Below, piece after piece: positions 1 to 51,043 of a stretch of DNA of 51,043 nucleotides. The notes below the pieces were generated by a model that worked only from the letters and a program-made list of their open reading frames with translations, searched no databases and had not been told where the DNA came from. The position numbers and the translations under genes were made by a program. The DNA lies in NCBI GenBank assembly GCA_964472225.1, contig CAYYJV010000001.1, positions 1 through 51,043 on the forward strand, in the 5' to 3' direction. Within the stretch, counting starts at the first letter, position 1. Every line of letters starts with the position of its first letter. The DNA is from an uncultured Candidatus Saccharibacteria bacterium. Lineage in GTDB: Bacteria; Patescibacteriota; Minisyncoccia; Minisyncoccales; MHMH01.

Positions 1-165
1 TAAGGAAAGGGAGTGATTAAAATAAAGATAGAGATAAACCGGCTCAAAAATTAAAATCATTCCCAAGGCCAAGCTTCTAATGGCAATTGAGACAAAAAAT
101 TGCCCCGACTCTCTTTTGAGAAGATATTGAAGAAAATTAATTGGAGAAAAATAAAAAGGCATATT

Positions 166-225
166 CCGTGATCACAAGGTTTCCCCCGGCTCCCGTTTTG
201 GATAATTTTCAACGCGGCGGAAACC
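166..225 (-). repeat. Copy A of a GC-rich, inverted-repeat-bounded intergenic element (consensus orientation on the minus strand)
   Basis: The minus strand reads GGTTTCCGCCGCGTTGAAAATTATCCAAAACGGGAGCCGGGGGAAACC followed by TTGTGATCACGG. The termini GGTTTCC(G/C)CCG and CGGGGGAAACC pair as a long hairpin. The termini, the internal GAAATTATCCAAAAC block and the GTGATC tail match those at 40885-40990, and similar termini occur at 31143-31209 and 22721-22868. It lies just 3' of tsaD. Confidence 0.55.
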
Positions 226-232
226 TAAAATT

Positions 233-1231
233 TTATAAATTTTTAATTCTAAGATTAGCATCGGCTTTGATATCTTTTAATTTCTTTCTTTCTTTTCTGT
301 GAAAATAGCAGGTTACCGCTACCATGGCTGCGTTGTCTGTGCACAAGCTCTTAGGGGGGACAAAAATTTTGGTCTCTTTTCGGAATTGCTTCCTTAATTC
401 ATCGTTGGCGGCCACGCCTCCCCCAAGAAGCACTGATTTCACTTTGTAATCTTTAACGGCTTTCAAGGTTTTATAAATTAAAACATCAATAATTGCCTGT
501 TGAGCTTCAGCTGCCATAAATCTTTTGTTATATTTCCCTTCCCTCACTTTATATAATACCGCAGTTTTGAGCCCAGAGAAACTGAAATCGTAATTTTTCT
601 GCTTAATCATCGGTCTCGGCAAAGAAATTTCGAATTTCGAATTTCGAATTTTAAATTTAGCCGCTTGAGCTGCGATCGCTGGTCCCCCGGGATAACCCAG
701 ACCTAAAATCCTAGCCACTTTATCAAAACATTCGCCAGCCGCATCATCCTTCGTTTCACCAACCAATTTATATTGACCAATTTTCTTCATCAAGATTAAC
801 TGCGTATGTCCACCGCTGACCACTAAAGCCACCGCCGGAAACTGAATCGCAGTTGAACTGCGATTAATGAGATTCGCAAGTATGTGGGCCTCGATGTGAT
901 TTACAGGAATTAACGGTTTTTTATATCTTTTGGCCAAATCTTTGGCAAAATTTATTCCTTGCCACAAACAAGGTTCCAAACCGGGACCCACGGTCACCCC
1001 AATAAGATTAATGTCAGAAAACTTGTATCCCCTCATGGCCTTTCTTAAAACTTGAGGCAGATTCTTCTGGTGCTCCCTTTTGGCCAGAAAAGGATAAACT
1101 CCTCCGTATTTTTTGTGGAGTTTTACTTGGGAAGATATAATATTGGAGATTATCTTGAATCCCGACCTTCCCGCCTCCAAAAGAGATATGGCCGTATCAT
1201 CGCAGGAAGTGTCTATGCCTAGAATAATCAT
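233..1231 (-). CDS. tsaD: tRNA N6-adenosine threonylcarbamoyltransferase TsaD (Kae1/Gcp family)
   Basis: 332 aa. The N-terminus ILGIDTSCDDTAISLL, plus VNHIEAHI, GGPAI and DFSFSGLKTAV, are typical of TsaD. It overlaps tsaC by 4 nt. Confidence 0.9.
   Translation of the reverse strand: MIILGIDTSCDDTAISLLEAGRSGFKIISNIISSQVKLHKKYGGVYPFLAKREHQKNLPQVLRKAMRGYKFSDINLIGVTVGPGLEPCLWQGINFAKDLAKRYKKPLIPVNHIEAHILANLINRSSTAIQFPAVALVVSGGHTQLILMKKIGQYKLVGETKDDAAGECFDKVARILGLGYPGGPAIAAQAAKFKIRNSKFEISLPRPMIKQKNYDFSFSGLKTAVLYKVREGKYNKRFMAAEAQQAIIDVLIYKTLKAVKDYKVKSVLLGGGVAANDELRKQFRKETKIFVPPKSLCTDNAAMVAVTCYFHRKERKKLKDIKADANLRIKNL
624..658. repeat. Heptanucleotide array inside tsaD (3 perfect CGAATTT units plus degenerate flanking units)
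   Basis: The plus strand reads GAAATTT CGAATTT CGAATTT CGAATTT TAAATTT. It is translated in frame on the minus strand as KFKIRNSKFEIS, in the loop preceding the conserved LPRPM block. Confidence 0.7.
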
Positions 1232-1782
1232 GGTCTTAAGATTTTAGGGGGTATAGCCGTCAAATCAACAATCGTGGAGGGTCGCGATTTTTTTAGGTTT
1301 CCCGCGTCAACAATTAAATCCGGCTGACATTTCCGGCCTTTAAATTGTTTTATAATCTCTGTTATCCTGCCGGAGCCGGGCTTTCCCGAGATGTTTGCCG
1401 AAGTTCCGCTAATCGGCCTGTTTACGGCCGACATCAGTTTTCGTATGAAATCGCCCCGGGGAATCCTCAACCCCAGGGTCCCGCCTTCTTTGCTTTTTAA
1501 AACAACCGTCACTTTTCCCGGCCAAACCTTTTTCAAGAACTCTTCCTGTTTTTTGTCGATATAACAAAAACGCTTTGCCATTTTGATGTCCTTCACAAAA
1601 ACCGGAACCTGCTTGTTTTTGGCCCTTCCTTTTATCTTAAAAAGCTTGCTCATCGCCTTCCGGTTCCCGACGTCGCACAATAATCCGTAAATCGTATCGG
1701 TGGGAAATACGACTATCTGCCCTTTTAAAATCGCTTCGGCCGCCTTTCCGATTGTTTTCCCCTTTAATTTTACAATCTCCAT
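1228..1782 (-). CDS. tsaC: L-threonylcarbamoyladenylate synthase, short YrdC/TsaC type
   Basis: 184 aa. It has the YrdC-like motifs VFPTDTIYGL and GTSANISG. It forms an operon with tsaD through overlapping stop and start codons. Confidence 0.85.
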   Translation of the reverse strand: MEIVKLKGKTIGKAAEAILKGQIVVFPTDTIYGLLCDVGNRKAMSKLFKIKGRAKNKQVPVFVKDIKMAKRFCYIDKKQEEFLKKVWPGKVTVVLKSKEGGTLGLRIPRGDFIRKLMSAVNRPISGTSANISGKPGSGRITEIIKQFKGRKCQPDLIVDAGNLKKSRPSTIVDLTAIPPKILRP

Positions 1783-1805
1783 TACTATATTTTAATTTAA
1801 AATAT

Positions 1806-1840
1806 GCCAAAGAGAAAGACCGGAGCAAGCTCCGGTCTTT
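1806..1840 (-). terminator. Rho-independent terminator after the GNAT gene
   Basis: The stem GACCGGAG / CTCCGGTC (1818-1837) has a CAAG loop. On the minus strand it is followed by TTTCTCTTT. Confidence 0.6.
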
Positions 1841-1845
1841 TCTTA

Positions 1846-2268
1846 TTACATCTTTCGAAGATCCATCCGCATTGTTGTCTCATGCGGATGGAAGCCGCAC
1901 CTCTCATAGAAGGGAATATTGTGCTCGGCGCAGCTCAAAATAACTTTATAACATCCTTGAGCTTCGGCCTCCAGCACAGCGTATTTGACCAAGGTTCTGC
2001 CAATGCCCCGGCCTTCAAACCCCTCCTTTGTGGCCACGTCTTCAATGTGGCCAACCTTGCCGCCGCGGTGGATAAAGTGCTGGGTGACAATCAGCATTGC
2101 CGTCCCAACAATCTCTCCGAAGCGCTCTGCCACAAAAACGGTGGCAGAGGAGCCAAGTTTGATCCTTCTTGCCTCCCGCGGCGTAAGACCTACAAAGGCC
2201 ACGCGAGAAAGGGTTTCTAGAAATCCATTCTCCAAATCCTTCTCCTTAAGTTTCCTAATTTTGAACAT
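1846..2268 (-). CDS. GNAT acetyltransferase resembling eukaryote-type glucosamine-6-phosphate N-acetyltransferase (GNA1)
   Basis: 140 aa. The blocks GFLETLS, VGHIEDVA..GFEGRGIGR, GCYKVILSC and FYERCGF closely follow remembered GNA1 blocks (GHIEDI, GCYKIILDC, FYEKCGF). Confidence 0.7.
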   Translation of the reverse strand: MFKIRKLKEKDLENGFLETLSRVAFVGLTPREARRIKLGSSATVFVAERFGEIVGTAMLIVTQHFIHRGGKVGHIEDVATKEGFEGRGIGRTLVKYAVLEAEAQGCYKVILSCAEHNIPFYERCGFHPHETTMRMDLRKM

Positions 2269-2340
2269 TACAACCCCTCCATCGTTCTTATTTGTTTTTT
2301 AGGGTACATAATATATTAGTTGTTTTTCCAACTTTTGTCA

Positions 2341-2378
2341 AGGAAAAGGCCGACGACTTATTCGTCGGCCTCTTTTTT
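2341..2378 (-). terminator. Rho-independent terminator (hairpin with U-tracts on both strands)
   Basis: The stem GGCCGACGA / TCGTCGGCC (2348-2370) has a 5-nt loop. TTTTCCT follows on the minus strand and TCTTTTTT follows on the plus strand. It lies directly 3' of the 102-aa ORF. Confidence 0.65.
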
Positions 2379-2685
2379 ACTTGACAAACTGACGGAGAAC
2401 AATGTCTCCGTTCAGTTCATTAAGACAAAGGGGGCAGTAGGCCACCGCCTCACTGACAATCTCTTCCCCGCACTCGGGGCACCTGCCCTCAAGATATAGA
2501 GCAAGCGGGTGTTTCTCTTTCTCGATGCGGCTGAGGAGTATTTTCGCCTCGGCTAACGAAATTGGGCCGTACTGATTTCCTCCGGCAGAAGAAACTCTCT
2601 CGATGGCCTCGCGCAAAGCGTGAGACAAAATCACTCTTTCCTCTTGGGTTATCCAAAACCCCCCGATTTTTGTGCCCGTTTCCAT
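2377..2685 (-). CDS. Hypothetical small protein with a C-terminal CxxC...CxxC zinc-ribbon
   Basis: 102-aa ORF with CPEC...CPLC. A GGAGG-like RBS (AAGGAGGTTGG) precedes the ATG. It lies between the GlmU-like and GNA1-like genes. I recognise no family. Confidence 0.5.
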   Translation of the reverse strand: METGTKIGGFWITQEERVILSHALREAIERVSSAGGNQYGPISLAEAKILLSRIEKEKHPLALYLEGRCPECGEEIVSEAVAYCPLCLNELNGDIVLRQFVK

Positions 2686-2723
2686 TTGGCCAACCTCCTT
2701 TTCAAGAATGACTCACTATATCA

Positions 2724-3983
2724 CTAATCTTTCGGTTTGTCAATTGTTTTGGATTCGGAAAAAACAATGAATTTATCCTTTATATTATCAAAAATAAGAG
2801 TGCCCGGCCCCACTAAAGAATTTGAACCTATTAAAACTCCGGGCATAGTTCCTGTATGAATTCCAAAAGAAGTTTTCTCGCCAACGATTGCGCCCAGGTA
2901 AGTAATTCCCGTATCGATCTTTTTACCCTTAACGAGCGATTTTATGCTCTCTCTGTCCAGACGCCGATTGGCGGTAATGAAGCCGGCACCGAAGCGGCAG
3001 TCTTTTCCTATAACCGAATCACCGAGATAGCCGGAATGAAAATGGGTCCCCGCTTGGACAATGGAGTTTTTTATTTCAAAAAAAGCGCCGGTCGTCACTT
3101 CTTTTTCCAGACTGACGGGGCCACGGAAAACATTGGCCGCCCCGATTTTGCAGCCATCTCCTATGTAGCAGGGGCCGGTCAAAACCGAATTATCGCCGAC
3201 GGATGCGTTCTTGCCTATGTAGACCCTTCCTTTAATGACTACATTTCTGCCGATGAAAGCCGAAGAAGCTATCTTCTTTTTGAAATTTTTTGAATTTAAA
3301 AAAATATCCAAAGCATCAAGGGCGTTCCAGGGATATTTAAGGGATATGGGACTTTTTGCGGTCAAAACCAAATCGGCGCGCTTTTCCTTTATGAAAAGGT
3401 TCATTGCGTCTATCAAGGCATCTTCTTTCGGGGGAACCTTTTTTAAATATCCGAATATTTCTTTCGGAAAAACATAAGTTTCGCTGGTTTTAACATCGGA
3501 AGGCTCTTTGCCTTTTGCCGGATTTTCCACTATTTCCACAACCTTTCCGCTTTTAAACTTCGCTATTCCGAATTCCCAAGGAGTGGATGTTCTGGTGCCG
3601 ACGAAAACTATCCTGCCGGCGTATTTTTTGATCAGCCGGGGAAGATAATCGTCCAGGTCTATCTTATGCCCGCCGATAACCACGAATGGTCCCTTTATCA
3701 GCCCTTCCGCCCGCCTTAAGGCATCGCCGGTCCCCAGCGGCTTGGGCTGGACCACATAGCGAATTCGCAGAGGAGCGGAATAGTTTTTGAGCTCTCTTTC
3801 TATATCTTTTTTCGACCCCTGGATAACAACGGCTTCCCTTATTCCCGCTCTTTTCAGCCCTTCAAGGGCATGCAATATCAAAGGCCTTCCTCCTAAAATT
3901 AAAAGGGACTTGTGCTGGTAATTTAACGGCCAAAAGCGGGAACTCTCACCCGCAGCCAAAATTACCGCCTGATTAATCTTCAT
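2724..3983 (-). CDS. Bifunctional sugar-1-phosphate nucleotidylyltransferase with a left-handed beta-helix acyltransferase domain (GlmU-like, archaeal type)
   Basis: 419 aa. The N-terminus AVILAAGESSRFWPLN...GTGDAL is a nucleotidyltransferase fold. The C-terminal half has hexapeptide-repeat character (IGRNVVIKGRVYIGKNASVGDNSVL...). Confidence 0.75.
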   Translation of the reverse strand: MKINQAVILAAGESSRFWPLNYQHKSLLILGGRPLILHALEGLKRAGIREAVVIQGSKKDIERELKNYSAPLRIRYVVQPKPLGTGDALRRAEGLIKGPFVVIGGHKIDLDDYLPRLIKKYAGRIVFVGTRTSTPWEFGIAKFKSGKVVEIVENPAKGKEPSDVKTSETYVFPKEIFGYLKKVPPKEDALIDAMNLFIKEKRADLVLTAKSPISLKYPWNALDALDIFLNSKNFKKKIASSAFIGRNVVIKGRVYIGKNASVGDNSVLTGPCYIGDGCKIGAANVFRGPVSLEKEVTTGAFFEIKNSIVQAGTHFHSGYLGDSVIGKDCRFGAGFITANRRLDRESIKSLVKGKKIDTGITYLGAIVGEKTSFGIHTGTMPGVLIGSNSLVGPGTLIFDNIKDKFIVFSESKTIDKPKD

Positions 3984-4957
3984 AACAAAGAAATTAAAAC
4001 ATTGGAGACCTTTTGGGAATCGTGCTCCAAAAGATCGGGTTTTAGTAAGTTTAAACCTATAAAATTAGGTGGTAAAGAAGCCCGATCAAAAGAAACCGGT
4101 TCCAAAAATTGAGGGTGTTCCTTTTTATATTTTTCGATTATCTTTTTTGGAGGAAAGGAATTGTTGTAGAGCACGAAATCCAACCTGTCTTCCAGCAACT
4201 TTTCAATTTCTCCGGCAAAGTTTAAAACCGAAAAGCCATTGGTTTCGCCGTTTTTAGTCATTAAGTTGCAGATATAGACTTTTTTAGCTTTGCTTTTCTT
4301 AATGGCTTCGGGGATTCCTCGGACCAATAAAATTTGGGCCAGAGAAGAAAACAGGTCTCCTGGGCCGATGACTATCAAATCTGCTTTTTTGATGGCTTCC
4401 AGAGATTTAGGATAAGCTTTGGCTTCGGGCTCCAAAAATATTCTCTTTATTCCTATTTTGCCGTCATGCTTGGGAACATCTATATTCCCCTCTCCTTTAA
4501 TAATTTGTCCGTCGTCCAATTCTACGCAAAGGGTGGCATCATCGAGGGTGGCCGGTAAAAGCTCGTGCCTGGGTAGAATTTCCAAATCTTCTTTGATTTC
4601 TTCTTCCAGCTCTTCCATAGATTTTTCAAAATTGTCGGCAGCCGTTACAAAAGAAGAACAATAAAGATTGGCTAGAACGTGATTCTCCAGGGGGCCGTCT
4701 TTTAAGCGAGAGGACAGCATTTCTTTTTTCTGGGGGGATGCGCCGGATAAAGCCAAGGCTGCTCGACGGAAATCGCCAAAAGATACTTTGGTTTTAAAAT
4801 AATCTCTCTCCCGACCCGCCGATCCTCCCGAATCCAGCATGGCCGAAATAACCGAAATCTGTAAAGGATAATTTTTTAATCCCTCCAGCACGGCTTTCGG
4901 CATGGCGTTTCCCCCGCCCAGACAAACGATTCTTTTATTTGAATTTATTGATGACAT
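3980..4957 (-). CDS. yvcK: YvcK/CofD-family protein (gluconeogenesis factor / GlmR-like UDP-sugar-binding regulator family)
   Basis: 325 aa. VCLGGGNAMPKAVLEGLK, SAMLDSGGSAG and IVIGPGDLFSS are typical of the YvcK/2-phospho-L-lactate transferase family. Confidence 0.8.
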   Translation of the reverse strand: MSSINSNKRIVCLGGGNAMPKAVLEGLKNYPLQISVISAMLDSGGSAGRERDYFKTKVSFGDFRRAALALSGASPQKKEMLSSRLKDGPLENHVLANLYCSSFVTAADNFEKSMEELEEEIKEDLEILPRHELLPATLDDATLCVELDDGQIIKGEGNIDVPKHDGKIGIKRIFLEPEAKAYPKSLEAIKKADLIVIGPGDLFSSLAQILLVRGIPEAIKKSKAKKVYICNLMTKNGETNGFSVLNFAGEIEKLLEDRLDFVLYNNSFPPKKIIEKYKKEHPQFLEPVSFDRASLPPNFIGLNLLKPDLLEHDSQKVSNVLISLL

Positions 4958-5792
4958 TATGCCAATTGACTTCTCTCTTTATATTATACCAAGGTCCTTT
5001 CAATTGGGGCCATTGGGATTCAAAAGCGGGTTTCTCGATTTTGTAAAAAAGCCCGATGGGGACCTTGGTGTCTTTTTCGTAAGAATAGTCCCATTCCCTC
5101 GCTTTTTCCAGGGCTTTATTAAAATTACTCGCATCGTGACCGTTGTCAAGCTTGTAAACATTTTTGTTCAAATAGGGAACGGAATATTTATGATAGACAA
5201 TGCATGGCTGCAAAATGTCAATGAAAGAAAACCCTTTATGGTTTATGGCTTGCTTTATTAAATCTTTCAAATGAGAAACCTCCAAAGCATAAGCCCTGGC
5301 CACAAAAGTGGCTCCCGCTTCCATTGCCAAGACAAGCGGATTTAGAGGATTTTCTGCCAAGCCCAAGGGGCTGGAACCATCCTTAAATCCTTTTTCCGTG
5401 GTAGGAGTAAACTGGCCGGTAGTCAGAGAAAAAACCTGATTATTGTGCACCATCATTGTAATATCGGCATTGTAGCGGCAGTTATGAACGAAATGCTCCA
5501 TGCCTTCGGCATAAGTATCGCCGTCGCCGCCAAAACCAATGACTTTCAAATCGGGGTTGCCCAGTTTTATGCCGAAAGCTAGGGGCAAAACCCGGCCATG
5601 AATGCCGTAAAAGCCCTTCAGGTTTAAATAATCATAAATTTTAGCGTGACAGCCAATGCCCGTAACCATAGCCGTGCTGCCGGCAATATCCAACTCGGCG
5701 ACGGCTTCTTTTACGGCCCGTAAAATGCCGAAGTTCAGACAACCCGGACACCACGTATTTATTTCTTTTGTGCCTAAATCTTCCGGTTTCAT
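4935..5792 (-). CDS. 2-oxoacid:ferredoxin oxidoreductase, beta (TPP-binding) subunit
   Basis: 285 aa. WCPGCLNFGI and GFGGDGDTYAEG are the TPP-binding motif of the KorB/PorB family. Confidence 0.85.
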   Translation of the reverse strand: MKPEDLGTKEINTWCPGCLNFGILRAVKEAVAELDIAGSTAMVTGIGCHAKIYDYLNLKGFYGIHGRVLPLAFGIKLGNPDLKVIGFGGDGDTYAEGMEHFVHNCRYNADITMMVHNNQVFSLTTGQFTPTTEKGFKDGSSPLGLAENPLNPLVLAMEAGATFVARAYALEVSHLKDLIKQAINHKGFSFIDILQPCIVYHKYSVPYLNKNVYKLDNGHDASNFNKALEKAREWDYSYEKDTKVPIGLFYKIEKPAFESQWPQLKGPWYNIKREVNWHNVINKFK

Positions 5793-7321
5793 ATTTTTTT
5801 TAACTCTTTAATTATGTCTTCCGGAATAAACGGCCTCCCGTCATATTTTAAAATTTTATCTTTTATCATAAAACCCGTTTGCTCGGCAACGACATCGGCC
5901 AATAAGCCGGTGGCTGAATTTTCCACCAAAATCACTTTTTGAGATTTTTTGATTTCATTGGAAACCTGTTCCCGGGGAAACGGGCTTAAATAGGAAATTT
6001 GTAAAAATCTGAAGTCCGGAAGTTCAAGCAGGGCGTCCAGGATAGCTCCCTTGGTCGAGCCGTGACTAACAATTAAATTACTGCCCTTGCCGTAAACGGC
6101 AACAGGATTCAACTTCTGAATTTCTTTTTCAATCAGCGGCACCTTACTTAATCTTTTTTCCTGACCCTTAGCTACGCTTTCCGCGTCTTCCACGGTGTGA
6201 CCACGTTCACCGTGTTCGTAACTGCTGGCTCTGTCTACCGCATGAGAAACGGGCGTCAATGATGATTTTTTAAGCTCGTCAAAAGAATAATTACTTTCGC
6301 CCAGATGCTTGTCCCCCAAAATAATAGCCGGCGTCCTATATTTACAGGTTAAATAAAAGGTCTCCTGAGTTCTTAATATAGCTTCCCGGGGGTCACCAGG
6401 AGCCACCACAATTCTGGCGAATTCACCGTGCCCTGCATTCAAGGCAAATTTTAAATCTCCCTGTGCGGTATAAGTGGGAACTCCCGTAGAAGGAGCTGTC
6501 CTTTGGGCCAAATAAACGACCAAGGGAAGTTCAGCCATACCGGCCATACTGAAAGCTTCCGTCATTAAAGCGAAGCCGCCTCCAGAAGTGCCAACCATAA
6601 CCTTGGCTCCCGTGAAAGAAGCTCCTAAAGCCGCATTGATAACTGCAATTTCGTTCTCCGGCTGAAAAACTAAAATATTGTTTTCCAGTTGTCTTTTGGC
6701 TAAAAAATGGAGTACGGGGGTAGCCGGAGTCATAGGATAAGCCAGATAAAGATCTATTCCGGCGGCTATGGACCCTATGCCTACCCCCTCATTCCCGGAA
6801 ATGAAATATTTTTCTTTTCCGATCTTTTCCAATTTTTCTTTTACTTCGGCTGATGCATAACCTTCCTTAATGGCTTTCTGAACCAAATCCGACTTCTCCC
6901 CAAAATACTCCCTAGCGGTTGTCAATAAAATGTCGAGGTCCACTCCGAACAGTTTGAAGAGGTAGCCGATCAGAATGTCGTTTTCCAAAATTTTCGGCCC
7001 CCCCAGCTTCTTCACGATGGATTTGAATTCTTCTGTTTTGACGACCAATCCCCCCTTCTTCAGATTCCTTTTATGCAAATCAACTGTTTTTGAATCCAGG
7101 GCCAAAATAATGTCGTATTTTTCTTCGTGAGAATAAATAGGTTTGTCGGAAATCTTGAGAATATTAAAATTATGCCCGCCTCTGATTAAGGAGGGGTAGT
7201 CCCGGTAATTAAAAACGTAATATCCCCAGCGGCAAAATATTTTCCCGATAAGGTGGGCGGTAACGGCCGTTCCCAATCCAGCCTCTCCACCGATAAAAAT
7301 GGTTTTTTGAAATTGGGTCAT
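5789..7321 (-). CDS. 2-oxoacid:ferredoxin oxidoreductase, fused gamma-alpha subunit
   Basis: 510 aa. The N-terminal ~170 aa resemble the gamma subunit (IGGEAGLGT...GGHNF). The rest resembles the alpha subunit (YPMTPATP, GTSGGGFALM). It is translationally coupled to the beta subunit. The substrate cannot be assigned from the sequence. Confidence 0.85.
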   Translation of the reverse strand: MTQFQKTIFIGGEAGLGTAVTAHLIGKIFCRWGYYVFNYRDYPSLIRGGHNFNILKISDKPIYSHEEKYDIILALDSKTVDLHKRNLKKGGLVVKTEEFKSIVKKLGGPKILENDILIGYLFKLFGVDLDILLTTAREYFGEKSDLVQKAIKEGYASAEVKEKLEKIGKEKYFISGNEGVGIGSIAAGIDLYLAYPMTPATPVLHFLAKRQLENNILVFQPENEIAVINAALGASFTGAKVMVGTSGGGFALMTEAFSMAGMAELPLVVYLAQRTAPSTGVPTYTAQGDLKFALNAGHGEFARIVVAPGDPREAILRTQETFYLTCKYRTPAIILGDKHLGESNYSFDELKKSSLTPVSHAVDRASSYEHGERGHTVEDAESVAKGQEKRLSKVPLIEKEIQKLNPVAVYGKGSNLIVSHGSTKGAILDALLELPDFRFLQISYLSPFPREQVSNEIKKSQKVILVENSATGLLADVVAEQTGFMIKDKILKYDGRPFIPEDIIKELKKI

Positions 7322-7405
7322 CGTTTATTATCCTACCATATTTTCTCCAAAATAAAAAACGGCTGCCACCGCGGCGCACGCTTTGAAATGAAACTTGGTT
7401 TCATT

Positions 7406-9220
7406 TTATTCGACGGTGACGGATTTGGCGAGGTTGCGGGGCTTATCCACATCGCAGCCGCGTAACACTCCCATATGATAAGCGAAAAGCTGCAAGGGTA
7501 CGACGCTTAAAATCGGGGTGAGCATTTCCAGGGTTTTGGGAATGTAAATTACGTCGTTTGCCAGCTTTTTGATTTCTTTGTTGCCTTCCGTAGCCAAAGC
7601 AATGATAGGTCCTTTCCTGGCCCTAATCTCCTCAAGGTTGGAAATGGCTTTCTCGTAAACCGAATCTGTCGGACAAATCACAAAAGTCGGGAAGCTCTCG
7701 TCAATCAAAGCAATGGGACCGTGCTTCATTTCCCCGGCTCCGTAGCCCTCGGCGTGAGCATAGGAAACCTCTTTTAATTTCAAGGCTCCCTCCAAAGCGA
7801 CAGGATAGTTGTACTTTCTGCCGAGGTAGAGGAAATTGCTGAAATCTTTGTACTTTTCAGCTAATTTTTTAACCTGGTTGTTTTTTTGCAAAACCTCTTT
7901 TACCAAAGTGGGCAAACGCTGTAACTCTTTGACTATTCTTTGCCCCATCACCACCGACAAATCTTTTTGTCTTCCCAAACACAAAGTAAAAAGAGCTAAA
8001 ACGACCAACTGGGAAGTAAAAGCCTTGGTGGAAGCTACGCCAATTTCGGTTCCCGCTCGATTATAAACTCCGGCGTCGGTCTCCCGGGAAAGGGAAGACC
8101 CCACCGCGTTAACAATTCCTAGGCTTAAAATTCCTTTTCTTTTAATTTCTTTTAAGGCAGCTAAGGTATCGGCTGTTTCCCCGGATTGAGAAATAGCCAA
8201 AACCGCCGTCTTTTTATCAATAATTGGCTTGCGATAACGAAACTCCGAGGCAAAATCTACTTCGGTGGGAAGACCGGCGTATTCTTCCAGCATGTACTCT
8301 CCCACGAGTCCGGCGTGATAAGCCGTACCGCAAGCCACGATGTTGATTCTTTCTATTTCCCGCAACTTCTCTCGAACAGACTCCAAACCGCCGAGCCTGA
8401 CAGAGCCCGGCCCCAAAAGAATTCTTCCTTTGAGGGAATTTTCTATGGACTCGGGCTGTTCCATAATTTCTTTTAGCATAAAATGGGGATAACCTTTTTT
8501 CACGACATCTTCTGCTTCTACTTCCAGAGATTCGGGCTGTTTTTCCCTAAGAATTAAGAGATCGTTGGGAGTTAAAACGGCTATTTCGTTATCGTCAAGA
8601 TTAACTACTTTTTTGCAGTAGGGAGCGATGGCGCTGGCATCGGAAGCCACGAAATATTCCTTTTTGGAGCCAACTCCAATTAAAAGAGGGCTGGAAAGGC
8701 GAGCCACTACCATTTTGCCGGGATCATCCTTGGCAATAATGGCTAAGGCATAAGCCCCTCTGATTAATCTCAAGGACTTTCTGACGGCTTCCTCCAGATT
8801 TCCCTGAAAATGTTTCTCAACGAGATGAGCCACTATTTCGGTATCGGTTTCGGAAGCAAACTTATGCCCTTCTTTTCTCAGTTGTTCTTTTAATTCTTTG
8901 TAGTTCTCAATAATGCCGTTATGGACCAGCCAAATATTGCCCCGACAATCACTATGAGGATGAGCGTTTGTTTCGGTTACCCCTCCATGAGTTGCCCAGC
9001 GCACATGACCAAGACCGATATTGCCGTTTAAGGTGCCGCTGCTCCTTAATTTTTTCTCCAGGGTTTCCAATTTGCCCACGGTCTTAAGGCAGGCGATCTT
9101 GCCGTTCTCAAAAACAACAAGACCCGAGGAGTCGTATCCTCGGTAGCTTTCTCTTTGGAGGCCGCTCATTAAAATGGGGACCGCTTTCTGTTTACCCAAA
9201 TAGCCGACGATACCGCACAT
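7406..9220 (-). CDS. glmS: Glutamine--fructose-6-phosphate aminotransferase
   Basis: 604 aa. It has the MCGIVGY Ntn start, GHVRWATHG, two SIS domains (SQSGETADT) and the C-terminus KPRNLAKSVTVE. Confidence 0.95.
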   Translation of the reverse strand: MCGIVGYLGKQKAVPILMSGLQRESYRGYDSSGLVVFENGKIACLKTVGKLETLEKKLRSSGTLNGNIGLGHVRWATHGGVTETNAHPHSDCRGNIWLVHNGIIENYKELKEQLRKEGHKFASETDTEIVAHLVEKHFQGNLEEAVRKSLRLIRGAYALAIIAKDDPGKMVVARLSSPLLIGVGSKKEYFVASDASAIAPYCKKVVNLDDNEIAVLTPNDLLILREKQPESLEVEAEDVVKKGYPHFMLKEIMEQPESIENSLKGRILLGPGSVRLGGLESVREKLREIERINIVACGTAYHAGLVGEYMLEEYAGLPTEVDFASEFRYRKPIIDKKTAVLAISQSGETADTLAALKEIKRKGILSLGIVNAVGSSLSRETDAGVYNRAGTEIGVASTKAFTSQLVVLALFTLCLGRQKDLSVVMGQRIVKELQRLPTLVKEVLQKNNQVKKLAEKYKDFSNFLYLGRKYNYPVALEGALKLKEVSYAHAEGYGAGEMKHGPIALIDESFPTFVICPTDSVYEKAISNLEEIRARKGPIIALATEGNKEIKKLANDVIYIPKTLEMLTPILSVVPLQLFAYHMGVLRGCDVDKPRNLAKSVTVE

Positions 9221-9226
9221 ATATGT

Positions 9227-11710
9227 TTAAACTACGAAATTAATGAGTTTTCCTGGCACAAATATCACCTTCTTGAGTGGTTTGTTGGCTATCCATTTTT
9301 TAACCTTTTCTCGCCCCAATGTCAATTCCTCTGCCTGCTTTTGAGAAATATCAACAAATACCTCAATTTTATCTCTAACCCTGCCGTTAACCTGAATAAT
9401 CAATTGGGTTTTTTCTTCTTTTACCAATTTCGGATTATATCGAGGCCATTGCTGATTATGAATGCTTTCTCGTTCTCCCATGTTATGCCACAATTCCTCG
9501 CTTATGTGAGGGGCAAACGGCGCCAAGAGTTTAATTATCAATTTCCAATTTTCACCGTGTGGATCGGTGGAACTTTTCAATGATTGAGGTTGTTTGGATG
9601 CTTCATTTATTAATATCATCAGGGCGGAAATGGCTGTGTTAAACCTCATGCCCTCAATATCTTCTGTCACCTTTTTAATAGTTTTATGCAATAGCCTTTC
9701 TATTTTTTCATTTTTAATTTCGCTTTTTGATTTTTTATTTTTAATTTTTAATTTTCCAAATAGATCCCATACTCTATTAAGGAATCTATAAATTCCCACG
9801 ATCCCATTTGGGTTCCATGCCCCTCCTTGGTTGTATGGCCCCATAAAACAAAGGTACATCCTTACGGCGTCAGCGCCATACTTTTTCACCTGCTCATCGG
9901 GATCTATCACATTGCCCCTGGATTTTGACATTTTTTGGCCATCGGGACCCAAAATAATTCCCTGGTGTCGCAAGGCCAAAAACGGCTCTTTGAAACCCAA
10001 ATGGCCAAGCTTATTTAAAACCTTAGTAAAAAACCGGGAATACAAAAGATGCAAGACGGTGTGCTCGGCTCCTCCAACGTACATTCGCACTGGCAGCCAT
10101 TTTTCAATTTTGTTTTTGGCAGCGAATTTTTTATCGTTATGGGGATCGGCGTAACGAAGATAATACCAAGAAGAACAAACAAAGGTATCCATGGTATCTG
10201 TTTCCCTTTGGGCAGAACCCTTACACTTGGGACAAGTGGTTTCAACAAAACTTTTGGATTTGGCCAGAGGAGAATTCCCTTCGCCCGTAGGCTTGTAATC
10301 TTTGATTTTCGGCAGCAAAACCGGCAAATCTTTTTCCGGAACCCGCTGCCAACCGCATTTTTCACAAAAAACCATGGGGATGGGAGCCCCCCAATATCTC
10401 TGTCGTGAGATCAGCCAATCACGTAATCTATAATAAACTCTTTTCTTGGCTAACCCCTTTTTAGCTAGCCACTCCCCGATTCTTTCTCTGGCATCAACAG
10501 AAGGCATACCCGTAAACCGACCGGAATTAACCAACACCCCCTCTCCCTCATAAGCCCTATTAACGAAGTCATTCTTCGTTAATGGTTTGATAACGTCAAT
10601 AATTGGTAAATTGTATTTCTTGGCGAAATCAAAATCTCTTTGGTCGTGAGCGGGGACTGCCATAATGGCTCCTGTGCCGTAATACATTAAAACATAATCT
10701 GCCACGAAAATAGGGATTTCCCGGCCGTTCACCGGATTGACGGCTTTAACGCCCCTTAATTCTATCCCGGTTTTCTCTTTTATTTCGGAAATCCTCTCCT
10801 TTTCCGTTTTTTTCTTGGATGACGTGACATATTCCTGAACAAATTTTAAATTTTGGATTTTGAGCTTTGGGTTTTTCAAAATCGGATGTTCCGGAGCTAC
10901 CACTAAATAAGTACAACCGAACAAGGTATCCGCTCTCGTAGTGAAAACGGGGATTTTAAATTTTGCCGTGCGCTGTGCGGAAACGGCGGGTGAACAACGG
11001 GCGTTTTGAATTTTGAATTCTATTTGCCATCCTTCTGACCTTCCAATCCAGTTCCTCTGCATAATCTTCGTGGTTTCGGGCCAATCCAGGCCCTCCAAAT
11101 CTTTCAATAAATCCTCGGCAAAGTCAGAAATTTTAAAAAGCCACTGCTCGATTTCCTCTTGCACCACCTCCGAATCGCACCTTTCGCACAAACCATCAAT
11201 CACTTGTTCGTTGGCTAAAACCGTCTTACAGGAAGGACAAAAATTACAGGGCACCTTGGCTCGGTAGGCCAAACCCGCCTTGTGCAGCTGTAAAAACATC
11301 CACTGGGTCCATTTATAATATTCGGGCTCAGAAGTAACAATCTCCCTGGACCAGTCATAACAATTCCCAAGTGACTTCAATTGCTTTCTCATTCTCTCAA
11401 TGTTCTTTTTGGTCCAGTTTTTGGGATGAATCCCCCTCTTTAAAGCAGCATTTTCTGCCGGTAATCCAAAAGAATCAAAGCCAATCGGCGACATTACATT
11501 AAACCCCTGCATTCTTTTGAAGCGAGCGTAAACGTCAGCGGGGGCGAAATTATACCAATGTCCTATATGAAGGTCGCCCGAAGGATAAGGAAACATCACC
11601 AGATGGTAAAAATTCTCCCTGCCTTTGGTCTTATCGGGAGTTTTGTAAATTCCAGAATTCTCCCAAATTTTCTGCCATTTTTTTTCAATTCTTTGTGGAT
11701 TATACTTCAT
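9227..11710 (-). CDS. leuS: Leucyl-tRNA synthetase
   Basis: 827 aa. It has the HIGH-type motif (SGDLHIGH), the KMSKS motif, the CP1 editing-domain blocks (TTRADTLFGCTY, GTGAIMAVPAHDQRD) and the C-terminal anticodon-binding domain. Confidence 0.95.
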   Translation of the reverse strand: MKYNPQRIEKKWQKIWENSGIYKTPDKTKGRENFYHLVMFPYPSGDLHIGHWYNFAPADVYARFKRMQGFNVMSPIGFDSFGLPAENAALKRGIHPKNWTKKNIERMRKQLKSLGNCYDWSREIVTSEPEYYKWTQWMFLQLHKAGLAYRAKVPCNFCPSCKTVLANEQVIDGLCERCDSEVVQEEIEQWLFKISDFAEDLLKDLEGLDWPETTKIMQRNWIGRSEGWQIEFKIQNARCSPAVSAQRTAKFKIPVFTTRADTLFGCTYLVVAPEHPILKNPKLKIQNLKFVQEYVTSSKKKTEKERISEIKEKTGIELRGVKAVNPVNGREIPIFVADYVLMYYGTGAIMAVPAHDQRDFDFAKKYNLPIIDVIKPLTKNDFVNRAYEGEGVLVNSGRFTGMPSVDARERIGEWLAKKGLAKKRVYYRLRDWLISRQRYWGAPIPMVFCEKCGWQRVPEKDLPVLLPKIKDYKPTGEGNSPLAKSKSFVETTCPKCKGSAQRETDTMDTFVCSSWYYLRYADPHNDKKFAAKNKIEKWLPVRMYVGGAEHTVLHLLYSRFFTKVLNKLGHLGFKEPFLALRHQGIILGPDGQKMSKSRGNVIDPDEQVKKYGADAVRMYLCFMGPYNQGGAWNPNGIVGIYRFLNRVWDLFGKLKIKNKKSKSEIKNEKIERLLHKTIKKVTEDIEGMRFNTAISALMILINEASKQPQSLKSSTDPHGENWKLIIKLLAPFAPHISEELWHNMGERESIHNQQWPRYNPKLVKEEKTQLIIQVNGRVRDKIEVFVDISQKQAEELTLGREKVKKWIANKPLKKVIFVPGKLINFVV
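9702..9756. repeat. Degenerate heptanucleotide AT-rich array inside leuS
   Basis: The coding strand reads GAAAATT AAAAATT AAAAATA AAAAATC AAAAAGC GAAATTA AAAATGA. It is translated in frame as KLKIKNKKSKSEIKNEK. Confidence 0.55.
10952..11020 (-). repeat. In-frame insertion in leuS: a GC-rich core (10965-11003) flanked on both sides by heptamer modules
   Basis: The coding strand reads GAATTCAAAATTCAAAAC-GCCCGTTGTTCACCCGCCGTTTCCGCACAGCGCACGGC-AAAATTTAAAATC, which encodes EFKIQNARCSPAVSAQRTAKFKI. The core is roughly 80% identical, by my hand alignment, to intergenic 22741-22782. Confidence 0.7.
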
Positions 11711-11721
11711 ACAAAATTATT

Positions 11722-12486
11722 TTAACCCATAAATTTGGTCGGGTAAACATTGTTTAAAATAACAAGGTTCTTAATAACCATGGCGACCGTCATAGGGCCT
11801 ACGCCTCCAAGGGTGGGAGTGATGTAACTTGCCTTTTTTACCGCGCTGTCAAAATCTATGTCTCCTGCGGCATCAATTACTACTGCCCCCTCTTTTATCA
11901 TATTGCCGTTAATAACAAATCCGGGCTTGCCCACCCCGGAAATGATAACGTCAGCCCCTTCGACATTTTCTAAAACCTTAATGCCTTGTTTTAAAAGCCA
12001 AGCGGCAACCGGTTTACCCACCAGTCTTCCTCTGCCGATAACCCCCACCTTTTTGCCTTTAAGATCTATTTTGTATTCTTTCAGCAATTCCAGCACCCCC
12101 TCCAAAACTGGTGATAAAACAAAGGGTTTGCCGGAAAGCGCGTCAACGTCTTTTTCTGGTGGAATCAAATCTAGAATCTTTTGAACATCAATATGTTGGG
12201 GCAGGGGCAATTGAATGATTATCCCATGGTTTTTCTGCCTGCTAATCTCTTTTACCTTTTTCTCCAAATCTTCTTGGGTAATATTTTCAGAAAACTGATA
12301 AAGTTCAAACTCAACCCCAACTTTTTTACAGGCTTTTTCTTTCTGGCGAAGAAAAATCTTAGAATTTTTATCTTCCCCAACCAAAACAGCGGCAAGTTTT
12401 AACTTTTTGCCGCTTTTTTTTATCTTTTTTCTAAGATCCTCCAAAATCTTTTCCGATAATTTTTTGCCGTCCAAAATAATAGCCAT
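11722..12486 (-). CDS. folD: Bifunctional methylenetetrahydrofolate dehydrogenase/cyclohydrolase
   Basis: 254 aa. ILDGKKLS, LVGEDKNSKIFLRQKEKACKKVG, IQLPLP and GGVGPMTVAM are FolD signatures. Confidence 0.9.
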   Translation of the reverse strand: MAIILDGKKLSEKILEDLRKKIKKSGKKLKLAAVLVGEDKNSKIFLRQKEKACKKVGVEFELYQFSENITQEDLEKKVKEISRQKNHGIIIQLPLPQHIDVQKILDLIPPEKDVDALSGKPFVLSPVLEGVLELLKEYKIDLKGKKVGVIGRGRLVGKPVAAWLLKQGIKVLENVEGADVIISGVGKPGFVINGNMIKEGAVVIDAAGDIDFDSAVKKASYITPTLGGVGPMTVAMVIKNLVILNNVYPTKFMG

Positions 12487-12664
12487 AATTAGTGAACTCG
12501 GAATTAGTCACTAAGAAAAACGTTCCGCAAGACGAACGGGCATGGTTTCTGCCAGAGCGTCCGGCAGAAGAGCGAGCCCGAGGTTCGAGCAGCGCGAGCG
12601 CGCTGGGCGAGCGACTGCGGTTTTTCGTGCGACTGATTCTGAATCTTATCGCCGAGCGATTAAT
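12487..12664 (-). other. GC-rich structured intergenic element between glyA and folD (candidate cis-regulatory RNA or attenuator, class unassigned)
   Basis: This spacer is markedly GC-rich in an otherwise AT-rich, tightly packed genome. The minus-strand RNA contains the hairpins AGCGCG..CGCGCT and CTGCC..GGCAG, a direct repeat CAGTCGC x2, and a weak hairpin CGTTC..GAACG followed by TTTTTCTT just upstream of folD. Confidence 0.3.
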
Positions 12665-13903
12665 TTAAGGAAGCGGAAATTTTCGGCAAAGCGTTTTCAC
12701 TTTTTCCCTAACCTCTTTTACGCTTTTGGGATTAGTAATTACTTCATTTATCCAGCCGGCGATTATCCGCATTTCCTTTTCTTTCATTCCCCTGGTAGTT
12801 AAAGCTGGGGTTCCCAAACGAATCCCGGACGGATCATAAGGAGTGCCGGGATCATAAGGAATGGTGTTCCTGTTGGTTACGATACCAGCTTTCTCCAGTA
12901 GTTCTTGGCAGGGCTTTCCCGTAATGTTCTTATTCCTCAAATCAATCAAAACTAAGTGGTTATCAGTGCCGCCGGAAATTAAATTAAAACCATACCTTTC
13001 CAGTTCCCGGGCTAAAGCTTTGGCGTTTTTAACTATTTGCCGGGCATATCTTTTAAAAGCGGGAGACATCGCCTCCTTCAAAGCTATACCAATGGCGCAA
13101 ATAGTGTGCTGATGAGGCCCGCCTTGTAAGCCGGGAAAAACCTTGGGGAAAATTTTCTGCTCCAATTCCTTCCGGCAAATAATCATGGCTCCCCGGGGAC
13201 CCCTTAATGTTTTATGAGTGGTGGTCATCAAAACATCAGCCCAGGGAAAGGGACTGGGATGCTGGCCTCCAATAATAAGGCCCGTAATATGGGAGGTGTC
13301 TGCCAAAAGATAAGCTCCAACCTTTTTTGCAATCTGAGAGAACCTCTTAAAATCAACTTTCCGGGGGTAAGCGGTGTAGCCTGCCATAATAAGCTTCGGT
13401 TTTTCTCTCTTGGCCAGTTTTTCAATTTCCTCGTAGTCTAAAAATCCATTTTTTCCCAGATAATAGTAAACGGGCCTGAAATCCCTGCCGGTAAGGGAAG
13501 CCTTTGCACCCTGGCTCAGGTGCCCGCCATGAGGCAAATGGAGACAAAGGATCTTATCTTTTAAATTCAGAAGACCTCTTAATATTTCGTAATTAGCCGG
13601 TGCTCCCGAAAGCGGCTGTACGTTGACCGCCCACTTCCTGGGGCTAAGCCCAAAAACCTTAAGAGCTCTTTCCCCAACCAAAGTTTCCAACTTATCAATG
13701 TTTTCCTGCCCAGCGTAATACCTTTTATATGGCCTGCCTTCCGAGTATTTGGCAACGAAAATCGAACCCAGAGCTTCTCTGACCGCCCGCGAAGGATAAT
13801 TTTCAGAAGCTATCAAATTAAGGGTGCTTTTCTGGCGCCCCTCTTCTTCTTTAATTAGTCTGGCTATTTTCCGATCGATTTTTCTAATTTTTTTAATGTC
13901 CAT
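12665..13903 (-). CDS. glyA: Serine hydroxymethyltransferase
   Basis: 412 aa. LIASENY, the TTTHKTLRGPRG (PLP-lysine) block and GIRLGTPALTTRG are canonical for GlyA. Confidence 0.95.
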   Translation of the reverse strand: MDIKKIRKIDRKIARLIKEEEGRQKSTLNLIASENYPSRAVREALGSIFVAKYSEGRPYKRYYAGQENIDKLETLVGERALKVFGLSPRKWAVNVQPLSGAPANYEILRGLLNLKDKILCLHLPHGGHLSQGAKASLTGRDFRPVYYYLGKNGFLDYEEIEKLAKREKPKLIMAGYTAYPRKVDFKRFSQIAKKVGAYLLADTSHITGLIIGGQHPSPFPWADVLMTTTHKTLRGPRGAMIICRKELEQKIFPKVFPGLQGGPHQHTICAIGIALKEAMSPAFKRYARQIVKNAKALARELERYGFNLISGGTDNHLVLIDLRNKNITGKPCQELLEKAGIVTNRNTIPYDPGTPYDPSGIRLGTPALTTRGMKEKEMRIIAGWINEVITNPKSVKEVREKVKTLCRKFPLP

Positions 13904-13917
13904 ATCTTATATTTACC

Positions 13918-13945
13918 ATAAAAGGCCGGCTCTTTCAAGCCGACC
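13918..13945 (-). terminator. Rho-independent terminator after the AAA ATPase gene
   Basis: The minus-strand RNA reads GGUCGGCU-UGAAAG-AGCCGGCC (one G-U pair) followed by UUUUAUGG. Confidence 0.5.
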
Positions 13946-13956
13946 TTTTAAATCTG

Positions 13957-14514
13957 CTAACGAATGTATTCAAGGGCACGATTGATTCTTTTTTGAATCG
14001 CTTCTTCGGGTGAAGATGACTCTTTGATAAAACTCGGGAGGATAATGTATTTTATCCCCCATTCGTCCAAAAGTTTCTTGTAGCGCCTGTCCACTTCTGC
14101 TTGAAACTCGTCATTCTCGCTTCTGACTCCGTCCAGTTTCATGGGAAATTCAATCGGTAAATAGAACACGAGGTCGTAAATAGCATTATCTTTAACAATT
14201 TCTCTAATTGCTTCTTTTACCCTGGAGGCTTTCTCCGAATTCTGGTTTTCTAGGACAATTTCTCCGTAAACCAAATAGTCAAATAAGCATTTATCGGCTA
14301 CCCAGGGTTCGGAAGTAAGCCTTTCCAGCTCCCACTGTCGCCCCACCAACCAAACTTGAACTTCGGGAGGGGTGTTCTCGTTAATCTCAAAACCCTTTGA
14401 AAAAGCCTCCTCTCTTACTATATCGTAAATGTAACTGCCGCTTAACTTCTTTGCCAGCCCTTTAGCAAAGCTGCTTTTTCCTGTGCCATGGGAACCGGCA
14501 ACCGCAATCTTCAT
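13957..14514 (-). CDS. P-loop ATPase (AAA_28 / NadR-like kinase-type domain)
   Basis: 185 aa. It has the Walker A motif AGSHGTGKSS near the N-terminus and an AGGAGG RBS upstream. The specific function is unknown. Confidence 0.6.
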   Translation of the reverse strand: MKIAVAGSHGTGKSSFAKGLAKKLSGSYIYDIVREEAFSKGFEINENTPPEVQVWLVGRQWELERLTSEPWVADKCLFDYLVYGEIVLENQNSEKASRVKEAIREIVKDNAIYDLVFYLPIEFPMKLDGVRSENDEFQAEVDRRYKKLLDEWGIKYIILPSFIKESSSPEEAIQKRINRALEYIR

Positions 14515-14535
14515 GGTGCTCCTCCTTTGTTAATA

Positions 14536-15303
14536 CTAAATTTTAAATAACTCTTTAGCATTTCGGGTGGTAATTTGAGCTATTTCTTTATAATCTAAAT
14601 CTTTAATTTTAGCAATTTTCTCTGCCACATATTTTACATAAGCTGGCTCATTCCGACCCTTTTGGGAAGGCGGAGTCAAATAGGGGCAATCGGTTTCAAT
14701 TAAAATTCTCTCTAGAGGGGTTTTTTTAATGACATCGTCCAAATCCATTTTAAATATTATCCCGTTAAACCCCAAATAAAGCCCTTTTTCTATATATTTC
14801 TCTGCCTGATTCCGATCGCCGGTGAAACAATGAATAACACCTCTTAATTTCGAATTTCGTGCTTTGAATTTCAAATTTACGATCTCTATGAGATCCTCGT
14901 GGGCCTTTCGACAATGAAATATGATCGGCAGGTTTAATTCTTTGGCCAAATTCATTTGTTCTATCAAAATTTTCTTTTGCCTTTCTTTAAATGAAATGTA
15001 CTCTTCTTTGTAGTCCAGGCCGATTTCCCCAATGGCTACCACCCTTCGACTATCGCTTAGGGCAAGCTTTTTATATTCGTCGTAATTAAAATCATCTTGA
15101 GCATGAATCGGATGCAGGCCGATGGCTGCATAAACTCCTTTTGGATATTCTTCAGCTATTCTTACCGCTCTTTTGCTGGTAGTTAATTGTGAGCCGACAT
15201 TTATCATCCAAATATCACCGTCTAAAGAACGCCGAATAACTCTGTCGGCGTCTTCTTTGTAGGCCGAGAAATTCAAATGGGCGTGAGTATCGATTAACAT
15301 CAA
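14536..15303 (-). CDS. tatD: TatD-family metal-dependent hydrolase
   Basis: 255 aa. IDTHAHL, EIGLDY, IFHCR and ETDCPYL are the TatD motifs. Confidence 0.9.
   Translation of the reverse strand: MMLIDTHAHLNFSAYKEDADRVIRRSLDGDIWMINVGSQLTTSKRAVRIAEEYPKGVYAAIGLHPIHAQDDFNYDEYKKLALSDSRRVVAIGEIGLDYKEEYISFKERQKKILIEQMNLAKELNLPIIFHCRKAHEDLIEIVNLKFKARNSKLRGVIHCFTGDRNQAEKYIEKGLYLGFNGIIFKMDLDDVIKKTPLERILIETDCPYLTPPSQKGRNEPAYVKYVAEKIAKIKDLDYKEIAQITTRNAKELFKI
14845..14879. repeat. Heptamer-type AT-rich module inside tatD
   Basis: The coding strand reads AAATTTGAAATTCAAAGCACGAAATTCGAAATT, which encodes NLKFKARNSKL. A short GCAC island sits between the heptamer units. Confidence 0.5.
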
Positions 15304-16718
15304 AGACGCGGAAATAATGGTTTGCTCTTTTTTGTTTTAATTTGTTCTAATATTTTTTCCGAAGTTCCGGGCAAAAACGGTTTTAACATTTCAGCAATAT
15401 GATTCAGGGCGAACAATAAATCACCAATAACCCTCTTGTCCTTGCTCTCCCACGGTCTTTTTTTCTCAATGTATTTGTCGCAAAAACCAATTAGCTCCCA
15501 AATCGTAGCCAGCGCTTCATTAAATCGAAGCTCACTTAGAGAACGATGGTATTCTTTCCAAGTTTTGTTTATTTCCGCTTTGAATTTGGCTGTGTGGGAA
15601 CAGTGGGTTTTTGAAAATTTATTGGAAATTAAAAATTGGAAATTAGAAATTTGCGCCATTTTTATTACTCTGGCAACCAAATTCCCGAGCCCTTTTGCCA
15701 AATCAGAATTATAGCGCCCCTCAAATTTTTCGCGCGTAAAGTCTCCGTCTTCCGTCGGCGGAATCTCCCGCAGAAGAAAATATCTCACCGGATCTGTCCC
15801 GTATTTCTCAACCAATTCAAAAGGATCAATAACATTCCCCAAGCTTTTTGACATTTTTTGACCGTTAACGGTTATGAATCCGTGAACAAATATAATTTTA
15901 GGTAAAGGCAATCCGAGAGATAAAAGCATGCCCGGCCAAATCAAGCAGTGAAACTTCTGAATGTCTTTACCTATACACTGAACATCTGCTGGCCAGCGCC
16001 CCGGAGCTCCGGAAAGATAATTGGTTAAAGCATCTGCCCAACAATAGATAGTATGCGCGTCGTCGTCGGGAACGGGAATCCCCCATTTTAAATCTTTCCG
16101 AGGTCTGGAAAAACTGATGTCTTCCAAACCATGCTTTACAAAGCTAAGCATTTCATTCTTGCGGCTTTCGGGGACGATTTTTATCTTATCCCTTTTAATA
16201 ATTCCTTCTATTTTGGAAGAATATTTAGAAAGACGAAAAAAATAATTTTCTTCTTCAACTAATTCTGGTTCTTCTTGGTGAATTCCGCATCGGCCGTTTT
16301 TCAAATCCTTTTTGGTAATAAACGCCTCGCAGCCGACACAATAGAGCCCTTTGTACTTTTTCTTGTAAATATCGCCGTTTTTCTTTAATGCCAGCCAAAC
16401 CTTTTCTACCGAAGGCCAATGTTTTTTTCGATCGCTTGTACGGATGAAATTATCGTTGGAAATGTTCAAAATTTTAGTCAGCTTTTTGAATTTTTTCGCG
16501 AGCAAATCAGTAAATTCTTTCGGACTTTTGCCCGCCGCTGCGGCGGCTTCTGCCACCTTTTTTCCATGCTCGTCCGTGCCCGTTAAAAAGAAAACATCCT
16601 CGCCCAAAAGCCGGTGATATCTGGCTATCACATCTGCTTGAATTACTTCTAAGGCGTACCCGATGTGCGGAGAAGCGTTAGTATAAGCTATGCTAGTGGT
16701 AACATAGAACTTCTTCAT
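15300..16718 (-). CDS. metG: Methionyl-tRNA synthetase (short form, no C-terminal tRNA-binding appendix)
   Basis: 472 aa. It has the HIGH-type motif (ASPHIGY), KMSKS, and a CxxC knuckle (CVGCEAF). Confidence 0.95.
   Translation of the reverse strand: MKKFYVTTSIAYTNASPHIGYALEVIQADVIARYHRLLGEDVFFLTGTDEHGKKVAEAAAAAGKSPKEFTDLLAKKFKKLTKILNISNDNFIRTSDRKKHWPSVEKVWLALKKNGDIYKKKYKGLYCVGCEAFITKKDLKNGRCGIHQEEPELVEEENYFFRLSKYSSKIEGIIKRDKIKIVPESRKNEMLSFVKHGLEDISFSRPRKDLKWGIPVPDDDAHTIYCWADALTNYLSGAPGRWPADVQCIGKDIQKFHCLIWPGMLLSLGLPLPKIIFVHGFITVNGQKMSKSLGNVIDPFELVEKYGTDPVRYFLLREIPPTEDGDFTREKFEGRYNSDLAKGLGNLVARVIKMAQISNFQFLISNKFSKTHCSHTAKFKAEINKTWKEYHRSLSELRFNEALATIWELIGFCDKYIEKKRPWESKDKRVIGDLLFALNHIAEMLKPFLPGTSEKILEQIKTKKSKPLFPRL
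15578..15652 (-). repeat. In-frame insertion in metG: a truncated GC core (15588-15608) plus a heptamer array (15609-15652)
   Basis: The coding strand reads ...CAAATTTCTAATTTCCAATTTTTAATTTCCAATAAATTTTCAAAAA-CCCACTGTTCCCACACAGCC-AAATTCAAAG, which encodes ISNFQFLISNKFSKTHCSHTAKFK. The core matches 22754-22774 at 20 of 21 positions by hand alignment. Confidence 0.65.
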
Positions 16719-17404
16719 GGCTTAACGATGACCACAAATTCTCCCTTTATTTTATCCCCTTCTATAGATTTTATCACATCATCGATGGCCCCCCGATAAA
16801 TCGTTTCGAACTTCTTGGTTAGTTCGCGACAAACCACCAAAGTTGTTGATTTATGGCGATCGCCATACATTAACAACTTCTGTAATTCCTTTAAAGTTTT
16901 TATTATCCGATAGGGAGATTCATAGAAAATTACGGGGTACCTTGAACTGGCCGCTTCTTCGAAAAATTTCTTTCTCTTCTTTTTTGCGGGCGGAAAACCA
17001 AGAAACAAAAATTTATCCATGGGAAATCCAGCAACAGAAGCTGCCGCTATAAGGGCTGAGGGGCCGGGCACGGGTGTAATTTTAACCGAAGCCAGTCCTT
17101 CTCCAATTATTTTCTCAATTAATTTTGAACCAGGATCGGAAATGCCCGGAGTGCCCGCATCTGAAACCAAAGCCAAATCTTTCCCTTCTTTCAAAAACTG
17201 AACTATGCATTCTATTTTCTTCAGCTTTGAATGTTGGTGATAGCTTAAAGTCGGAGTCTTAATTTGATAATGCTCCAGCAGTCTGGCGGTTACTCTGGTG
17301 TCTTCGCATAAAATTAAATCGACGCTTCTAAGAACGTCGAGTGCTCTTGCTGAAGCATCATGAAGATTTCCAATGGGGGTGCCGACAACATACAAAGTGC
17401 TCAT
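16715..17404 (-). CDS. rsmI: 16S rRNA (cytidine1402-2'-O)-methyltransferase
   Basis: 229 aa. LYVVGTPIGNL, CEDTR and SDAGTPGISDPG are typical of RsmI (tetrapyrrole methylase fold). Confidence 0.9.
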   Translation of the reverse strand: MSTLYVVGTPIGNLHDASARALDVLRSVDLILCEDTRVTARLLEHYQIKTPTLSYHQHSKLKKIECIVQFLKEGKDLALVSDAGTPGISDPGSKLIEKIIGEGLASVKITPVPGPSALIAAASVAGFPMDKFLFLGFPPAKKKRKKFFEEAASSRYPVIFYESPYRIIKTLKELQKLLMYGDRHKSTTLVVCRELTKKFETIYRGAIDDVIKSIEGDKIKGEFVVIVKP

Positions 17405-18441
17405 ACCATTACTGCGTTTTCTTCTTTTCTTTTCTTTAAGAAATCTCTTAGAAATTCAAATAAAATTCCGGCTATGGGTATGGCTAATACCCCTCCCATA
17501 ATTCCCCAGAGTTTTCCTCCCATAATTAGGGCGATTAACACCAGGGCCGGGGGAAGATCCACAAATCTCTTACTCAAGATTGGGGTTAAAATATTACCTT
17601 CTATCTGTTGAATGATAATAAAAGCCGCAACAACAAATAAAGCCTTAAGCCAAGAATCCAGAGCCGTCAATAAGGCGATGATAATACCGGCCACCAAGGG
17701 CCCGATAATGGGAATAAAATTGGTGATACCGGCAAAAAAAGCAAAAGAAATTGCATAATCTATTTTTAAAACGTACTCCGAACAAACCACAAAAGTCATC
17801 AAACCCACAAAGACGCTGGAAATAATTCTGGCCCCGAACCACCCCGACACCTTTCTTTGGCTTTTTTCCCAAAGAGTTAAAACGAAGGCCTCATATTTTT
17901 TGGGGGTAAAAATAGCCACCATTCTTTCTACTCCTTTATCTTCCAACGAAATAAAAAGAGCAATGGTAAAAATGGTTACGGCGGCAAAAATCCCGCCGAA
18001 AATAGCTCCCAAGGCGGTAAAAATGTTGGTGGAAGCGTCAGCCAACCAGTTTTGAACGGTTAACGTGAATTTCTCAAAACTTTCAAAGGCTTCAATTTTT
18101 AAGCCTTTCAGAAGAGGTGAGATTTCTTCGAAATAAATGGGAAAATCATCGGAAAAACTCTTGATCTCTTTGCCGAAAACCGGGGCAATCATCCAAATGG
18201 AAACACCCAAAATTCCGAAAATGAAAATATAAACCAAAACTACCGCTGCACCGCGCGGAATGCCTTTTTTATGAAAAAAATTAATGGCCGGGCTGAACAA
18301 TACCGAGATAATCAAAGCGAAAATAACCCAAACTATAACATCTTTCACCAAAAAAAGAATATAAAAAACCAAAGAAGCGATGGCGATTTTAAGAATACTT
18401 CCCCAAGAGATATCTAAAAGTTTATTGTTAACCTCGGTCAT
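17401..18441 (-). CDS. AI-2E family transporter (PerM/YhhT-like permease)
   Basis: 346 aa, multi-pass membrane protein. It has the family-typical IPIIGP and QQIEGNILTP blocks. Confidence 0.85.
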   Translation of the reverse strand: MTEVNNKLLDISWGSILKIAIASLVFYILFLVKDVIVWVIFALIISVLFSPAINFFHKKGIPRGAAVVLVYIFIFGILGVSIWMIAPVFGKEIKSFSDDFPIYFEEISPLLKGLKIEAFESFEKFTLTVQNWLADASTNIFTALGAIFGGIFAAVTIFTIALFISLEDKGVERMVAIFTPKKYEAFVLTLWEKSQRKVSGWFGARIISSVFVGLMTFVVCSEYVLKIDYAISFAFFAGITNFIPIIGPLVAGIIIALLTALDSWLKALFVVAAFIIIQQIEGNILTPILSKRFVDLPPALVLIALIMGGKLWGIMGGVLAIPIAGILFEFLRDFLKKRKEENAVMV

Positions 18442-19703
18442 AATTTTAACAATTTCTTAAATTTATTCTCACCTTTAAAGGGCCCCACCATAGCCAAATT
18501 CAAATTTTTGGGCTGAAAAATATCCTTGGCAACCATTTGAATGTTATCGGCTGAAACTTTATCAATTTTAGCATAAACTTCTTTCAAGGTTAAGATCTCC
18601 TTTTTCAAAAGATCCTGCGTGGCGTAAAAGGAGGCTAGGGCATCAGAGGACTCCAGCATCAAGGCCATTTTCCCTTTGATGTAGTCTTTGACCTTCTTTA
18701 ACTCCGCTAATGGAACCTTCTTTTTGGAAATTTTCTTGTATTCTTTTAAAATCACCGAAATAGCTTTTTCGACGTTTCTATTGTCTACCCCGGCTTGAGT
18801 CATCAATGAACCCGTATCCGGGTTAGAATCAATATTGGTCTTAATGTAATAGGCTATGCCAAGCTTTTCCCGCACTTCTATAAAAAGGCGCGAACTCATC
18901 ATTCCTCCCAAAATTATTCCCAATATATCCTGAGTGTATTTTTGGGGATGAAAAAGATTGTATCCCCGCACTCCCAGACAAAGATGGGTTTGATCGGTTT
19001 TCTTGGGATACAAAAGCAGCTGAGGAGAGCTTTGTTTCTCAACAACCTTTTGCTTTTCTTTTGGAGGGGTACTTCCTATACCAGAAAAATATTTCTTTAT
19101 TTTTTCCACGGCAGGCGAATTGTCTATTTTCCCTGCCACGCAGACAATGGTATTGGCGGCCACATACTGTCTTTTCATATAGTTGAAAAGATCTTTGCGA
19201 CTGATTCCCATTACGCTTTCTTTGGTTCCCGCGATATCCCAGCCGGCTGGCTGATCTCCGTATAAAAGCTGGTTCCATAAAAGCCCGACGTGCAGCATGG
19301 GATTGTCATACTGCATGTTTATTTCTTCAATGATCACCCCTTTTTCTCTTTTGGTTTCTTTTTCCGGAAGAAGACTATTTAAAAAAATGTCCGAGACCCA
19401 ATCCAAAGCCAAATCAAACTTATCTGCAGCCACCTTGGCAAAATACCCGGTATAATCCTCTCCCGTGAAAGCGTTGTAAATGCCTCCGATCTTGTCCAGG
19501 GTTTCGGCAATTTCCAGTTTGTCTGGGCGCTTTTTCGTTCCCTTGAACAACATGTGCTCCAAAAAATGGGAAATACCAGAAGTCTTTTTGGTTTCATATT
19601 TGGAACCCGTTCCCACCAATACTAAAACCGTTACCGCCTGCGTCCCTTTTTGAGGAACGGTAATAATCCTCAACCCATTCTTAAGAGTCGTCTTTTTATA
19701 CAT
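18438..19703 (-). CDS. M16-family zinc peptidase (pitrilysin-like)
   Basis: 421 aa. It has the inverted zincin motif HFLEHMLFKGT. Confidence 0.85.
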   Translation of the reverse strand: MYKKTTLKNGLRIITVPQKGTQAVTVLVLVGTGSKYETKKTSGISHFLEHMLFKGTKKRPDKLEIAETLDKIGGIYNAFTGEDYTGYFAKVAADKFDLALDWVSDIFLNSLLPEKETKREKGVIIEEINMQYDNPMLHVGLLWNQLLYGDQPAGWDIAGTKESVMGISRKDLFNYMKRQYVAANTIVCVAGKIDNSPAVEKIKKYFSGIGSTPPKEKQKVVEKQSSPQLLLYPKKTDQTHLCLGVRGYNLFHPQKYTQDILGIILGGMMSSRLFIEVREKLGIAYYIKTNIDSNPDTGSLMTQAGVDNRNVEKAISVILKEYKKISKKKVPLAELKKVKDYIKGKMALMLESSDALASFYATQDLLKKEILTLKEVYAKIDKVSADNIQMVAKDIFQPKNLNLAMVGPFKGENKFKKLLKL

Positions 19704-21018
19704 CTAATTTCTTTTTAAGAATTTTAGTTAGTTCTTTAATCTTTACTCTTTTTTGCTTCATGGTGTCGCGGTCGCGCAAGGTGACATCTTTTTTCTTTAA
19801 AGTGTCGAAATCTACGGTAATGGCAAAGAGAGTACCAATCTCATCCTGCCGGCGATAGCGGCGACCGATAGAGCCCACCTCGTCGTACTGGACCGCAAAA
19901 TGCGGCTTCAATGTTTTATAAACCTCCTTGGCCATCCTAACCAATTCTGGCTTGTTTTTCACCAAGGGAAGAACGGCCGCTTTAACGGGAGCTAATTTCT
20001 TGTGGAACCTTAACATCACCTCAATCTCTTTAACAGATTCTGTGGTTTTGGTTCTTCCCCCCTTAATTTCTTGATAGGCATCGATTAAAAATGCCAAAAA
20101 GCTCCTGTCGGCCCCGCCGGAAGTTTCAATAATGTAAGGATAGTACCCTTCGTATTTAAGGTCTTGACCGGAATATTTGGAATGGTTTGATAAGTCCCAA
20201 TCTCCCCTATTGTGAATTCCCTCAATTTCTTTCCAGCCGAAAGGAAATTTGTACTCGATATCCACGGCCCTTTTAGCGTAATGGGCCAATTCTTTTTTGG
20301 GGACCTCCCTCGCCCTTAAATTTTCTTTTTTAATTCCCAAATTCAAATACCATTTCATCCTTTCTTTCTTCCAGTATTCAAAAAATTTGGGGGCTGACTT
20401 TGGCTGGCAAAACCACTGCATTTCCATTTGTTCAAATTCGCGGGTCCGGTAAATGAAATTGCCGGGAGTAATCTCGTTACGGAAAGCCTTGCCGATTTGC
20501 GCCACGCCGAAAGGCAACTTCAACCTCATTGAATTAATAATATTATTAAAGTTCACATATATCCCCTGACAGGTCTCAGCCCTCAAGTAGGTAGTAGAAG
20601 CTTTATTTTCTACCGGCCCCACAAATGTTTTCATCATTAGATTAAATTTACGAGGCTCTGTAACCTCCCCCCCGCACTCGGGACAGCGTATAGGGGTTCG
20701 ACCTCTGTGCGTTTCGTCTGGGCGAAAGCGTTTATGGCATTTCTTGCATTCCACCAGTTCATCGGCAAAGCCGGCCGCCAAGTGCCCCGAGGCTTGCCAG
20801 ATTTTGGGTGACATCAAAATGGCCGAGTCCAAACCGACAACGTCATCGTGTCTCATCGTCATTTCCTGCCACCAAGCTTTTTTGATGTTATTTTTCAATT
20901 CCACGCCCAAGGGACCAAAATCATAACCCGAGCCAAAGCCCCCGTATATTTCAGATGACGGGTAAACGAAGCCTCGACGCTTACACAAAGATATGATTTT
21001 CTGCATTAAATCTTCCAT
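19696..21018 (-). CDS. glyQS: Glycyl-tRNA synthetase (class II, alpha2 type)
   Basis: 440 aa. RRGFVYPSSEIYGG, FNLMMKT, the class II motifs and a Cys-rich knuckle (CKKC...CPEC) are present. Confidence 0.95.
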   Translation of the reverse strand: MEDLMQKIISLCKRRGFVYPSSEIYGGFGSGYDFGPLGVELKNNIKKAWWQEMTMRHDDVVGLDSAILMSPKIWQASGHLAAGFADELVECKKCHKRFRPDETHRGRTPIRCPECGGEVTEPRKFNLMMKTFVGPVENKASTTYLRAETCQGIYVNFNNIINSMRLKLPFGVAQIGKAFRNEITPGNFIYRTREFEQMEMQWFCQPKSAPKFFEYWKKERMKWYLNLGIKKENLRAREVPKKELAHYAKRAVDIEYKFPFGWKEIEGIHNRGDWDLSNHSKYSGQDLKYEGYYPYIIETSGGADRSFLAFLIDAYQEIKGGRTKTTESVKEIEVMLRFHKKLAPVKAAVLPLVKNKPELVRMAKEVYKTLKPHFAVQYDEVGSIGRRYRRQDEIGTLFAITVDFDTLKKKDVTLRDRDTMKQKRVKIKELTKILKKKLDV

Positions 21019-21027
21019 AATGATTTC

Positions 21028-22689
21028 CTATTCAATTACTCCCTCAAAAGCTGTAACCGTATCATCGTCGGGTAAAGTAGTATCAATGGGGGCGGCCGTT
21101 CCCTGAACCGTATTTTCTGTAAATTGGTCTTCTCCGGAGATAAGGGCCTCGCCAATTAAAACAGGAGTGGTTCCAACTTGAGAAGAAGAGGGGGAAAGGG
21201 AAACCTGAAAAGAAACATTGGGAGCTCCTTCTAAAATTCCTTTGCCGGCATGCAAGGTTTCCATCTTCCAAATTACTTCCCGCGAAACCGAATCAAAAGT
21301 CAATCTGGCTCCTTCCGGGAAAATTTTGCCAGTAAGTTCTACATTCTTACCCAAAGCCGCTTTGACCTTAACGTTTTTAACGTCGTTGTAATAATTTTTA
21401 GCTTGCCAAGTAATGGTATAGGTGGTTAAATTGCCCACTTTGGGAGGCAGGGGACCCGTGTTGCCGAAAATTTCATCTCGGTAGTATCCCTTCTGGATGA
21501 TTTCCAATTTGGAATTGACTTTAGTGACAAATTCTTCCCTGGCTTGGCTTAAATAAACTTTGTTGCGCAAAACCGGATTTTTGTCTTTTTCCGAAGACAT
21601 CTGCCAGTCATCTTTCAATTCAATCCAAAACTCCACCTTTCCCTCCTCTTGAGCGTCCAAAAATTGAAGCTTGGGCACCCGCCGCCAGTCAAAGATTATT
21701 GAGTTGTCTCCCGCCTCAAACTCCCCTAAAGGAGCTTTGAGCGATTGAAAGTCAAAAGGTTCTCCCTCCAGTTTGGATACTAAAAATAAATTGGTGAAGG
21801 GCTCCTGTCCAATATTTTTAAAATAAATTTCGTAGTGTAAAGTGTCGCCCGGGGTGGCCGTATACTGGGGATTGTTGTTAATTTCCTGGGTGATATATAA
21901 GGAGGGGGTCGCTATTTGAACGGCCCTAACCGCTTCTTTCAAAAAAACAAAGTCCCCATTCTGCCAAGAACCCAATTGGGCTTTGAAATTTTTCTGCTCG
22001 CCCACCTTACCAATAATATTGCCAGTAATTTCAATCCTGCCACCCTCGGCTTTGTTTAAAAGCCCAATTTCCCAGTCTGTTTTCTCCAGGGGTTGAGGGC
22101 GAGCGGATTTAAATTCAAAACCAGATGGATACTCTAATTTTATTCCCAAATTGGCAAGGGGGTAGTTAACATTGGAAAAATAATTCAGTCTAAAAATGAT
22201 CTCCTTGCCAGATTCTATTTTTGAAGGAAGGTCTAATTCCAGCGTTAGGGGAACAGATTTTATTTGAGTGGCATGAGAAGTTTCAGATTCATATCTGGCT
22301 TTTAAGTTTTTGGGGCGATATGACAACCAGGCCTGGGCCTTCTTTACCTCTCCTTCTTTCCCAAATAATCTGGTTTTAAAGTGGAAGGTCTTTTCTTCTC
22401 CCGGGTAAATGTCGTCCAGCACCAATTCCTGCCTCAAGGATGCCCCTTCTTCAGTAATCGAATACTCGGGGTATTCGAAAACTAAACGAGGGTCTTCCAA
22501 TTTAATATTGCCGTTATTCTTGTATTTCACCGTATATTCTATTTCTTGGGCCAATTCTGCTTCTTCTGGGCCCAAAATCTCCAATTTCAAAACTTCTTTA
22601 GAATAAATGTTTTTCTGGTAATACCAAAAACCCACGAGGCCCACGATTGCCGTCGCTATTATAATGAAAAGTATAATTTTATTTCGCAT
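21028..22689 (-). CDS. Membrane-anchored secreted/surface protein with repeated beta-sandwich (DUF11/CARDB-like) modules
   Basis: 553 aa. It has a single N-terminal hydrophobic helix (ILFIIIATAIVGLVGFWYY). Recurrent blocks such as EIEYTVKYKNNGN and GDTLHYEIYFKNIGQ follow. I see no enzymatic motifs. Confidence 0.55.
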   Translation of the reverse strand: MRNKIILFIIIATAIVGLVGFWYYQKNIYSKEVLKLEILGPEEAELAQEIEYTVKYKNNGNIKLEDPRLVFEYPEYSITEEGASLRQELVLDDIYPGEEKTFHFKTRLFGKEGEVKKAQAWLSYRPKNLKARYESETSHATQIKSVPLTLELDLPSKIESGKEIIFRLNYFSNVNYPLANLGIKLEYPSGFEFKSARPQPLEKTDWEIGLLNKAEGGRIEITGNIIGKVGEQKNFKAQLGSWQNGDFVFLKEAVRAVQIATPSLYITQEINNNPQYTATPGDTLHYEIYFKNIGQEPFTNLFLVSKLEGEPFDFQSLKAPLGEFEAGDNSIIFDWRRVPKLQFLDAQEEGKVEFWIELKDDWQMSSEKDKNPVLRNKVYLSQAREEFVTKVNSKLEIIQKGYYRDEIFGNTGPLPPKVGNLTTYTITWQAKNYYNDVKNVKVKAALGKNVELTGKIFPEGARLTFDSVSREVIWKMETLHAGKGILEGAPNVSFQVSLSPSSSQVGTTPVLIGEALISGEDQFTENTVQGTAAPIDTTLPDDDTVTAFEGVIE

Positions 22690-22720
22690 AAGTTATTATG
22701 AATTTTGTTTTACAAAATTG

Positions 22721-22868
22721 GGTCTCCCCCGTTTAGGAAGGCCCGCTGTTCACCCACTGTTCGCACACAGCACACGGCAGCGAAGTGTTATCCGCCACGG
22801 GCGGATTCCCTTGGGGATTCCGGGCAACTCCCGAGAGATTTCTAAAAGAAGGGGGTCGGGGGAAATCC
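22721..22868 (+). repeat. Copy B of the inverted-repeat-bounded GC-rich element, carrying nested modules including the leuS/metG-homologous core (22741-22782)
   Basis: It runs from GGTCTCCCCCG to GGGGGTCGGGGGAAATCC, and the termini pair. Internally it carries the hairpin ATCCGCC-ACG-GGCGGAT and the module TCCGGGCAACTCCCGAGA. The 3' arm (22845-22868) lies inside the recO coding region. Confidence 0.6.
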
Positions 22869-23498
22869 TCTAATTACATCTTTATTATACCATTCAGAAG
22901 CATCTTTTAATAATTCTAAATGAATGGGTTCGAATTTTAATCTCGACAGGGTCTGCCAGTCCTTTTTCAAGATTAACTTTAAAATCTTGGCCAAATCATT
23001 ATCGATTTTCTTGCCGCAAAGGGAATCTCTCTGAAGTTCCGGCGAATACCCAAGAATGGAAGCCAAGCTCCAGAAAAAATAGTAATAAATAATTTTTAAT
23101 TTTAAATTTTTAATTTCATAATCATTTAATTTGTGGAAAACATCCTTGATCAGCTGCCAAATCTGTTCGTCTTTTTCTTCTTGAGGGGTTAAATTATCCA
23201 GAGTTTCGGCGATTTGATAAGCTACTTCTAATCTTTCTAAATCACTTCTTATGTTCTTAAAACTATTAACCAAAATCGCATCCGTCAAAGTTTTATGAGT
23301 TTTTCCCTGGATGAATTCAATCTCTGAAAGATAAAAAAGGCCGGCCCCTCCTCTCAATTTTGACTTGATTTTCCTAATGGCCCTGCCCAGAATCTCCAGT
23401 TTGCCGAAATTCTCGGTGTAAATCGTCAAAAGCCGGTTTGCCTCTCCCAAATCCTTCTTTTTCAAGATTAATCCTTGAGTTCTGTAATGGATAGCCAT
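22842..23498 (-). CDS. recO: DNA repair protein RecO
   Basis: 218 aa. The N-terminal OB-fold block GLILKKKDLGEANRLLTIYTENFGKLEILGRAIRK is typical of RecO. The last residues, GFPPTPFF, are encoded by the repeat arm. Confidence 0.85.
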   Translation of the reverse strand: MAIHYRTQGLILKKKDLGEANRLLTIYTENFGKLEILGRAIRKIKSKLRGGAGLFYLSEIEFIQGKTHKTLTDAILVNSFKNIRSDLERLEVAYQIAETLDNLTPQEEKDEQIWQLIKDVFHKLNDYEIKNLKLKIIYYYFFWSLASILGYSPELQRDSLCGKKIDNDLAKILKLILKKDWQTLSRLKFEPIHLELLKDASEWYNKDVIRGFPPTPFF

Positions 23499-26400
23499 AA
23501 GTTCTGCTGGTCAACTTTTATTTCCCCTTCCACTAGAAAAACTTTCTTCAATTTTCTTTTCAAAACGAAATCTTCGGCCCGGGTTTCTGTTAAAATGTTT
23601 CTTTTGTGCCTTTCCAACACCTTGTTCAATTCCGGGTCGCCGAAATATTGAACCAGAATTTTATCCTTAGGCTTCAAACCGGCTTTTTTCCGTAACGCCT
23701 GGATCTGACGAATAACCTCCCGAACTTGGCCTTCTTCCTTTAAGGCGGGAGTAATTTTGGTGTCTAATTTAAATGTTTTACCCAAAGTAATTTTCTTAAC
23801 GTTGACCTCCTCTTTAATTAATTCTGCTAATTCCTTATCTATCTTTTCTTTAATCCGCAATTCGGCCAACGGCTGGCGTACCTTGATTCCGGCTTTTGAT
23901 CTTTCTGCCAGGGCTAAAGCCACTATTTCTCTCACTTTTTCCATTTTCTGATTCAATCTCTTATCAATCAATCTTTTGTTGGTTTTCGGCCAATTCTCCA
24001 AATGCACACTCCGCGAAGAACGGTTCTCCGTCACACTGCGATAGATTTCTTCGCTAAGAAATGGAATAAAAGGGGCGGCTAATTTAGACAAAGTTTGCAA
24101 AACCAAAGCCAGGGTGCCGGCAGCTTTTGAAAAGCGCTTGCGCGACCTGCGAATATACCAAAGGGAAAGGTCATTAATAACAAAATTTTCGATCGCCCGG
24201 GCGGCTCCTGTTACGTCGTATTTATCAAGCTTGTCGGTCGTTTCTTGAATAAGCTCATGTAGCCTCGAAATAATCCATCTATTTAAAATATGATTGCAAT
24301 ACCTTTTTCCCGATTGGTAAAAATGTGTTACATAGGTTTGGTAAAATTGATAAGAGTTCCAGAAGGTCAAAATAAATTTTTTCAGGGCTTGCTCCACATC
24401 TTTCTCAGAGAAAAGCTTGACATCGCCCGGCTGATTGACCGTGTAGAAATACCAACGGGCGGCGTCGGTTCCGTACTTTTCAATAATATACCAAGGGTCT
24501 ACTACGTTACCCTTGGACTTCGACATTTTTTCTCCTTTTTCATCCAGAACATGACCCAGAGAAATCACATTCTTATAAGGAGGGCCAAAACCCAAAAGAG
24601 TGGAGATAGCCAAAAGAGTATAAAACCAACCTCGAGTTTGATCCACTGCCTCGGAAATATAATCAGCCGGAAACAATTCCGGAGGAATTAATTTTTGATT
24701 TTTGATTTTTGATTTTTGATTTTGAGCGAAGGGCCAATGGCCCTGAGCGAATGGCATGGCTCCGGAATCAAACCAAACGTCGATTAATTCCGGCGTTCTT
24801 TCCATTATATTTTGGCATTTGGGGCAATGAAATTTCACTTCATCAATGTAAGGGCGGTGAAAATCTATTTGTCCCTCTTCGTTTAAAGGAACATTTTTAT
24901 ACTCAATCTTGCGCCACTCTCCTGTTTTGATGTCAGTATTTTTAATGTTCATATTCAGTAGTTCTTGATCGCTCAGCATTTTCACGGCTCCCTCCAGCAG
25001 CCAAAGCGGATCACCGTGGCTGACAATTAAAATGGTTTTATTCTGATGTTTTTTGTCAATTTCGGCAAGCCACCTGACCATTCTCCTCCGACACTCTCCC
25101 CAATTTTCTCCGCCGGCAGAATTTTTACTATAAAATCTTTCCAGGTTTTGGGGGAAAGCCCGGTAAAATTCTTCCTTTTTCTTCCCGTGATAAATCCCCA
25201 AATTGACATCTCGTAATCTTTTATCAAAGATTATTGGCGCCCCTAAATATTTAGCGACGATTTCCGCTGTCTGACGAGTTCTGGCCATATCCGAGGAATA
25301 AATTAAATCTATCCCTTTGCCCTTAAGCTCTCTGGCAGCTTTTTTTATTTGATTCTGGCCGACTTTGGTTAACGGAACGGGTTTACTTTCGGGGAAAGGA
25401 TAAACCCATTCCCTTTTCTTTGTCTGATAAACTGTCTGGCCGTGGCGCAGGATATAATATTTATTAGTGGAAAACTTTTGCTTGATGATATCTTTTTTAG
25501 AGCCGATGATTTCTTGGTGTCCGCATTTCTGGCACTGCCAAATGGGCAAAGGAGTTCCCCAATATCTTTCCCTGGAAAGAGCCCAATCTTTAAGTTCTTT
25601 CAGCCATTCACCAAACCTACCCTCTTTTAAGTGGGGAGGCACCCAATTGATCTTTTGATTGTTTTTGATCAGCTGGCTTTTGGCTTTTTGCATATTAATA
25701 AACCAACTTTCTTTGGCATAATAAAGTAAGGGGGAGGTGCATCTCCAGCAAAAGGGATAATCGTGCTCATATAATTCTTCCTTGAATAAAAGGCCCCTCT
25801 TTTTAAGATTGTCGATAATCAAGGGGTCGGCATCTTTTACCCAGAGGCCTCGCCAGTTTTTTACTTCTTTTTTGAATTTCCCCTCTTCGTTTACATTCAA
25901 TATAACAGGCAGGTTGTTTTTCTTTCCCGCCTCCATGTCTTCCTCACCAAAAGCCGGAGCTATGTGCACCAAGCCCGTTCCTTCTTCTAGGGAAACAAAA
26001 TCCCCAGCAATGACCAGAGCGTAGGGGGGGCCGACCTCTACACGATATGGGGGTTCATATTGTAAGCCCAACAAATCTTTTCCTTTAATTTCCTTCATTA
26101 TCTCGCCCTCAATCCCCAAAGATTCCATCCTCTCTTTGGCCAGAATCAAATATTCTTCTCCGACTTTCATTTTAACGTAAGTAAAATTGGGGTTGACTGC
26201 CACAGCCACGTTCCCCGGCAAAGTCCAGGGAGTGGTCGTCCAAACCAGCAAATAAGAATTTTTGAAATTTGGATTTTGGATTTTGAACTTCACAGAGATA
26301 GCGGGTTCTTTGATTCTTTTATAGCCGAGGGCGACTTCGTGAGATGAAAGACTGGTGCCACATCGAGGACAATAAGGCACCACTTTGTAATCTTTGTACA

Positions 26401-26896
26401 AAAGGCCTTTTTCGTAAATTTGCTTGATGATCCAAAAAAGACTTTCCATGTAATTCGGATCATAGGTAATGTAGGGATTTTCCATGTCCAGCCAAAAACC
26501 AATTCTTTCTGTCAGCTTTTCCCAATCTTGTTTGTAAGTCCAGACTGATTGCTTACATTTTTGGTTAAATTTAGCAATACCATATTTTTCAATGTCTTTT
26601 TTAGATTTTAGACCCAGTTTCTTTTCAATTTCTAACTCCACTGGCAATCCATGGGTATCCCAGCCGGCTTTCCTTAAAACCCGAAAACCCCGCATGGTTT
26701 TGTACCTACAGATTATGTCCTTATAAACCCGACTTAAAACATGGTGAATTCCGGGCTTAGCATTAGCTGTAGGCGGTCCCTCGTAAAACACAAAGTCACG
26801 AGCTTTCGCTCGCTGCTTAATGCTTTTCTCAAAAATCTTTTTTTCCTTCCAAAACTTTAAAATCTCCTGCTCTTTTTTTGAAAAATTGAGCTCCAT
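23468..26896 (-). CDS. ileS: Isoleucyl-tRNA synthetase (type 2-like) carrying an internal histidine-phosphatase domain
   Basis: 1142 aa, uninterrupted. It has the PPTANAKPGIHH (HIGH region) block, the CP1 editing blocks (WTTTPWTLPGN, GTGLVHIAPAFGEED), KMSKS and the anticodon-binding domain. Residues ~478-672 form a His_Phos_1-like domain (see findings). Confidence 0.95.
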   Translation of the reverse strand: MELNFSKKEQEILKFWKEKKIFEKSIKQRAKARDFVFYEGPPTANAKPGIHHVLSRVYKDIICRYKTMRGFRVLRKAGWDTHGLPVELEIEKKLGLKSKKDIEKYGIAKFNQKCKQSVWTYKQDWEKLTERIGFWLDMENPYITYDPNYMESLFWIIKQIYEKGLLYKDYKVVPYCPRCGTSLSSHEVALGYKRIKEPAISVKFKIQNPNFKNSYLLVWTTTPWTLPGNVAVAVNPNFTYVKMKVGEEYLILAKERMESLGIEGEIMKEIKGKDLLGLQYEPPYRVEVGPPYALVIAGDFVSLEEGTGLVHIAPAFGEEDMEAGKKNNLPVILNVNEEGKFKKEVKNWRGLWVKDADPLIIDNLKKRGLLFKEELYEHDYPFCWRCTSPLLYYAKESWFINMQKAKSQLIKNNQKINWVPPHLKEGRFGEWLKELKDWALSRERYWGTPLPIWQCQKCGHQEIIGSKKDIIKQKFSTNKYYILRHGQTVYQTKKREWVYPFPESKPVPLTKVGQNQIKKAARELKGKGIDLIYSSDMARTRQTAEIVAKYLGAPIIFDKRLRDVNLGIYHGKKKEEFYRAFPQNLERFYSKNSAGGENWGECRRRMVRWLAEIDKKHQNKTILIVSHGDPLWLLEGAVKMLSDQELLNMNIKNTDIKTGEWRKIEYKNVPLNEEGQIDFHRPYIDEVKFHCPKCQNIMERTPELIDVWFDSGAMPFAQGHWPFAQNQKSKIKNQKLIPPELFPADYISEAVDQTRGWFYTLLAISTLLGFGPPYKNVISLGHVLDEKGEKMSKSKGNVVDPWYIIEKYGTDAARWYFYTVNQPGDVKLFSEKDVEQALKKFILTFWNSYQFYQTYVTHFYQSGKRYCNHILNRWIISRLHELIQETTDKLDKYDVTGAARAIENFVINDLSLWYIRRSRKRFSKAAGTLALVLQTLSKLAAPFIPFLSEEIYRSVTENRSSRSVHLENWPKTNKRLIDKRLNQKMEKVREIVALALAERSKAGIKVRQPLAELRIKEKIDKELAELIKEEVNVKKITLGKTFKLDTKITPALKEEGQVREVIRQIQALRKKAGLKPKDKILVQYFGDPELNKVLERHKRNILTETRAEDFVLKRKLKKVFLVEGEIKVDQQNLWLSITELKD
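24691..24724. repeat. Heptanucleotide array inside ileS (4 perfect ATTTTTG units plus one 6-nt unit)
   Basis: The plus strand reads ATTTTTG x4 then ATTTTG. The coding strand translates it as QNQKSKIKNQK, just downstream of the WFDSGAMPF block. Confidence 0.75.
26257..26289. repeat. Heptamer-type array inside ileS
   Basis: The coding strand reads TTCAAAATCCAAAATCCAAATTTCAAAAATTC, which encodes KFKIQNPNFKNS. It lies immediately before the conserved LLVWTTTPWTLP block. Confidence 0.6.
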
Positions 26897-26933
26897 AAAT
26901 CTACCTTCAGAATATCATTTTAGCAAACTTTCG

Positions 26934-26968
26934 GCAAAATATAAAGAACTGCATTCAAGCAGCTCTTT
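26934..26968 (-). terminator. Rho-independent terminator after the wHTH/Cas2-fold gene, upstream of ileS
   Basis: The minus-strand RNA reads AAAGAGCUGC-UUGAAU-GCAGUUCUUU (one mismatch) followed by AUAUUUUG. Confidence 0.55.
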
Positions 26969-27061
26969 ATGTTATTAAAACTTATCCTCTTAATAGGTTG
27001 GGTTGTATAAAAGAAAAGGAATGGAGGTGTAAAAGAAACGAGAGGAGTAGCGAAGGACTAC

Positions 27062-27097
27062 TACGTAAAACTGATGCGATCGTATTATTTTTACGTA
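27062..27097. promoter_or_regulatory. Palindromic site TACGTAAAA-N18-TTTTACGTA (downstream copy)
   Basis: The 9-bp arms are perfect and the spacer is 18 bp. The site ends 2 nt before the stop codon of the 191-aa gene. An identical arrangement occurs at 27698-27733. Confidence 0.45.
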
Positions 27098-27098
27098 T

Positions 27099-27674
27099 TT
27101 ATATTAACTTGAAGATTTTCTTCAAAAATTTATCGTTTTCAATATTTTCTGCAGTAATTAAACGAATTTCTTTTTGACTCAAACCAAAAAATTCACGTAA
27201 AAGTTCTATTTCGTCCTTGCAGGGATAAGGATGAATCCAAACGCTCTTTTGAAGAGGAAAAAATCCCAACTCCTTTAATTTCCCCCTGAAAGCATTGCGC
27301 TGTAAATTTTTGAGCTGGGCAATATCGAAAATAACTATTCTCCATTTTCTGTCCCACTTTTTGGGTTTATTTATCTCCAAACTATCTATCTGAAATCTAC
27401 CGGCTTTCTTTCTCCCCTCTTTGGTTAAGGAAATATAAATCTGGTGATTTCTGCTTTTAATGTCAATATATCCACGGCGTTTGAGATTGTAAAAAGCATC
27501 ATAAACGTTTTTTTGTTTGTATTTTTTTTTATTTTTAAAACTCCTAATAAGATTGATGCCAAAATAAGGAGAGGTAGCGGCAATACAAATCGCCCCGCTT
27601 ATGGCTAGCCATTTTAAAATGTCTTTTGTTATTTCTGATCTTGGTTTTGCAAAATAATATTTATATTTACTCAT
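27099..27674 (-). CDS. Putative regulator: winged-helix segment plus a Cas2-like/PaaX_C-like ferredoxin-fold domain
   Basis: 191 aa. YDAFYNLKRRGYIDIKSRNHQIYISLTKEGRKKA looks like a wHTH. WRIVIFDIAQLKNLQRNAFRGKLKELGFFPLQKSVWIHPY follows the Cas2/PaaX C-terminal pattern (xYDI...R..f...L...Gf..lQ.SV). A hydrophobic N-terminal segment is present. Confidence 0.5.
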   Translation of the reverse strand: MSKYKYYFAKPRSEITKDILKWLAISGAICIAATSPYFGINLIRSFKNKKKYKQKNVYDAFYNLKRRGYIDIKSRNHQIYISLTKEGRKKAGRFQIDSLEINKPKKWDRKWRIVIFDIAQLKNLQRNAFRGKLKELGFFPLQKSVWIHPYPCKDEIELLREFFGLSQKEIRLITAENIENDKFLKKIFKLI

Positions 27675-27697
27675 AAAATAATTAACAAGCTATTATA

Positions 27698-27733
27698 TAC
27701 GTAAAAGCAAGACTATGGTTTTACTTTTACGTA
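27698..27733. promoter_or_regulatory. Palindromic site TACGTAAAA-N18-TTTTACGTA (upstream copy, abutting a TATAAT box)
   Basis: The arms are perfect and the spacer is 18 bp. On the minus strand the proximal arm is directly followed by TATAAT (27692-27697), 17 nt upstream of the ATG of the 191-aa gene. Confidence 0.45.
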
Positions 27734-27748
27734 ATTATTGTGGTAATA

Positions 27749-27928
27749 TTATTTTAACCCACTTTTATCAAGGTTAAAAGCGGCGCCCTGGCGCCGCTTC
27801 GCTTTTTGCGCTTCTTTGAAAATTCTTTCCGCTGTTTTAGTTTTATCCTTAGCATTTCTAATTGTGCTGCCGATGACAAATTTTGTCGCCCCTCTTTCCA
27901 TTACCTCTAATAACCTCAGTATATTCAT
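27749..27928 (-). pseudogene. Possible remnant of the C-terminus of a TIM-barrel phosphate-binding enzyme (59-aa ORF)
   Basis: The minus-strand ORF reads MNILRLLEVMERGATKFVIGSTIRNAKDKTKTAERIFKEAQKAKRRQGAAFNLDKSGLK. GATKFVIGSTI..AKD resembles the terminal GAD.IVVG(R/S).I..A.D block of the Rpe/PyrF/Hps-type barrels. An in-frame stop lies upstream, so no longer ORF is possible. Confidence 0.25.
27779..27799. terminator. Strong GC hairpin AGCGGCGCC-CTG-GGCGCCGCT
   Basis: The stem is a perfect 9 bp. TCGCTTTTT follows on the plus strand and TTTAACC follows on the minus strand. It lies ~240 nt downstream of argS, inside the remnant ORF. Confidence 0.35.
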
Positions 27929-28039
27929 AGCAATTCGGCGCTTCCTTCGTATTTCTTCTCCTCTAAGATTTAAATGAACAGATTAATTTTAAACAAATTG
28001 CTCACCCGCTGCCAAATTTTACTCGCTAGGTAGAGCAAC

Positions 28040-29623
28040 CTACATTTTCTGCGGGGCGGAAATGCCCATTAAAAAGAGGGTGTTTTTGAGAACGATTTGA
28101 GTGGCCAAAACTAAAGCTAGGCGGGCTTGGGTCAGTTTTTTATCTTCAGAAATTACTCGGCAGTCTCTGTAAAATTGGTGAAAGGCGGTAGCCAGAGTTA
28201 AGGCATAATGAGGAAGGCGCTGTAATTGATAATCTATGGCCGTATCTTCCACAATTTCCGGAAATCTAATTAATTGCTTAATCAATGCCAATTCGCGCGG
28301 ATGGGACAACAAATTGACAGGTGTATATTTTTTGTCCTGTTGGATTTTTTTAAATTTTCTAAAAATACTGACGATTCTGGCGTGAGCGTATTGAACGTAA
28401 TACACCGGATTTTTCGCGGACTGCTCCTTGGCTAAAGATAAATCAATTTCCATATGGGTATCCAGAGACTTTTCCAAATAAAACCATCTGGCCGCATCGA
28501 GGCCAATTTCATCCACCAAATCTTCCAAGGTTATAATCTCTCCTTTTCTCTTGGAAATCTTCTCTTTCCCTTTTAAAGTCACCAGCTGCAAAATTAAAAT
28601 ATCGAATTTTCCGCCATAGCCCAGCATCTTAACTGCCGCTCTCATCTTGGAAACATGGGCTTGGTGGTCTGCTCCCCAGATATTGATAACTCCGTTGAAT
28701 CCCCTGTCGAACTTGTCTTTGTGGTAAGCAATGTCAGAAAGGAAATAAGTTGGCTCTCCTGATTTTCGAACAACTACCCAGTCGCGCTCTTCTCCAAATT
28801 GAGAAGTTTTCAGCCACCACGCCTTATCTTTTTCGTAAATCAAACCTCTTTTTCTCAGCCAGTCTAAAATTTTTCTAATCTTACTCTTTTTGTAAAGGTC
28901 TTTTTCCTCGGAAACCCATTTATCAAATTTAATTTTTAATTTTTTCTCAAGAAAATTCTTGATATCTTTCTGAATTTGCTGTGCCAAAAAATATCCTGCT
29001 TCATTTTCCTTATCAAATTTCTTTAACCTTTTCTTCAGGGTTTCCAGCTTTTCTTTCAAATAAGGGGTTAAATAAGAGCTCCCTCTTCCCAAGGCGGTTT
29101 TGCCTAATTCCTTAATCTGACCACTATTTTTGGCGTCATTTACAAAATATTCCCTGGTTACTCTGTAACCTACTTTTTGTAAAACATTGGAAATAACATC
29201 TCCGGCAAAGGCATTCCGGCCATTACCAATATGAAGGGGGCCCGTCGGATTGGCAGAAATTGACTCAACGCTTATTTTTCCTTTTTTCTTCAATCGGCCG
29301 AATTTGTCTTTTTCTTTTACTATTTTTTTAACCTGCTTTTGTAAATAATCCTTGGAAAGAAAAAAATTAATGAAGCCGGGTTCTGCTACTTCAACTTTCT
29401 CAAAAATACCTGATTGAAGGTTTAAAATGTGAAATCTCAATGTCTCAGCTATTTGCTTTGGAGACATTTTAAAAGTTTTGGCCAACTGCAAAGCGACGTT
29501 GGTGGCATAATCACCATGATTTTCATCCTCGGGATGCTCGACTCCGATCTCTGCCGATAACCTAAAACCTGCCTCTTTCATGGCTTTTCTAATCAAATTT
29601 ATTAGGTCTTCGCGAATCATCAC
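28040..29623 (-). CDS. argS: Arginyl-tRNA synthetase
   Basis: 527 aa. SANPTGPLHIGNGRN (HIGH region), GADHQ and the C-terminal DALR-type anticodon-binding domain ending in GISAPQKM are present. Confidence 0.95.
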   Translation of the reverse strand: MMIREDLINLIRKAMKEAGFRLSAEIGVEHPEDENHGDYATNVALQLAKTFKMSPKQIAETLRFHILNLQSGIFEKVEVAEPGFINFFLSKDYLQKQVKKIVKEKDKFGRLKKKGKISVESISANPTGPLHIGNGRNAFAGDVISNVLQKVGYRVTREYFVNDAKNSGQIKELGKTALGRGSSYLTPYLKEKLETLKKRLKKFDKENEAGYFLAQQIQKDIKNFLEKKLKIKFDKWVSEEKDLYKKSKIRKILDWLRKRGLIYEKDKAWWLKTSQFGEERDWVVVRKSGEPTYFLSDIAYHKDKFDRGFNGVINIWGADHQAHVSKMRAAVKMLGYGGKFDILILQLVTLKGKEKISKRKGEIITLEDLVDEIGLDAARWFYLEKSLDTHMEIDLSLAKEQSAKNPVYYVQYAHARIVSIFRKFKKIQQDKKYTPVNLLSHPRELALIKQLIRFPEIVEDTAIDYQLQRLPHYALTLATAFHQFYRDCRVISEDKKLTQARLALVLATQIVLKNTLFLMGISAPQKM

Positions 29624-29661
29624 TTTCAGTTTATCTTATTTTCGGTTAGAATAAAAGTACA

Positions 29662-30111
29662 ATGAGGGTTTTGGCGGAAAACAAAAAGGCATACTTCAAC
29701 TATGAAATCCTGGAGAAATTCGAAGCCGGCTTGGTTTTACAAGGCCATGAAGTAAAATCTATACAATCAGGAAGAATAACCTTGGCCGGCTCCTATGTTG
29801 TTTTAAAAAACAAAGGGGCGTATCTGCTCAATGCCACAATTCCTCCCTACCAACCTAAGAACGTTCCGACAGACTACAATCCTACCAGGCTGAGAAATCT
29901 CCTTTTGAAAAAATCGGAAATCAAGTATTTAATCGGAAAGTCGCGGCAGAAGGGCTTGACTTTGGTGCCTTTAAGGGTGTATACTAAGAAAGGTAAAATT
30001 AAGTTAGAATTCGCCTTGGCCAAAGGAAGAAAAAAAGCCAGCAAAAAAGAGTTATTAAAAAAACGGGCGATAGACAGAGAAATTAAGCGGGAGTTAAAAT
30101 CCAGAGGATAA
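29662..30111 (+). CDS. smpB: SsrA-binding protein
   Basis: 149 aa. NKKAYFNYEI, GHEVKSI, the TRLRNLLLKKSEI block and LALAKGRKK are present. It is immediately followed by the tmRNA. Confidence 0.95.
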   Translation: MRVLAENKKAYFNYEILEKFEAGLVLQGHEVKSIQSGRITLAGSYVVLKNKGAYLLNATIPPYQPKNVPTDYNPTRLRNLLLKKSEIKYLIGKSRQKGLTLVPLRVYTKKGKIKLEFALAKGRKKASKKELLKKRAIDREIKRELKSRG

Positions 30112-30437
30112 GGGGGTGACAGGATTCGACAGTTATTCTTTGCCAAAATCTGCAAGCAAAAGCTCTTCGAACAATAAGTGCCAACTTGTTCAAACAACCT
30201 GCTTACGCTTTGGCGTAACGCCATCTGAATAGTTGATTCTCGATAGACTATCTCAGGTGTTATATAAATCGAGATATCCGGTTTCTTTGCCTCGAAGATT
30301 CCGGGAATCAAAGAGGCTAGAAATGCTGAAATTTTGTCTATTTTATATTCAGTATTTCGAACGGCGAAATAGACTAAGCTTGTAGAGTGATTTTGGTAAA
30401 ATTTCTGGATCCGAGTTCAATTCTCGGCACCTCCACC
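30112..30437 (+). ncRNA. ssrA: tmRNA (ssrA), one-piece; predicted tag (A)NLFKQPAYALA
   Basis: The 5' end GGGGGTGACAGGATTCGACAG and the 3' end GGATCCGAGTTCAATTCTCGGCACCTCCACC form an acceptor stem with a G3-U pair and a T-arm (CCGAG-TTCAATT-CTCGG). The resume codon GCC is at 30180, the ORF GCC AAC TTG TTC AAA CAA CCT GCT TAC GCT TTG GCG runs to 30215, and the TAA stop is at 30216-30218. Confidence 0.9.
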
Positions 30438-30441
30438 TACT

Positions 30442-30954
30442 TTGCAAAAAAGAATATTCATCAACAAACAAATAAGGGCAAGAGAAGTCAGGGTTATAGA
30501 CGAATCAGGTAACCAGCTGGGAGTATTGCCATTGGAAGAAGCGCTCCAAAAAGCCGAGGAGCGCAATTTAGATTTAATTCAGGTAACAGACAAGGTGGAG
30601 CCACCGGTCTGCAAAATAATGGATTATGGAAAATTCCTCTATCAGCAGAAGAAAAAAGAAAAAGAAGCCTCAAAAAAACAGAGGGGCGGAGAATTAAAGG
30701 GAATCAGGTTGAGATTCAACATGGCTGAGCACGATTTGAAAGTCAGGGCCCGCCAGGCAGAAGAATTCCTTAAGGCGGGAAATAAGGTAAGGATTGAAAT
30801 GCGCCTGTTCGGTAGAGAAAAAGCCCTGGGAGAACACGCTAAAGAAAAAGTAAATCAATTCTTGGCAATTCTCCAAGGGTTAATCACTTACAAAATAGAA
30901 AGGGAATTAAAAAGGGAGTTCCAAGGATTTAATATGATTATTTCAAAAGCATAA
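30442..30954 (+). CDS. infC: Translation initiation factor IF-3 (non-AUG start)
   Basis: The sequence INKQIRAREVRVID...PPVCKIMDYGKFLYQQKK is canonical IF-3. There is no in-frame ATG near the N-terminus. The candidate starts are TTG 30442, ATA 30454 and ATC 30460, so the 5' boundary is uncertain by a few codons. Confidence 0.9.
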   Translation: MQKRIFINKQIRAREVRVIDESGNQLGVLPLEEALQKAEERNLDLIQVTDKVEPPVCKIMDYGKFLYQQKKKEKEASKKQRGGELKGIRLRFNMAEHDLKVRARQAEEFLKAGNKVRIEMRLFGREKALGEHAKEKVNQFLAILQGLITYKIERELKREFQGFNMIISKA

Positions 30955-30956
30955 TC

Positions 30957-31142
30957 ATGAAAACACGCAAATCAATTATCAAAAGATTCAAAATCACCAA
31001 AACCGGAAAAATTTTGAGAAGAGCCACCGGTCAAGATCATTATTTGGCCAAAAAGAAAGGCAAAAAACGGAGACAAAGTCGGAAATGGGTAAAAGTTTCC
31101 AAAGCCGAAGTTAAGAAAATTAAACAACTTCTGAGATATTAA
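30957..31142 (+). CDS. rpmI: 50S ribosomal protein L35
   Basis: 61 aa. The start MKTRKSIIKRFKITKTGKILRR is typical of L35. Confidence 0.95.
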   Translation: MKTRKSIIKRFKITKTGKILRRATGQDHYLAKKKGKKRRQSRKWVKVSKAEVKKIKQLLRY

Positions 31143-31209
31143 CACGGTCACACGATTCCCCCCCTATTCACAACCTTCGGTTTTAAACAATTTCCGAGGC
31201 GGGGGAAAG
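31143..31209 (-). repeat. Copy C of the inverted-repeat-bounded GC-rich element (consensus on the minus strand), in the rpmI-rplT spacer
   Basis: The minus strand reads GCTTTCCCCCGCCTCGGAAATTGTTTAAAACCGAAGGTTGTGAATAGGGGGGAATC followed by GTGTGACCGTG. It aligns with copies A and D at the 5' terminus, at the GGAAATTNTNNAAAAC block, at the G-rich 3' terminus and at the GTGA(T)C tail. Confidence 0.55.
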
Positions 31210-31232
31210 CGAAAATTTATTTCATAAATTTT

Positions 31233-31580
31233 ATGGTGCGAGTCAAAAGAGGAAAACAAGCCAGAAAAAAGAAAAAACGGCTTTTCCAGCAGGTCAAAGG
31301 TTTTCGTTGGGGAAGAAAAACAAGATTAAAACTAGCCAAAGACGCTCTGCGCCACGCTTTGGCCCATGCTTACCGGGGAAGAAAAGAAAAAAAGAGAACG
31401 ATGAGAAGGCTCTGGCAAATTCAGATTTCGGCTGCTTGTCGTCAGGAGGGTATTTCTTACAGCAAGTTTATTAATGGTTTAAAGAAAAATAAAATCGATC
31501 TTGACCGAAAAATATTATCTCAGCTCGCTCAAACTCGTCCAGATATTTTTAAGAAAATAGTAGAAAAAATAAAAAAATAA
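31233..31580 (+). CDS. rplT: 50S ribosomal protein L20
   Basis: 115 aa. MVRVKRGKQARKKKKRLFQQVKGFRWGR...AYRGRKEKKR is canonical L20. Confidence 0.95.
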   Translation: MVRVKRGKQARKKKKRLFQQVKGFRWGRKTRLKLAKDALRHALAHAYRGRKEKKRTMRRLWQIQISAACRQEGISYSKFINGLKKNKIDLDRKILSQLAQTRPDIFKKIVEKIKK

Positions 31581-31608
31581 GAGACCGGATTACTCCAGTC
31601 TCTTTATT
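31581..31608. terminator. Hairpin between convergent rplT and the purF-like gene
   Basis: The stem is GAGACCGG-ATTACT-CCAGTCTC (one mismatch), followed by TTTATT on the plus strand. It overlaps the purF-like stop codon. Confidence 0.45.
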
Positions 31609-33041
31609 GGATAATCGCCAGTAAAACAAGCGGTGCAAAAATCATCAAGCCTTAATTTAGCAGTTAAATCAGATTCTATCACTGCTCGAATGGTCTTTTC
31701 TAAACTCAAATACCCTAAATAATCAACTTTAATTTTCTCTTGTATTTTTAAAATATCTCTCCCGCAAGCCTGGGCAATAAGCTCACCCTCTCTTCGACCA
31801 GTATCAATGCCATACCAACAAGGAAAAAGGTAGGGAGGAGAAGTTACTAAAACAGAAACTCTTTTTGCCCCTTTAATAGTTTTACCCATAATTATTTTGG
31901 GGGTTTTAAGAAACTTTGCTACTCTGGGTATGGTTGTCCCCCGGACAATGGAATCGTCCACTAAAATTACATGTTTATCTTGAATATCAAAAAGAACAGG
32001 ATTAAATTTAAGATTAACTCCCAATTCTCTTAAATCTGGTTCGTCCTCAATAAAAGTTCTTTTCTCAAAAGTAAAGTGGGCTCGAAATAACCCTTCGTAT
32101 CTTAAAGGAAGACCAGTGATCTCACTTAAACCCAAACTGCCCATTAACCCCGAATCCAATACCGGAACCACAGCTTCAGCTAAGGTTACCAGCTCGGGAT
32201 ACTCCTCAGCTAAAAAGCGCCCCATCAGTTTCCGAGCCCAATAAACAGGTATCCCATCAATTATACTATCTGGTCTGGCAAAATAGATATACTCAAACAG
32301 ACAAATCTTTTTTGTTGTTTCATTAGTCCATTTTCTAGAAGAAATGCCGCCAGCTTCAAGGATGACTAATTCCCCTGGTTCAATTTCTCTAATCAATTGG
32401 ATGTTTAAATGGTCAAAAGCGCAACTTTCTGAAGAAAGGGCATAGCAATTTTCACTTTCTCCCAAACAAAGCGGTCTTATCCCAAAAGAATCCTTAACTC
32501 CAATTATCTTATCTCGGTAAAGAATAATTAAAGAAAAGGCTCCTTTTAATTTGACCAAAGTTTTTTCCACTGCTTTAAAAAAATCTCTTTCTGGAGAAGC
32601 CTCAATTAATTTAACAATAACTCTAGTGTCACTAGCCTCTTCTTCCAAAAATACCCCTGCTCTGGCTAGTTCAATTTTAAGTTCTTCAGTGTTGACTATA
32701 TTTCCATTATGGCTAAGAGCAAAAGGATAATCTTGGAAATTTCCCTCAATGGGTTGGATATTGGCTCTATTAACCAAGCCGGCAGTAGAATAACGATTAT
32801 GGCCAATGGCGGCATTATCAAAAACTGCTATCCCTGCACTAGCCTGTCCTCGATGCTGAAGACCCTTTAGGGCATAAAAGACTCTCCAACCAATATCTCC
32901 TATTTCATTAAGAATCTCTCCAGTAAAAACTTCGGGCACTATCCCCAAGCCGCGATGAATTTTAAAGTTTCTCTTTAATTGTTTCTTTTCAACTATTCCA
33001 AAAATTCCACAATCCATCTTTCCCTCCTTTGTTTTTGTCAA
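31590..33041 (-). CDS. purF: Amidophosphoribosyltransferase-like protein (PurF family, [4Fe-4S] type)
   Basis: 483 aa. A propeptide-like MTKTKEGKMD precedes CGIFGI. HNGNIVN, EYIYFARPDS, the PRTase motif ILVDDSIVRGTT and the Cys ligand pattern (C..PCWYGID..CTAC) are present. The N-terminal block order is atypical (see findings). Confidence 0.8.
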   Translation of the reverse strand: MTKTKEGKMDCGIFGIVEKKQLKRNFKIHRGLGIVPEVFTGEILNEIGDIGWRVFYALKGLQHRGQASAGIAVFDNAAIGHNRYSTAGLVNRANIQPIEGNFQDYPFALSHNGNIVNTEELKIELARAGVFLEEEASDTRVIVKLIEASPERDFFKAVEKTLVKLKGAFSLIILYRDKIIGVKDSFGIRPLCLGESENCYALSSESCAFDHLNIQLIREIEPGELVILEAGGISSRKWTNETTKKICLFEYIYFARPDSIIDGIPVYWARKLMGRFLAEEYPELVTLAEAVVPVLDSGLMGSLGLSEITGLPLRYEGLFRAHFTFEKRTFIEDEPDLRELGVNLKFNPVLFDIQDKHVILVDDSIVRGTTIPRVAKFLKTPKIIMGKTIKGAKRVSVLVTSPPYLFPCWYGIDTGRREGELIAQACGRDILKIQEKIKVDYLGYLSLEKTIRAVIESDLTAKLRLDDFCTACFTGDYPIKRLE

Positions 33042-33301
33042 AGGGCTTGCTCTTTTTTAAGTAACTCTATTTTTCTTTTTTGTCCATTTTTATAACCACC
33101 AATTTTACCATCTGACCTTATCACTCTGTGGCAAGGAATTTTTGGGTCTCTATTTTTATTCAAAATATTACCCACTGCCCGAAAGGCTCGAGGGCGACCA
33201 GCCAACTCAGCTACTTTTTTATAGGTTAAAACTTTACCGCGGGGTATTTTTTTTACAATCTGGCAAACCTTATAACCGAATTTCATTTTGTATTTCTTCA
33301 A
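33038..33301 (-). CDS. ogt: Methylated-DNA--protein-cysteine methyltransferase, DNA-binding/catalytic domain only
   Basis: 87 aa. It has the active-site motif IPCHRVI and a helix-turn-helix block TYKKVAELAGRPRAFRAVG. The start may be an internal Met, because the annotated start overlaps gpsA by 32 nt. Confidence 0.8.
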   Translation of the reverse strand: MKKYKMKFGYKVCQIVKKIPRGKVLTYKKVAELAGRPRAFRAVGNILNKNRDPKIPCHRVIRSDGKIGGYKNGQKRKIELLKKEQAL

Positions 33302-34202
33302 AAACCCTTTGGGGTTCTTGGTTTAGACAGATTGTTTTGTAAACTCCTTCAATAACCGGCACCTTAAGGTTAAACTTTCTAGAAAGAATGTAGGCCTCGC
33401 CGACGGTGATTAATCCTTCAAAAGTGGTCTTGCTGTTTAGTTTGTTTTTAAAATCTAAACTTTTGGCCAATTCTATCCCTAAACTGTAATTCCTGCTCTG
33501 TAAGGATACAGCCGTCAGAATAAGGTCGCCCAAACCAGCCGGTCCATAGAATGTCTCCTCTCTGACCCCCAAGGCCCTACCCAAAGAAATCATATCTTTA
33601 AAACCGGCAACAATCAGGGCGGCTCGGAAATTCTCGCCAAGCCCCAAGCCGTCGCTCAAACCAGTCGCTATCGCAATAACGTTTTTTAAAGCTCCTCCTA
33701 ACTGAACTCCAATTAAATCTTCCGTCAGCTCCACCCTGAAACCTTTTAAATTAAGAAGTTCTTGGAAAATTTCTTTCTGATTCAGGTTATCGACAGCTAA
33801 AGAAACAAAAGCTGGCAAACCTTGAATGACTTCCTCAGCAAAAGTGGGGCCAGACAGATGGGCGTATTTCGCTTCCGGCCAAATCTCTTTTACAACTTGG
33901 CTGGGCAACAAACTGGTTCCCTTTTCAATACCCTTAGCCACTCCAACCACTGGTTGACCGGCATAAAAAGGAGTAAAATTATTAACCACCTCCCGAATGG
34001 CAAAGGAAGGAACGGCTAGTATTAATAAATCACTATCCTTTAATCTACTGATGTCTCCAAAATACTCTAATTCGCCTACTTTTTTACAATTACCCGAGTT
34101 TAAATCTCGGGAATATAACTTAATCCGACAACTATCGGTCAGCTTTTTCCCCAGAGCTGTACCCCATTTCCCTCCGCCTAAAATTCCTATTACTTTTGAC
34201 AT
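33270..34202 (-). CDS. gpsA: NAD(P)H-dependent glycerol-3-phosphate dehydrogenase
   Basis: 310 aa. The Rossmann start GILGGGKWGTALG, plus LSGPTFAEEV and GALKNVIAIATG, are GpsA blocks. Confidence 0.9.
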   Translation of the reverse strand: MSKVIGILGGGKWGTALGKKLTDSCRIKLYSRDLNSGNCKKVGELEYFGDISRLKDSDLLILAVPSFAIREVVNNFTPFYAGQPVVGVAKGIEKGTSLLPSQVVKEIWPEAKYAHLSGPTFAEEVIQGLPAFVSLAVDNLNQKEIFQELLNLKGFRVELTEDLIGVQLGGALKNVIAIATGLSDGLGLGENFRAALIVAGFKDMISLGRALGVREETFYGPAGLGDLILTAVSLQSRNYSLGIELAKSLDFKNKLNSKTTFEGLITVGEAYILSRKFNLKVPVIEGVYKTICLNQEPQRVFEEIQNEIRL

Positions 34203-34633
34203 AAAAATTGATTGGCTTTTTTAAGAATATCCTTGGCGTTTTTGTAAGTTAGCTGTTTTAACGCCTCTTTATAGGGAAGCCATTTATATCCTTTATGCTC
34301 CCAAGAAATTTTCACTTCTTTCTGCTTGGTTTCTGCTAAAAAGAGGGTTACAATTTTAAAAACAGTTTCCCCCACCTCTTTTCCCCCAAACTTGGGGGGA
34401 GTCCTTTTATAAAAGTACTTTATCCATTTTTTGAATCCGGTGATAAATTCAACTTCTTTAATTCCGGTTTCTTCCCCAATTTCTCTTTTGGCCGCCTCTT
34501 CCGGACTTTCTCCTTTTTCAATATTTCCTTTCGGAAAACCCCAGTGGCCGTCTTCGTAATGTAAAAGGAGATACTTAATAGTGTCTTTTTCTTTTCTAAA
34601 AATTACGGCTCCGGCTGATTTCTCTATTGGCAT
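34190..34633 (-). CDS. NUDIX hydrolase (Ap4A-hydrolase-like)
   Basis: 147 aa. It has the Nudix box GFPKGNIEKGESPEEAAKREIGEETGI. Confidence 0.85.
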   Translation of the reverse strand: MPIEKSAGAVIFRKEKDTIKYLLLHYEDGHWGFPKGNIEKGESPEEAAKREIGEETGIKEVEFITGFKKWIKYFYKRTPPKFGGKEVGETVFKIVTLFLAETKQKEVKISWEHKGYKWLPYKEALKQLTYKNAKDILKKANQFLCQK

Positions 34634-34649
34634 AAAATATCCCTGAATA

Positions 34650-34693
34650 ATTGTGACACATTATTCTGCCCCGGCTAATTAATGTGTCACGAT
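34650..34693. promoter_or_regulatory. 14-bp inverted repeat ATTGTGACACATTA-N16-TAATGTGTCACGAT between polX and the NUDIX gene
   Basis: The arms match at 13 of 14 positions. The element begins directly after the polX stop. It could act as a terminator or an operator. No clean U-tract follows. Confidence 0.4.
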
Positions 34694-36412
34694 TTATTTA
34701 AAGAATTTTAATAATTTTTGTAAAGGGTGAACGTTGATAATATCTTCCTTCTCGGCCCAGCCACGCCTCGCCTGAGCGACGCCAAACTCCATAAAACGCA
34801 GTTGGTCCTTACGGTGAGAATCAGTATTAATAACCATTTTTACCCCTGCTTCCTTTGCCCTTCTGATATTTTGGTCATTTAAATCTAATCTCTCAGGAAA
34901 GGAATTAATTTCCAAAATTGTTCCAGTTTCTCTAGCCACTCTTAAAATTTTATCGAAATCAATTTGATATTCATCCCTCTTTTGAATTAGTCTTCCGGTT
35001 GGATGAGAAATTATATCCACATGAGGATTTTTTATTGCTTTAATTATTCTTTCTGTCATTTTTTCTTTGGGCATTTTGAAATTAGAATGAATACCGGCAA
35101 TTACGAAGTCCAATTTCGCCAGCGCTTCATCTTTGATATCAATCGAACCATCGTTTAAAATATTCGCTTCGCAACCGTGTAATATTTGAAAATTGAAAGT
35201 TGAAAATTGGGAATTAAGTTTATCTATCTCCTTTCTTTGTTGAGCCAACTGTCTTTCATTTAAGCCGTGCTCTATTTTTAAAAATTTGGTATGGTCGGTA
35301 ACCCCCACATATTCATATCCTCTTTCTTTTGCCGCCCTCGCCAAATCTTCAATACTATCCTCACCGCCGTTCCAATCGGAATGACAGTGCAAATCACCTT
35401 TAATGTCGTTGAACCTTATAAGCTGCGGAAGCTTTCCCTCCAAAGAAGCTTCAACTTCTCCTTGGTTTTCTCTCATTTCGGGAGGTATCCACAACATGCC
35501 CAACTTTTTATATACCTCCTCTTCTGTTTTACCGGCTATCATTTTTTTTCCTTTGAACAGACCGTATTCTGAAAGCTTAAACCCTTTTTCTATAGCTATT
35601 CTCCTGACGGCAATGTTGTGTTCTTTGGAGCCGGTAAAATACTGAAGAGCCGCGCCGTAGCTTTTCCTGGGCAGCACCCGCACGTCAATGTCAAAACCCC
35701 CTTTCATCCTGACAGAGGTCTTGGTGCTTCCTTTGCCCCAAACTTTCACAACTTCGGGTTGAGAAGCCACAAAATCCATCACTTTTTTGGGGGTTTTAGA
35801 AATTACCAGAAAATCAACATCGCCAATGGTCTCTTTCATGCGTCGGACAGAGCCCGCCGTATCCACCCTTGCCACCCCTTTCAATTCTTTTAGTTTTTGA
35901 TGAATAACCTTGACGCTGGGCAAAATATCTCCCAAAAGAAATCTCCCCTTGCTTCTTTTCAAAAAAGCAATTCCCTCCAAGATATTTTTCTCGGTTTTCT
36001 CTCCGAAGCCCTCCAAGGAAGCTATTTTATGGGCCTTAGCTGCTTTTTCCAAATCTTCCAGATTCCTGATTTCTAATTTCTCGTAAAGTTTTTTGGCTTT
36101 TTTGGGGCCCATACCCTCCACGGCCGTCAGCTCTTCCATTTTGATGGGGGTCTTTTTCTTGAGTTTTTCGTAGTACTTGATTTTCCCCGTCCTTATATAC
36201 TCTTCGATTTTCTCTGCTATGCTTTCTCCGACGCCAGGAATATCCTTCAACGCTTTCAACCCTCCCTCTTGGTAAATTTTGGCTACGTCATCTTCTAGAT
36301 CTTCCAAAACAAGAGCCGCCTTGCGGTAGGCCTGGGGTTTAAACTGTACTTCCTCCATTTCCAGAAAATCCGCTATTTCATAAAAAATGTTGGCGATCTC
36401 TTGGTTTCTCAT
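34694..36412 (-). CDS. polX: DNA polymerase X family protein with C-terminal PHP domain
   Basis: 572 aa. It has N-terminal HhH modules (IPGVGESIAEKI, VEGMGPKKAKKL), the nucleotidyltransferase block GSVRRMKETIGDVDFLV and the PHP motifs (GDLHCHSDWNGG, THPTGR). Confidence 0.9.
   Translation of the reverse strand: MRNQEIANIFYEIADFLEMEEVQFKPQAYRKAALVLEDLEDDVAKIYQEGGLKALKDIPGVGESIAEKIEEYIRTGKIKYYEKLKKKTPIKMEELTAVEGMGPKKAKKLYEKLEIRNLEDLEKAAKAHKIASLEGFGEKTEKNILEGIAFLKRSKGRFLLGDILPSVKVIHQKLKELKGVARVDTAGSVRRMKETIGDVDFLVISKTPKKVMDFVASQPEVVKVWGKGSTKTSVRMKGGFDIDVRVLPRKSYGAALQYFTGSKEHNIAVRRIAIEKGFKLSEYGLFKGKKMIAGKTEEEVYKKLGMLWIPPEMRENQGEVEASLEGKLPQLIRFNDIKGDLHCHSDWNGGEDSIEDLARAAKERGYEYVGVTDHTKFLKIEHGLNERQLAQQRKEIDKLNSQFSTFNFQILHGCEANILNDGSIDIKDEALAKLDFVIAGIHSNFKMPKEKMTERIIKAIKNPHVDIISHPTGRLIQKRDEYQIDFDKILRVARETGTILEINSFPERLDLNDQNIRRAKEAGVKMVINTDSHRKDQLRFMEFGVAQARRGWAEKEDIINVHPLQKLLKFFK
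35183..35216. repeat. Heptamer-type array inside polX
   Basis: The coding strand reads CCAATTTT CAACTTT CAATTTT CAAATAT, which encodes NSQFSTFNFQIL, between PHP motifs. Confidence 0.5.
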
Positions 36413-37026
36413 TTCGGCTTGGGGATTAAGATGATTTCTTTCTTGGGCGGTTCTATATCCTCTTTAATGAAAACAAATAGGACGGTAGAAATTAAGCCCA
36501 AAACGCTTACTCCAATAAAAAGAGGGGTAAAGCCAAAAGCGCTGGCGATTATCCCGCCGAGAATACCCGAAATGCCGGCTCCGATACCCAAAGCAGAACT
36601 ATCCCAAGCCCAGCTTTGAGCTTCTTTGCCGCGGCCGATATGGCGGGTAAAGATTCCGCACCAAGCAGGCAAAGCCAAAGCTGCCCCCGCGGCATGAATT
36701 ACCTGCAAGCCGTATATATGCCAAGGCAGGGTGGCAAAAATGAAGCCGAGGGGCACCAAGCCCATCAATAGTGTGCCTCCTATTAAAAAATAGAAATCAT
36801 CTTTTTCTCCATGATTTTTGTCCAAATAACCACCAATGGGAATTTGAAAAATAGATTTCAAAAGCCAGTAAAGACCGACGGCGATTCCAGCTACTTTAGC
36901 ATCTCCGCCTTGAATATTATCGGTAATAAAAATTGCTAAAATGGGGGCAACCAAACCCCAGCCGAACATTAAGGTAAAATCAGACAAAACCAATATTTTG
37001 ATAACCTTATTAATTGACTTTAGCAT
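36409..37026 (-). CDS. Six-helix membrane protein resembling half of an MFS transporter
   Basis: 205 aa, hydrophobic throughout. It has an MFS-like loop (GGYLDKNHGEKD). It is translationally coupled to polX by a 4-nt overlap. Confidence 0.5.
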   Translation of the reverse strand: MLKSINKVIKILVLSDFTLMFGWGLVAPILAIFITDNIQGGDAKVAGIAVGLYWLLKSIFQIPIGGYLDKNHGEKDDFYFLIGGTLLMGLVPLGFIFATLPWHIYGLQVIHAAGAALALPAWCGIFTRHIGRGKEAQSWAWDSSALGIGAGISGILGGIIASAFGFTPLFIGVSVLGLISTVLFVFIKEDIEPPKKEIILIPKPK

Positions 37027-37044
37027 GTTATTTTATAATAGCTT

Positions 37045-37449
37045 TTAACTGCCAATTACTTTCACCATTACTTCCCTTTCCCGCGGTCGATTGTCAAAGT
37101 CAATGAGAACCAGTTGTTGCCATTGCCCCAAAACTAATTTTCCATTTTCTATTGGCACCGCCAAAAAGGGGTTCATCAAAGCCGACCTGACATGAGCATA
37201 ACCGTTGCAATCGCCCCACTTCTGGCAATGCTCGTAATTTTCGTTCATGGGAATCAATTTATCTAATGCTTTTTTCAAATCTTCGATCAAACCATCCTCA
37301 TACTCAATCGTGGTGATTCCACAAGTTGATCCCGGACAAGAAACCAAACAAACCCCATCCTTAACTCCCCCTTCCTTGAGTTGCTCTTGCACCTTTTCGG
37401 TAATGTCTATTATGTCGGTAAACCCTTTTGTCTTTACGGTAAACGTCAT
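37045..37449 (-). CDS. yjbQ: YjbQ/UPF0047 family protein (secondary thiamine-phosphate synthase-like)
   Basis: 134 aa. DITEKV, HVRSALM and VLGQWQQLVLIDFDNRPREREV are typical of YjbQ. Confidence 0.85.
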   Translation of the reverse strand: MTFTVKTKGFTDIIDITEKVQEQLKEGGVKDGVCLVSCPGSTCGITTIEYEDGLIEDLKKALDKLIPMNENYEHCQKWGDCNGYAHVRSALMNPFLAVPIENGKLVLGQWQQLVLIDFDNRPREREVMVKVIGS

Positions 37450-38483
37450 GGGTGATTATTATTTTCTTTGATAATAGTTTCTAGTTTACGGAAAATGAGG
37501 GTTTTAAGAAGATCCACGCCGAACCTAAAAAATATCACCATGCCCATCAAAGCCAAAAACAGCTCTGCCGCCCTTTGAATCATGGTAAAAGCAGGGGCCG
37601 CCCCCGCTCCCAACCCCAAGGCTCCGAAGGCAAAAGTTTGGATAACTTCATGAGAACCCAAAGCCATGGGAATGGGGATCATAAAAACAAAATAATAGAA
37701 TCCCAAAATCGCCAAAGCAGAAAGGGGAGCAACGCTTTCTCCCAAAAAGATTATCAATACCCAGCACCTCAGCCAGGTTACGGCCACCCTTGCAAAAGCC
37801 AAGAGAGAAGCCACGAAAAGGGCCCTTTTTCTGGACTTAAAGAAGGTGAAAATTTCTTTTTCCGCTTCCAAAACTTCGACGTTAAGGAGCTTCCGGTGAT
37901 TAAAAAGCTTGGCAAAAAGCTTAACCATACTTTCCTTTTTAAAAACTTTAAAATAAAAAAGGCCGATGGCGCAGCTAACAACCAACAACCCTCCCCCCAA
38001 GATTATGCCGATATTTTGGGGGGGCAATCCGATTTTCAAAAGGAAGAAAATCAAGCCGGCAAAAATAGTAATCAAGAATGAAGTAGCTTCCATTATCTTA
38101 TCGATTATTGTAGAGGTCATGCCGTTTTTCCAGGGAATGGAGAAGTTTTCTTTCAATATATATCCTTTAAAAATTTCACCGCCGAAAACAAGCAAAGGAA
38201 AAAGGTAAGCCAAAGAAAAACCGGCCAAATAAGAATTGGTTAATTTTTGCAGGGGCAAGTCGTACCCCTGGCTTTTTAAAATTACCTTCCATTTCCACAT
38301 CCCCAAAAAAAGCATCAAAGCGGTTAATAATAAAATTATTATTCCGTGCCAGCCAGTGAAAATCAAAAAGGCTGACTTGATTTCCTGCCAACCAATAAAA
38401 TGAATTATCCAAACCAAAAGAATAATTCCAATAAATAAAGAAATAAAAAATAGTAAAAGTTTTTTAAACATATTCTTAATCAT
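37446..38483 (-). CDS. Flippase-like membrane protein (UPF0104 / lysylphosphatidylglycerol-synthase TM-region family)
   Basis: 345 aa, ~8 TM segments. It has the pattern of short cytoplasmic basic loops typical of UPF0104. Confidence 0.65.
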   Translation of the reverse strand: MIKNMFKKLLLFFISLFIGIILLVWIIHFIGWQEIKSAFLIFTGWHGIIILLLTALMLFLGMWKWKVILKSQGYDLPLQKLTNSYLAGFSLAYLFPLLVFGGEIFKGYILKENFSIPWKNGMTSTIIDKIMEATSFLITIFAGLIFFLLKIGLPPQNIGIILGGGLLVVSCAIGLFYFKVFKKESMVKLFAKLFNHRKLLNVEVLEAEKEIFTFFKSRKRALFVASLLAFARVAVTWLRCWVLIIFLGESVAPLSALAILGFYYFVFMIPIPMALGSHEVIQTFAFGALGLGAGAAPAFTMIQRAAELFLALMGMVIFFRFGVDLLKTLIFRKLETIIKENNNHP

Positions 38484-38688
38484 TTCCCGCCGCCTTATTT
38501 AGATCATTCAATAACTTTTCCAGGTCTAACTGATGAAGATTGGCCGCTTCTTCGATGGTCTCCGAGAAACCCATCGGACATCCCACGCAGTGCAGCCCGT
38601 AATCCATAAAAACAAATACCGTCTTGGGGTATTTTTTAATTACCTCATTAATAGGCATTTTTTTGGTTATTTTGGGACTTTTCTCCAT
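38476..38688 (-). CDS. DUF1858-type small redox protein (hybrid-cluster-protein-associated disulfide protein family)
   Basis: 70 aa. INEVIKKYPKTVFVFMDYGLHCVGCPMGFSETIEEAA fits the DUF1858 CxxC family. Confidence 0.7.
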   Translation of the reverse strand: MEKSPKITKKMPINEVIKKYPKTVFVFMDYGLHCVGCPMGFSETIEEAANLHQLDLEKLLNDLNKAAGND

Positions 38689-38694
38689 AAGAGT

Positions 38695-38703
38695 ATTATA
38701 TCA
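38695..38703 (-). promoter_or_regulatory. Extended -10 box TGATATAAT positioned for a leaderless transcript of the DUF1858 gene
   Basis: On the minus strand TGATATAAT ends 6 nt before the ATG (38688). There is no Shine-Dalgarno sequence between them. Confidence 0.35.
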
Positions 38704-38810
38704 AAAAAACAAAAAACCGTAAGAGTTTTTGCCGCAAGGATTTTATTCTTACAATTTACAGATGGAGCAACCCCAAACCGGTAGCCGGACGGTCGCCTAA
38801 AATCCTGCCG

Positions 38811-39581
38811 TCAATTCCAAATCATTGATTTCAGAGTTTGGGCGTTTTTTACGGCATACCCCAGGGCATCATTGTTGAAATAAATATAGATATCCAGGCC
38901 TTTTGTCTGCCATTTTTTAATTTTATCTGCCCATTTTTTTAATTCCTCGTTTGAATAATTGGAAGAGTAAAGTGTTTCCCCGCCATGCATCCTAATATAA
39001 ACAAAATTTCCAGTAACAATCTCTCTAAAAGGCCACTTAGGGGAACTGGCCAAACACAAAGAAATATTCCTGTGTTTTTTTAATTTTTGATAAACGTCTT
39101 CTGAAAACCAGCTTTCGTGACGAAATTCTAAAACGAATCTGTGTTTTTTATCTGTTTTTTCAACCATATCTATAAATTCGTTCAACCGGTCTAAATCTTT
39201 CTTCCGATTGGGCGGAAGCTGAAACAAAAAAGGACCCAGCTTGCTGCCAAGGTGCTGAGCCCTCTTCAAAAACTTTTTCCAGGTAGTTTTTACTTGATGA
39301 AGGTATTTAATATGGGTAATATATCTGGAAACTTTTACAGAAAAGACAAATCCTTCGGGCACCTTTTCTTTCCATTTAGAGAAGCTCTTGGAAGAGGGCA
39401 ATCTATAAAAAGGGTAGTTCATTTCTACCGTATTGAAATACCGAGCATAATATTCCAGTTGCTTCTGCTTGGGCAAACCCTTCGGATAAAAAACTCCTTT
39501 CTCCCAATGAGAATAGCTAAAACCCGAAGTACCGATAAATAGTTTATTTAAATACTTCCGTTTCAAAGACATAAAAATCAA
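38811..39581 (-). CDS. DUF72 (UPF0759, YecE-like) family protein
   Basis: 256 aa. IGTSGFSYSHWEKGVFYP, EFRHESW and FNND are DUF72 blocks. Confidence 0.85.
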   Translation of the reverse strand: MIFMSLKRKYLNKLFIGTSGFSYSHWEKGVFYPKGLPKQKQLEYYARYFNTVEMNYPFYRLPSSKSFSKWKEKVPEGFVFSVKVSRYITHIKYLHQVKTTWKKFLKRAQHLGSKLGPFLFQLPPNRKKDLDRLNEFIDMVEKTDKKHRFVLEFRHESWFSEDVYQKLKKHRNISLCLASSPKWPFREIVTGNFVYIRMHGGETLYSSNYSNEELKKWADKIKKWQTKGLDIYIYFNNDALGYAVKNAQTLKSMIWN

Positions 39582-40071
39582 CCGGATTCTTCCTCCAGTG
39601 GTCCGGTCGGAGGCCGGCTTTAAGCATTAGATTTTCCAAAAAGGTTTCTAAATCCCAGTTGTTTTCAGTAGCCACTTGGGGCAAAAAAAGGCCGGAGTTT
39701 AATCCTGCCACTGCCAAAACACCATGCGTCCCTAACTGGATTTCCTCCAAGGAATTAATTTTCTTTAAGGGACCCAGCACGGAAACTTCGTATTCTAATT
39801 CTGGCAATTCCTCTTTGGTGACGGGTGGGAAGCGGGGGTCTTCAAAGGCTGCTGCCAAAGCCATTTGGGAAACTGCTTGATATAAAGGTATATCGGCAGA
39901 CACGCATCCCATGCAGCCCCTGAGCTTTCCCTTCTTTTTCAGCGTGACAAAAACTCCCCGCTTTTCTTTTAATCTTGGGGAATTTGGCTTAAAATCAGAG
40001 ACTTGTCCTCTTTCAAGAAAACCCTTAATCGAGTTTTTAGCGATAGAAAGCAACTGCTCCATAACCCACAA
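39544..40071 (-). CDS. AMMECR1-domain protein (AmmeMemoRadiSam system protein A-like)
   Basis: 175 aa. GVFVTLKKKGKLRGCMG and DPRFPPV are AMMECR1 signatures. Confidence 0.85.
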   Translation of the reverse strand: MWVMEQLLSIAKNSIKGFLERGQVSDFKPNSPRLKEKRGVFVTLKKKGKLRGCMGCVSADIPLYQAVSQMALAAAFEDPRFPPVTKEELPELEYEVSVLGPLKKINSLEEIQLGTHGVLAVAGLNSGLFLPQVATENNWDLETFLENLMLKAGLRPDHWRKNPVDFYVFETEVFK

Positions 40072-40843
40072 CTTGCGATTTGTCTCCCATCCGCCCTGCG
40101 GTTACCCGATCGCCGGAATTGAGATATTTCAATAATTTAGTCTTCCCCCCCACCTTCTTTGCAATTTCTATTAAAGTTTTTACTGAATCGGTAGCACAAA
40201 CTTCTAAATTCTGAGTTTGAAGATCAACAATGCCCCTTAGGGTTTTTCGATCGATCTCCCGAGCTTTTTCATAAGGAAGGTAGTGAGAAAGATCAGCCGA
40301 AGCTATGATTAAAATCTTTCTATATTTAATGTTTTTCAAAATGGCTTTAGCCAAATTCTGCCAATCCTCGTCCTCTGAACCGAAAATGACGGGTAGGATC
40401 TTAAAATCCTGCAATACTTTCTGCAAAAAGGGCAACTGAACTTCAATGGAATGCTCGAACAAATGAGCAGAATCCCTTACTAAAAACCTGTCGGAGGCTG
40501 CCATAATTTTTTGAGCCAAGTTTTTATCCACCTCCAATTTCCCCAAAGGAGTTTGCCAAAATCCGTCGGGCCAAACGGCAACCCCGTCAAATCTTTCATA
40601 ATGAGAATCTCCCATAATGACAACCGTATCAAATTCTTTTCCTAAAATTGTTTTTACGCCGTAAGCTGCTACCAGTCCCGAAAAAAGATATCCAGCATGA
40701 GGCAAAAGCAAACCAAAAACCTCTCCCTCAATTTGTGGAGGCTTAGCTGCAACCAAAAACTTATCTACTATATTAGATAATTCCTCTTTATCTTCCGGAT
40801 AAAATTGTCCGGCTACCGCCGGTAATCTCAATTTTTCCTTCAT
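40037..40843 (-). CDS. Memo-like protein (AmmeMemoRadiSam system protein B)
   Basis: 268 aa. PAVAGQFYP, LPHAGYLFSG and EHSIEVQLPFL are Memo1-family blocks. Confidence 0.85.
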   Translation of the reverse strand: MKEKLRLPAVAGQFYPEDKEELSNIVDKFLVAAKPPQIEGEVFGLLLPHAGYLFSGLVAAYGVKTILGKEFDTVVIMGDSHYERFDGVAVWPDGFWQTPLGKLEVDKNLAQKIMAASDRFLVRDSAHLFEHSIEVQLPFLQKVLQDFKILPVIFGSEDEDWQNLAKAILKNIKYRKILIIASADLSHYLPYEKAREIDRKTLRGIVDLQTQNLEVCATDSVKTLIEIAKKVGGKTKLLKYLNSGDRVTAGRMGDKSQVVGYGAVAFYR

Positions 40844-40884
40844 TTTTCATTTATGTTATCATAATTTTAATAAAATTAAAATTC

Positions 40885-40990
40885 GGTTTCCCCCGTGTCG
40901 GAAATTATCCAAAACCTCGGGAATCGCCCGAAGGCCTCAAAGATTCGTCTACGGCGAATAAAAGAGGGGCTGGGGAAAACCGCGTGATCG
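40885..40990 (+). repeat. Copy D of the inverted-repeat-bounded GC-rich element, in the divergent Memo/rtcA spacer
   Basis: The sequence is GGTTTCCCCCGTGTCGGAAATTATCCAAAACC-[CTCGGGAATCGCCCGAAGG...CGTCTACGGCG...]-AGAGGGGCTGGGGAAAACC followed by GCGTGATCG. It has the same termini and tail as copy A, with extra internal hairpins. Confidence 0.55.
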
Positions 40991-40999
40991 TATTTAAGT

Positions 41000-42055
41000 A
41001 TGATTGAAATAGACGGATCTTATTTAGAGGGCGGCGGTCAAATTCTCCGCACCGCCTGCGCGCTGTCGGCAGTAACCCAAAAACCCTGTCGGATATTTAA
41101 TATAAGGAAAAACAGGCCCAAACCTGGCCTGATTTACCAACATCTTTTGGGGGTGCAAGCACTATCAGAGCTTTGCGGGGCCAGATTAGAAGGGGCAGAA
41201 CTCGGCTCCAAAGAAATTAAATTTTATCCTCATCGAATCCGCAAAAACCAAATATCTGTTAAAATTCCGACGGCAGGAAGTATAACCCTGATATTGCAGG
41301 CTTTAATACTTCCCGCTATTTTCTCTCCTTCTCCAATTAAAATCAATTTTGAAGGCGGAGCTACCGACACCTTTTTTTCTCCCACTATTGATCACTTCCG
41401 CTATGTATTCTTAAAAATCTTGGAAAAAATGGGTGCAAAAACGGAAATAAACATCCAGAAACGCGGCTACTACCCGGAGGGCGGAGCAAAAGTAGAAACA
41501 ACCCTATCACGCTATCAAAACAATGGCAATGTTAACGTGAATGAATTAAAATCAATCAATCTAACTAAAAGAGGGGGCTTAAGAAATATTCTGGCCATTT
41601 CCGGAGCTTCAGAGTTCTTGAGAAATAAAAAGGTGGCTGAAAGGCAGCTGCAAGGAGTAAGGGAGGTTTTAGGAAAACTAAAACTGCCCATCGAAGAAAG
41701 GGCAGAGTATTACCAAACCCAAAACCCTGGCAGCCAAATCTGTCTGGCGGCCGAATTTGAAAATACCGTCATCGGTACAGATAATTTAGGGAAATTGGGG
41801 AGAAGGGCAGAAGATGTGGGCAAGGAGGCCGCCTTGGAACTGTTAAAAGAACAAAAAACCGAGGCCTGCCTCGACAAACACCTGGCTGATCAAATTCTCC
41901 CCTATTTGGCCTTGGCTTCCGGCAAATCTCAAGTGACGGTATCGGAAATCACCGGCCACTGCCAAAGCAACATTTGGGTGATTGAAAAATTTTTAGATGG
42001 TAAATTTGAGATAAAAAACAATCTAATTGCTTGGAAAAAATCTCAGCAAAATTGA
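41000..42055 (+). CDS. rtcA: RNA 3'-terminal phosphate cyclase
   Basis: 351 aa. IDGSYLEGGGQILRTACALSA, GSITLILQA and the catalytic His block DKHLADQILPY are present. Confidence 0.9.
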   Translation: MIEIDGSYLEGGGQILRTACALSAVTQKPCRIFNIRKNRPKPGLIYQHLLGVQALSELCGARLEGAELGSKEIKFYPHRIRKNQISVKIPTAGSITLILQALILPAIFSPSPIKINFEGGATDTFFSPTIDHFRYVFLKILEKMGAKTEINIQKRGYYPEGGAKVETTLSRYQNNGNVNVNELKSINLTKRGGLRNILAISGASEFLRNKKVAERQLQGVREVLGKLKLPIEERAEYYQTQNPGSQICLAAEFENTVIGTDNLGKLGRRAEDVGKEAALELLKEQKTEACLDKHLADQILPYLALASGKSQVTVSEITGHCQSNIWVIEKFLDGKFEIKNNLIAWKKSQQN

Positions 42056-42709
42056 AGCAATAGAAAAATAAATTAGCAAACTCGAAACATCGCTAAGAAT
42101 TGTGCCAACGGGGCCCGCAGCAATCGCCGGGTCCTTTTTGAGTTTATTTAAAAAATAAGGAACTAAAAGACCAAGCAAAAAAGCGGCCACAATGGTAAAA
42201 AACAAAGAAACTCCCGAAACAATTCCCACGTAGGGAAGTTTAAACCACCAAAAGGTAATCTTAATTTGGTTAAAACACCGGGAGATGCTTGGAAAATTTT
42301 AGTTGCGAAAGTGTTTTTAGAAATTCCGGCAAAGCGCAGAATATCCTCAATGTCTTCTGTATGCAAAATTTCCAAGATAACGTCGGGAGGAACAACTCCC
42401 AGAAATAAATTTTCTTTGTCCGCTACAGGAATTGATTTAAGGTTATGCCTCAAGGCCAAAATCGCCACTGTTTCCTGGTCGGTCCGCGGTTGAACCGTAA
42501 CAACACTTCTTGTCATTAAGTCTCCGGCTCTACTTTCTGCCGGCTTTTAAAAAACATCTTTTAAAGAGAGCGCGCGCCGCTAGTCTCCTTCCCTCATCAA
42601 CGATATAAATGTAGTTTAAAGTTTCAAATTCTCCAGCTTTTTCAAAAAGTTTTCTACGAATATCTAAAATCGTCTCTCCGGGAAAAGCCGTGGGAACATT
42701 TCTTATCAT
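42023..42709 (-). pseudogene. mgtE: Decayed magnesium transporter gene mgtE (frameshifts, an in-frame stop and an internal deletion)
   Basis: Three minus-strand frames each carry pieces of MgtE. The first is a CBS-like MIRNVPTAFPGETILDIRRKLFEKAGEFETLNYIYIVDEGRRLAARA. After a frame change comes LSLKDVF-stop-KPAESRAGDLMTRSVVTVQP...IPVADKENLFLGVV. The terminal TM segment ...DPAIAAGPVGTILSDVSSLLIYFSIA is in another frame. Most of the TM domain is missing. Confidence 0.7.
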
Positions 42710-42904
42710 TCTTCTGCCGGCTGATTCCGGTAGATATTTATTTTTTTATTTTTGTAAATCATTAACAAGTTAAGTGAAAAGGGTCGAGTCAACTTTATGG
42801 AATTCTCCGCGCTATTAATCTAAAATTTCCGATCCGGCAAACTTCAACGTCATAAGCGCAGATTTTGCCACCAATGGTGATGGGATCAAGCCCCTGTTCT
42901 TTAA

Positions 42905-44167
42905 TCATATTAACGTTCCTTGCTTAGACAAGGTTTTTCGTTCGCCTTGGGGAAAAATCCTGATTTTACCGTAGACGCCGTCATAGCCGGCTTCGACAAA
43001 AATTTTATTTTCCCTTACCCTTATCACTCCCTCTGCAATTTCCGGCAAGGTTGCAGCTTCTAATTCCGGTCTGGAAGCATCCAGCAAAACATTGAACTCT
43101 GAGCCGAATTTTTCGATTAAATTCTTGTATTCTTTCTCAACTTGCTTGGCTCCCACGGTCATCTCCAGACTCCCAGCGATTGTTTCTTCCAAGGGAACCA
43201 AGCTTTTAAAAGGAACGGCATTTTCGGGCTGGAAGCCCTCGGGCTTATCCGCCAATTCCTCCACTCGGTTAAGAACTCCAATGGTCAGGGGTCTGCCGCA
43301 AACCGGGCAAATATTGTTATATTTCTTGGATTCCTTGGGAGACAAGCTAATTTGACAGTTACGATGACCGTCATAGTGATATTTTCCCTCTTGGGGAAAA
43401 AATTCAATGGTGTATAAAAAGTTTTGGGGGTCTTTTGCTTTGATGGCGGTGACTATGGAAGAGTAACTTAAAAAGGGTAAGTCAAAAACATTAGCCTCTC
43501 TGCCTATCTTGGAGGGAGAATGGCTGTCGCTGTTTGAAATCAAAGACAACCTCCTGCCGTCTGGCATACGCCAAAGCATGGCGGGGTCTGCGGAAAGACC
43601 GGTCTCTCCGGCAAAAATATATTTGGCATAATCTTCAAAACACTCTTCCAGCGAATTGAAACCCGAGCGTGATCCGAACAAAGAAAACCAAGGGGTCATC
43701 AAGTGTGCGGGAACGATTAAACAATCCCCGGAAATTCCCAAAACGATTTTGGCCAATTCTTTGGCGTCCAATCCCAAAATCGGCCTGCCGTCGGCCTTTA
43801 AATTACCAATCCAGCCCAAATGAGCGTTGATTTTTTCTACCACCTCAAAAGAAGGTGCGAAAACAATGATATGAATTTTTCTAACCCGGTTTCTTTTAGA
43901 ATAAATACAGCTGATCTCAGAAGTCAAAATAAATCGCGTTTCGTCTTTGGAATTTGCGATTTGGGATTTTAGTCTGTATAAACCGGGTTCTGCTGGCTCC
44001 AGTTTTTCTTTTAAATTTTCAAACCACTCCGGATGGGTAAAATCTCCCGTGCCCAAAACCTTAATACCTTTGATTTTGGCCCACTTATCCAGGTTTTCCA
44101 AATCCATATCCTTTGAGGTTGCCCGGGAATATTTGCTGTGAATGTGAAAATCGGCAATAAACCGCAT
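42905..44167 (-). CDS. Endonuclease Q-like PHP-domain nuclease
   Basis: 420 aa. ADFHIHSKYSRATS, GTGDFTHP, PAHLMTPW, ETGLSADP, SNSDSHSPSKIGREAN, GKYHYDGH, the zinc knuckle CPVCGRPLTIGVLNRVEELAD and the C-terminus GYDGVYGKIRIF parallel the archaeal EndoQ layout as I remember it. Confidence 0.75.
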   Translation of the reverse strand: MRFIADFHIHSKYSRATSKDMDLENLDKWAKIKGIKVLGTGDFTHPEWFENLKEKLEPAEPGLYRLKSQIANSKDETRFILTSEISCIYSKRNRVRKIHIIVFAPSFEVVEKINAHLGWIGNLKADGRPILGLDAKELAKIVLGISGDCLIVPAHLMTPWFSLFGSRSGFNSLEECFEDYAKYIFAGETGLSADPAMLWRMPDGRRLSLISNSDSHSPSKIGREANVFDLPFLSYSSIVTAIKAKDPQNFLYTIEFFPQEGKYHYDGHRNCQISLSPKESKKYNNICPVCGRPLTIGVLNRVEELADKPEGFQPENAVPFKSLVPLEETIAGSLEMTVGAKQVEKEYKNLIEKFGSEFNVLLDASRPELEAATLPEIAEGVIRVRENKIFVEAGYDGVYGKIRIFPQGERKTLSKQGTLI

Positions 44168-44250
44168 ATATTCTATTCTAACAAAAACTCAAAATATTTA
44201 CAGCCATAAATCGGACATCGCATGTCCAACTATTCATAACCCAACCCTGT

Positions 44251-44282
44251 CTCGTAGTTAAAACCATGGTTCTAACTACGAG
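44251..44282. promoter_or_regulatory. 32-bp near-perfect palindrome CTCGTAGTTAAAACCA|TGGTTCTAACTACGAG
   Basis: There is one mismatch between the 16-bp half-sites. It sits in the 324-bp spacer between the divergent EndoQ-like and ParB-like genes, and further hairpins surround it (GGACAT-CGC-ATGTCC at ~44211; CCAAATTT-N20-AAATTTGG at 44340-44375). Confidence 0.55.
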
Positions 44283-44431
44283 ACAATTGGTAAGGTATGT
44301 CCAAGGAGGGTCCGTGGCCAAGGGACCACAGGCCCCACGCCAAATTTTGATGTAGGAGTTGTTCGGGAAATTTGGCTGATCGCCCAAAATTTAGCTTCAA
44401 ATGGGTTGCTGGAGTTTATTAAAGCAAACTT

Positions 44432-44459
44432 TTGACAAAATATTTTAGTTTATTAAGAT
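44432..44459 (+). promoter_or_regulatory. Candidate sigma70-type promoter of the ParB-like gene
   Basis: It has TTGACA (44432-44437), a 16-nt spacer and TAAGAT. A GAAGGAGG RBS precedes the ATG at 44492. Confidence 0.3.
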
Positions 44460-44491
44460 AGATTTGAAGCTCTTTTTTAATAGAAGGAGGA

Positions 44492-45505
44492 ATGATGCGT
44501 CTCGAAAATAAATATAGGGTTCGCCACGAACGCCTCCCTCTCTCAGCTTTTATCACTCATCCACAAATGAGAGTAACTTTTAATGAAGAGAGTATTAACT
44601 CTCTGGCAGAGAATATTTTTTTGCATGGGCTTATCCATCCTCTTTGTGTAGCTGAGACATCCGAAGGTTTTTTAATAATTTCTGGCCATCGCCGTTATCG
44701 AGCTTTACAGAAATTAGCAGCCGATGGTCGTTTCAATGGCAAGGTCGAAGTGACTATTTTTTCTGATCTTTCATCAGTTGAAATAGCCTTACTCCAGGCT
44801 TCAGAAAATATTCATGAACAGGTACCACCTCACGAAGCTGCTCGGTTTTATGAAATAACTTGGAAACTCATAAAAGTCTCTGACCCCAATTTTACTCTTT
44901 CTAATTTTGCCAAGGCAGTGGGCAGAAGTGAAGAAACAATAAGGTCAGCTTTAAAATTTTGTCTCTTACCAAAAGAGATTCAGGATTTAGTAGAAGCGAA
45001 TTTATTATCTTATGGGGTTGCTGTTCAACTGGCTCGCTTGAGAGATAGTTTGGATGCAAATGAGTTAATACGTTGGGCTATTCATTCCATTGCTGCCAAT
45101 GATAAAGTATCTGCCGTAAAAGAAAGAGTCAATATTTTCCTACGAGATCAAAAATCGGAACAGTCATCCCTTTTGGATATTTTTGGAGAAAAAGCAAGAG
45201 AAGAGCTGGAGCGTTCTTCAAAGCGTCTAACATTAAATATCGCTACCATCAGAGCCTTTTGGAGCATGAACCATTACTTTTCGAGAATTCTCAGTTTAAT
45301 CGAAACAGGTAAACTCGGAAAGCAAGATTCGCCATTTTCGATGAAAAGTACACTTAAAGCTTTTCGCCATCTTATTAAAAACCTGGAGAGATTATTGCCC
45401 CATCTTCAGAGCTTTCTTTCCCAAACCGAATATCATGAGGCCAAAAAAATTTTACAAGGATCAGAATCTTTGGCGGACCAACTCGAGAAAAAAGAAATAG
45501 CATAG
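44492..45505 (+). CDS. ParB/Srx-fold N-terminal domain protein (orphan ParB-like)
   Basis: 337 aa. IHPLCVAETSEGFLIISGHRRYRAL matches the ParB box (GERRxRA region). A helical, HTH-like segment follows (FAKAVGRSEETIRSALKF). There is no adjacent parA. Confidence 0.7.
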   Translation: MMRLENKYRVRHERLPLSAFITHPQMRVTFNEESINSLAENIFLHGLIHPLCVAETSEGFLIISGHRRYRALQKLAADGRFNGKVEVTIFSDLSSVEIALLQASENIHEQVPPHEAARFYEITWKLIKVSDPNFTLSNFAKAVGRSEETIRSALKFCLLPKEIQDLVEANLLSYGVAVQLARLRDSLDANELIRWAIHSIAANDKVSAVKERVNIFLRDQKSEQSSLLDIFGEKAREELERSSKRLTLNIATIRAFWSMNHYFSRILSLIETGKLGKQDSPFSMKSTLKAFRHLIKNLERLLPHLQSFLSQTEYHEAKKILQGSESLADQLEKKEIA

Positions 45506-45511
45506 AAAAAT

Positions 45512-45541
45512 AGGAAGTTCCGCAGGGGCTTCCTTTTTGTT
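45512..45541 (+). terminator. Rho-independent terminator of the ParB-like gene
   Basis: The stem AGGAAG...CTTCCT is followed by TTTTGT. Confidence 0.65.
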
Positions 45542-45542
45542 T

Positions 45543-45570
45543 ACAACAAAATGCACGGGTTGAACCCGTG
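45543..45570 (-). terminator. Rho-independent terminator of the permease gene
   Basis: The minus-strand RNA reads CACGGGU-UCA-ACCCGUG followed by CAUUUUGUUG. Confidence 0.6.
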
Positions 45571-45626
45571 TATCTAACCAGGGGCGTAAATGTATCACTC
45601 GGTGGACCAAGTGCCACTTGAGCGTT

Positions 45627-46766
45627 TTATCTTACAACAAAATAAAAAATTTCAAAAGCAATGCCCAGAATAAAAAAGAGGGGCAGAGCATAAAATAAAG
45701 GGTTCATTTTGCGGTTTAATTTTTTCTTCAAGAATTCGCGGTACAAAAATACAACTATTATCCCCATGGAACCCACTGCCACAGCTCCAGTAAGACCGAC
45801 GATGTCAATAAATTCTCGGGCACCGGCAAAAAATAATAAAAGTGGTGCAAAACAGGCGACAAACCAAGAAAGACGAGAAGATAAATGAAAATCGTACCAA
45901 AAAACCTTTTTTAAGGTTAATCCCAGAGTTAAAAATGAAGTAAAACACGTAATGATTCCGAAAAGAAATCCCAATCGAATAATGCCGTCACCCAGCATAT
46001 AAGCAAAGCCGGAGATCGCTTCCTTTGAAGTATTGGGGCCGGAAGTCCCCAAAATTACATAGATGAAAACAAGATAGGTAAGGGCAGCAAGCAAAATTCC
46101 AGAAATTATGGTTCGCTTTAATGCCTGGCGGTTTTCTCCCAGTATTTCCTTTATTTCCGGCACCATGTTAATGCCCCAGAGGGAAAAAAGCACCACCCCA
46201 TAGGGAAGGGTAAGGAACTTCAAATTAACACTCTTAAAATTCTCAACATTAATAAAGGGAAACGCTTTTACGGAGAAAATGACTAAAATCCCCAAAAAAA
46301 CAAGTAAAAGCAAAAGCTCAATCAGAGATATGCTCTTGATTCCCCGGAAGATAAAAAATGTTCCCAGAGTCCAGAAAAAAAGAGTGTATATCAAGGCACT
46401 ACCGCCAAAATAAGGAGAAAAAAAATGAGTCAAGAACGTGCCCCCGACAATCAAATAAGCGAGAAGGGCTCCGGTTAATCCCAGACTGGTAATTAAAAAA
46501 GTAAAATTTTTCCACCGTCTGCCCATGTATTTCTCCACCGCGCCGGGAAGCCTATGCAAAACCTTGTATCCCAGAGAAACCTCTCCGTACATCAAATGAA
46601 TGGTGATGGTGACACCGGTTAAAAACAAAAAGTACAAAACTACCACCCAAAAACCGGCTTTCAGGGCGACATAGGGAAGGCCAAATATTCCTACCCCGAT
46701 AACGGTGCCCGCAAAAACTGCCAATGCTTTAAGATATTTCATAATCATGGTTTTAGAAAAATCCAA
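45627..46766 (-). CDS. Amino acid permease (aromatic amino acid/Trp-Tyr permease-like family)
   Basis: 379 aa, ~11 TM segments. The N-terminal block AGTVIGVGIFGLPYV is typical of this transporter family. Confidence 0.7.
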   Translation of the reverse strand: MDFSKTMIMKYLKALAVFAGTVIGVGIFGLPYVALKAGFWVVVLYFLFLTGVTITIHLMYGEVSLGYKVLHRLPGAVEKYMGRRWKNFTFLITSLGLTGALLAYLIVGGTFLTHFFSPYFGGSALIYTLFFWTLGTFFIFRGIKSISLIELLLLLVFLGILVIFSVKAFPFINVENFKSVNLKFLTLPYGVVLFSLWGINMVPEIKEILGENRQALKRTIISGILLAALTYLVFIYVILGTSGPNTSKEAISGFAYMLGDGIIRLGFLFGIITCFTSFLTLGLTLKKVFWYDFHLSSRLSWFVACFAPLLLFFAGAREFIDIVGLTGAVAVGSMGIIVVFLYREFLKKKLNRKMNPLFYALPLFFILGIAFEIFYFVVR

Positions 46767-47748
46767 AAAGTTTGCCGAGAAAGAAAATATAAACCAATAA
46801 ATACATGGCTCCCTCCCATTTGTGAATCCTTTGAGAGATACCGGAAATTACAAAAAAGAAAGTGGCTATAATGAAAACCGGCAATCCTATCATCAGGGTC
46901 TTCTCTTCTATTACTAAATTGGAAATCAAAGCCGGAATTCCCACCACCACTAAGACATTGAAAACATTGGAACCCAAGGCATTCCCCACCGCTAGTTCGT
47001 ATTTGCGCCGTCTGGCGGCTTGAACCGAAACCACCAGTTCCGGCAGAGAGGTGCCTACGGCAATAGCGGTAATAGCCACTACCGCCGGGACAATTTTCAA
47101 AATTTCAGAAATTCTTAAAGTAGATTCGATGATATAATGAGCGCCAAAATACAAAGCCAAACTGCCCAGAATTAAAAACAAAATAATTTTCCAGCTGAAT
47201 TTTGGCTTGTTTTTAAGGTTTTCTTCTTCTATTAACTGTGGGGGTCTTTTCTCCCTGGTGGAAAGAATAGAAACTTCTTGGGATTCTTCTTTTCCTGCTC
47301 TTTGGGTGGCGGAGTAAAAGAAATAAATAAAAAAAGCCGCTAAAAGCAAAATGGCCTCCTGCCAGAAAATTTGACCGTCCCAGGCTGTTCCCAGAAATAA
47401 AAAAGAGGCTACCAGTAGCAGAGGGAGGTCGATGTCAATCAAACTCCTGGAAATAATCAATTTCCCAGCAAACAAAGCGGAAACCCCCAAAACTAAAAGA
47501 ATATTGGCAATATTAGAACCTATAGCGTTGGCTGTCACTATCTCCGTGGCCCCCCTCAAAACAGCAGAGATTCCCGTCGCCAATTCCGGCAAAGAAGTCC
47601 CCAGGGCCACAATAGTCACGCCGACAATAAAGGGAGACAATCCCATAATCAAACCCAGTTTTTCTGAACCATCTATGAACCAATCGGCTCCTTTAACCAA
47701 AAAAAATAAGGAGACGATAAAAACACCTATCCAAAATAAAAGCTCCAT
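46753..47748 (-). CDS. Ca2+/Na+ antiporter (CaCA family, YrbG-like)
   Basis: 331 aa. It has two alpha-repeat motifs, GTSLPELATG and GTSLPELVVS. Confidence 0.85.
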   Translation of the reverse strand: MELLFWIGVFIVSLFFLVKGADWFIDGSEKLGLIMGLSPFIVGVTIVALGTSLPELATGISAVLRGATEIVTANAIGSNIANILLVLGVSALFAGKLIISRSLIDIDLPLLLVASFLFLGTAWDGQIFWQEAILLLAAFFIYFFYSATQRAGKEESQEVSILSTREKRPPQLIEEENLKNKPKFSWKIILFLILGSLALYFGAHYIIESTLRISEILKIVPAVVAITAIAVGTSLPELVVSVQAARRRKYELAVGNALGSNVFNVLVVVGIPALISNLVIEEKTLMIGLPVFIIATFFFVISGISQRIHKWEGAMYLLVYIFFLGKLFGFF

Positions 47749-47761
47749 ATGATTACATTGG

Positions 47762-48073
47762 TTATTTAACTAATCTTATCCCCAGGCCGGCGACTTGCCC
47801 CCCGCCGAATATCAAAATGCCGGCAAAAATAGACCAAGCGATCAAATTCAAAAGACCAATAACGGACTCCGTGGGCAATACCCCCTTTAATTGCTGCTGG
47901 ACCATTTCCTCTATGGTGCCAGTCGTAATGCCTTCCTTTTCTGCGACGCTAAAAATTTCCGGCGCTTGGGTTTTGGTGGTAAAAATATTGTAAGAGGAAT
48001 AAAGACTATAAAAAATAATAATCAAACCCAGTAAAAGCAGAACCCAGCCTATGATTTTTTTTATAAACCCCAT
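47762..48073 (-). CDS. Small two-helix membrane protein, unknown function
   Basis: 103 aa. It has N- and C-terminal hydrophobic helices. It abuts the upstream small membrane ORF, whose stop is at 48073. Confidence 0.45.
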   Translation of the reverse strand: MGFIKKIIGWVLLLLGLIIIFYSLYSSYNIFTTKTQAPEIFSVAEKEGITTGTIEEMVQQQLKGVLPTESVIGLLNLIAWSIFAGILIFGGGQVAGLGIRLVK

Positions 48074-48375
48074 TATTTTAATTCCTCGTAAAACGAGGAT
48101 TTCTTAATAATTATCTTATAAATATTCTCTATAAAATCGCCGCCGGCATACCCGATAATAAAAGCCAAAGCTGGGGTAAAGCCGCCCAAAACGGTAAAAC
48201 CGACTTCTTTGATAACCAGGGCGGCTGTCAGCCCAATCGCTCCGGAAACAAACATCATCCCTAAAAAATAGTAAGGCCTGAATTTCACTTCTTTGTAAGA
48301 AAAGTAGTGTTTAACGAAACCCACTAACCCTCTTAAAATGCCGCCGCCAAAAGCAGCAATAAAAATGTAAGTCAT
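48073..48375 (-). CDS. Small three-helix membrane protein, unknown function
   Basis: 100 aa, glycine-rich TM helices. It overlaps the MgtC-family gene by 4 nt. Confidence 0.45.
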   Translation of the reverse strand: MTYIFIAAFGGGILRGLVGFVKHYFSYKEVKFRPYYFLGMMFVSGAIGLTAALVIKEVGFTVLGGFTPALAFIIGYAGGDFIENIYKIIIKKSSFYEELK

Positions 48376-48788
48376 TTTTCTTCGTCGCGGGGTTTAATGA
48401 ATTTCTCTTCAATAGGCCTCAAGCCAGCCAAGATAACAATAGCTAAAATCGAAACAAAAACAGCCAACAAATACAGCTTAATCCCCACCGCCAATCCGAT
48501 GCCGGCTACTACCCAAAGACCGGCAGCCGTAGTTAAACCTTCGACGTAAAAATGCCGATGGATGATCAAACCGCCCCCTATAAAACCAATGCCCAGAGCC
48601 ACAGCCTGAACCACCCTGAGTGAGTCACCGTTGAAAACATAAGAAAGGCTGATAATGGTAAACAAAGTAGCCCCCAGGCAAACTAAAGCATAGGTTCTTA
48701 AGCCGGCTTCCTTCTTTTTGTATTCTCTTTCTAAGCCAACCAATCCGCCCAAAACGGCAGCTAAAACCAACTGCAAAAATATTTCCAT
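48372..48788 (-). CDS. MgtC/SapB family membrane protein (TM domain only)
   Basis: 138 aa. LGGLVGLEREYKKKEAGLRTYALVCLGATLF is the MgtC family signature. Confidence 0.8.
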   Translation of the reverse strand: MEIFLQLVLAAVLGGLVGLEREYKKKEAGLRTYALVCLGATLFTIISLSYVFNGDSLRVVQAVALGIGFIGGGLIIHRHFYVEGLTTAAGLWVVAGIGLAVGIKLYLLAVFVSILAIVILAGLRPIEEKFIKPRDEEK

Positions 48789-48792
48789 AATT

Positions 48793-48815
48793 TAGAAATT
48801 GGAATTTGGGAATTA
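48793..48815. repeat. Intergenic heptamer-type module AGAAATT GGAATTT GGGAATT
   Basis: It has the same 7-nt periodic AT-rich pattern as the in-gene arrays. It overlaps the stop codon of the 86-aa gene. Confidence 0.4.
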
Positions 48816-49073
48816 GAGCTTAAAGACCTTGTATCCTTCACGAACTTTTTGATCAACCTTCAAACCGACAGAGTCGCCTTTCTTAGCTGTTTCCACTTTC
48901 TGATGTTCCACTTCCATTGAGCCGACGGTTTGGGTAAAATCGGTTTCTCCACCCGCAATTCTAATGGTGTCTCCGATCTTCAGGGTATCGGAAAGCTCAA
49001 TAACCGCCACCCCGATATTTCCGAAATAGTGGGTCACTTTCCCTATTAATTTTCCCTCGACTTCTTCAGCCAT
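48813..49073 (-). CDS. Small beta-barrel protein resembling translation-factor domain 2 (EF-Tu D2-like)
   Basis: 86 aa. GKVTHYFGNIGVAVIELSDTLKIGDTIRI...GDSVGLKV follows the EFTU_D2 barrel pattern. Confidence 0.5.
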   Translation of the reverse strand: MAEEVEGKLIGKVTHYFGNIGVAVIELSDTLKIGDTIRIAGGETDFTQTVGSMEVEHQKVETAKKGDSVGLKVDQKVREGYKVFKL

Positions 49074-49091
49074 AAAACATTAATTTATTTT

Positions 49092-49649
49092 TTACTTGCG
49101 ACCTTTGTGATTTTTATCTTTTCTAATTTCTTTAATTAACTTTTGAACTAGTTTCTTGGGATCGGTGTCGTAAACAATGGCTCCTCTTTTTTTATGGGGA
49201 CGTCTGGTGATAGTCTGGATAAGGTCAGCCGTCCCCCCCGAACCTAATAAAACTCCGATGGGTCTCCTATCTTCGTAGGCTATGGTGAATTCATTGAGGG
49301 TGCCCATTCTGCCGCATATGATAATCACTCCGTCTGCCGCTCTGGTCAACAAGAGATTTCTGCCCGCATAGTCAAAACCGGTATAAATCATTACGTCAAA
49401 CTCGTCAGTAGGTAGTTTGTATACTTTTTTGTGCTCTTTTTCGGACACTGCCGGAGAAAAACCAATACTGATGCCTCCTGCTTTATTGCCGCTCTGGGCA
49501 GCGTAATAAGGGCAACCAGTGGTGGCGCCAGTTAATAAAATGCATCCTTGGCGAACAATCTCTCTCCCGACTTCTCTTGACAGTTTCTCGATGTTTTTGG
49601 AGCAATGCCCCACCTCGGCAGCCCCGCTAACGGCAATTTTGTACTTCAT
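49092..49649 (-). CDS. TIGR00725/SLOG (LOG-like Rossmann) family protein
   Basis: 185 aa. IAVSGAA, LLTGATTG, GRNLLLTRAADGVIIICGRMGTLNEF is the typical LOG-like layout. Confidence 0.7.
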   Translation of the reverse strand: MKYKIAVSGAAEVGHCSKNIEKLSREVGREIVRQGCILLTGATTGCPYYAAQSGNKAGGISIGFSPAVSEKEHKKVYKLPTDEFDVMIYTGFDYAGRNLLLTRAADGVIIICGRMGTLNEFTIAYEDRRPIGVLLGSGGTADLIQTITRRPHKKRGAIVYDTDPKKLVQKLIKEIRKDKNHKGRK

Positions 49650-49687
49650 GCTTTTATTTTACCACTTTAAAGCCAAGTTTAAAATCA

Positions 49688-49763
49688 TGGTGTCCCCGGT
49701 GCGACTCGAACGCACAATCTTCAGCTCCGGAGGCTGACGCTTTATCCATTAAGCCACGGGGAC
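49688..49763 (-). tRNA. tRNA-Arg (anticodon CCG), CCA encoded
   Basis: The minus strand reads GTCCCCG TG GCTT AATGGATA AAGC G TCAGC CTCCGGA GCTGA AGATT GTGCG TTCGAGT CGCAC CGGGGAC A CCA. All four stems are fully paired. The anticodon loop is C-T-CCG-G-A. Confidence 0.9.
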
Positions 49764-49771
49764 AAAAAACA

Positions 49772-49800
49772 TTGACAAAATGCAAATTTTGAGCTATACT
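49772..49800 (+). promoter_or_regulatory. Near-consensus sigma70 promoter TTGACA-N17-TATACT
   Basis: TTGACA is at 49772-49777 and TATACT is at 49795-49800, with a 17-nt spacer. An AGGAG RBS and a GTG start follow ~40 nt downstream. Confidence 0.6.
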
Positions 49801-49842
49801 ATATTATACCTTAAAAACTTTGTTTCGGGAAGGAGAAAAGAA

Positions 49843-50103
49843 GTGTCAAGAGTAGAAACCGGAATATTATCCTTCGCGCCAAAGGGGTATATCCTTGCTA
49901 AAGATGGAGAAAAATTTGGAAGGAACACGAAGATTTTCGCCATAACCAATATGTATGGCGAAATAATCACCAAGTGGGCGAATGCTGTTTCCACCCAAGA
50001 TGGAAAAGAAACATTTCTCCAGTGGTTCAAAAAAAGATATCCCAATGTTGTTCCGCCTTTTCGGGGAAATGTGTTCATTTTCCGAAAAGCCCTGCCAGAT
50101 TAA
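49843..50103 (+). CDS. Hypothetical protein (86 aa from a GTG start)
   Basis: The ORF continues to 50103. GTG 49843 is preceded by GGGAAGGAGAAAAGAA. The ATG at 49780 given in the ORF track lies inside the promoter and is unlikely to be used. I recognise no family. Confidence 0.45.
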   Translation: MSRVETGILSFAPKGYILAKDGEKFGRNTKIFAITNMYGEIITKWANAVSTQDGKETFLQWFKKRYPNVVPPFRGNVFIFRKALPD

Positions 50104-50104
50104 A

Positions 50105-50836
50105 TTAAATCAGGTGGGGCTTTTGCTTTTCAGCGATTAAATAAATATTATAATTTTTCGTTTCCTCTCTTTTGAAAATATTTATCTCTTTTACCCCAAA
50201 ACCGGCTTTATTGACCAGTTTCTTGAGGCTGTTTTTTGAAAAAAGGTGGAAATAGCGCTGAATTAATATTTTGCCATCTTGGCTTTTCCAGGGATAGAAT
50301 ATATCTCCAAAATCTAGTTTTGATTTACCAATTAATTTTAAAAAAGTATATTTCAAAAATAATTTCCAAGCGGTTTTTTTCTGCCATAAATTCCAAACTG
50401 TCAAAATTAAAAGGCCGCCGGGTTTTAAAACCCTCCTTGCCTCTTTTAAAGACTGGAGTCGAAACTCTTTTGAGGGGATATGATGCAAAACAGCAATGCT
50501 GAAAACTTTATCAAAGTAATTATCGGGGAAGGGAAGATTCAGGGCATCGGCAACCTGAAATTTTGCTTTCGGAAAACGTTTTTTGGCAATCTCAATGAGT
50601 TTTTCAGAAATATCTACACCAATGTAATCTATATTTTTATCTTTCATAACTTGATAAAAACGGCCATTGCCACACCCTAAATCCAAAACTCTCTCTCCTG
50701 GAATTAAAAAATTATCAAATAAAAATCTCATCTCTTCCCAGATATGTTCCCTAGCTCTTGAAAAATCTTCGGCAATCAGGTTATAATCTTGGGTAGTCTT
50801 TTCTAATAGATATTGTGCGTAATCTTTATCCATCAT
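50105..50836 (-). CDS. Class I SAM-dependent methyltransferase of the Trm9/ALKBH8 type
   Basis: 243 aa. YNLIAEDFSRAREHIW, VLDLGCGNGRF, FSIAVLHHIPSKEFRLQSLKEARRVLKPGGLLILTVWNLWQ parallel the yeast Trm9 blocks as I remember them (YDEIAPHFSQTR, DVGCGNGKY, ISIAVVHH...GG..LIY.WA.EQ). Confidence 0.7.
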   Translation of the reverse strand: MMDKDYAQYLLEKTTQDYNLIAEDFSRAREHIWEEMRFLFDNFLIPGERVLDLGCGNGRFYQVMKDKNIDYIGVDISEKLIEIAKKRFPKAKFQVADALNLPFPDNYFDKVFSIAVLHHIPSKEFRLQSLKEARRVLKPGGLLILTVWNLWQKKTAWKLFLKYTFLKLIGKSKLDFGDIFYPWKSQDGKILIQRYFHLFSKNSLKKLVNKAGFGVKEINIFKREETKNYNIYLIAEKQKPHLI

Positions 50837-50886
50837 TCGTAAAAATGTTAATTAAATCTGGGGCTAAAACTGCAGAAAATTTAGCT

Positions 50887-51043
50887 ATGGTAAAAAGAAA
50901 GATAGCCAAGAGATATAAAATCCCCTGCCCCAGTAATGTTGATCTATTAAAAACTTATCACGAATTGGCTCAAAAAGGAAGAATTAAAAAATCTCCCAAA
51001 ATCGAAAAATTGCTTCGTACCAGGCCCGTCCGCTCGCTTTCCG
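50887..51043 (+). CDS. Elp3-like radical SAM/acetyltransferase (tRNA uridine-34 carboxymethyl synthase family), N-terminal fragment truncated by the window end
   Basis: Only 52 codons are visible: MVKRKIAKRYKIPCPSNVDLLKTYHELAQKGRIKKSPKIEKLLRTRPVRSLS. The LLR.(K/R)PVR(T/S)(L/I)SG block that precedes the radical SAM cluster is characteristic of Elp3 N-termini. Confidence 0.5.
   Translation, partial: MVKRKIAKRYKIPCPSNVDLLKTYHELAQKGRIKKSPKIEKLLRTRPVRSLS

What the first reader, a model, noticed from the sequence alone, without database searches (positions are those of the whole stretch)
10952..11020. GC-rich DNA module shared with an intergenic repeat is inserted in frame into leucyl-tRNA synthetase
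On the leuS coding strand the sequence is GAATTCAAAATTCAAAAC-GCCCGTTGTTCACCCGCCGTTTCCGCACAGCGCACGGC-AAAATTTAAAATC. It encodes EFKIQNARCSPAVSAQRTAKFKI, between the conserved GRSEGWQIEF and VFTTRADT blocks at the entry to the CP1 editing domain. From memory, E. coli LeuRS has only about nine residues there. The ~40-nt GC core aligns with intergenic 22741-22782 (GCCCGCTGTTCACCCACTGTTCGCACACAGCACACGGCAG) at roughly 80% identity by my hand alignment, and with a shorter copy in metG. On both sides the core is flanked by AT-rich heptamer modules (TTCAAAA TTCAAAA / CAAAATT TAAAATC) that look like a duplicated target or element termini. This resembles the in-frame insertion of small repeats into essential genes known from Rickettsia palindromic elements, but the sequence family here is different.
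Basis: partly seen in the sequence, partly recalled or inferred. Interest (0 to 1): 0.75.

Follow-up and report, generated by a model that had tools for sequence, protein, structure and literature searches.

The report
18-nt repeat inserted into leuS
An essential enzyme gene of an ultra-small (Patescibacteria) bacterium carries an in-frame double copy of an 18-base repeat that is scattered through genes and spacers of related genomes, so it is inserted DNA and not an old protein feature.

Summary
Window 10964-11005 matches intergenic 22738-22779 at 34/42 bases. No shuffle out of 3000 reached more than 30.

The core is not one 40-nt module. It is a diverged double copy of an 18-nt unit, CCCACTGTTC-N-CACACAG, with one unit nested inside another after CTGTTCN. 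It adds exactly 36 nt (12 residues). The insertion point is the tip of the first beta-hairpin of the LeuRS CP1 editing domain, a low-confidence loop in the AlphaFold model.

Relatives show insertion polymorphism at the DNA level:
- leuS loop: empty, single forward, single reverse, or double.
- A second leuS site: empty, single, or double, in different reading frames.
- metG: filled or empty.

The unit occurs about 140 times in the Patescibacteria DNA I fetched. It is found solo, in tandem (period 18) and nested, in all six reading frames, in spacers, and in loops of an unclassified structured RNA-like element.

The flanking AT-rich heptamers are not element ends or a target duplication. They are a pre-existing 7-nt tandem array that encodes the hairpin. 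Removing 18 nt restores the array phase.

The unit is not palindromic, has no terminal inverted repeats, and no transposase lies nearby. How it is copied remains unresolved. The closest analogue is the Rickettsia palindromic elements, but this is not a member of that family.

The parts
9227..11710 (-). leuS (leucyl-tRNA synthetase, 827 aa), the host gene
   Evidence: ORF and translation. 8000 homologues with Pfam tRNA-synt_1, tRNA-synt_1_2 and Anticodon_1. AlphaFold model mean pLDDT 88.
10966..11001 (-). The 36-nt insertion proper: two nested, diverged units. On the coding strand it reads CCCGTTGTTCA | CCCGCCGTTTCCGCACAG | CGCACGG. It adds 12 residues net. The inserted codons 10964-11002 (residues 237-249, ARCSPAVSAQRTA) replace a single Ser codon.
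   Evidence: Codon alignment with empty site L056: TCA replaced by 39 nt. 34/42 match to 22738-22779. The same nested layout is seen in L002, L079, L153, L076, L064 and L065. A 12-residue gap against 1H3N and 4AQ7-type chains. pLDDT 53 for residues 241-250.
10991..11001 (-). Outer unit, left half (CCCGTTGTTCA; consensus CCCACTGTTCN)
   Evidence: Read, compared with the consensus.
10973..10990 (-). Inner 18-nt unit (CCCGCCGTTTCCGCACAG; 5 mismatches to the consensus)
10966..10972 (-). Outer unit, right half (CGCACGG; consensus CACACAG). It shares the CGG variant with the intergenic copy.
11003..11020 (-). Upstream part of the pre-existing heptamer array (GAATTCAAAATTCAAAAC), encoding strand 1 of the hairpin (EFKIQN)
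   Evidence: L056 has GAATTCAAAATTCAAAATTCAAAATTCAAAATTCC at the empty site.
10952..10965 (-). Downstream part of the heptamer array (CAAAATTTAAAATC), encoding strand 2 of the hairpin (KFKI)
   Evidence: The array stays in phase once 36 nt are removed.
22742..22777 (+). Intergenic double (nested) unit: CCCGCTGTTCA | CCCACTGTTCGCACACAG | CACACGG
   Evidence: nhmmer E = 4e-5 for the inner unit.
22720..22868 (+). GC-rich host element ('X2' type) between recO and a DUF11-family gene. It is closed by GGTCTCCCCCG ... CGGGGGAAATC and carries the double unit after GTTTAGGAAGG.
   Evidence: It is absent at the orthologous junction in L056, where the spacer is 20 nt. Related copies lie at other loci: L001 9075-9174, L079, L084, L115. 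No Rfam match.
15590..15607 (-). Single 18-nt unit in metG (15300-16718, minus strand), encoding part of KTHCSHTAKF
   Evidence: Identical in L002 and absent in L001, which is 18 nt shorter.

Best explanation
Window 10966-11001 is a decayed double copy of an 18-nt interspersed repeat unit. The unit has a left half CCCACTGTTCN and a right half CACACAG, and here one unit is nested between the halves of another. It was copied at the DNA level into a 7-nt tandem array (AATTCAA)n. That array encodes the tip of the first beta-hairpin of the LeuRS CP1 editing domain.

Each unit adds exactly 18 nt, and the unit is free of stop codons in five (N = A or T) or all six (N = C or G) reading frames. Insertions therefore keep the reading frame and are translated. 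Here the result is a 12-residue extension of a surface loop, which is probably neutral.

The family is spread through Nealsonbacteria-like Patescibacteria. It occurs in coding loops, in spacers and inside other repeated elements. It occurs solo, in tandem and nested in itself.

Shown: the repeat family, its exact 18-nt increment, the absence of a target duplication, presence/absence at orthologous sites, both orientations, use of all reading frames, and selection against in-frame stops.

Inferred: how it spreads. I think the most likely route (about 50%) is a sequence-specific copy-in, without target duplication, by an unidentified activity encoded elsewhere. This activity would prefer short A/T-rich tandem arrays and the unit's own centre. 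The main alternative (about 35%) is template switching or short-tract gene conversion between array-flanked copies, with no dedicated enzyme.
For: Significance of the leuS-to-intergenic match: 34/42, against a shuffle maximum of 30.

Orthologous sites:
- leuS loop: W double forward, L001 single forward (PKTHCSHTA), L002 single reverse (LGVNSGH), L056 and L057 empty.
- leuS second site: W empty, L001 single in the THCSHTA frame, L002 double in the PTVHQLFSHSTQ frame.
- metG: W and L002 filled, L001 and L057 empty.

Only 4 of 120 LeuRS homologues carry unit-derived peptides.

Genome scan: about 32 matches in about 12 Patescibacteria MAGs, 3 to 7 per genome, plus scattered single hits in unrelated taxa at the rate expected by chance.

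The 18-nt period appears in tandem arrays (L005, L089, L162, L114). L^nR^n nesting with n = 2 or 3 is seen.

Removing exactly 18 nt restores the phase of the flanking 7-8-nt arrays in 18.3 of 21 testable copies. Periodic flanks occur at 35/135 copies against 2.7% of random sites.

Copies in open reading frames use all six frames. When the host frame is called from the flanks alone, the only frame-and-variant combination that creates a stop has 0/7 A-variants, against 22/42 in the other frames.

The loop location is supported by a 12-residue gap against solved LeuRS structures and by the lowest-confidence block of an otherwise confident model.
Against: No mobilising gene was found. The window encodes no transposase, recombinase or reverse transcriptase, and no long element bounded by the two halves was seen in about 0.9 Mb.

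An 18-nt, non-palindromic unit is shorter than anything known transposases recognise.

The base 5' of the unit is G or A where the array expects T. Some copies also share longer A-rich flanks (metG in W and both leuS copies in L001). Both points fit a homology-guided conversion tract better than clean transposition.

The W leuS copy is too diverged to be found by the single-unit profile. Its assignment rests on the 34/42 match to the intergenic double unit and on the shared nested layout.

The three closest genomes all have some form of the unit at the leuS loop, so part of the pattern could be inheritance followed by rearrangement.

Translation is inferred, not observed.
Confidence: 0.8

Rival explanations
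1. The unit spreads without any dedicated enzyme. Replication or repair in slippage-prone short tandem arrays switches template to another array-flanked copy, copies the unit, and returns. Any short sequence flanked by arrays on both sides then propagates itself.
For: There is no target duplication, no inverted repeats, no hairpin and no linked gene. The base 5' of the unit is replaced, giving a 19-for-1 substitution. Longer A-rich flanks are shared between metG (W, L002) and the two leuS copies of L001. There is a strong preference for short-period arrays. Several unrelated GC-rich modules occupy the same LeuRS loops in other relatives, as expected if the process is generic.
Against: The ends are exact in arrays of unrelated sequence (AAGATAC, AATTTTC, GAATATTC and others), where microhomology is only 1-3 nt. 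Nesting is always at the same internal position and keeps equal numbers of left and right halves in at least 9 of 11 cases. The 18-mer is nearly identical across MAGs assigned to different candidate phyla or classes.
Confidence: 0.3
2. The 18-mer is a functional cis-element kept by selection: a binding site for a DNA-binding protein, or a target site for a small RNA. Coding loops are simply where such sites can be accommodated, as with DNA uptake sequences in Neisseria and Haemophilus.
For: The 18-mer is strongly conserved apart from its free central base across divergent hosts. X1-type structured elements carry the exact reverse complement in an exposed hairpin loop. Copies occur in all reading frames and in variable protein segments. 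A ParB-like gene is in the window.
Against: Density is low: 3 copies in 51 kb here, and at least 5 exact matches in a 640-kb complete genome. From my own knowledge, uptake sequences occur at about 1 per kb. Positions are not conserved between close relatives. Tandem and nested multiples and decayed copies such as the leuS one look like junk, not sites. The identity of copies is partly forced by the search pattern. No canonical parS is present. The X1 copy in the genome closest to W (L048) lacks the unit.
Confidence: 0.1
3. The extra LeuRS residues are an ancestral or adaptive protein-level feature of the CP1 domain, and the DNA similarity to other loci is secondary or due to chance.
For: The loop is a hot spot for length variation in this clade. 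The three closest LeuRS sequences all have an insert there.
Against: 116 of 120 homologues lack it. The three inserts differ in length, orientation and peptide. The same DNA encodes different peptides in different frames at the second leuS site. The similarity is about 10 sd above the shuffle mean. The AlphaFold model gives the segment its lowest confidence.
Confidence: 0.02
4. Assembly or sequencing artefact, such as adapter or chimeric sequence inserted into contigs.
For: A short identical oligomer appears in many metagenome assemblies.
Against: It is confined to one bacterial lineage. It preserves reading frames. It is diverged in older copies. It is identical, with its flanks, in independent assemblies from different sources (W, and L002 from NCBI). 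It is absent from the unrelated genomes beyond the chance rate.
Confidence: 0.01

Closest known systems
Rickettsia palindromic elements (RPEs)
   Same: Multi-copy selfish repeats inserted in frame into unrelated housekeeping genes, including metabolic and translation genes. They are translated as extra peptide segments placed where the fold tolerates them, and they also occur in non-coding DNA (PMC10969869, citing Ogata et al. 2000).
   Different: RPEs are about 150 bp, palindromic, and form about ten families in Rickettsia (PMC10969869). This unit is 18 nt and folds no better than shuffled sequence. It nests in itself and forms tandem arrays. It targets short tandem arrays. It occurs in Patescibacteria.
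Bacterial MITEs, REP/BIME, Correia/ERIC-type small mobile sequences
   Same: Short, non-autonomous, dispersed repeats with lineage-specific insertion sites. Some occur within genes. Some families are known to insert into other repeats.
   Different: Those elements have terminal inverted repeats or a hairpin, usually a target duplication, and lengths of about 35-500 bp. Here there are no inverted repeats, no hairpin and no duplication, and the unit is 18 nt.
DNA uptake sequences (Neisseria DUS, Haemophilus USS)
   Same: Short, conserved, non-palindromic oligomers found in spacers and, in several reading frames, in poorly conserved parts of proteins (my own knowledge).
   Different: Uptake sequences occur at roughly one per kb and are not nested or tandem. 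This unit is about 100-fold rarer, and its positions turn over between close relatives.
GC clusters of yeast mitochondrial DNA
   Same: Short GC-rich mobile modules in an AT-richer genome, with at least one in-frame insertion in a coding gene (var1) (my own knowledge).
   Different: GC clusters are 30-50 bp palindromes with a short target duplication. They are in a different domain of life. This comparison was not tested here.
Minisatellites / VNTRs and cyanobacterial STRR heptamer repeats
   Same: Tandem arrays with period 18 exist at some loci (L005, L089, L162, L114). The flanking 7-nt arrays resemble short tandemly repeated heptamers.
   Different: Slippage explains copy-number change at one locus. 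It does not explain the same 18-mer appearing in over a hundred unrelated loci with exact ends.

Membership tests
Rickettsia palindromic elements | Palindromic sequence able to form a stable hairpin, about 100-150 bp | tested here: not met
   The unit is 18 nt and the leuS copy is 36 nt. DNA folding energies are no better than shuffles (z = +0.37, +0.48, -0.39, +1.54).
Rickettsia palindromic elements | In-frame insertion into unrelated protein-coding genes, compatible with the fold | tested here: met
   leuS (two sites), metG, tsaD and many long ORFs. Located at a hairpin tip with pLDDT 53.
Rickettsia palindromic elements | Sequence homology to one of the described RPE families, with Rickettsia as host | tested here: not met
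   The host is Patescibacteria. An 18-mer cannot be homologous to 150-bp RPE consensus sequences. No direct alignment to RPE consensus sequences was run.
MITE | Terminal inverted repeats | tested here: not met
   Left half CCCACTGTTCN and right half CACACAG share only a 4-bp CTGT/ACAG complement.
MITE | Target-site duplication | tested here: not met
   The empty site (L056) and the filled site (W) have the same number of heptamers. The net gain is exactly 18 or 36 nt.
REP/BIME mobilised by RAYT | Extragenic imperfect palindrome with a conserved 5' tetranucleotide, and a RAYT gene in the genome | tested here: not met
   Not palindromic and often intragenic. Presence of a RAYT in the whole genome could not be tested; none is in the window.
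Diversity-generating retroelement (template/variable repeat pair) | Mismatches confined to adenines of the template repeat, with a reverse transcriptase nearby | tested here: not met
   Only 3 of 7 mismatches are at A in the intergenic copy (read). No reverse transcriptase is in the window. There are many copies, not a pair.
DNA uptake sequence | Very high genomic density (about 1 per kb) of an exact short motif | tested here: not met
   3 copies in 51 kb. At least 5 exact matches in the 639,534-bp genome CP179888.1.
Minisatellite / VNTR | Head-to-tail copies at one locus that vary in number | tested here: inconclusive
   Period-18 tandem arrays exist at some loci, but most copies are solo or nested, and they are dispersed.
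Known RNA families (Rfam 15), for the intergenic host element | Covariance-model match | tested here: not met
   No match at 22600-22950 with E up to 10 apart from two chance hits. None for X1 copies.

The most novel reading that the evidence does not exclude
The 18-mer is moved or used through RNA. X1-type small structured RNAs carry its exact reverse complement in an exposed hairpin loop. They could act as guides or templates that direct insertion of the unit. Alternatively, they could act as antisense regulators of every mRNA that has acquired a copy, leuS and metG included. Either way this would be a mobile, RNA-specified 18-nt module and the smallest mobile unit known.
Probability: 0.06. 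Interest if true: 0.9.

Novelty: new variant of a known kind. Interest (0 to 1): 0.62.

Why it matters
It shows that even the very small, streamlined genomes of Patescibacteria let a repeat colonise essential genes such as leuS and metG. The unit is far smaller than any described mobile repeat. It has none of the usual hallmarks (inverted repeats, hairpin, target duplication), which points to a copying mechanism that has not been described.

On the practical side, these inserts and the heptamer arrays around them create lineage-specific indels in marker proteins. They produce recurring 'hypothetical' peptides (THCSHTA, PTVHTQ, PLFTHS, AVCEQW). They could also serve as strain markers.

They also offer a natural experiment on how protein loops and RNA hairpin loops tolerate random 6- or 12-residue additions.

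Tried and rejected
- Rfam scans of the window, of the intergenic locus and of related loci found only tmRNA and tRNAs.
- RNase P-like, SRP-like and riboswitch readings of the intergenic element were dropped. There is no model match and the element is multi-copy.
- A retroelement template/variable pair was rejected on the mismatch pattern and the lack of a reverse transcriptase.
- parS: no canonical site in the window, and the unit is not palindromic.
- Target-site duplication was rejected by comparing empty and filled sites.
- A search for an autonomous element bounded by the two halves found none in about 0.9 Mb.
- The viral contig scan gave 2 hits that look like chance.
- My first two attempts at the phase test used thresholds that were too strict and left only one usable copy each. 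The third version worked.
- A scan for GC-rich islands in the window was uninformative, because ordinary coding sequence at 41% GC gives many islands.
- Literature searches for Patescibacteria or CPR together with repeat, palindromic-element or in-frame terms found nothing relevant.
Full report
**Observation.** leuS occupies 9227-11710 on the minus strand (827 aa). The repeat tool independently paired 10964-11005 with 22738-22779: 42 nt, 81%. I tested this against chance. The best ungapped match of the 42-mer elsewhere in the window is 34/42. Across 3000 dinucleotide-preserving shuffles the best match had mean 23.4, sd 0.98 and maximum 30. For 120 native GC-rich 42-mers of the window the maximum was 28. 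The third copy lies in metG (15300-16718, minus strand) at 15588-15607. The window comes from a Nealsonbacteria-like member of the Patescibacteria, judging by the names attached to the closest LeuRS sequences and genomes.

**It is an insertion, and it is DNA, not protein.** In an alignment of 120 LeuRS homologues, the stretch from NWIG to TTRADT is 31 residues in most (for example QIEFKIQNSKFKIPVF). The window has 43. T. thermophilus (1H3N) and E. coli LeuRS both align with a 12-residue gap exactly at ARCSPAVSAQRT. I fetched the syntenic loci of four relatives and compared codons.

At the leuS loop:
- L056 has GAATTCAAAATTCAAAATTCAAAATTCAAAATTCC, a perfect (AATTCAA)x4 array, and no insert.
- L057 has (AGTTCAA)x4 and no insert.
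- L001 has CCCACTGTTCCCACACAG in forward orientation, encoding PKTHCSHTA.
- L002 has the reverse complement, GGTGTGAACAGTGGGC, encoding LGVNSGH.
- The window has a 36-nt forward form.

At a second leuS site near residue 660:
- The window is empty.
- L001 has one unit read as THCSHTA.
- L002 has a double unit read in another frame, PTVHQLFSHSTQ.

In metG, the window and L002 carry the unit (KTHCSHTAKF). L001 is 18 nt shorter, and L057 also lacks the unit.

The same DNA in two orientations and in different frames at the same site, with empty sites in relatives, rules out an ancestral peptide. Only P0001, P0002, P0003 and P0041 among the 120 homologues carry unit-derived peptides. P0041 has a whole 'class B' repeat with the unit in this same loop. 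Its peptide LIADQLSTVHMQQGAKRLV compares with LIAKQLPTVHTQQGAKRPV, translated from L033.

**The unit.** Exact-pattern scans found the sequence in about 12 Patescibacteria MAGs, with 3 to 7 matches per genome. This includes 5 in the complete 639,534-bp genome CP179888.1. About 20 single hits in unrelated taxa are what chance predicts for a 17-base pattern in this collection. Nearly all come from contigs of 29-45% GC. A profile built from the copies found further decayed copies only in the Patescibacteria loci and none in the unrelated ones.

The repeat period in tandem arrays is 18 nt (L005, L089, L162, L114). The unit is therefore CCCACTGTTC-N-CACACAG, with left half L = CCCACTGTTCN and right half R = CACACAG. 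Multi-unit copies are mostly nested, L L R R or L L L R R R, with the inner unit sitting after CTGTTCN. Examples are the window's intergenic copy, L002's second leuS site, L079, L153, L076, L064, L065, L156 and L115.

The leuS copy has this same layout: CCCGTTGTTCA | CCCGCCGTTTCCGCACAG | CGCACGG, at 10991-11001, 10973-10990 and 10966-10972. It is diverged, with 4 to 5 mismatches per unit, and the single-unit profile does not detect it. It shares the CCCG start and the CGG ending of the outer unit with the intergenic double copy at 22742-22777.

**Target and junctions.** The flanks are very often short-period tandem arrays that differ from locus to locus: AAGATAC, AATTTTC, GAATATTC, TACGAAT, AAAATCA, AAATTCC. 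At least one flank is periodic at 35/135 copies, against 2.7% of random sites in the same loci. For the 21 copies whose flanks are clearly periodic, deleting exactly 18 nt restores the array phase in 18.3 cases. Deleting 17, 19, 20 or 21 nt together accounts for 2.7. The filled leuS site has the same number of heptamers as the empty one. There is therefore no target duplication, and the AT-rich heptamers are the pre-existing array that encodes the two strands of the hairpin. One oddity remains: the base just 5' of the unit is G or A where the array expects T.

The unit also sits at fixed positions inside two other repeated elements:
- 'Class B' (TTAATTGCGAAGCAATT..AGGGAGCGAAGCGACCGGTT). L019 has adjacent copies with and without the unit, and they differ by 18 nt.
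- The first hairpin loop of a 130-190-nt structured element, which I call X1.

**The intergenic copy.** Window 22720-22868 is a GC-rich element closed by GGTCTCCCCCG...CGGGGGAAATC, with the double unit after GTTTAGGAAGG. It is absent from the orthologous recO/DUF11 junction of L056, where the spacer is 20 nt. Related copies lie at non-orthologous places, for example between glyA (SHMT) and folD in L001. There the 3' arm is followed by TT and the folD start codon.

A permuted form, X1, has these features: 5' and 3' ends that pair, a GNRA-type hairpin with GC/AU covariation, a stem GCGGU/GCCGC enclosing a hairpin of variable length, and usually a run of U at the end. Neither form matches any Rfam family. 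So both the unit and its intergenic host are repeats.

**Translation and structure.** An AlphaFold model built with 56 homologues has mean pLDDT 88. Residues 224-236 and 252-257 are the two strands of the hairpin. The insert (237-249) lies between them. Residues 241-250 have mean pLDDT 53, the lowest block in the protein.

Among 143 unique copies, 77 lie in stop-free spans of at least 600 nt, and all six frames are used. I then called the host frame from the flanks alone, which left 49 coding copies. The one combination that would create a stop is reverse frame 2 with N = A, giving TGA. It has 0 A-variants out of 7, against 22 of 42 in the other frames (hypergeometric probability about 0.01). 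This is indirect evidence that the units are read through by the ribosome.

**Mechanism.** The unit is not palindromic: its folding energies are within the range of shuffles. It has no inverted repeats and no duplication. The window encodes no transposase, recombinase or reverse transcriptase. No long element bounded by L and R was found in about 0.9 Mb.

Three observations favour a sequence-specific activity encoded elsewhere in the genome:
- exact ends in arrays of unrelated sequence;
- nesting at a fixed internal position with equal numbers of L and R;
- near identity of the 18-mer across MAGs given different candidate-phylum names.

Three observations favour template switching or short-tract conversion between array-flanked copies:
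- the replaced 5' base;
- longer A-rich flanks shared by some copies;
- the presence of several unrelated GC-rich modules in the same LeuRS loops of other relatives.

I lean slightly towards the first explanation but cannot decide between them with these data.

**Comparison with known systems.** The outcome matches Rickettsia palindromic elements: in-frame colonisation of unrelated housekeeping genes at structurally tolerant sites (PMC10969869). The anatomy does not match. RPEs are about 150-bp palindromes, and MITEs, REPs and similar elements have inverted repeats or hairpins and usually duplications. Uptake sequences are similarly short and also occur in coding loops, but they are about 100 times denser and are not nested. 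Literature searches found no description of such repeats in Patescibacteria.

**Verdict.** It is a new variant of a known kind, and its copying mechanism remains open.

Noticed in passing
window 23468-26896 (-): The IleRS-like class I synthetase (1142 aa) has a complete histidine phosphatase domain (His_Phos_1, residues 481-663, E = 3e-40) inserted in the catalytic core. The L056 orthologue is 965 aa with no such domain on record.
   Followed up: no
window 10952-11020; L056 and L057 leuS loop; also window 622-653, 9697-9749, 14843-14878, 15610-15660, 24687-24718, 26254-26285: Coding regions contain perfect or near-perfect 7-nt tandem arrays. The first beta-hairpin of the LeuRS CP1 domain is encoded by (AATTCAA)x4 in L056 and by (AGTTCAA)x4 in L057. 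Its two strands co-vary between orthologues (FKI/FKI, FSI/FSI, FQI/FQI), which suggests concerted evolution of a coding micro-array.
   Followed up: partly
L049 6039-6319 (-), L012, L030, L036, L045, L082, L084, L162, L170, L174: A 130-190-nt structured, multi-copy RNA-like element (X1). Its consensus runs GGGGUCGGGAAAAC-loop-GUUUUCCCGUGUAGGAAA ... AGAAACC-GNRA-GGUUUCU ... GAGCGGUGUUAGC-hairpin-GCGUGCCGCGAC-UUUU. It has three covarying pairs and no Rfam match. About half the copies carry the 18-nt unit, reversed, in the first hairpin loop.
   Followed up: partly
window 178-225 (-), 31179-31235 (-), 40885-40981 (+); L001 9075-9174; L002 20945-21030: Leader-like GC-rich elements that begin AAAATTTTAGGTTTCCCCCGTGT(A/C)GGAAA. 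In several cases they end CGGGGGAAACC followed by TT and a start codon (folD in L001). The likely ribosome-binding site would then be paired with the 5' end of the element. One copy directly precedes a tRNA gene (L041).
   Followed up: partly
window 12487-12664: The 178-nt GC-rich spacer between glyA (SHMT) and folD is conserved with L002. In L001 it is replaced by a different element that carries the 18-nt unit. It has no Rfam match at gathering thresholds.
   Followed up: no
LeuRS homologues P0005, P0008, P0009, P0015, P0026, P0027, P0082: Other short GC-rich peptide modules fill the same two LeuRS loops in other relatives: SRLRPSGFGGQ, TLDPEETPRR, STPTPKGVGAPTGSVGEF, GKRFSAQGGSASGGK. This suggests further repeat families of the same kind.
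   Followed up: no
window 44492-45505 (+): A ParB-like protein (ParB_N plus HTH_ParB) with no canonical parS site (TGTTNCACGTGAAACA, up to 3 mismatches) anywhere in the window.
   Followed up: partly
window 30112-30438 (+): tmRNA gene with tag peptide ANLFKQPAYALA, immediately after smpB (29662-30111) and before infC.
   Followed up: no

Follow-up and report, generated by a model that had tools for sequence, protein, structure and literature searches.

The methionyl-tRNA synthetase gene (metG) on a 51,043-nt stretch of a Nealsonbacteria (CPR) genome, the whole of which was analysed and is referred to here as the window, carries in frame a short GC-rich segment beside an A/T-rich heptamer array, and related DNA lies both within leuS and between genes (Table 1). 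The locus raises the question of whether such a segment is a conserved feature of the protein or an element that behaves as DNA and is translated only because of where it has landed. From the sequence comparisons described below, we consider the second reading the probable one, at roughly 0.7: the metG segment would belong to a cassette that is dispersed at the DNA level and that the gene carries as an in-frame passenger.

Table 1. Positions of the cassette, its relatives and their surroundings in the window
Feature	Position	Strand	Evidence or remark
metG, methionyl-tRNA synthetase (472 aa), host gene	15300..16718	(-)	Pfam, PDB alignment, AlphaFold2 model
GC-rich cassette CCCACTGTTCCCACACAGCC in metG	15588..15607	(-)	Adds 18 nt net compared with the closest cassette-free homologue; translated (K)THCSHTA
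A/T-rich period-7/14 array (AAATTTC TAATTTC CAATTTT TAATTTC CAAT AAATTTTC AAAAA)	15608..15652	(-)	Encodes QISNFQFLISNKFSK
3' flank AAATTCAAAG (KFK), A/T repeat resuming beyond the metG cassette	15578..15587	(-)	
leuS site 1, diverged 36-nt long form CCCGTTGTTCACCCGCCGTTTCCGCACAGCGCACGG, translated ARCSPAVSAQRTA	10964..11001	(-)	30/37 identity to the intergenic copy
leuS site 2, period-7 array, "empty" (cassette absent in this genome)	9697..9755	(-)	TRF, alignment to relatives
Intergenic GC-rich mosaic element, ~188 nt	22691..22878	(+)	Alignment and fold
36-nt long cassette form (CCCGCTGTTCA + CCCACTGTTCGCACACAGC + ACACGG) in the intergenic element	22742..22777	(+)	TRF period 11 at 22742-22762

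The metG segment and the loop that carries it

The segment lies where the initial annotation had placed it, at 15578-15652 on the minus strand, which is the coding strand of metG; its translation is QISNFQFLISNKFSKTHCSHTAKFK, within an ORF whose identity as MetRS is given by Pfam. Its GC-rich 20-mer matches positions 22753-22772 of the plus strand with 2 mismatches (18/20), and no match arose by chance in 100 dinucleotide shuffles; the intergenic match reported earlier is real, although the count of 20 of 21 then given becomes 18/21, or 18/19 over the core 19-mer. The adjoining heptamer array is equally real, being recovered by TRF at 15621-15651 with period 7 (4.4 copies) and period 14 (2.2 copies, 94% matches). 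Its period-7 copies run head to tail above chance, as in a coding microsatellite, and the window as a whole holds 11 period-7 arrays against 1.55 per dinucleotide shuffle (maximum 3), an approximately 7-fold enrichment. Promoter and terminator scans around the metG site and the intergenic module returned nothing above shuffles.

In the closest genome without the cassette (L002), metG has a clean 18-nt gap at the cassette position, and the array is kept in such homologues, for example as (AATTTCC)x4 in L002. Because relatives without the cassette have the array, the array is the older of the two here; the earlier proposal of a joint in-frame insert of GC module and heptamer array thus stands for the cassette and falls for the array, and on these alignments 15608-15652 is a pre-existing hypervariable stretch that received the cassette. 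Other Nealsonbacteria carry different GC hairpins within the same kind of array at this site, while the identical 20-mer is found in metG of a sister genome (L001) and of one further genome (L147), making three assemblies including the window. Between -90 and +60 relative to the block, the window matches L001 with 100% identity, but just downstream the two share only 53-70% and the window instead resembles L002; together, the drop in identity and the likeness to L002 place a recombination breakpoint at the metG element. Nor is the metG copy best described as truncated, as had been suggested: it is better viewed as the basic 18-nt cassette, of which the 36-nt leuS and intergenic forms would be internally duplicated derivatives.

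In the AlphaFold2 model of MetRS, cassette and array together form residues 358-376, a coil that links two helices (329-357 and 377-395) in the anticodon-binding domain, with pLDDT <50 at residues 364-373. Rather than being simply added, the segment stands in for the usual loop between the helices; instead of the excess of about 20 residues first estimated, it is only 8 residues longer than its counterpart in Aquifex aeolicus MetRS (2CSX) and 3 longer than that in Brucella MetRS (4DLP). The sequence and length of this loop vary freely among close homologues, and the cassette is carried by only 2 of 120 Nealsonbacteria-like MetRS; at the same site the neighbouring homologues have unrelated sequences that differ in length. 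The loop is predicted to be disordered, with the cassette within it in frame, and the cassette would be translated as written, as part of this predicted disordered loop.

Copies in other genes and genomes

The initial annotation also held that the same DNA is read in two frames in two genes, and the arithmetic bears this out: the metG block begins at codon position 2 (16718-15607 = 1111, remainder 1), and the homologous leuS block, CCCGCCGTT, begins at 10990, codon position 1 (11710-10990 = 720). The first leuS site is flanked by AAATTCA-type heptamers and lies directly ahead of the CP1 editing domain; it is occupied by a short form in L002 and by an inverted short form in L001. At the second site, empty in the window, L001 has a clean 36-nt insertion and L002 a 20-mer. 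Both L002 leuS copies are identical to the metG 20-mer and have A-rich flanks, and the metG 3' flank AAATTC recurs at the first leuS site of that genome. Alignment of these close relatives shows the cassette to be an insertion/deletion polymorphism, present at non-homologous places and in both orientations. Adenine mutagenesis of the DGR VR/TR type was considered for the long forms and rejected: the intergenic and leuS versions differ at 7 positions, only 3 of which are A in the intergenic copy.

The intergenic element, with complementary ends TCTCCCCCG...CGGGGGAAA, is missing from the syntenic recO/DUF11 junction of L002 and is hence itself an indel, in keeping with the DNA-level behaviour proposed initially for the "GC module." The final ~12 codons of recO, together with its stop codon, come from this element. 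L002 has a shorter version that keeps the same ends, at 16091-16200, and pieces of the backbone are also inserted in frame in tatD of L001. When the whole window, the module and five related loci were searched, Rfam returned only tmRNA and tRNA, and the module and its related elements matched no Rfam covariance model at the gathering threshold or at E<=10. The idea that the backbone is one conserved small RNA was dropped when nine copies extracted with nhmmer proved mosaic and variable in their 3' halves.

The cassette core, CCCACTGTTCNCACACAGC, is usually preceded by G (G at -1 in 76% of copies) and has the same boundaries in unrelated flanks. A filled site is longer than its empty counterpart by exactly 18 or 36 nt and has G in place of T/A at -1; the flanks are themselves repeats, and a duplication is indistinguishable from the array. 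The surrounding array units are diverse (AATTTTC, AAGATAC, AAAAATC, AAATTCC, GAATATTC and GAACATTC), and the block always adds one unit plus 18 nt, so that, as read from the listed flanks, array phase is kept. Copies also form 18-nt tandems, in both coding and non-coding DNA, and occur in hairpin loops, in intergenic GC-rich mosaic elements and, in some lineages, at the centres of palindromes with variable arms. In one group of elements ("context A") the block reverse complement, GCUGUGUGUGAACAGUGGG, occupies the apical loop of a GGGGAAAC/GUUUCCCC stem (DNA-fold z = -3.3), and several of these terminate in GUCGCGUGCCGCGAC followed by a U-run; intergenic arrays of a second kind ("context B") combine a TTAATTGCGAAGCAATT hairpin with AGCGAAGCGA motifs. 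The block of the window module has the opposite orientation relative to its backbone from that in context A. Taken alone, the cassette forms a weak 4-bp hairpin whose fold is not significant (z = -0.7). As read directly, it contains CTGT-N6-ACAG and its long form GTTC-N7-GTTC; resemblance to ParS, dif or DnaA boxes was dropped, the motif having no palindromy beyond CTGT/ACAG.

In public scans, for which an exact match to the 19-mer was required, the motif was found in 32 genome stretches (~27 of them Patescibacteria) and >118 metagenome stretches, nearly all Patescibacteria, and in none of the viral contigs scanned. Numbers per genome are modest, with 3 copies in the 51-kb window, 6 exact copies on a 282-kb contig, 5 in a complete 639-kb Nealsonbacteria genome and 4 in the L001 genome, or about one per 17-130 kb. 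Deep inside ORFs lie 42 of 133 unique copies (17, 4 and 7 in forward frames 0, 1 and 2; 14 reversed); besides MetRS and LeuRS, the host proteins include RpoB (two copies in two frames), GyrA, UvrA, UvrB, UvrC, ClpB, ArgRS, MnmA and FemAB. The forward frames yield PTVHTQ, HCSHT and PLFTHS and the reverse frames AVCEQW, CCVGTVG and LCGNSG, and the 19-mer is also found in non-coding DNA of Patescibacteria. Near-matches number only 17, 8 and 7 at 1, 2 and 3 mismatches (0 in a shuffle), a steep fall-off that suggests copies that are either young or constrained. The near invariance of the 19-mer across deeply divergent lineages is partly an ascertainment effect of exact matching, and could also reflect functional selection on a protein or RNA binding site.

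Explanations for the cassette

That the segment is a mobile or recombining element at the DNA level and not a conserved peptide, as was first argued, agrees with the metG gap and leuS 20-mers of L002, with the inversion at the first leuS site of L001, and with the presence of the 19-mer in all three forward frames, in reverse frames and in non-coding DNA of many Patescibacteria. The reading as a peptide insertion that serves MetRS, perhaps as a His/Cys metal site (THCSH) or as a Lys-rich loop contacting tRNA, could draw on the in-frame position, on conservation in three assemblies, on TAKFK ending both the metG and leuS copies, and on the location of the loop, which follows the counterpart, in the alignment, of the helix that recognizes the anticodon in solved MetRS. 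Yet the insertion is confined to the two homologues noted above, the same DNA encodes quite other peptides in other proteins or none at all, it is inverted in L001 leuS, and disorder is predicted for the loop; this explanation, already contradicted by the frames and orientations seen in these sequences, we regard as very improbable. Chance resemblance or an assembly artefact, in whose favour nothing speaks except the shortness of the match, is refuted by the shuffles and by the identical sequence in independent NCBI, JGI and ENA assemblies, and can for practical purposes be set aside. A better, though still unlikely, alternative is that the 19-mer is a selected functional DNA site, such as a DNA-uptake signal or a binding site for a host protein, gained by biased uptake and recombination or by selection, with coding copies tolerated as are the USS/DUS of Haemophilus and Neisseria. 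The near invariance of the motif in divergent lineages, its occurrence in both orientations, all frames and non-coding DNA between A/T-rich flanks, the recombination mosaic centred on the element, the rarity of near-matches relative to exact copies, and the resemblance of its CTGT and GTTC pairs to operator-type dyads and direct repeats would all fit such a site. Uptake sequences occur about once per kb, however, far above the density found here, and the copies originate as clean insertions of 18 or 36 nt and as 18-nt tandems instead of through point mutations at the site; they lie within repeat arrays and hairpin loops and show no consistent orientation relative to promoters.

An RNA-level explanation, which we consider improbable, would make the GC-rich elements putative small RNAs with a terminator-like hairpin at their end that pair with the forward block in mRNAs (metG, leuS, rpoB, gyrA, uvrAB, clpB, argS) to co-regulate or process them. 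It would be consistent with the exposure of the reverse complement in the context A loop, with the terminal U-run of several elements, and with the 28:14 ratio of forward to reverse copies in ORFs. That bias, however, is near expectation because one reverse frame has a TGA, and one-third of the copies in genes have the antisense orientation with respect to such pairing; the 3' parts of the elements are mosaic and not conserved as one RNA, no Rfam family was found, the backbone pieces are themselves inserted in frame in tatD, and the window module carries its block the other way round.

If the metG segment is indeed a dispersed cassette and a passenger, it would spread by DNA-level copying into single-strand-prone DNA, namely short tandem arrays and hairpin loops. 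The likeliest route within a genome, put forward tentatively, would be gene conversion or template switching via flanking repeats; A/T repeats common to both sides would act as homology, which would explain why the arrays stay in phase and why metG and leuS have identical flanks, and occasional insertion into unrelated flanks would require some sequence-specific activity. Between related lineages the cassette would move within homologous recombination tracts, and in the loops of essential proteins it would persist as near-neutral selfish DNA, since at 18 nt and open in five of six frames it would rarely destroy a gene. Against mobility, the copies examined yielded neither an enzyme nor an autonomous partner element nor a target-site duplication and showed no neighbouring transposase, and 18 nt is, to our knowledge, far smaller than any known transposable unit. 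Against gene conversion, flanks of 14-30 nt are at the lower limit for RecA-dependent exchange. A bolder and rather doubtful proposal is that an active sequence-specific system in Patescibacteria writes one fixed, frame-neutral 18-nt cassette into the single-stranded loops of tandem repeats and hairpins, including those in essential genes, or that the cassette marks a regulon by pairing with loop-complementary small RNAs. Candidate writers would be insertion templated by a short RNA or DNA, in the manner of reverse transcription by telomerases or retrons, or a single-strand transposase of the HUH type that works on a minimal substrate; if such writing occurs, no smaller discrete mobile unit would be known in bacteria.

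Rickettsia is the textbook case of selfish repeats that lie in frame within essential genes; for the CPR, our literature search, which covered in-frame and heptamer repeats as well as the motif, found no earlier description of such repeats, and none of the papers in the library searched contains the motif. Much of the puzzling variation of CPR proteins in length and low-complexity content would be explained by the cassette, which also warns annotators and phylogeneticists that such loops may be DNA-driven and not adaptive protein features. It also offers a sharp marker for recombination and strain typing, and raises the mechanistic question of what copies an 18-mer so precisely.

Comparison with known repeat systems

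Several known systems share some features of the cassette. Like USS/DUS, it is a short, almost invariant motif found in both orientations and all coding frames, between A/T-rich flanks and mostly in poorly conserved protein segments; unlike them, it occurs at 20-100 times lower density and as clean insertions as opposed to substitutions in place. Like REP/REPIN sequences and BIMEs, which are mobilized by RAYTs, it is a short (20-40 nt) repeat found in mosaic clusters with other motifs, with single-strand hairpin DNA a likely substrate, and the context B arrays have a BIME-like look. REPs, however, are extragenic, strongly palindromic and usually arranged in inverted doublets, whereas about one-third of the cassette copies are intragenic, the hairpin is weak, and only one inverted pair (in L003) occurs among ~130 copies. 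The terminal inverted repeats that mark MITEs are absent from the block, the complementary ends belonging to the 188-nt backbone.

The closest analogues are the yeast mitochondrial GC clusters and the Rickettsia palindromic elements (RPEs), although the cassette is far smaller and frame-free. The mobile GC clusters are 30-50 bp long, clearly palindromic and associated with A/T target duplications, with optional in-frame copies in var1. The cassette shares with them the form of a short GC-rich module in a very A/T-rich genome, flanked by A/T repeats, variable in presence among strains and sometimes coding with the frame intact; it is shorter, barely palindromic and has no definable duplication. 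RPEs (Ogata et al. 2000, as summarized in PMC10969869) are palindromic elements of ~100-150 bp with one conserved peptide and frame per family. Like RPEs, the cassette is a dispersed, multi-copy repeat with no known transposase in the small A/T-rich genome of a host-dependent bacterium, lying in non-coding DNA and in frame in unrelated housekeeping genes at fold-tolerant positions, as in the low-pLDDT coil of MetRS. Unlike RPEs, it measures 18 nt (36 nt when duplicated), forms only a weak 4-bp hairpin, and is read in every frame and either orientation, giving six peptides; it sits within short tandem arrays or hairpin loops and can itself occur as 18-nt tandems. More RPE-like than the cassette itself is the GC-rich mosaic backbone of 110-190 nt, represented by the intergenic element of the window and by the tatD insertion of L001.

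The metG block and its surroundings

The best-named homologues of the methionyl-tRNA synthetase (MetRS) encoded in the window are labelled Candidatus Nealsonbacteria (CPR/Patescibacteria), and the window is thus Nealsonbacteria-like. The metG segment of interest reads, on the coding strand from 15652 to 15578, exactly as the initial annotation gave it, with the translation QISNFQFLISNKFSKTHCSHTAKFK; it combines an A/T-rich array with a GC-rich block. The intergenic match claimed for this block is real (0 shuffles matched), although it proved to be a 20-mer at 22753-22772 with 2 mismatches rather than agreement at 20 of 21 positions. The intergenic copy has a 36-nt long form (22742-22777), as does a more diverged copy (30/37) in leuS at about 10964-11001, and the proposed reading in two frames was borne out: in metG the block starts at codon position 2, in leuS at codon position 1.

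Features of the window and of two other loci
Feature	Position	Strand	Details
metG, methionyl-tRNA synthetase	15300..16718	-	ORF, 472 aa
metG segment, part 1	15621-15651	-	A/T-rich array, period 7/14 (TRF)
metG segment, part 2	15588-15607	-	GC-rich 20-mer CCCACTGTTCCCACACAGCC
metG 9-residue segment, absent	~16000-16030		metG residues ~238-242
SHMT gene/folD spacer	12487-12664		GC-rich, 180 nt; AGTCGCACG...GCTCGC repeats...CTGGCAGAAACC...
recO 3' end	22842-22878	-	last ~12 codons + stop, …DVIRGFPPTPFF*
ileS, isoleucyl-tRNA synthetase	23468-26896	-	1142 aa; His_Phos_1 (histidine-phosphatase) domain, residues 481-663
Period-7 arrays (examples)	626-651, 9704-9755, 14846-14878, 23090-23116, 24691-24723, 26260-26285, 35186-35209
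tmRNA gene	30112-30438	+	tag ANLFKQPAYALA; ordinary
tRNA-Arg(CCG)	49688-49763	-	ordinary
tatD (TatD DNase) insertion	L001 8585-8725		GC-rich backbone, in frame, 44-47 residues, between RRSLG and WMINVG
Tandem cassettes	L003 4950-5239	-	four 18-nt copies, then inverted copy 60 nt away

In an alignment of 120 close MetRS homologues, both length and sequence are hypervariable between the helix that ends LVARVI.MA and the helix that begins INKTWK. This stretch is mostly filled by peptides (e.g. ISNFQFPISNKFSNSKFQ, KFKIQNSKFKI, NPKSEILNPKQI) that are heptamer DNA read in different frames; SKTHCSH occurs only in the window protein and one 83%-identical protein. The nearest relatives with available DNA, L001 (GCA_964486395.1) and L002 (a JGI contig), were aligned with the window at codon level. 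In L002 metG the alignment leaves a clean gap of 18 nt precisely where the block lies, and a perfect (AATTTCC)x4 array is retained; the array is therefore older than the block, which is an 18-nt indel. At the same place other Nealsonbacteria carry different GC-rich hairpins (CCCGCC...GGCGGG; CCTGCCTTGCCGGCAGGCAGG; CCCCG...CGGGG), always within an A/T array, which identifies the metG site as a hot spot. The gene holds a second indel, as the window's MetRS is missing a 9-residue segment (GYSKNSKKF / SYSKNSSKF) that L001 and L002 have.

The segment had been estimated as roughly 20 residues longer than in E. coli MetRS, but it exceeds that of A. aeolicus (2CSX) by only 8 residues and that of Brucella (4DLP) by 3; the estimate was thus wrong, and the native loop has been replaced by a repeat-encoded stretch. 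In an AlphaFold2 model (43-sequence alignment, mean pLDDT 80, pTM 0.84), residues 358-376 (SNFQFLISNKFSKTHCSHT) are predicted as coil linking helices 329-357 and 377-395, and pLDDT falls below 50 at residues 364-373.

Window and L001 metG are 96-100% identical over a stretch that begins about 240 nt upstream of the block and ends 60 nt past it, the upstream identity partly reflecting general conservation; farther downstream their identity is 53-70%, and from the same point window and L002 share about 90%. Because array and block, otherwise hypervariable, are 100% identical between window and L001, the alignment suggests that homologous recombination carried this allele, on a tract that has a breakpoint at the element.

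Period-7 A/T-rich arrays (CAAAAWT or CGAAATT type) are the dominant tandem repeat window-wide (11 observed vs 1.55 expected) and almost all intragenic (tsaD, leuS, tatD, recO, ileS, polX); since 7 is not divisible by 3, their translation yields peptide repeats of 7 residues (e.g. KFKIQNS).

Distribution, reading frames and contexts of the cassette

An exact-match scan with the 19-mer core of the block, CCCACTGTTCNCACACAGC, recovered 32 stretches in species-representative genomes, ~27 of them Patescibacteria (Nealson-, Gribaldo-, Wildermuth- and Paceibacteria), more than 118 in metagenomes and none in viral contigs, with up to 6 copies in one 282-kb contig and 5 in a complete 639-kb genome. A handful of matches fall in Proteobacteria, Actinobacteria and one archaeon and seem to be due to chance or to an unrelated element. 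In Rhizobiaceae, Thalassococcus and Alcanivorax (L011, L012, L034) the 19-mer lies within a long ORF that is nearly the same in all three, with a peptide, DASDYAVGAV..., reminiscent of the RNase H/integrase region of a retroelement; the match is probably fortuitous and the mobile element unrelated.

Counting as coding those copies at least 60 codons inside an ORF, 42 of 133 unique copies qualify, 17 in forward frame 0 (PTVHTQ), 4 in forward 1 (HCSHT), 7 in forward 2 (PLFTHS) and 14 in reverse. Pfam-confirmed hosts are mostly essential (RpoB, GyrA, UvrA, UvrB, UvrC, ClpB, ArgRS, MnmA, FemAB); RpoB has two copies in two different frames, UvrB two copies and ArgRS a tandem pair. The commonest variant is open in 5 of 6 frames, and the TGA in the sixth is removed by a C variant. 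Scan and frame census together found the motif neither unique to the original loci by chance nor conserved at the amino-acid level, and coding copies in several frames and both orientations of unrelated proteins uphold the initial annotation's preference for a DNA-level element over a conserved peptide.

Five contexts recur. The cassette caps a GGGGAAAC/GTTTCCCC hairpin, as its apical loop, within multi-copy GC-rich mosaic elements (context A); directly follows a TTAATTGCGAAGCAATT hairpin and precedes AGGGAGCGAAGCGACCGGTT in intergenic clusters that lie immediately before start codons, pointing with or against the gene (B); sits in short tandem arrays of lineage-specific unit (AATTTTC, AAGATAC, AAAAATC, AAATTCC, GAATATTC, GAACATTC; C); occupies a palindrome centre, e.g. 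CCTACGAAT...[block]...ATTCGTAGG (D); or stands in 2-4 tandem copies of period 18 (E). In arrays, intact units are always spaced across the block by one unit + 18 nt, so that array phase is kept, and at one locus (L014) neighbouring filled and empty units also differ by 18 nt. In a flank logo of 120 copies the block is preceded by S-AAA-WW-G, with G at -1 in 76%, and the sequence that follows it begins A-rich. The inverted pair at L003 is the only doublet among about 130 copies.

Cassette and GC-rich backbone in relatives

L002, whose metG is without the block, carries the identical 20-mer twice in leuS, each time between A-rich flanks and read K-THCSHTA-K. In L001 leuS, site 1 holds the block inverted (GGGTGTGAACAGTGGG, read SLGVNSGH) and site 2 a clean 36-nt long form, where the window has the heptamer array only. 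The tatD insertion of L001, comprising hairpin TTTTTTGCGAAAGCAAAAAA, A'/B' arms and CCAGAAACCG...GTCTGG, is absent from window and L002. L002 ileS (~640-700) has an 18-residue insertion, VQFEHAKRSNKRSDQTLP, encoded by two repeats of AGCGAAGCGATC, the 'X' motif found after the block in intergenic modules. Against L002, in which recO abuts the next ORF, the intergenic GC module of the window is an insertion of 188 nt; another L002 spacer has a shorter version with the same complementary ends. This larger backbone has no Rfam match. Since its 3' half is mosaic, it is closer to BIME- or RPE-like mosaics than to one RNA gene, although a terminator-like hairpin ends several copies.

Several further observations concern these loci. 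The window recO takes its terminal codons from the inserted GC-rich element, and L002 recO has a different end, overlapping the next ORF. The SHMT-folD spacer is conserved in L001 and replaced by a block-bearing module in L002; an Rfam search relaxed to E<=1 gave no match for it, and it may belong to the mosaic family too, though nhmmer gave no link. The IleRS His_Phos_1 domain lies within the catalytic domain at the usual CP1 editing domain position, an architecture shared by the L002 orthologue.

Nature of the cassette and known systems

The best-supported interpretation is that the cassette is a tiny, precisely bounded, frame-neutral DNA unit. It would colonise single-strand-prone DNA (tandem arrays, hairpin loops), and essential proteins would tolerate it in loops that are disordered. 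That its boundaries stay identical where the flanks are unrelated favours a discrete copying event over random recombination. Within a genome the flanks are identical and the arrays keep their phase, which points to spread mostly by gene conversion or template switching via shared A/T repeats, a tentative account to which we give a probability of roughly one third. A genuinely new short-cassette insertion mechanism is unlikely.

In 898 kb of seeded loci 17, 8 and 7 further copies had 1, 2 and 3 mismatches (shuffle 0), so that the family is dominated by near-exact copies; among copies ascertained by exact match, this is what recent or ongoing copying with rapid loss would give, and so would constraint on the motif. 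That the cassette is a selected DNA site, serving as an uptake or binding signal, is improbable, as the clean 18-nt indels, tandems and orientations agree less well with it. Strong hairpins have the block as their apical loop in contexts A and D (z = -3.3 and -6.1); alone it makes a weak 4-bp hairpin (CTGT/ACAG, z = -0.7), and no significant fold is predicted for the metG region. The cassette as an RNA module that pairs with loop-complementary small RNAs likewise agrees less well with the indels, tandems and orientations and is also improbable. A functional peptide is excluded by the absence of amino-acid conservation across several frames and both orientations, and chance resemblance by the spread of the motif far beyond three loci and by empty shuffles.

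Among known systems, the cassette appears functionally analogous to the GC clusters of yeast mitochondria. Unlike MITEs it is without terminal inverted repeats, unlike REPINs it does not typically occur as extragenic doublets, and it has neither the density of uptake sequences nor their origin by substitution. Rickettsia palindromic elements (RPEs), as summarised in PMC10969869, are selfish DNA residing in frame within housekeeping genes. The cassette behaves like them in this respect, but differs from them in size, palindrome and the use of one peptide frame.

Follow-up and report, generated by a model that had tools for sequence, protein, structure and literature searches.

Aminoacyl-tRNA synthetases are among the most conserved enzymes, and to our knowledge new catalytic domains within the sequence of their catalytic domain are very rare in bacteria. 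The described isoleucyl-tRNA synthetases (IleRS) with which the protein presented here compares best come from T. thermophilus (1ILE) and P. megaterium (IleRS2; 8C8U/8C8W). Homology to them extends over full length (E=2.8e-268 and 1e-253, respectively), and the domain order, editing motifs, KMSKS, zinc-knuckle cysteines and type-2 C-terminal domain of our protein are like those of 1ILE and 8C8U. It differs in an additional domain; the IleRS structures solved so far (bacterial type 1 or 2, yeast, Candida, H. pylori) all lack a domain at this site. The original prediction had staked itself on well-characterised enzymes not routinely carrying the segment. One curated class of IleRS does possess an extra enzymatic domain (NF040702, ileS_w_GNAT), namely GNAT instead of a histidine phosphatase, and our protein lies outside it (321.6 bits vs 1999).

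The additional domain has described relatives of its own. The same fold and catalytic residues are found in PhoE/YhfR of G. stearothermophilus (1EBB, 1H2E), PspA of Hydrogenobacter (4IJ5), glucosyl-3-phosphoglycerate phosphatase Rv2419c (4PZ9) and CobC (6E4B). The insert resembles them in size, without the C-terminal tail of dPGM, and is 19-28% identical to them, but all of them stand alone whereas the insert is nested. Fusion of a branch-1 histidine phosphatase to a nucleic-acid enzyme is represented by NF005567 (Rv2228c type; 93 bits for the insert vs 326). That is, however, an end-to-end fusion with an unrelated partner enzyme and not a nested insertion. The same catalytic set also occurs in free-standing phosphatases of Paceibacteria (P0006, P0010, P0046), with homology through their C-terminal GELRKL. 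These are separate, uncharacterised polypeptides, which their sources annotate as "broad specificity phosphatase PhoE" or as "histidine phosphatase family protein", and they keep residues of the cap region and of the HGDPLWLLEG stretch that are relaxed in many nested copies.

Here we describe an ileS gene from a window of 51,043 nucleotides (the whole stretch of DNA that was analysed), belonging to a genome of the Paceibacteria/Nealsonbacteria group of Patescibacteria (CPR). With a probability of roughly 70%, we propose that it encodes a working type-2 IleRS with a relocated operon phosphatase, whose nesting mainly fixes the co-production and proximity of the two enzymes.

The IleRS scaffold and its insertion site

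The synthetase part of the locus and its neighbours comprise the following features:

23468..26896, minus strand: ileS open reading frame, 1142 aa plus stop; type-2 IleRS with nested phosphatase
25487..26896, minus strand: N-terminal part of IleRS, residues 1-470, aligning to 1ILE residues 7-476
26741..26752, minus strand: GIHH, residues 49-52, a non-canonical GXHH form of the class I HIGH signature
25523..25534, minus strand: first CxxC of the zinc knuckle (C455, C458), invariant in 119 fused homologues
24815..24826, minus strand: second CxxC of the zinc knuckle (C691, C694), invariant in 119 homologues
23471..24868, minus strand: C-terminal part of IleRS, residues 677-1142, placed by Pfam, 1ILE alignment and motifs
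24515-24529, minus strand: KMSKS, residues 790-794, canonical and invariant in homologues
22842..23498, minus strand: recO, downstream member of the argS-[phos]-ileS-recO block, overlapping the 3´ end of ileS by 31 nt
28040..29623, minus strand: argS (ArgRS), upstream member of the same block

The ileS profile TIGR00392 matches the protein in two stretches on either side of the insert (910.8 bits, cutoff 621.4). Residues 1-470 run from the first half of the Rossmann fold through the CP1 editing domain into the zinc knuckle, of which they include the first half. Residues 677-1142 continue with HRPYID, WFDSG (708-712), KMSKS, the anticodon-binding domain (PF08264 Anticodon_1, E=7.9e-33) and the type-2 C-terminal domain (DUF5915). 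Besides DUF5915 at the C-terminus, type 2 is indicated by the scores of 1ILE and 8C8U (848-896 bits) vs those of IleRS1 (8C9F and 1FFY, 330-339 bits); Foldseek ranks them in the same way and matches the predicted full-length model to 8C8U with E=5e-80. The protein is neither MupA nor MupB by the models NF000257 and NF000258 (832.8 and 821.4 bits vs a cutoff of 1900). The CP1 region matches isolated editing-domain structures (1WK8 and 1UE0), and its motif WTTTPWTLPGN (residues 219-229) is intact and invariant in 119 homologues. In GIHH, G49, H51 and H52 are nearly invariant in the homologue alignment. According to PMC10485003, IleRS2 enzymes with GXHH are functional and hyper-resistant to mupirocin; the variant is not a defect, and by this signature our IleRS matches the hyper-resistant class. 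The scaffold should charge and proofread tRNA-Ile as usual.

The place of insertion can be defined closely. Residues 476 and 488 of 1ILE align to residues 470 and 677 of our protein, and residues 476 and 484 of P. megaterium IleRS2 align to 472 and 675, so that about 206 residues are present where solved IleRS structures have 8-11. The domain was inserted at the tip of a surface loop formed by the zinc knuckle, in the connective-peptide region and away from the active site. The connective peptides of IleRS are named CP core, CP1, CP2 and CP3; the zinc knuckle with its insert may lie in CP3.

Most of what the original prediction had stated about the scaffold held. The 1142-aa frame is uninterrupted, the quoted sequences of the flanking blocks and of the insert are found as written, residues 478-672 correspond exactly to positions 24881-25465, and the two blocks that normally lie close together are indeed far apart. 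The synthetase motifs around the insert are intact as claimed: KMSKS is canonical, GIHH is the GXHH variant and the editing motif is kept. The placement "inside the catalytic core" is right for the primary sequence only; in the fold, the domain sits on the zinc-knuckle loop described above.

The nested phosphatase domain

The insert and its junctions consist of the following elements:

25466..25522, minus strand: N-side loop arm and linker, residues 459-477, with junction motif IGSxxDLLxQKFSxN
24881..25465, minus strand: insert, residues 478-672, histidine phosphatase domain
24908-25456, minus strand: Pfam His_Phos_1 (PF00300) envelope, residues 481-663
25439..25447, minus strand: R484-H485-G486, RHG motif; H485 is the predicted phospho-accepting nucleophile
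25280..25282, minus strand: R539, predicted second phosphate-binding Arg, from alignment
25106..25108, minus strand: E597, predicted general acid, from alignment
25013..25021, minus strand: S626-H627-G628 with the predicted second catalytic His, from alignment
24869..24904, minus strand: C-side linker EYKNVPLNEEGQ, residues 665-676, with motif xFKxLPYNxxGE(L)D

Three lines of evidence characterise the domain. Firstly, as the original prediction had expected, a Pfam search places His_Phos_1 between two stretches of tRNA-synt_1, with E=3.2e-40 in the whole protein (138.3 bits, cutoff 21.7; profile positions 2-183 of 194) and E=1.1e-41 for the excised 195-aa insert alone. Secondly, the ordered RHG/R/E/SHG signature of branch 1 is complete. 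The R and H of RHG, and likewise R539, occur in 119/119 close homologues and 80/81 distant representatives; E597 and H627 occur in 119/119 and 81/81. Of the motif residues, G628 is variable in nested forms (G in 53, E in 50, Q in 12). Thirdly, an AF2 model of the insert alone is confident (pLDDT 94.5, pTM 0.91), and by this model the insert has a phosphoglycerate-mutase-like alpha/beta/alpha fold. Foldseek returns 309 PDB matches at E<=0.001, the top 50 of which all belong to the histidine phosphatase family; 4IJ5 is on top, and the neighbours PspA, GpgP, PhoE and CobC reach TM 0.74-0.79. The lobe is apparently a complete, active enzyme, judging by its residues.

Both junctions are distinctive. 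The N-side motif is common to all nested homologues, and xFKxLPYNxxGE(L)D precedes FHRPY in all nested forms. The part of the insert that is homologous to free-standing proteins ends at GEWRKI (residues 659-664), and the C-side linker is missing from free-standing phosphatases and insert-less IleRS loops alike. Residues 451-700, with both linkers among them, are modelled at pLDDT 82-97 in the full-length protein (91-95 on the N-side and ~89-94 on the C-side).

Substrate specificity is harder to predict. None of the NCBIfam equivalog cutoffs is reached by the insert, those for cofactor-dependent phosphoglycerate mutase (TIGR01258, NF038349 and the PRK equivalogs) included: TIGR01258 gives 37.5 vs 81.7 bits, dPGM_arch 87.3 vs 225, alpha-ribazole phosphatase CobC TIGR03162 88 vs 162.9, metal-independent phosphoserine phosphatase PspA NF045917 72.6 vs 350 and phosphohistidine phosphatase SixA TIGR00249 29.2 vs 74.5. 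The insert reads RHGQTVYQ and SHGDP in place of the dPGM motifs RHGESxWN and HGN. With all scores so far under cutoff no substrate can be transferred from characterised phosphatases, and since the structural neighbours are diverse small-molecule phosphatases, we gave up assigning one by equivalog model or by structure. Among NCBIfam models the insert comes closest to the phosphatase half of a bifunctional RNase H/acid phosphatase, yet far under the cutoff of that model.

Distribution and origin from a neighbouring gene

Far from being rare, the nested architecture characterises many Paceibacteria/Nealsonbacteria as a lineage-wide trait. PF00300 is nested in IleRS in all of the 120 best full-length matches (62-81% identity, 1103-1659 aa), some on contigs of up to 750 kb. 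The architecture spans more than 120 clusters at 90% identity, and at 50% identity the insert is carried by 86 of the 150 best representatives. Among GTDB species, 34 of 80 loci are nested. The same insertion point, for which a search of other IleRS had been suggested, was thus readily recovered, and the view of a complete insertion rather than an artefact or pseudogene is well borne out, because the junction is always at the same place and the catalytic set of nested forms is essentially invariant. Nested proteins are already present in public databases, where they carry no label beyond "isoleucine--tRNA ligase" or "class I tRNA ligase family protein"; such generic labels pose a practical annotation problem. 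Our full-text literature searches found no description of an IleRS with nested phosphatase, in agreement with the earlier claim of novelty, and a term search within phylogenomic and structural papers on IleRS, including PMC10485003, found no mention of one. The nested IleRS is a real, widespread and undescribed variant.

The probable donor is found next to ileS in relatives. The insert aligns end to end with free-standing proteins of ~190 aa (55-62% identity), whose genes lie 2-20 bp upstream of insert-less ileS. In 33 of 80 GTDB loci, a separate phosphatase gene of this kind directly precedes an insert-less ileS (adjacent type); in 29 of the 33, the distance between the two genes is estimated at -39 to +42 bp. 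The insert-less IleRS have a short loop of ancestral type, and it is this loop of ~11 residues that the insert replaces. At nested loci argS adjoins ileS at 4-20 bp and the slot of the phosphatase is empty, and we conclude that the insert is the relocated neighbour gene. The sequence comparison thus indicates derivation from the gene found upstream of ileS in sister lineages. The family as a whole is large, with more than 1100 clusters at 90% identity and 406 GTDB species.

How many times the relocation happened is a separate question. Neighbour-joining trees of the IleRS core need 3-6 changes between nested and adjacent state in 200/200 bootstrap replicates; a single origin of nesting with clean monophyly is ruled out by these trees, which require at least three changes. 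The shared linker motifs, on the other hand, argue that the nested junction itself arose once. Spread of the insert by recombination via conserved flanking IleRS sequence would reconcile the single junction with multiple changes. The system is an unusually clean natural case of domain insertion, in which the state switched several times. Because donor gene, old slot, acceptor loop and both architectures coexist in relatives, mechanism and fitness effects are directly testable.

One more locus, L061, encodes a fusion of ArgRS with the phosphatase. No second such fusion is among the 120 matches listed in the junction search, from which the L061 protein itself is missing as well. We therefore dropped a recurrent ArgRS-phosphatase fusion as a further link to synthetases; we treat L061 as a singleton, possibly due to a lost stop codon or a sequencing error.

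Possible role of the phosphatase lobe

The most likely course of events is as follows. The coding segment of a branch-1 histidine phosphatase of ~190 aa would have moved ~1.4 kb downstream into ileS, leaving its former slot empty, and would have been built into the tip of the zinc-knuckle loop, between C455xxC458 and C691xxC694. The product would be a bifunctional polypeptide, IleRS and phosphatase, whose scaffold keeps GXHH, KMSKS, editing motifs and anticodon domains. The insert would form a separate lobe with complete active site, held rigidly by the two short conserved linkers. If the domain works like other members of its family, H485 would be the phosphate acceptor, R484, R539 and H627 would hold the phosphate in place and E597 would serve as the general acid; the same analogy suggests that the domain should hydrolyse a phosphomonoester. 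We infer that the nested domain has such phosphatase activity, and that nesting mainly fixes 1:1 co-production and proximity without new chemistry. The substrate is most likely shared with the free-standing phosphatase of the operon and is probably a small phosphorylated metabolite or nucleotide. A complete second enzyme is threaded into the zinc knuckle of an essential synthetase and kept with an intact active site across a large radiation of ultra-small, host-dependent bacteria. A role tied directly to IleRS would likewise be consistent with linkers that look rigid and with the long persistence of nesting in this radiation.

Such a role is what the best of the alternatives assumes, which we consider possible but rather unlikely. 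The substrates raised in the original prediction, a tRNA end or a phosphorylated nucleotide, are speculative, as was stated there. The lobe would be a coupled third active site, working in cis on something that IleRS binds or makes, for example removing 3´- or 2´-phosphate from damaged or phosphate-capped tRNA-Ile ends ahead of charging, or hydrolysing a nucleotide monophosphate linked to the aminoacylation cycle. Where the phosphatase is a free protein, as in relatives of the adjacent type, it would have this task in trans, perhaps while docked on IleRS. The phosphatase is physically tied to ileS in 67 of 80 GTDB loci through the two architectures, and stop and start codons that lie a few bp apart suggest that translation is coupled. 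Nesting with an intact active site persists over dozens of 50%-identity clusters, and the conservation of both linkers (pLDDT ~89-95) suggests fixed geometry. The sub-cutoff match to the RNase H/acid phosphatase half points in the same direction, as does remodelling of the cap region in many nested forms. The residues concerned (D563, Y569, Y578, F581, K590, W599, G628, D629, W632) are relaxed in many nested copies and nearly fixed in free copies, although this comparison is biased toward our insert, the free set being the best matches to it. Their relaxation could reflect shifted specificity after nesting.

Operon adjacency, which at first sight points to cooperation of the phosphatase with IleRS, had to be downgraded. 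The whole argS-phos-ileS-recO-DUF7619 block is kept about as strongly as the phos-ileS pair, and at two loci (L038, L072) the phosphatase remains in the block although ileS is absent there; adjacency is thus explained by inherited operon order. A paralogous subfamily of the phosphatase adjoins unrelated genes, and locus L014 has both a nested and a free copy. The close structural neighbours all act on small molecules, no tRNA-repair genes are found near the ileS locus, and we know of no RNA-end phosphatase in the histidine phosphatase superfamily. With the whole operon conserved, beyond the phos-ileS pair, coupling to aminoacylation is no more than possible. If it were true, action on tRNA or the aminoacylation cycle would add a new activity to the synthetase repertoire and give a function to CPR phosphatases that form a large family without annotation. 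These CPR bacteria would then possess a previously unknown, synthetase-embedded activity of quality control or repair, and in their relatives the free phosphatases encoded next to ileS would serve IleRS as partners in trans.

Much less probable is a co-opted structural or tRNA-binding lobe that has lost catalysis. Recruitment of appended domains without catalytic function is common among synthetases, the insert diverges more quickly than the IleRS core (mean pairwise identity 0.51 vs 0.73-0.75), and residues fixed in free copies are gone from many nested ones. All five catalytic residues are nevertheless present together in 119/119 close and 79/81 distant homologues, and a purely structural role is unlikely because it would not need them kept.

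We give slightly less credit still to a built-in protein phosphatase that removes an inhibitory phosphate from IleRS or a neighbouring translation factor, like a tethered antidote to HipA-type kinases, which phosphorylate synthetases. The superfamily includes protein phosphatases (SixA, PGAM5, Sts-1), bacterial toxin kinases target GltX, TrpS and LysS, and a covalent tether would suit an intramolecular substrate. However, the SixA model gives only 29 bits vs 74.5, the structural neighbours are metabolite phosphatases, and no kinase gene is seen in the conserved argS-phos-ileS-recO-DUF7619 block.

Finally, an artefact (chimeric assembly, pseudogene or mis-called fusion of two genes) is hardly conceivable: the window does stem from a metagenome assembly, but the same junctions are seen again in hundreds of independent assemblies, which come from several sources and include contigs of 0.5-0.75 Mb, IleRS needs both halves while the 51-kb window contains no second ileS, and chimera and pseudogene are ruled out by this recurrence together with a frame open throughout and an even base composition with no break.

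The relocated operon phosphatase that we favor is also distinct from an intein-like or mobile-element insertion, which we rejected since no direct or inverted repeats of note flank the insert and the insert itself belongs to an ordinary metabolic type of enzyme. One homologue (P0188) does contain a true intein, but at another site.

The phosphatase domain and its host enzyme

The ileS gene of the window is a single uninterrupted ORF, as originally described, and the Pfam run recovers the histidine phosphatase that had been predicted at about residues 478-672 within tRNA-synt_1.

Features of the ileS locus
23468..26896, minus strand: ileS ORF, 1142 aa
24881-25465, minus strand: the insert, residues 478-672 (exact coordinate mapping)
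residues 481-663: His_Phos_1 (PF00300), E=3.2e-40, 138 bits (gathering score 21.7), spanning profile positions 2-183 of 194

The domain order is tRNA-synt_1, His_Phos_1, tRNA-synt_1, then Anticodon_1 and DUF5915 (Pfam), and every motif quoted in the original prediction is present. The 195 insert residues, excised, match PF00300 on their own at E=1.1e-41, and the entire protein scores 910.8 bits with TIGR00392, the NCBIfam ileS equivalog (cutoff 621.4). Across the insert no break in base composition was seen, and no meaningful flanking repeats were found. A 133-aa ORF on the opposite strand within ileS (24290-24691, plus) is most likely spurious.

In alignment with T. thermophilus IleRS (1ILE), residues 7-476 correspond to 2-470 of the window protein and 488-821 to 677-1004; the alignment with P. 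megaterium IleRS2, the type-2 enzyme, breaks at 476/484 versus 472/675. The solved enzymes thus have a loop of 8-11 residues where the window IleRS has about 206. This loop lies just ahead of the HRPYID and WFDSG segments and is bracketed by C455xxC458 and C691xxC694, two zinc-knuckle halves whose four cysteines are invariant in 119 homologues. Because of this position, the insert sits at the surface tip of the knuckle, in the connective-peptide region (whose parts in IleRS go by CP core, CP1 (editing), CP2 and CP3; PMC11685878) and outside the active site. The proposed location "inside the catalytic core" therefore holds for the primary sequence of the catalytic domain and fails in space.

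The synthetase motifs around the insert are intact, as had been claimed. KMSKS, the editing-site motif WTTTPWTLPGN and the anticodon domain are retained, and the HIGH signature reads GIHH (residues 49-52; window 26741-26752, minus strand). This is a GXHH variant, which in IleRS2 is functional and gives mupirocin hyper-resistance (Brkic et al., PMC10485003). Since G49, H51 and H52 hardly vary among the 119 fused homologues, the whole fused clade is probably of GXHH type. The scaffold shows every testable defining feature of a type 2 IleRS of the GXHH class.

The nested architecture recurs widely. All 120 matches listed for the full-protein query (62-81% identity, 1103-1659 aa) carry both PF00300 and IleRS domains; their source assemblies are from NCBI, JGI, ENA and Logan, with contigs as long as 750 kb, and the named sources among them are Candidatus Nealsonbacteria, Patescibacteria group or Pacebacteria. 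A junction-spanning query found further IleRS fragments with the identical two junctions, along with more than 1100 free-standing phosphatases. In a library clustered at 50% identity, with a single representative for each cluster, the insert is present in 86 of the 150 best IleRS entries, at 36-52% identity to the query. A genome scan found relatives of the insert encoded in 406 GTDB species, and in 34 of the best 80 loci they are nested in ileS. Assembly artefact and pseudogene, which the original prediction had doubted, are excluded by this recurrence.

Some records deserve a separate remark. Many GTDB records with these loci (L007, L009, L010 and others) are binchicken co-assemblies titled 'uncultured Candidatus Saccharibacteria bacterium'; in IleRS and synteny they agree with Nealsonbacteria/Paceibacteria records, so that the titles look generic or incorrect. 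One nested locus (L082) lies in a bin titled Acutalibacteraceae and is probably a binning contaminant. The longest homologue (P0188, 1659 aa) is a nested-type IleRS that also has an intein (PF14890): some 565 additional residues placed, in window-protein numbering, near residue 179, where the first zinc knuckle has its CPRC. Its N-terminus is truncated by about 67 aa.

Full-text literature searches, and term searches in IleRS papers that included a 2026 preprint on IleRS domain evolution, yielded no mention of a phosphatase-bearing IleRS. To that extent the original claim of novelty stands, but the architecture is lineage-wide, not unique, and its sequences are public, under no more specific name than 'isoleucine--tRNA ligase' or 'class I tRNA ligase family protein'. 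Nor is it a new category, because NF040702 is a curated IleRS class with an extra enzymatic domain (GNAT in that case) and histidine phosphatase fused to a nucleic-acid enzyme is already known (NF005567). The architecture would nevertheless surprise specialists; it is well supported, and its evolutionary origin is unusually transparent.

Origin from the neighbouring gene

The original interpretation is supported, with one further amendment that is also the main new result: judging by its relatives, the insert derives from the neighbouring gene. We regard the nested architecture together with this origin as almost certain. Free-standing proteins of about 190 aa align to the insert end to end, from MKLxNKYF..RHG to GELRKL, at 55-62% identity. 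Two of their genes lie, on their own contigs, 20 bp and 2 bp upstream of insert-less ileS genes (946 and 976 aa), and both neighbourhoods are that of the window: SmpB, ArgRS, IleRS, RecO, DUF7619. Besides the 34 nested cases, the best 80 GTDB loci comprise 33 adjacent ones (a separate phosphatase gene directly upstream of an insert-less ileS) and 13 without ileS in the available flank, some of which are contig ends. The estimated gap between phosphatase and ileS is -39 to +42 bp in 29 of the 33 adjacent loci. In insert-less IleRS the loop is short, like that of T. thermophilus, with 64-73 aa from WGTP to WFDSG versus 260-273 aa in nested forms. In many nested loci argS is only 4-20 bp from ileS, so that the phosphatase slot is empty, and no second phosphatase copy was found within the window's 51 kb. 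The two architectures are thus the same parts in another order: argS/phos/ileS-N/ileS-C when adjacent, argS/ileS-N/phos/ileS-C when nested.

In the window, the space between argS and ileS, which is the place of the phosphatase gene in adjacent-type relatives, holds a 59-aa ORF and a 191-aa ORF (27099-27674, minus strand) with a PaaX_M (Cas2-like) domain (E=3.8e-19). The latter has tblastn matches upstream of ileS also in L022, L064 and L086.

Neighbour-joining trees of the IleRS core (928 columns, 53 taxa, no outgroups) contain a basal all-adjacent clade, mixed clades, and adjacent subclades within the main nested clade. Fitch parsimony requires at least 4 state changes on the point tree and 3-6 in 200/200 bootstrap replicates; shuffled labels need about 18. 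Identities to the window IleRS agree with such changes, as some adjacent-type enzymes reach 63-67% and some nested ones only about 50%. Every nested form has QKFSxNxY as its N-side linker motif and xFKxLPYNxxGE(L)DFHRPY as its C-side one; the C-side linker was not found in free proteins or insert-less IleRS loops. These linker sequences argue that the nested junction arose once. The multiple state changes and a single origin would be compatible if the insert had spread by homologous recombination, by way of the highly conserved IleRS sequence on either side, and the upstream gene, now redundant, had then been lost. That the adjacent state came first rests on the basal position of the adjacent clade, in trees without outgroups, and on the ancestral-looking short loops.

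Catalytic site and fold of the insert

All catalytic positions named by the signature are present, and R484, H485, R539, E597 and H627 are each conserved in 119/119 full-length homologues. Among 81 deeply divergent representatives they are kept in 80, 80, 80, 81 and 81, respectively; of the two exceptions, one reflects an alignment envelope that is cut short. Taken whole, the insert has diverged faster than the IleRS core, its mean pairwise identity being 0.51 where the core has 0.73-0.75 and the C-terminal domain 0.55. That precisely the catalytic residues are fixed within such a variable domain points to retained catalysis.

The insert modelled alone, with 112 sequences, reaches pLDDT 94.5 and pTM 0.91. 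The closest solved structures are PspA phosphoserine phosphatase (4IJ5/4IJ6), glucosyl-3-phosphoglycerate phosphatase Rv2419c (4PZ9), PhoE (1H2E), a riboflavin-pathway histidine phosphatase (9MMH) and CobC (6E4B), with TM scores of 0.74-0.79 but only 19-28% identity; by sequence, PhoE and PspA are the best solved relatives (E ~5e-15). None of the NCBIfam equivalogs dPGM, CobC, PspA, GpmB and SixA comes near its cutoff. The insert therefore has the score, catalytic set and fold of histidine-phosphatase branch 1 and falls outside every characterised subfamily; as predicted from sequence and model, its fold and chemistry are clear. The full-length model (pLDDT 81, pTM 0.71) matches IleRS2 structures (8C8U, E=5e-80). 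Its confidence is low in segments that are commonly mobile: the surroundings of GIHH (44-51), residues 717-737 and the KMSKS loop (780-799). Residues 451-700, which cover the knuckle, both linkers and the insert, have pLDDT 82-97, and such confidently modelled linkers suggest a rigidly held lobe.

Linkage and possible function

We propose a bifunctional enzyme, with a probability of roughly 0.7 for the full set of assumptions. The IleRS scaffold would charge and proofread tRNA-Ile. The lobe would be an active phosphomonoesterase: H485 would be its nucleophile, R484, R539 and H627 would hold the phosphate, and E597 would be the general acid. Its substrate would be that of the free operon partner, most likely a small phosphorylated metabolite or nucleotide, and nesting would fix stoichiometric co-production. 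Phosphatase activity as such is probable; independence of the lobe from aminoacylation has only even or slightly better than even odds.

Linkage of phosphatase and ileS does not by itself prove joint function, because the whole block is conserved. An ArgRS gene is found no more than 1.5 kb upstream in 23/28 adjacent loci and in 20/26 nested ones; for RecO, within the same distance downstream, the counts are 23/27 and 24/30. Further cases speak against such proof as well. Firstly, two loci (L038, L072) have SmpB, ArgRS, phosphatase, RecO and DUF7619 in the block and no ileS; there the phosphatase has stayed in position, and ileS must be encoded at another site of the genome. Secondly, a paralogous subfamily (L042, L046, L047, L048, L054, L057; N-terminus MKLxLKNKYFLLRHGKTIHQ, 45-47% identity to the insert) has no ileS linkage and neighbours an NTP-transferase gene and/or a PD-(D/E)XK nuclease gene. 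Thirdly, L014, the only one of the best 80 loci with two phosphatase copies in the flank, has a nested copy and a free one (7986-8576, plus strand) that lies roughly 0.9 kb downstream of ileS and shares 43% identity with the window insert. Finally, in L061 (contig CAYPCL010000014.1, 2981-5047, plus strand) a 689-aa ORF fuses ArgRS (DALR 390-503) with His_Phos_1 (509-672), directly upstream of recO in a block without ileS. The junction search gave no second ArgRS-phosphatase fusion, so this one may be a lost stop codon or sequencing error.

Nesting has persisted with an intact active site across a large radiation, and the linkers are conserved and confidently modelled; both lean toward coupling. 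The main rival, a lobe acting in cis as a third active site on tRNA-Ile ends or on a charging-cycle phospho-nucleotide, would be such a coupling; we consider it unlikely. A non-catalytic structural lobe is very improbable given the fixed catalytic residues, a tethered protein phosphatase is very improbable too, and an artefact has negligible probability.

A further hint of coupling concerns D563, Y569, Y578, F581, K590, W599, G628, D629 and W632, residues that lie in the cap region or follow the second histidine. Free copies keep them almost without change and many nested copies have relaxed them, a comparison biased by the free set being the best matches to the window insert. This relaxation may mean that specificity changed or that an interaction surface was lost. 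The insert of the window itself belongs to the free-like type.

The 3' end of ileS and the start of recO overlap by 31 nt (23468-23498); throughout the argS-ileS-recO block of these genomes, genes typically meet tightly or overlap. The window is also rich in other aminoacyl-tRNA synthetase genes.

Other genes in the window
9227-11710, minus strand: 827-aa class Ia gene, distantly IleRS-similar (22-24% identity)
15300-16718, minus strand: 472-aa class I MetRS-like gene
19696-21018, minus strand: 440-aa class II gene, tRNA-synt_2b and HGTP_anticodon
28040-29623, minus strand: argS
29662-30111, plus strand: smpB ORF
30112-30438, plus strand: tmRNA gene (Rfam, 126.7 bits), tag peptide ANLFKQPAYALA

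By the ORF and Rfam coordinates, the tmRNA starts at the base right after the smpB ORF.
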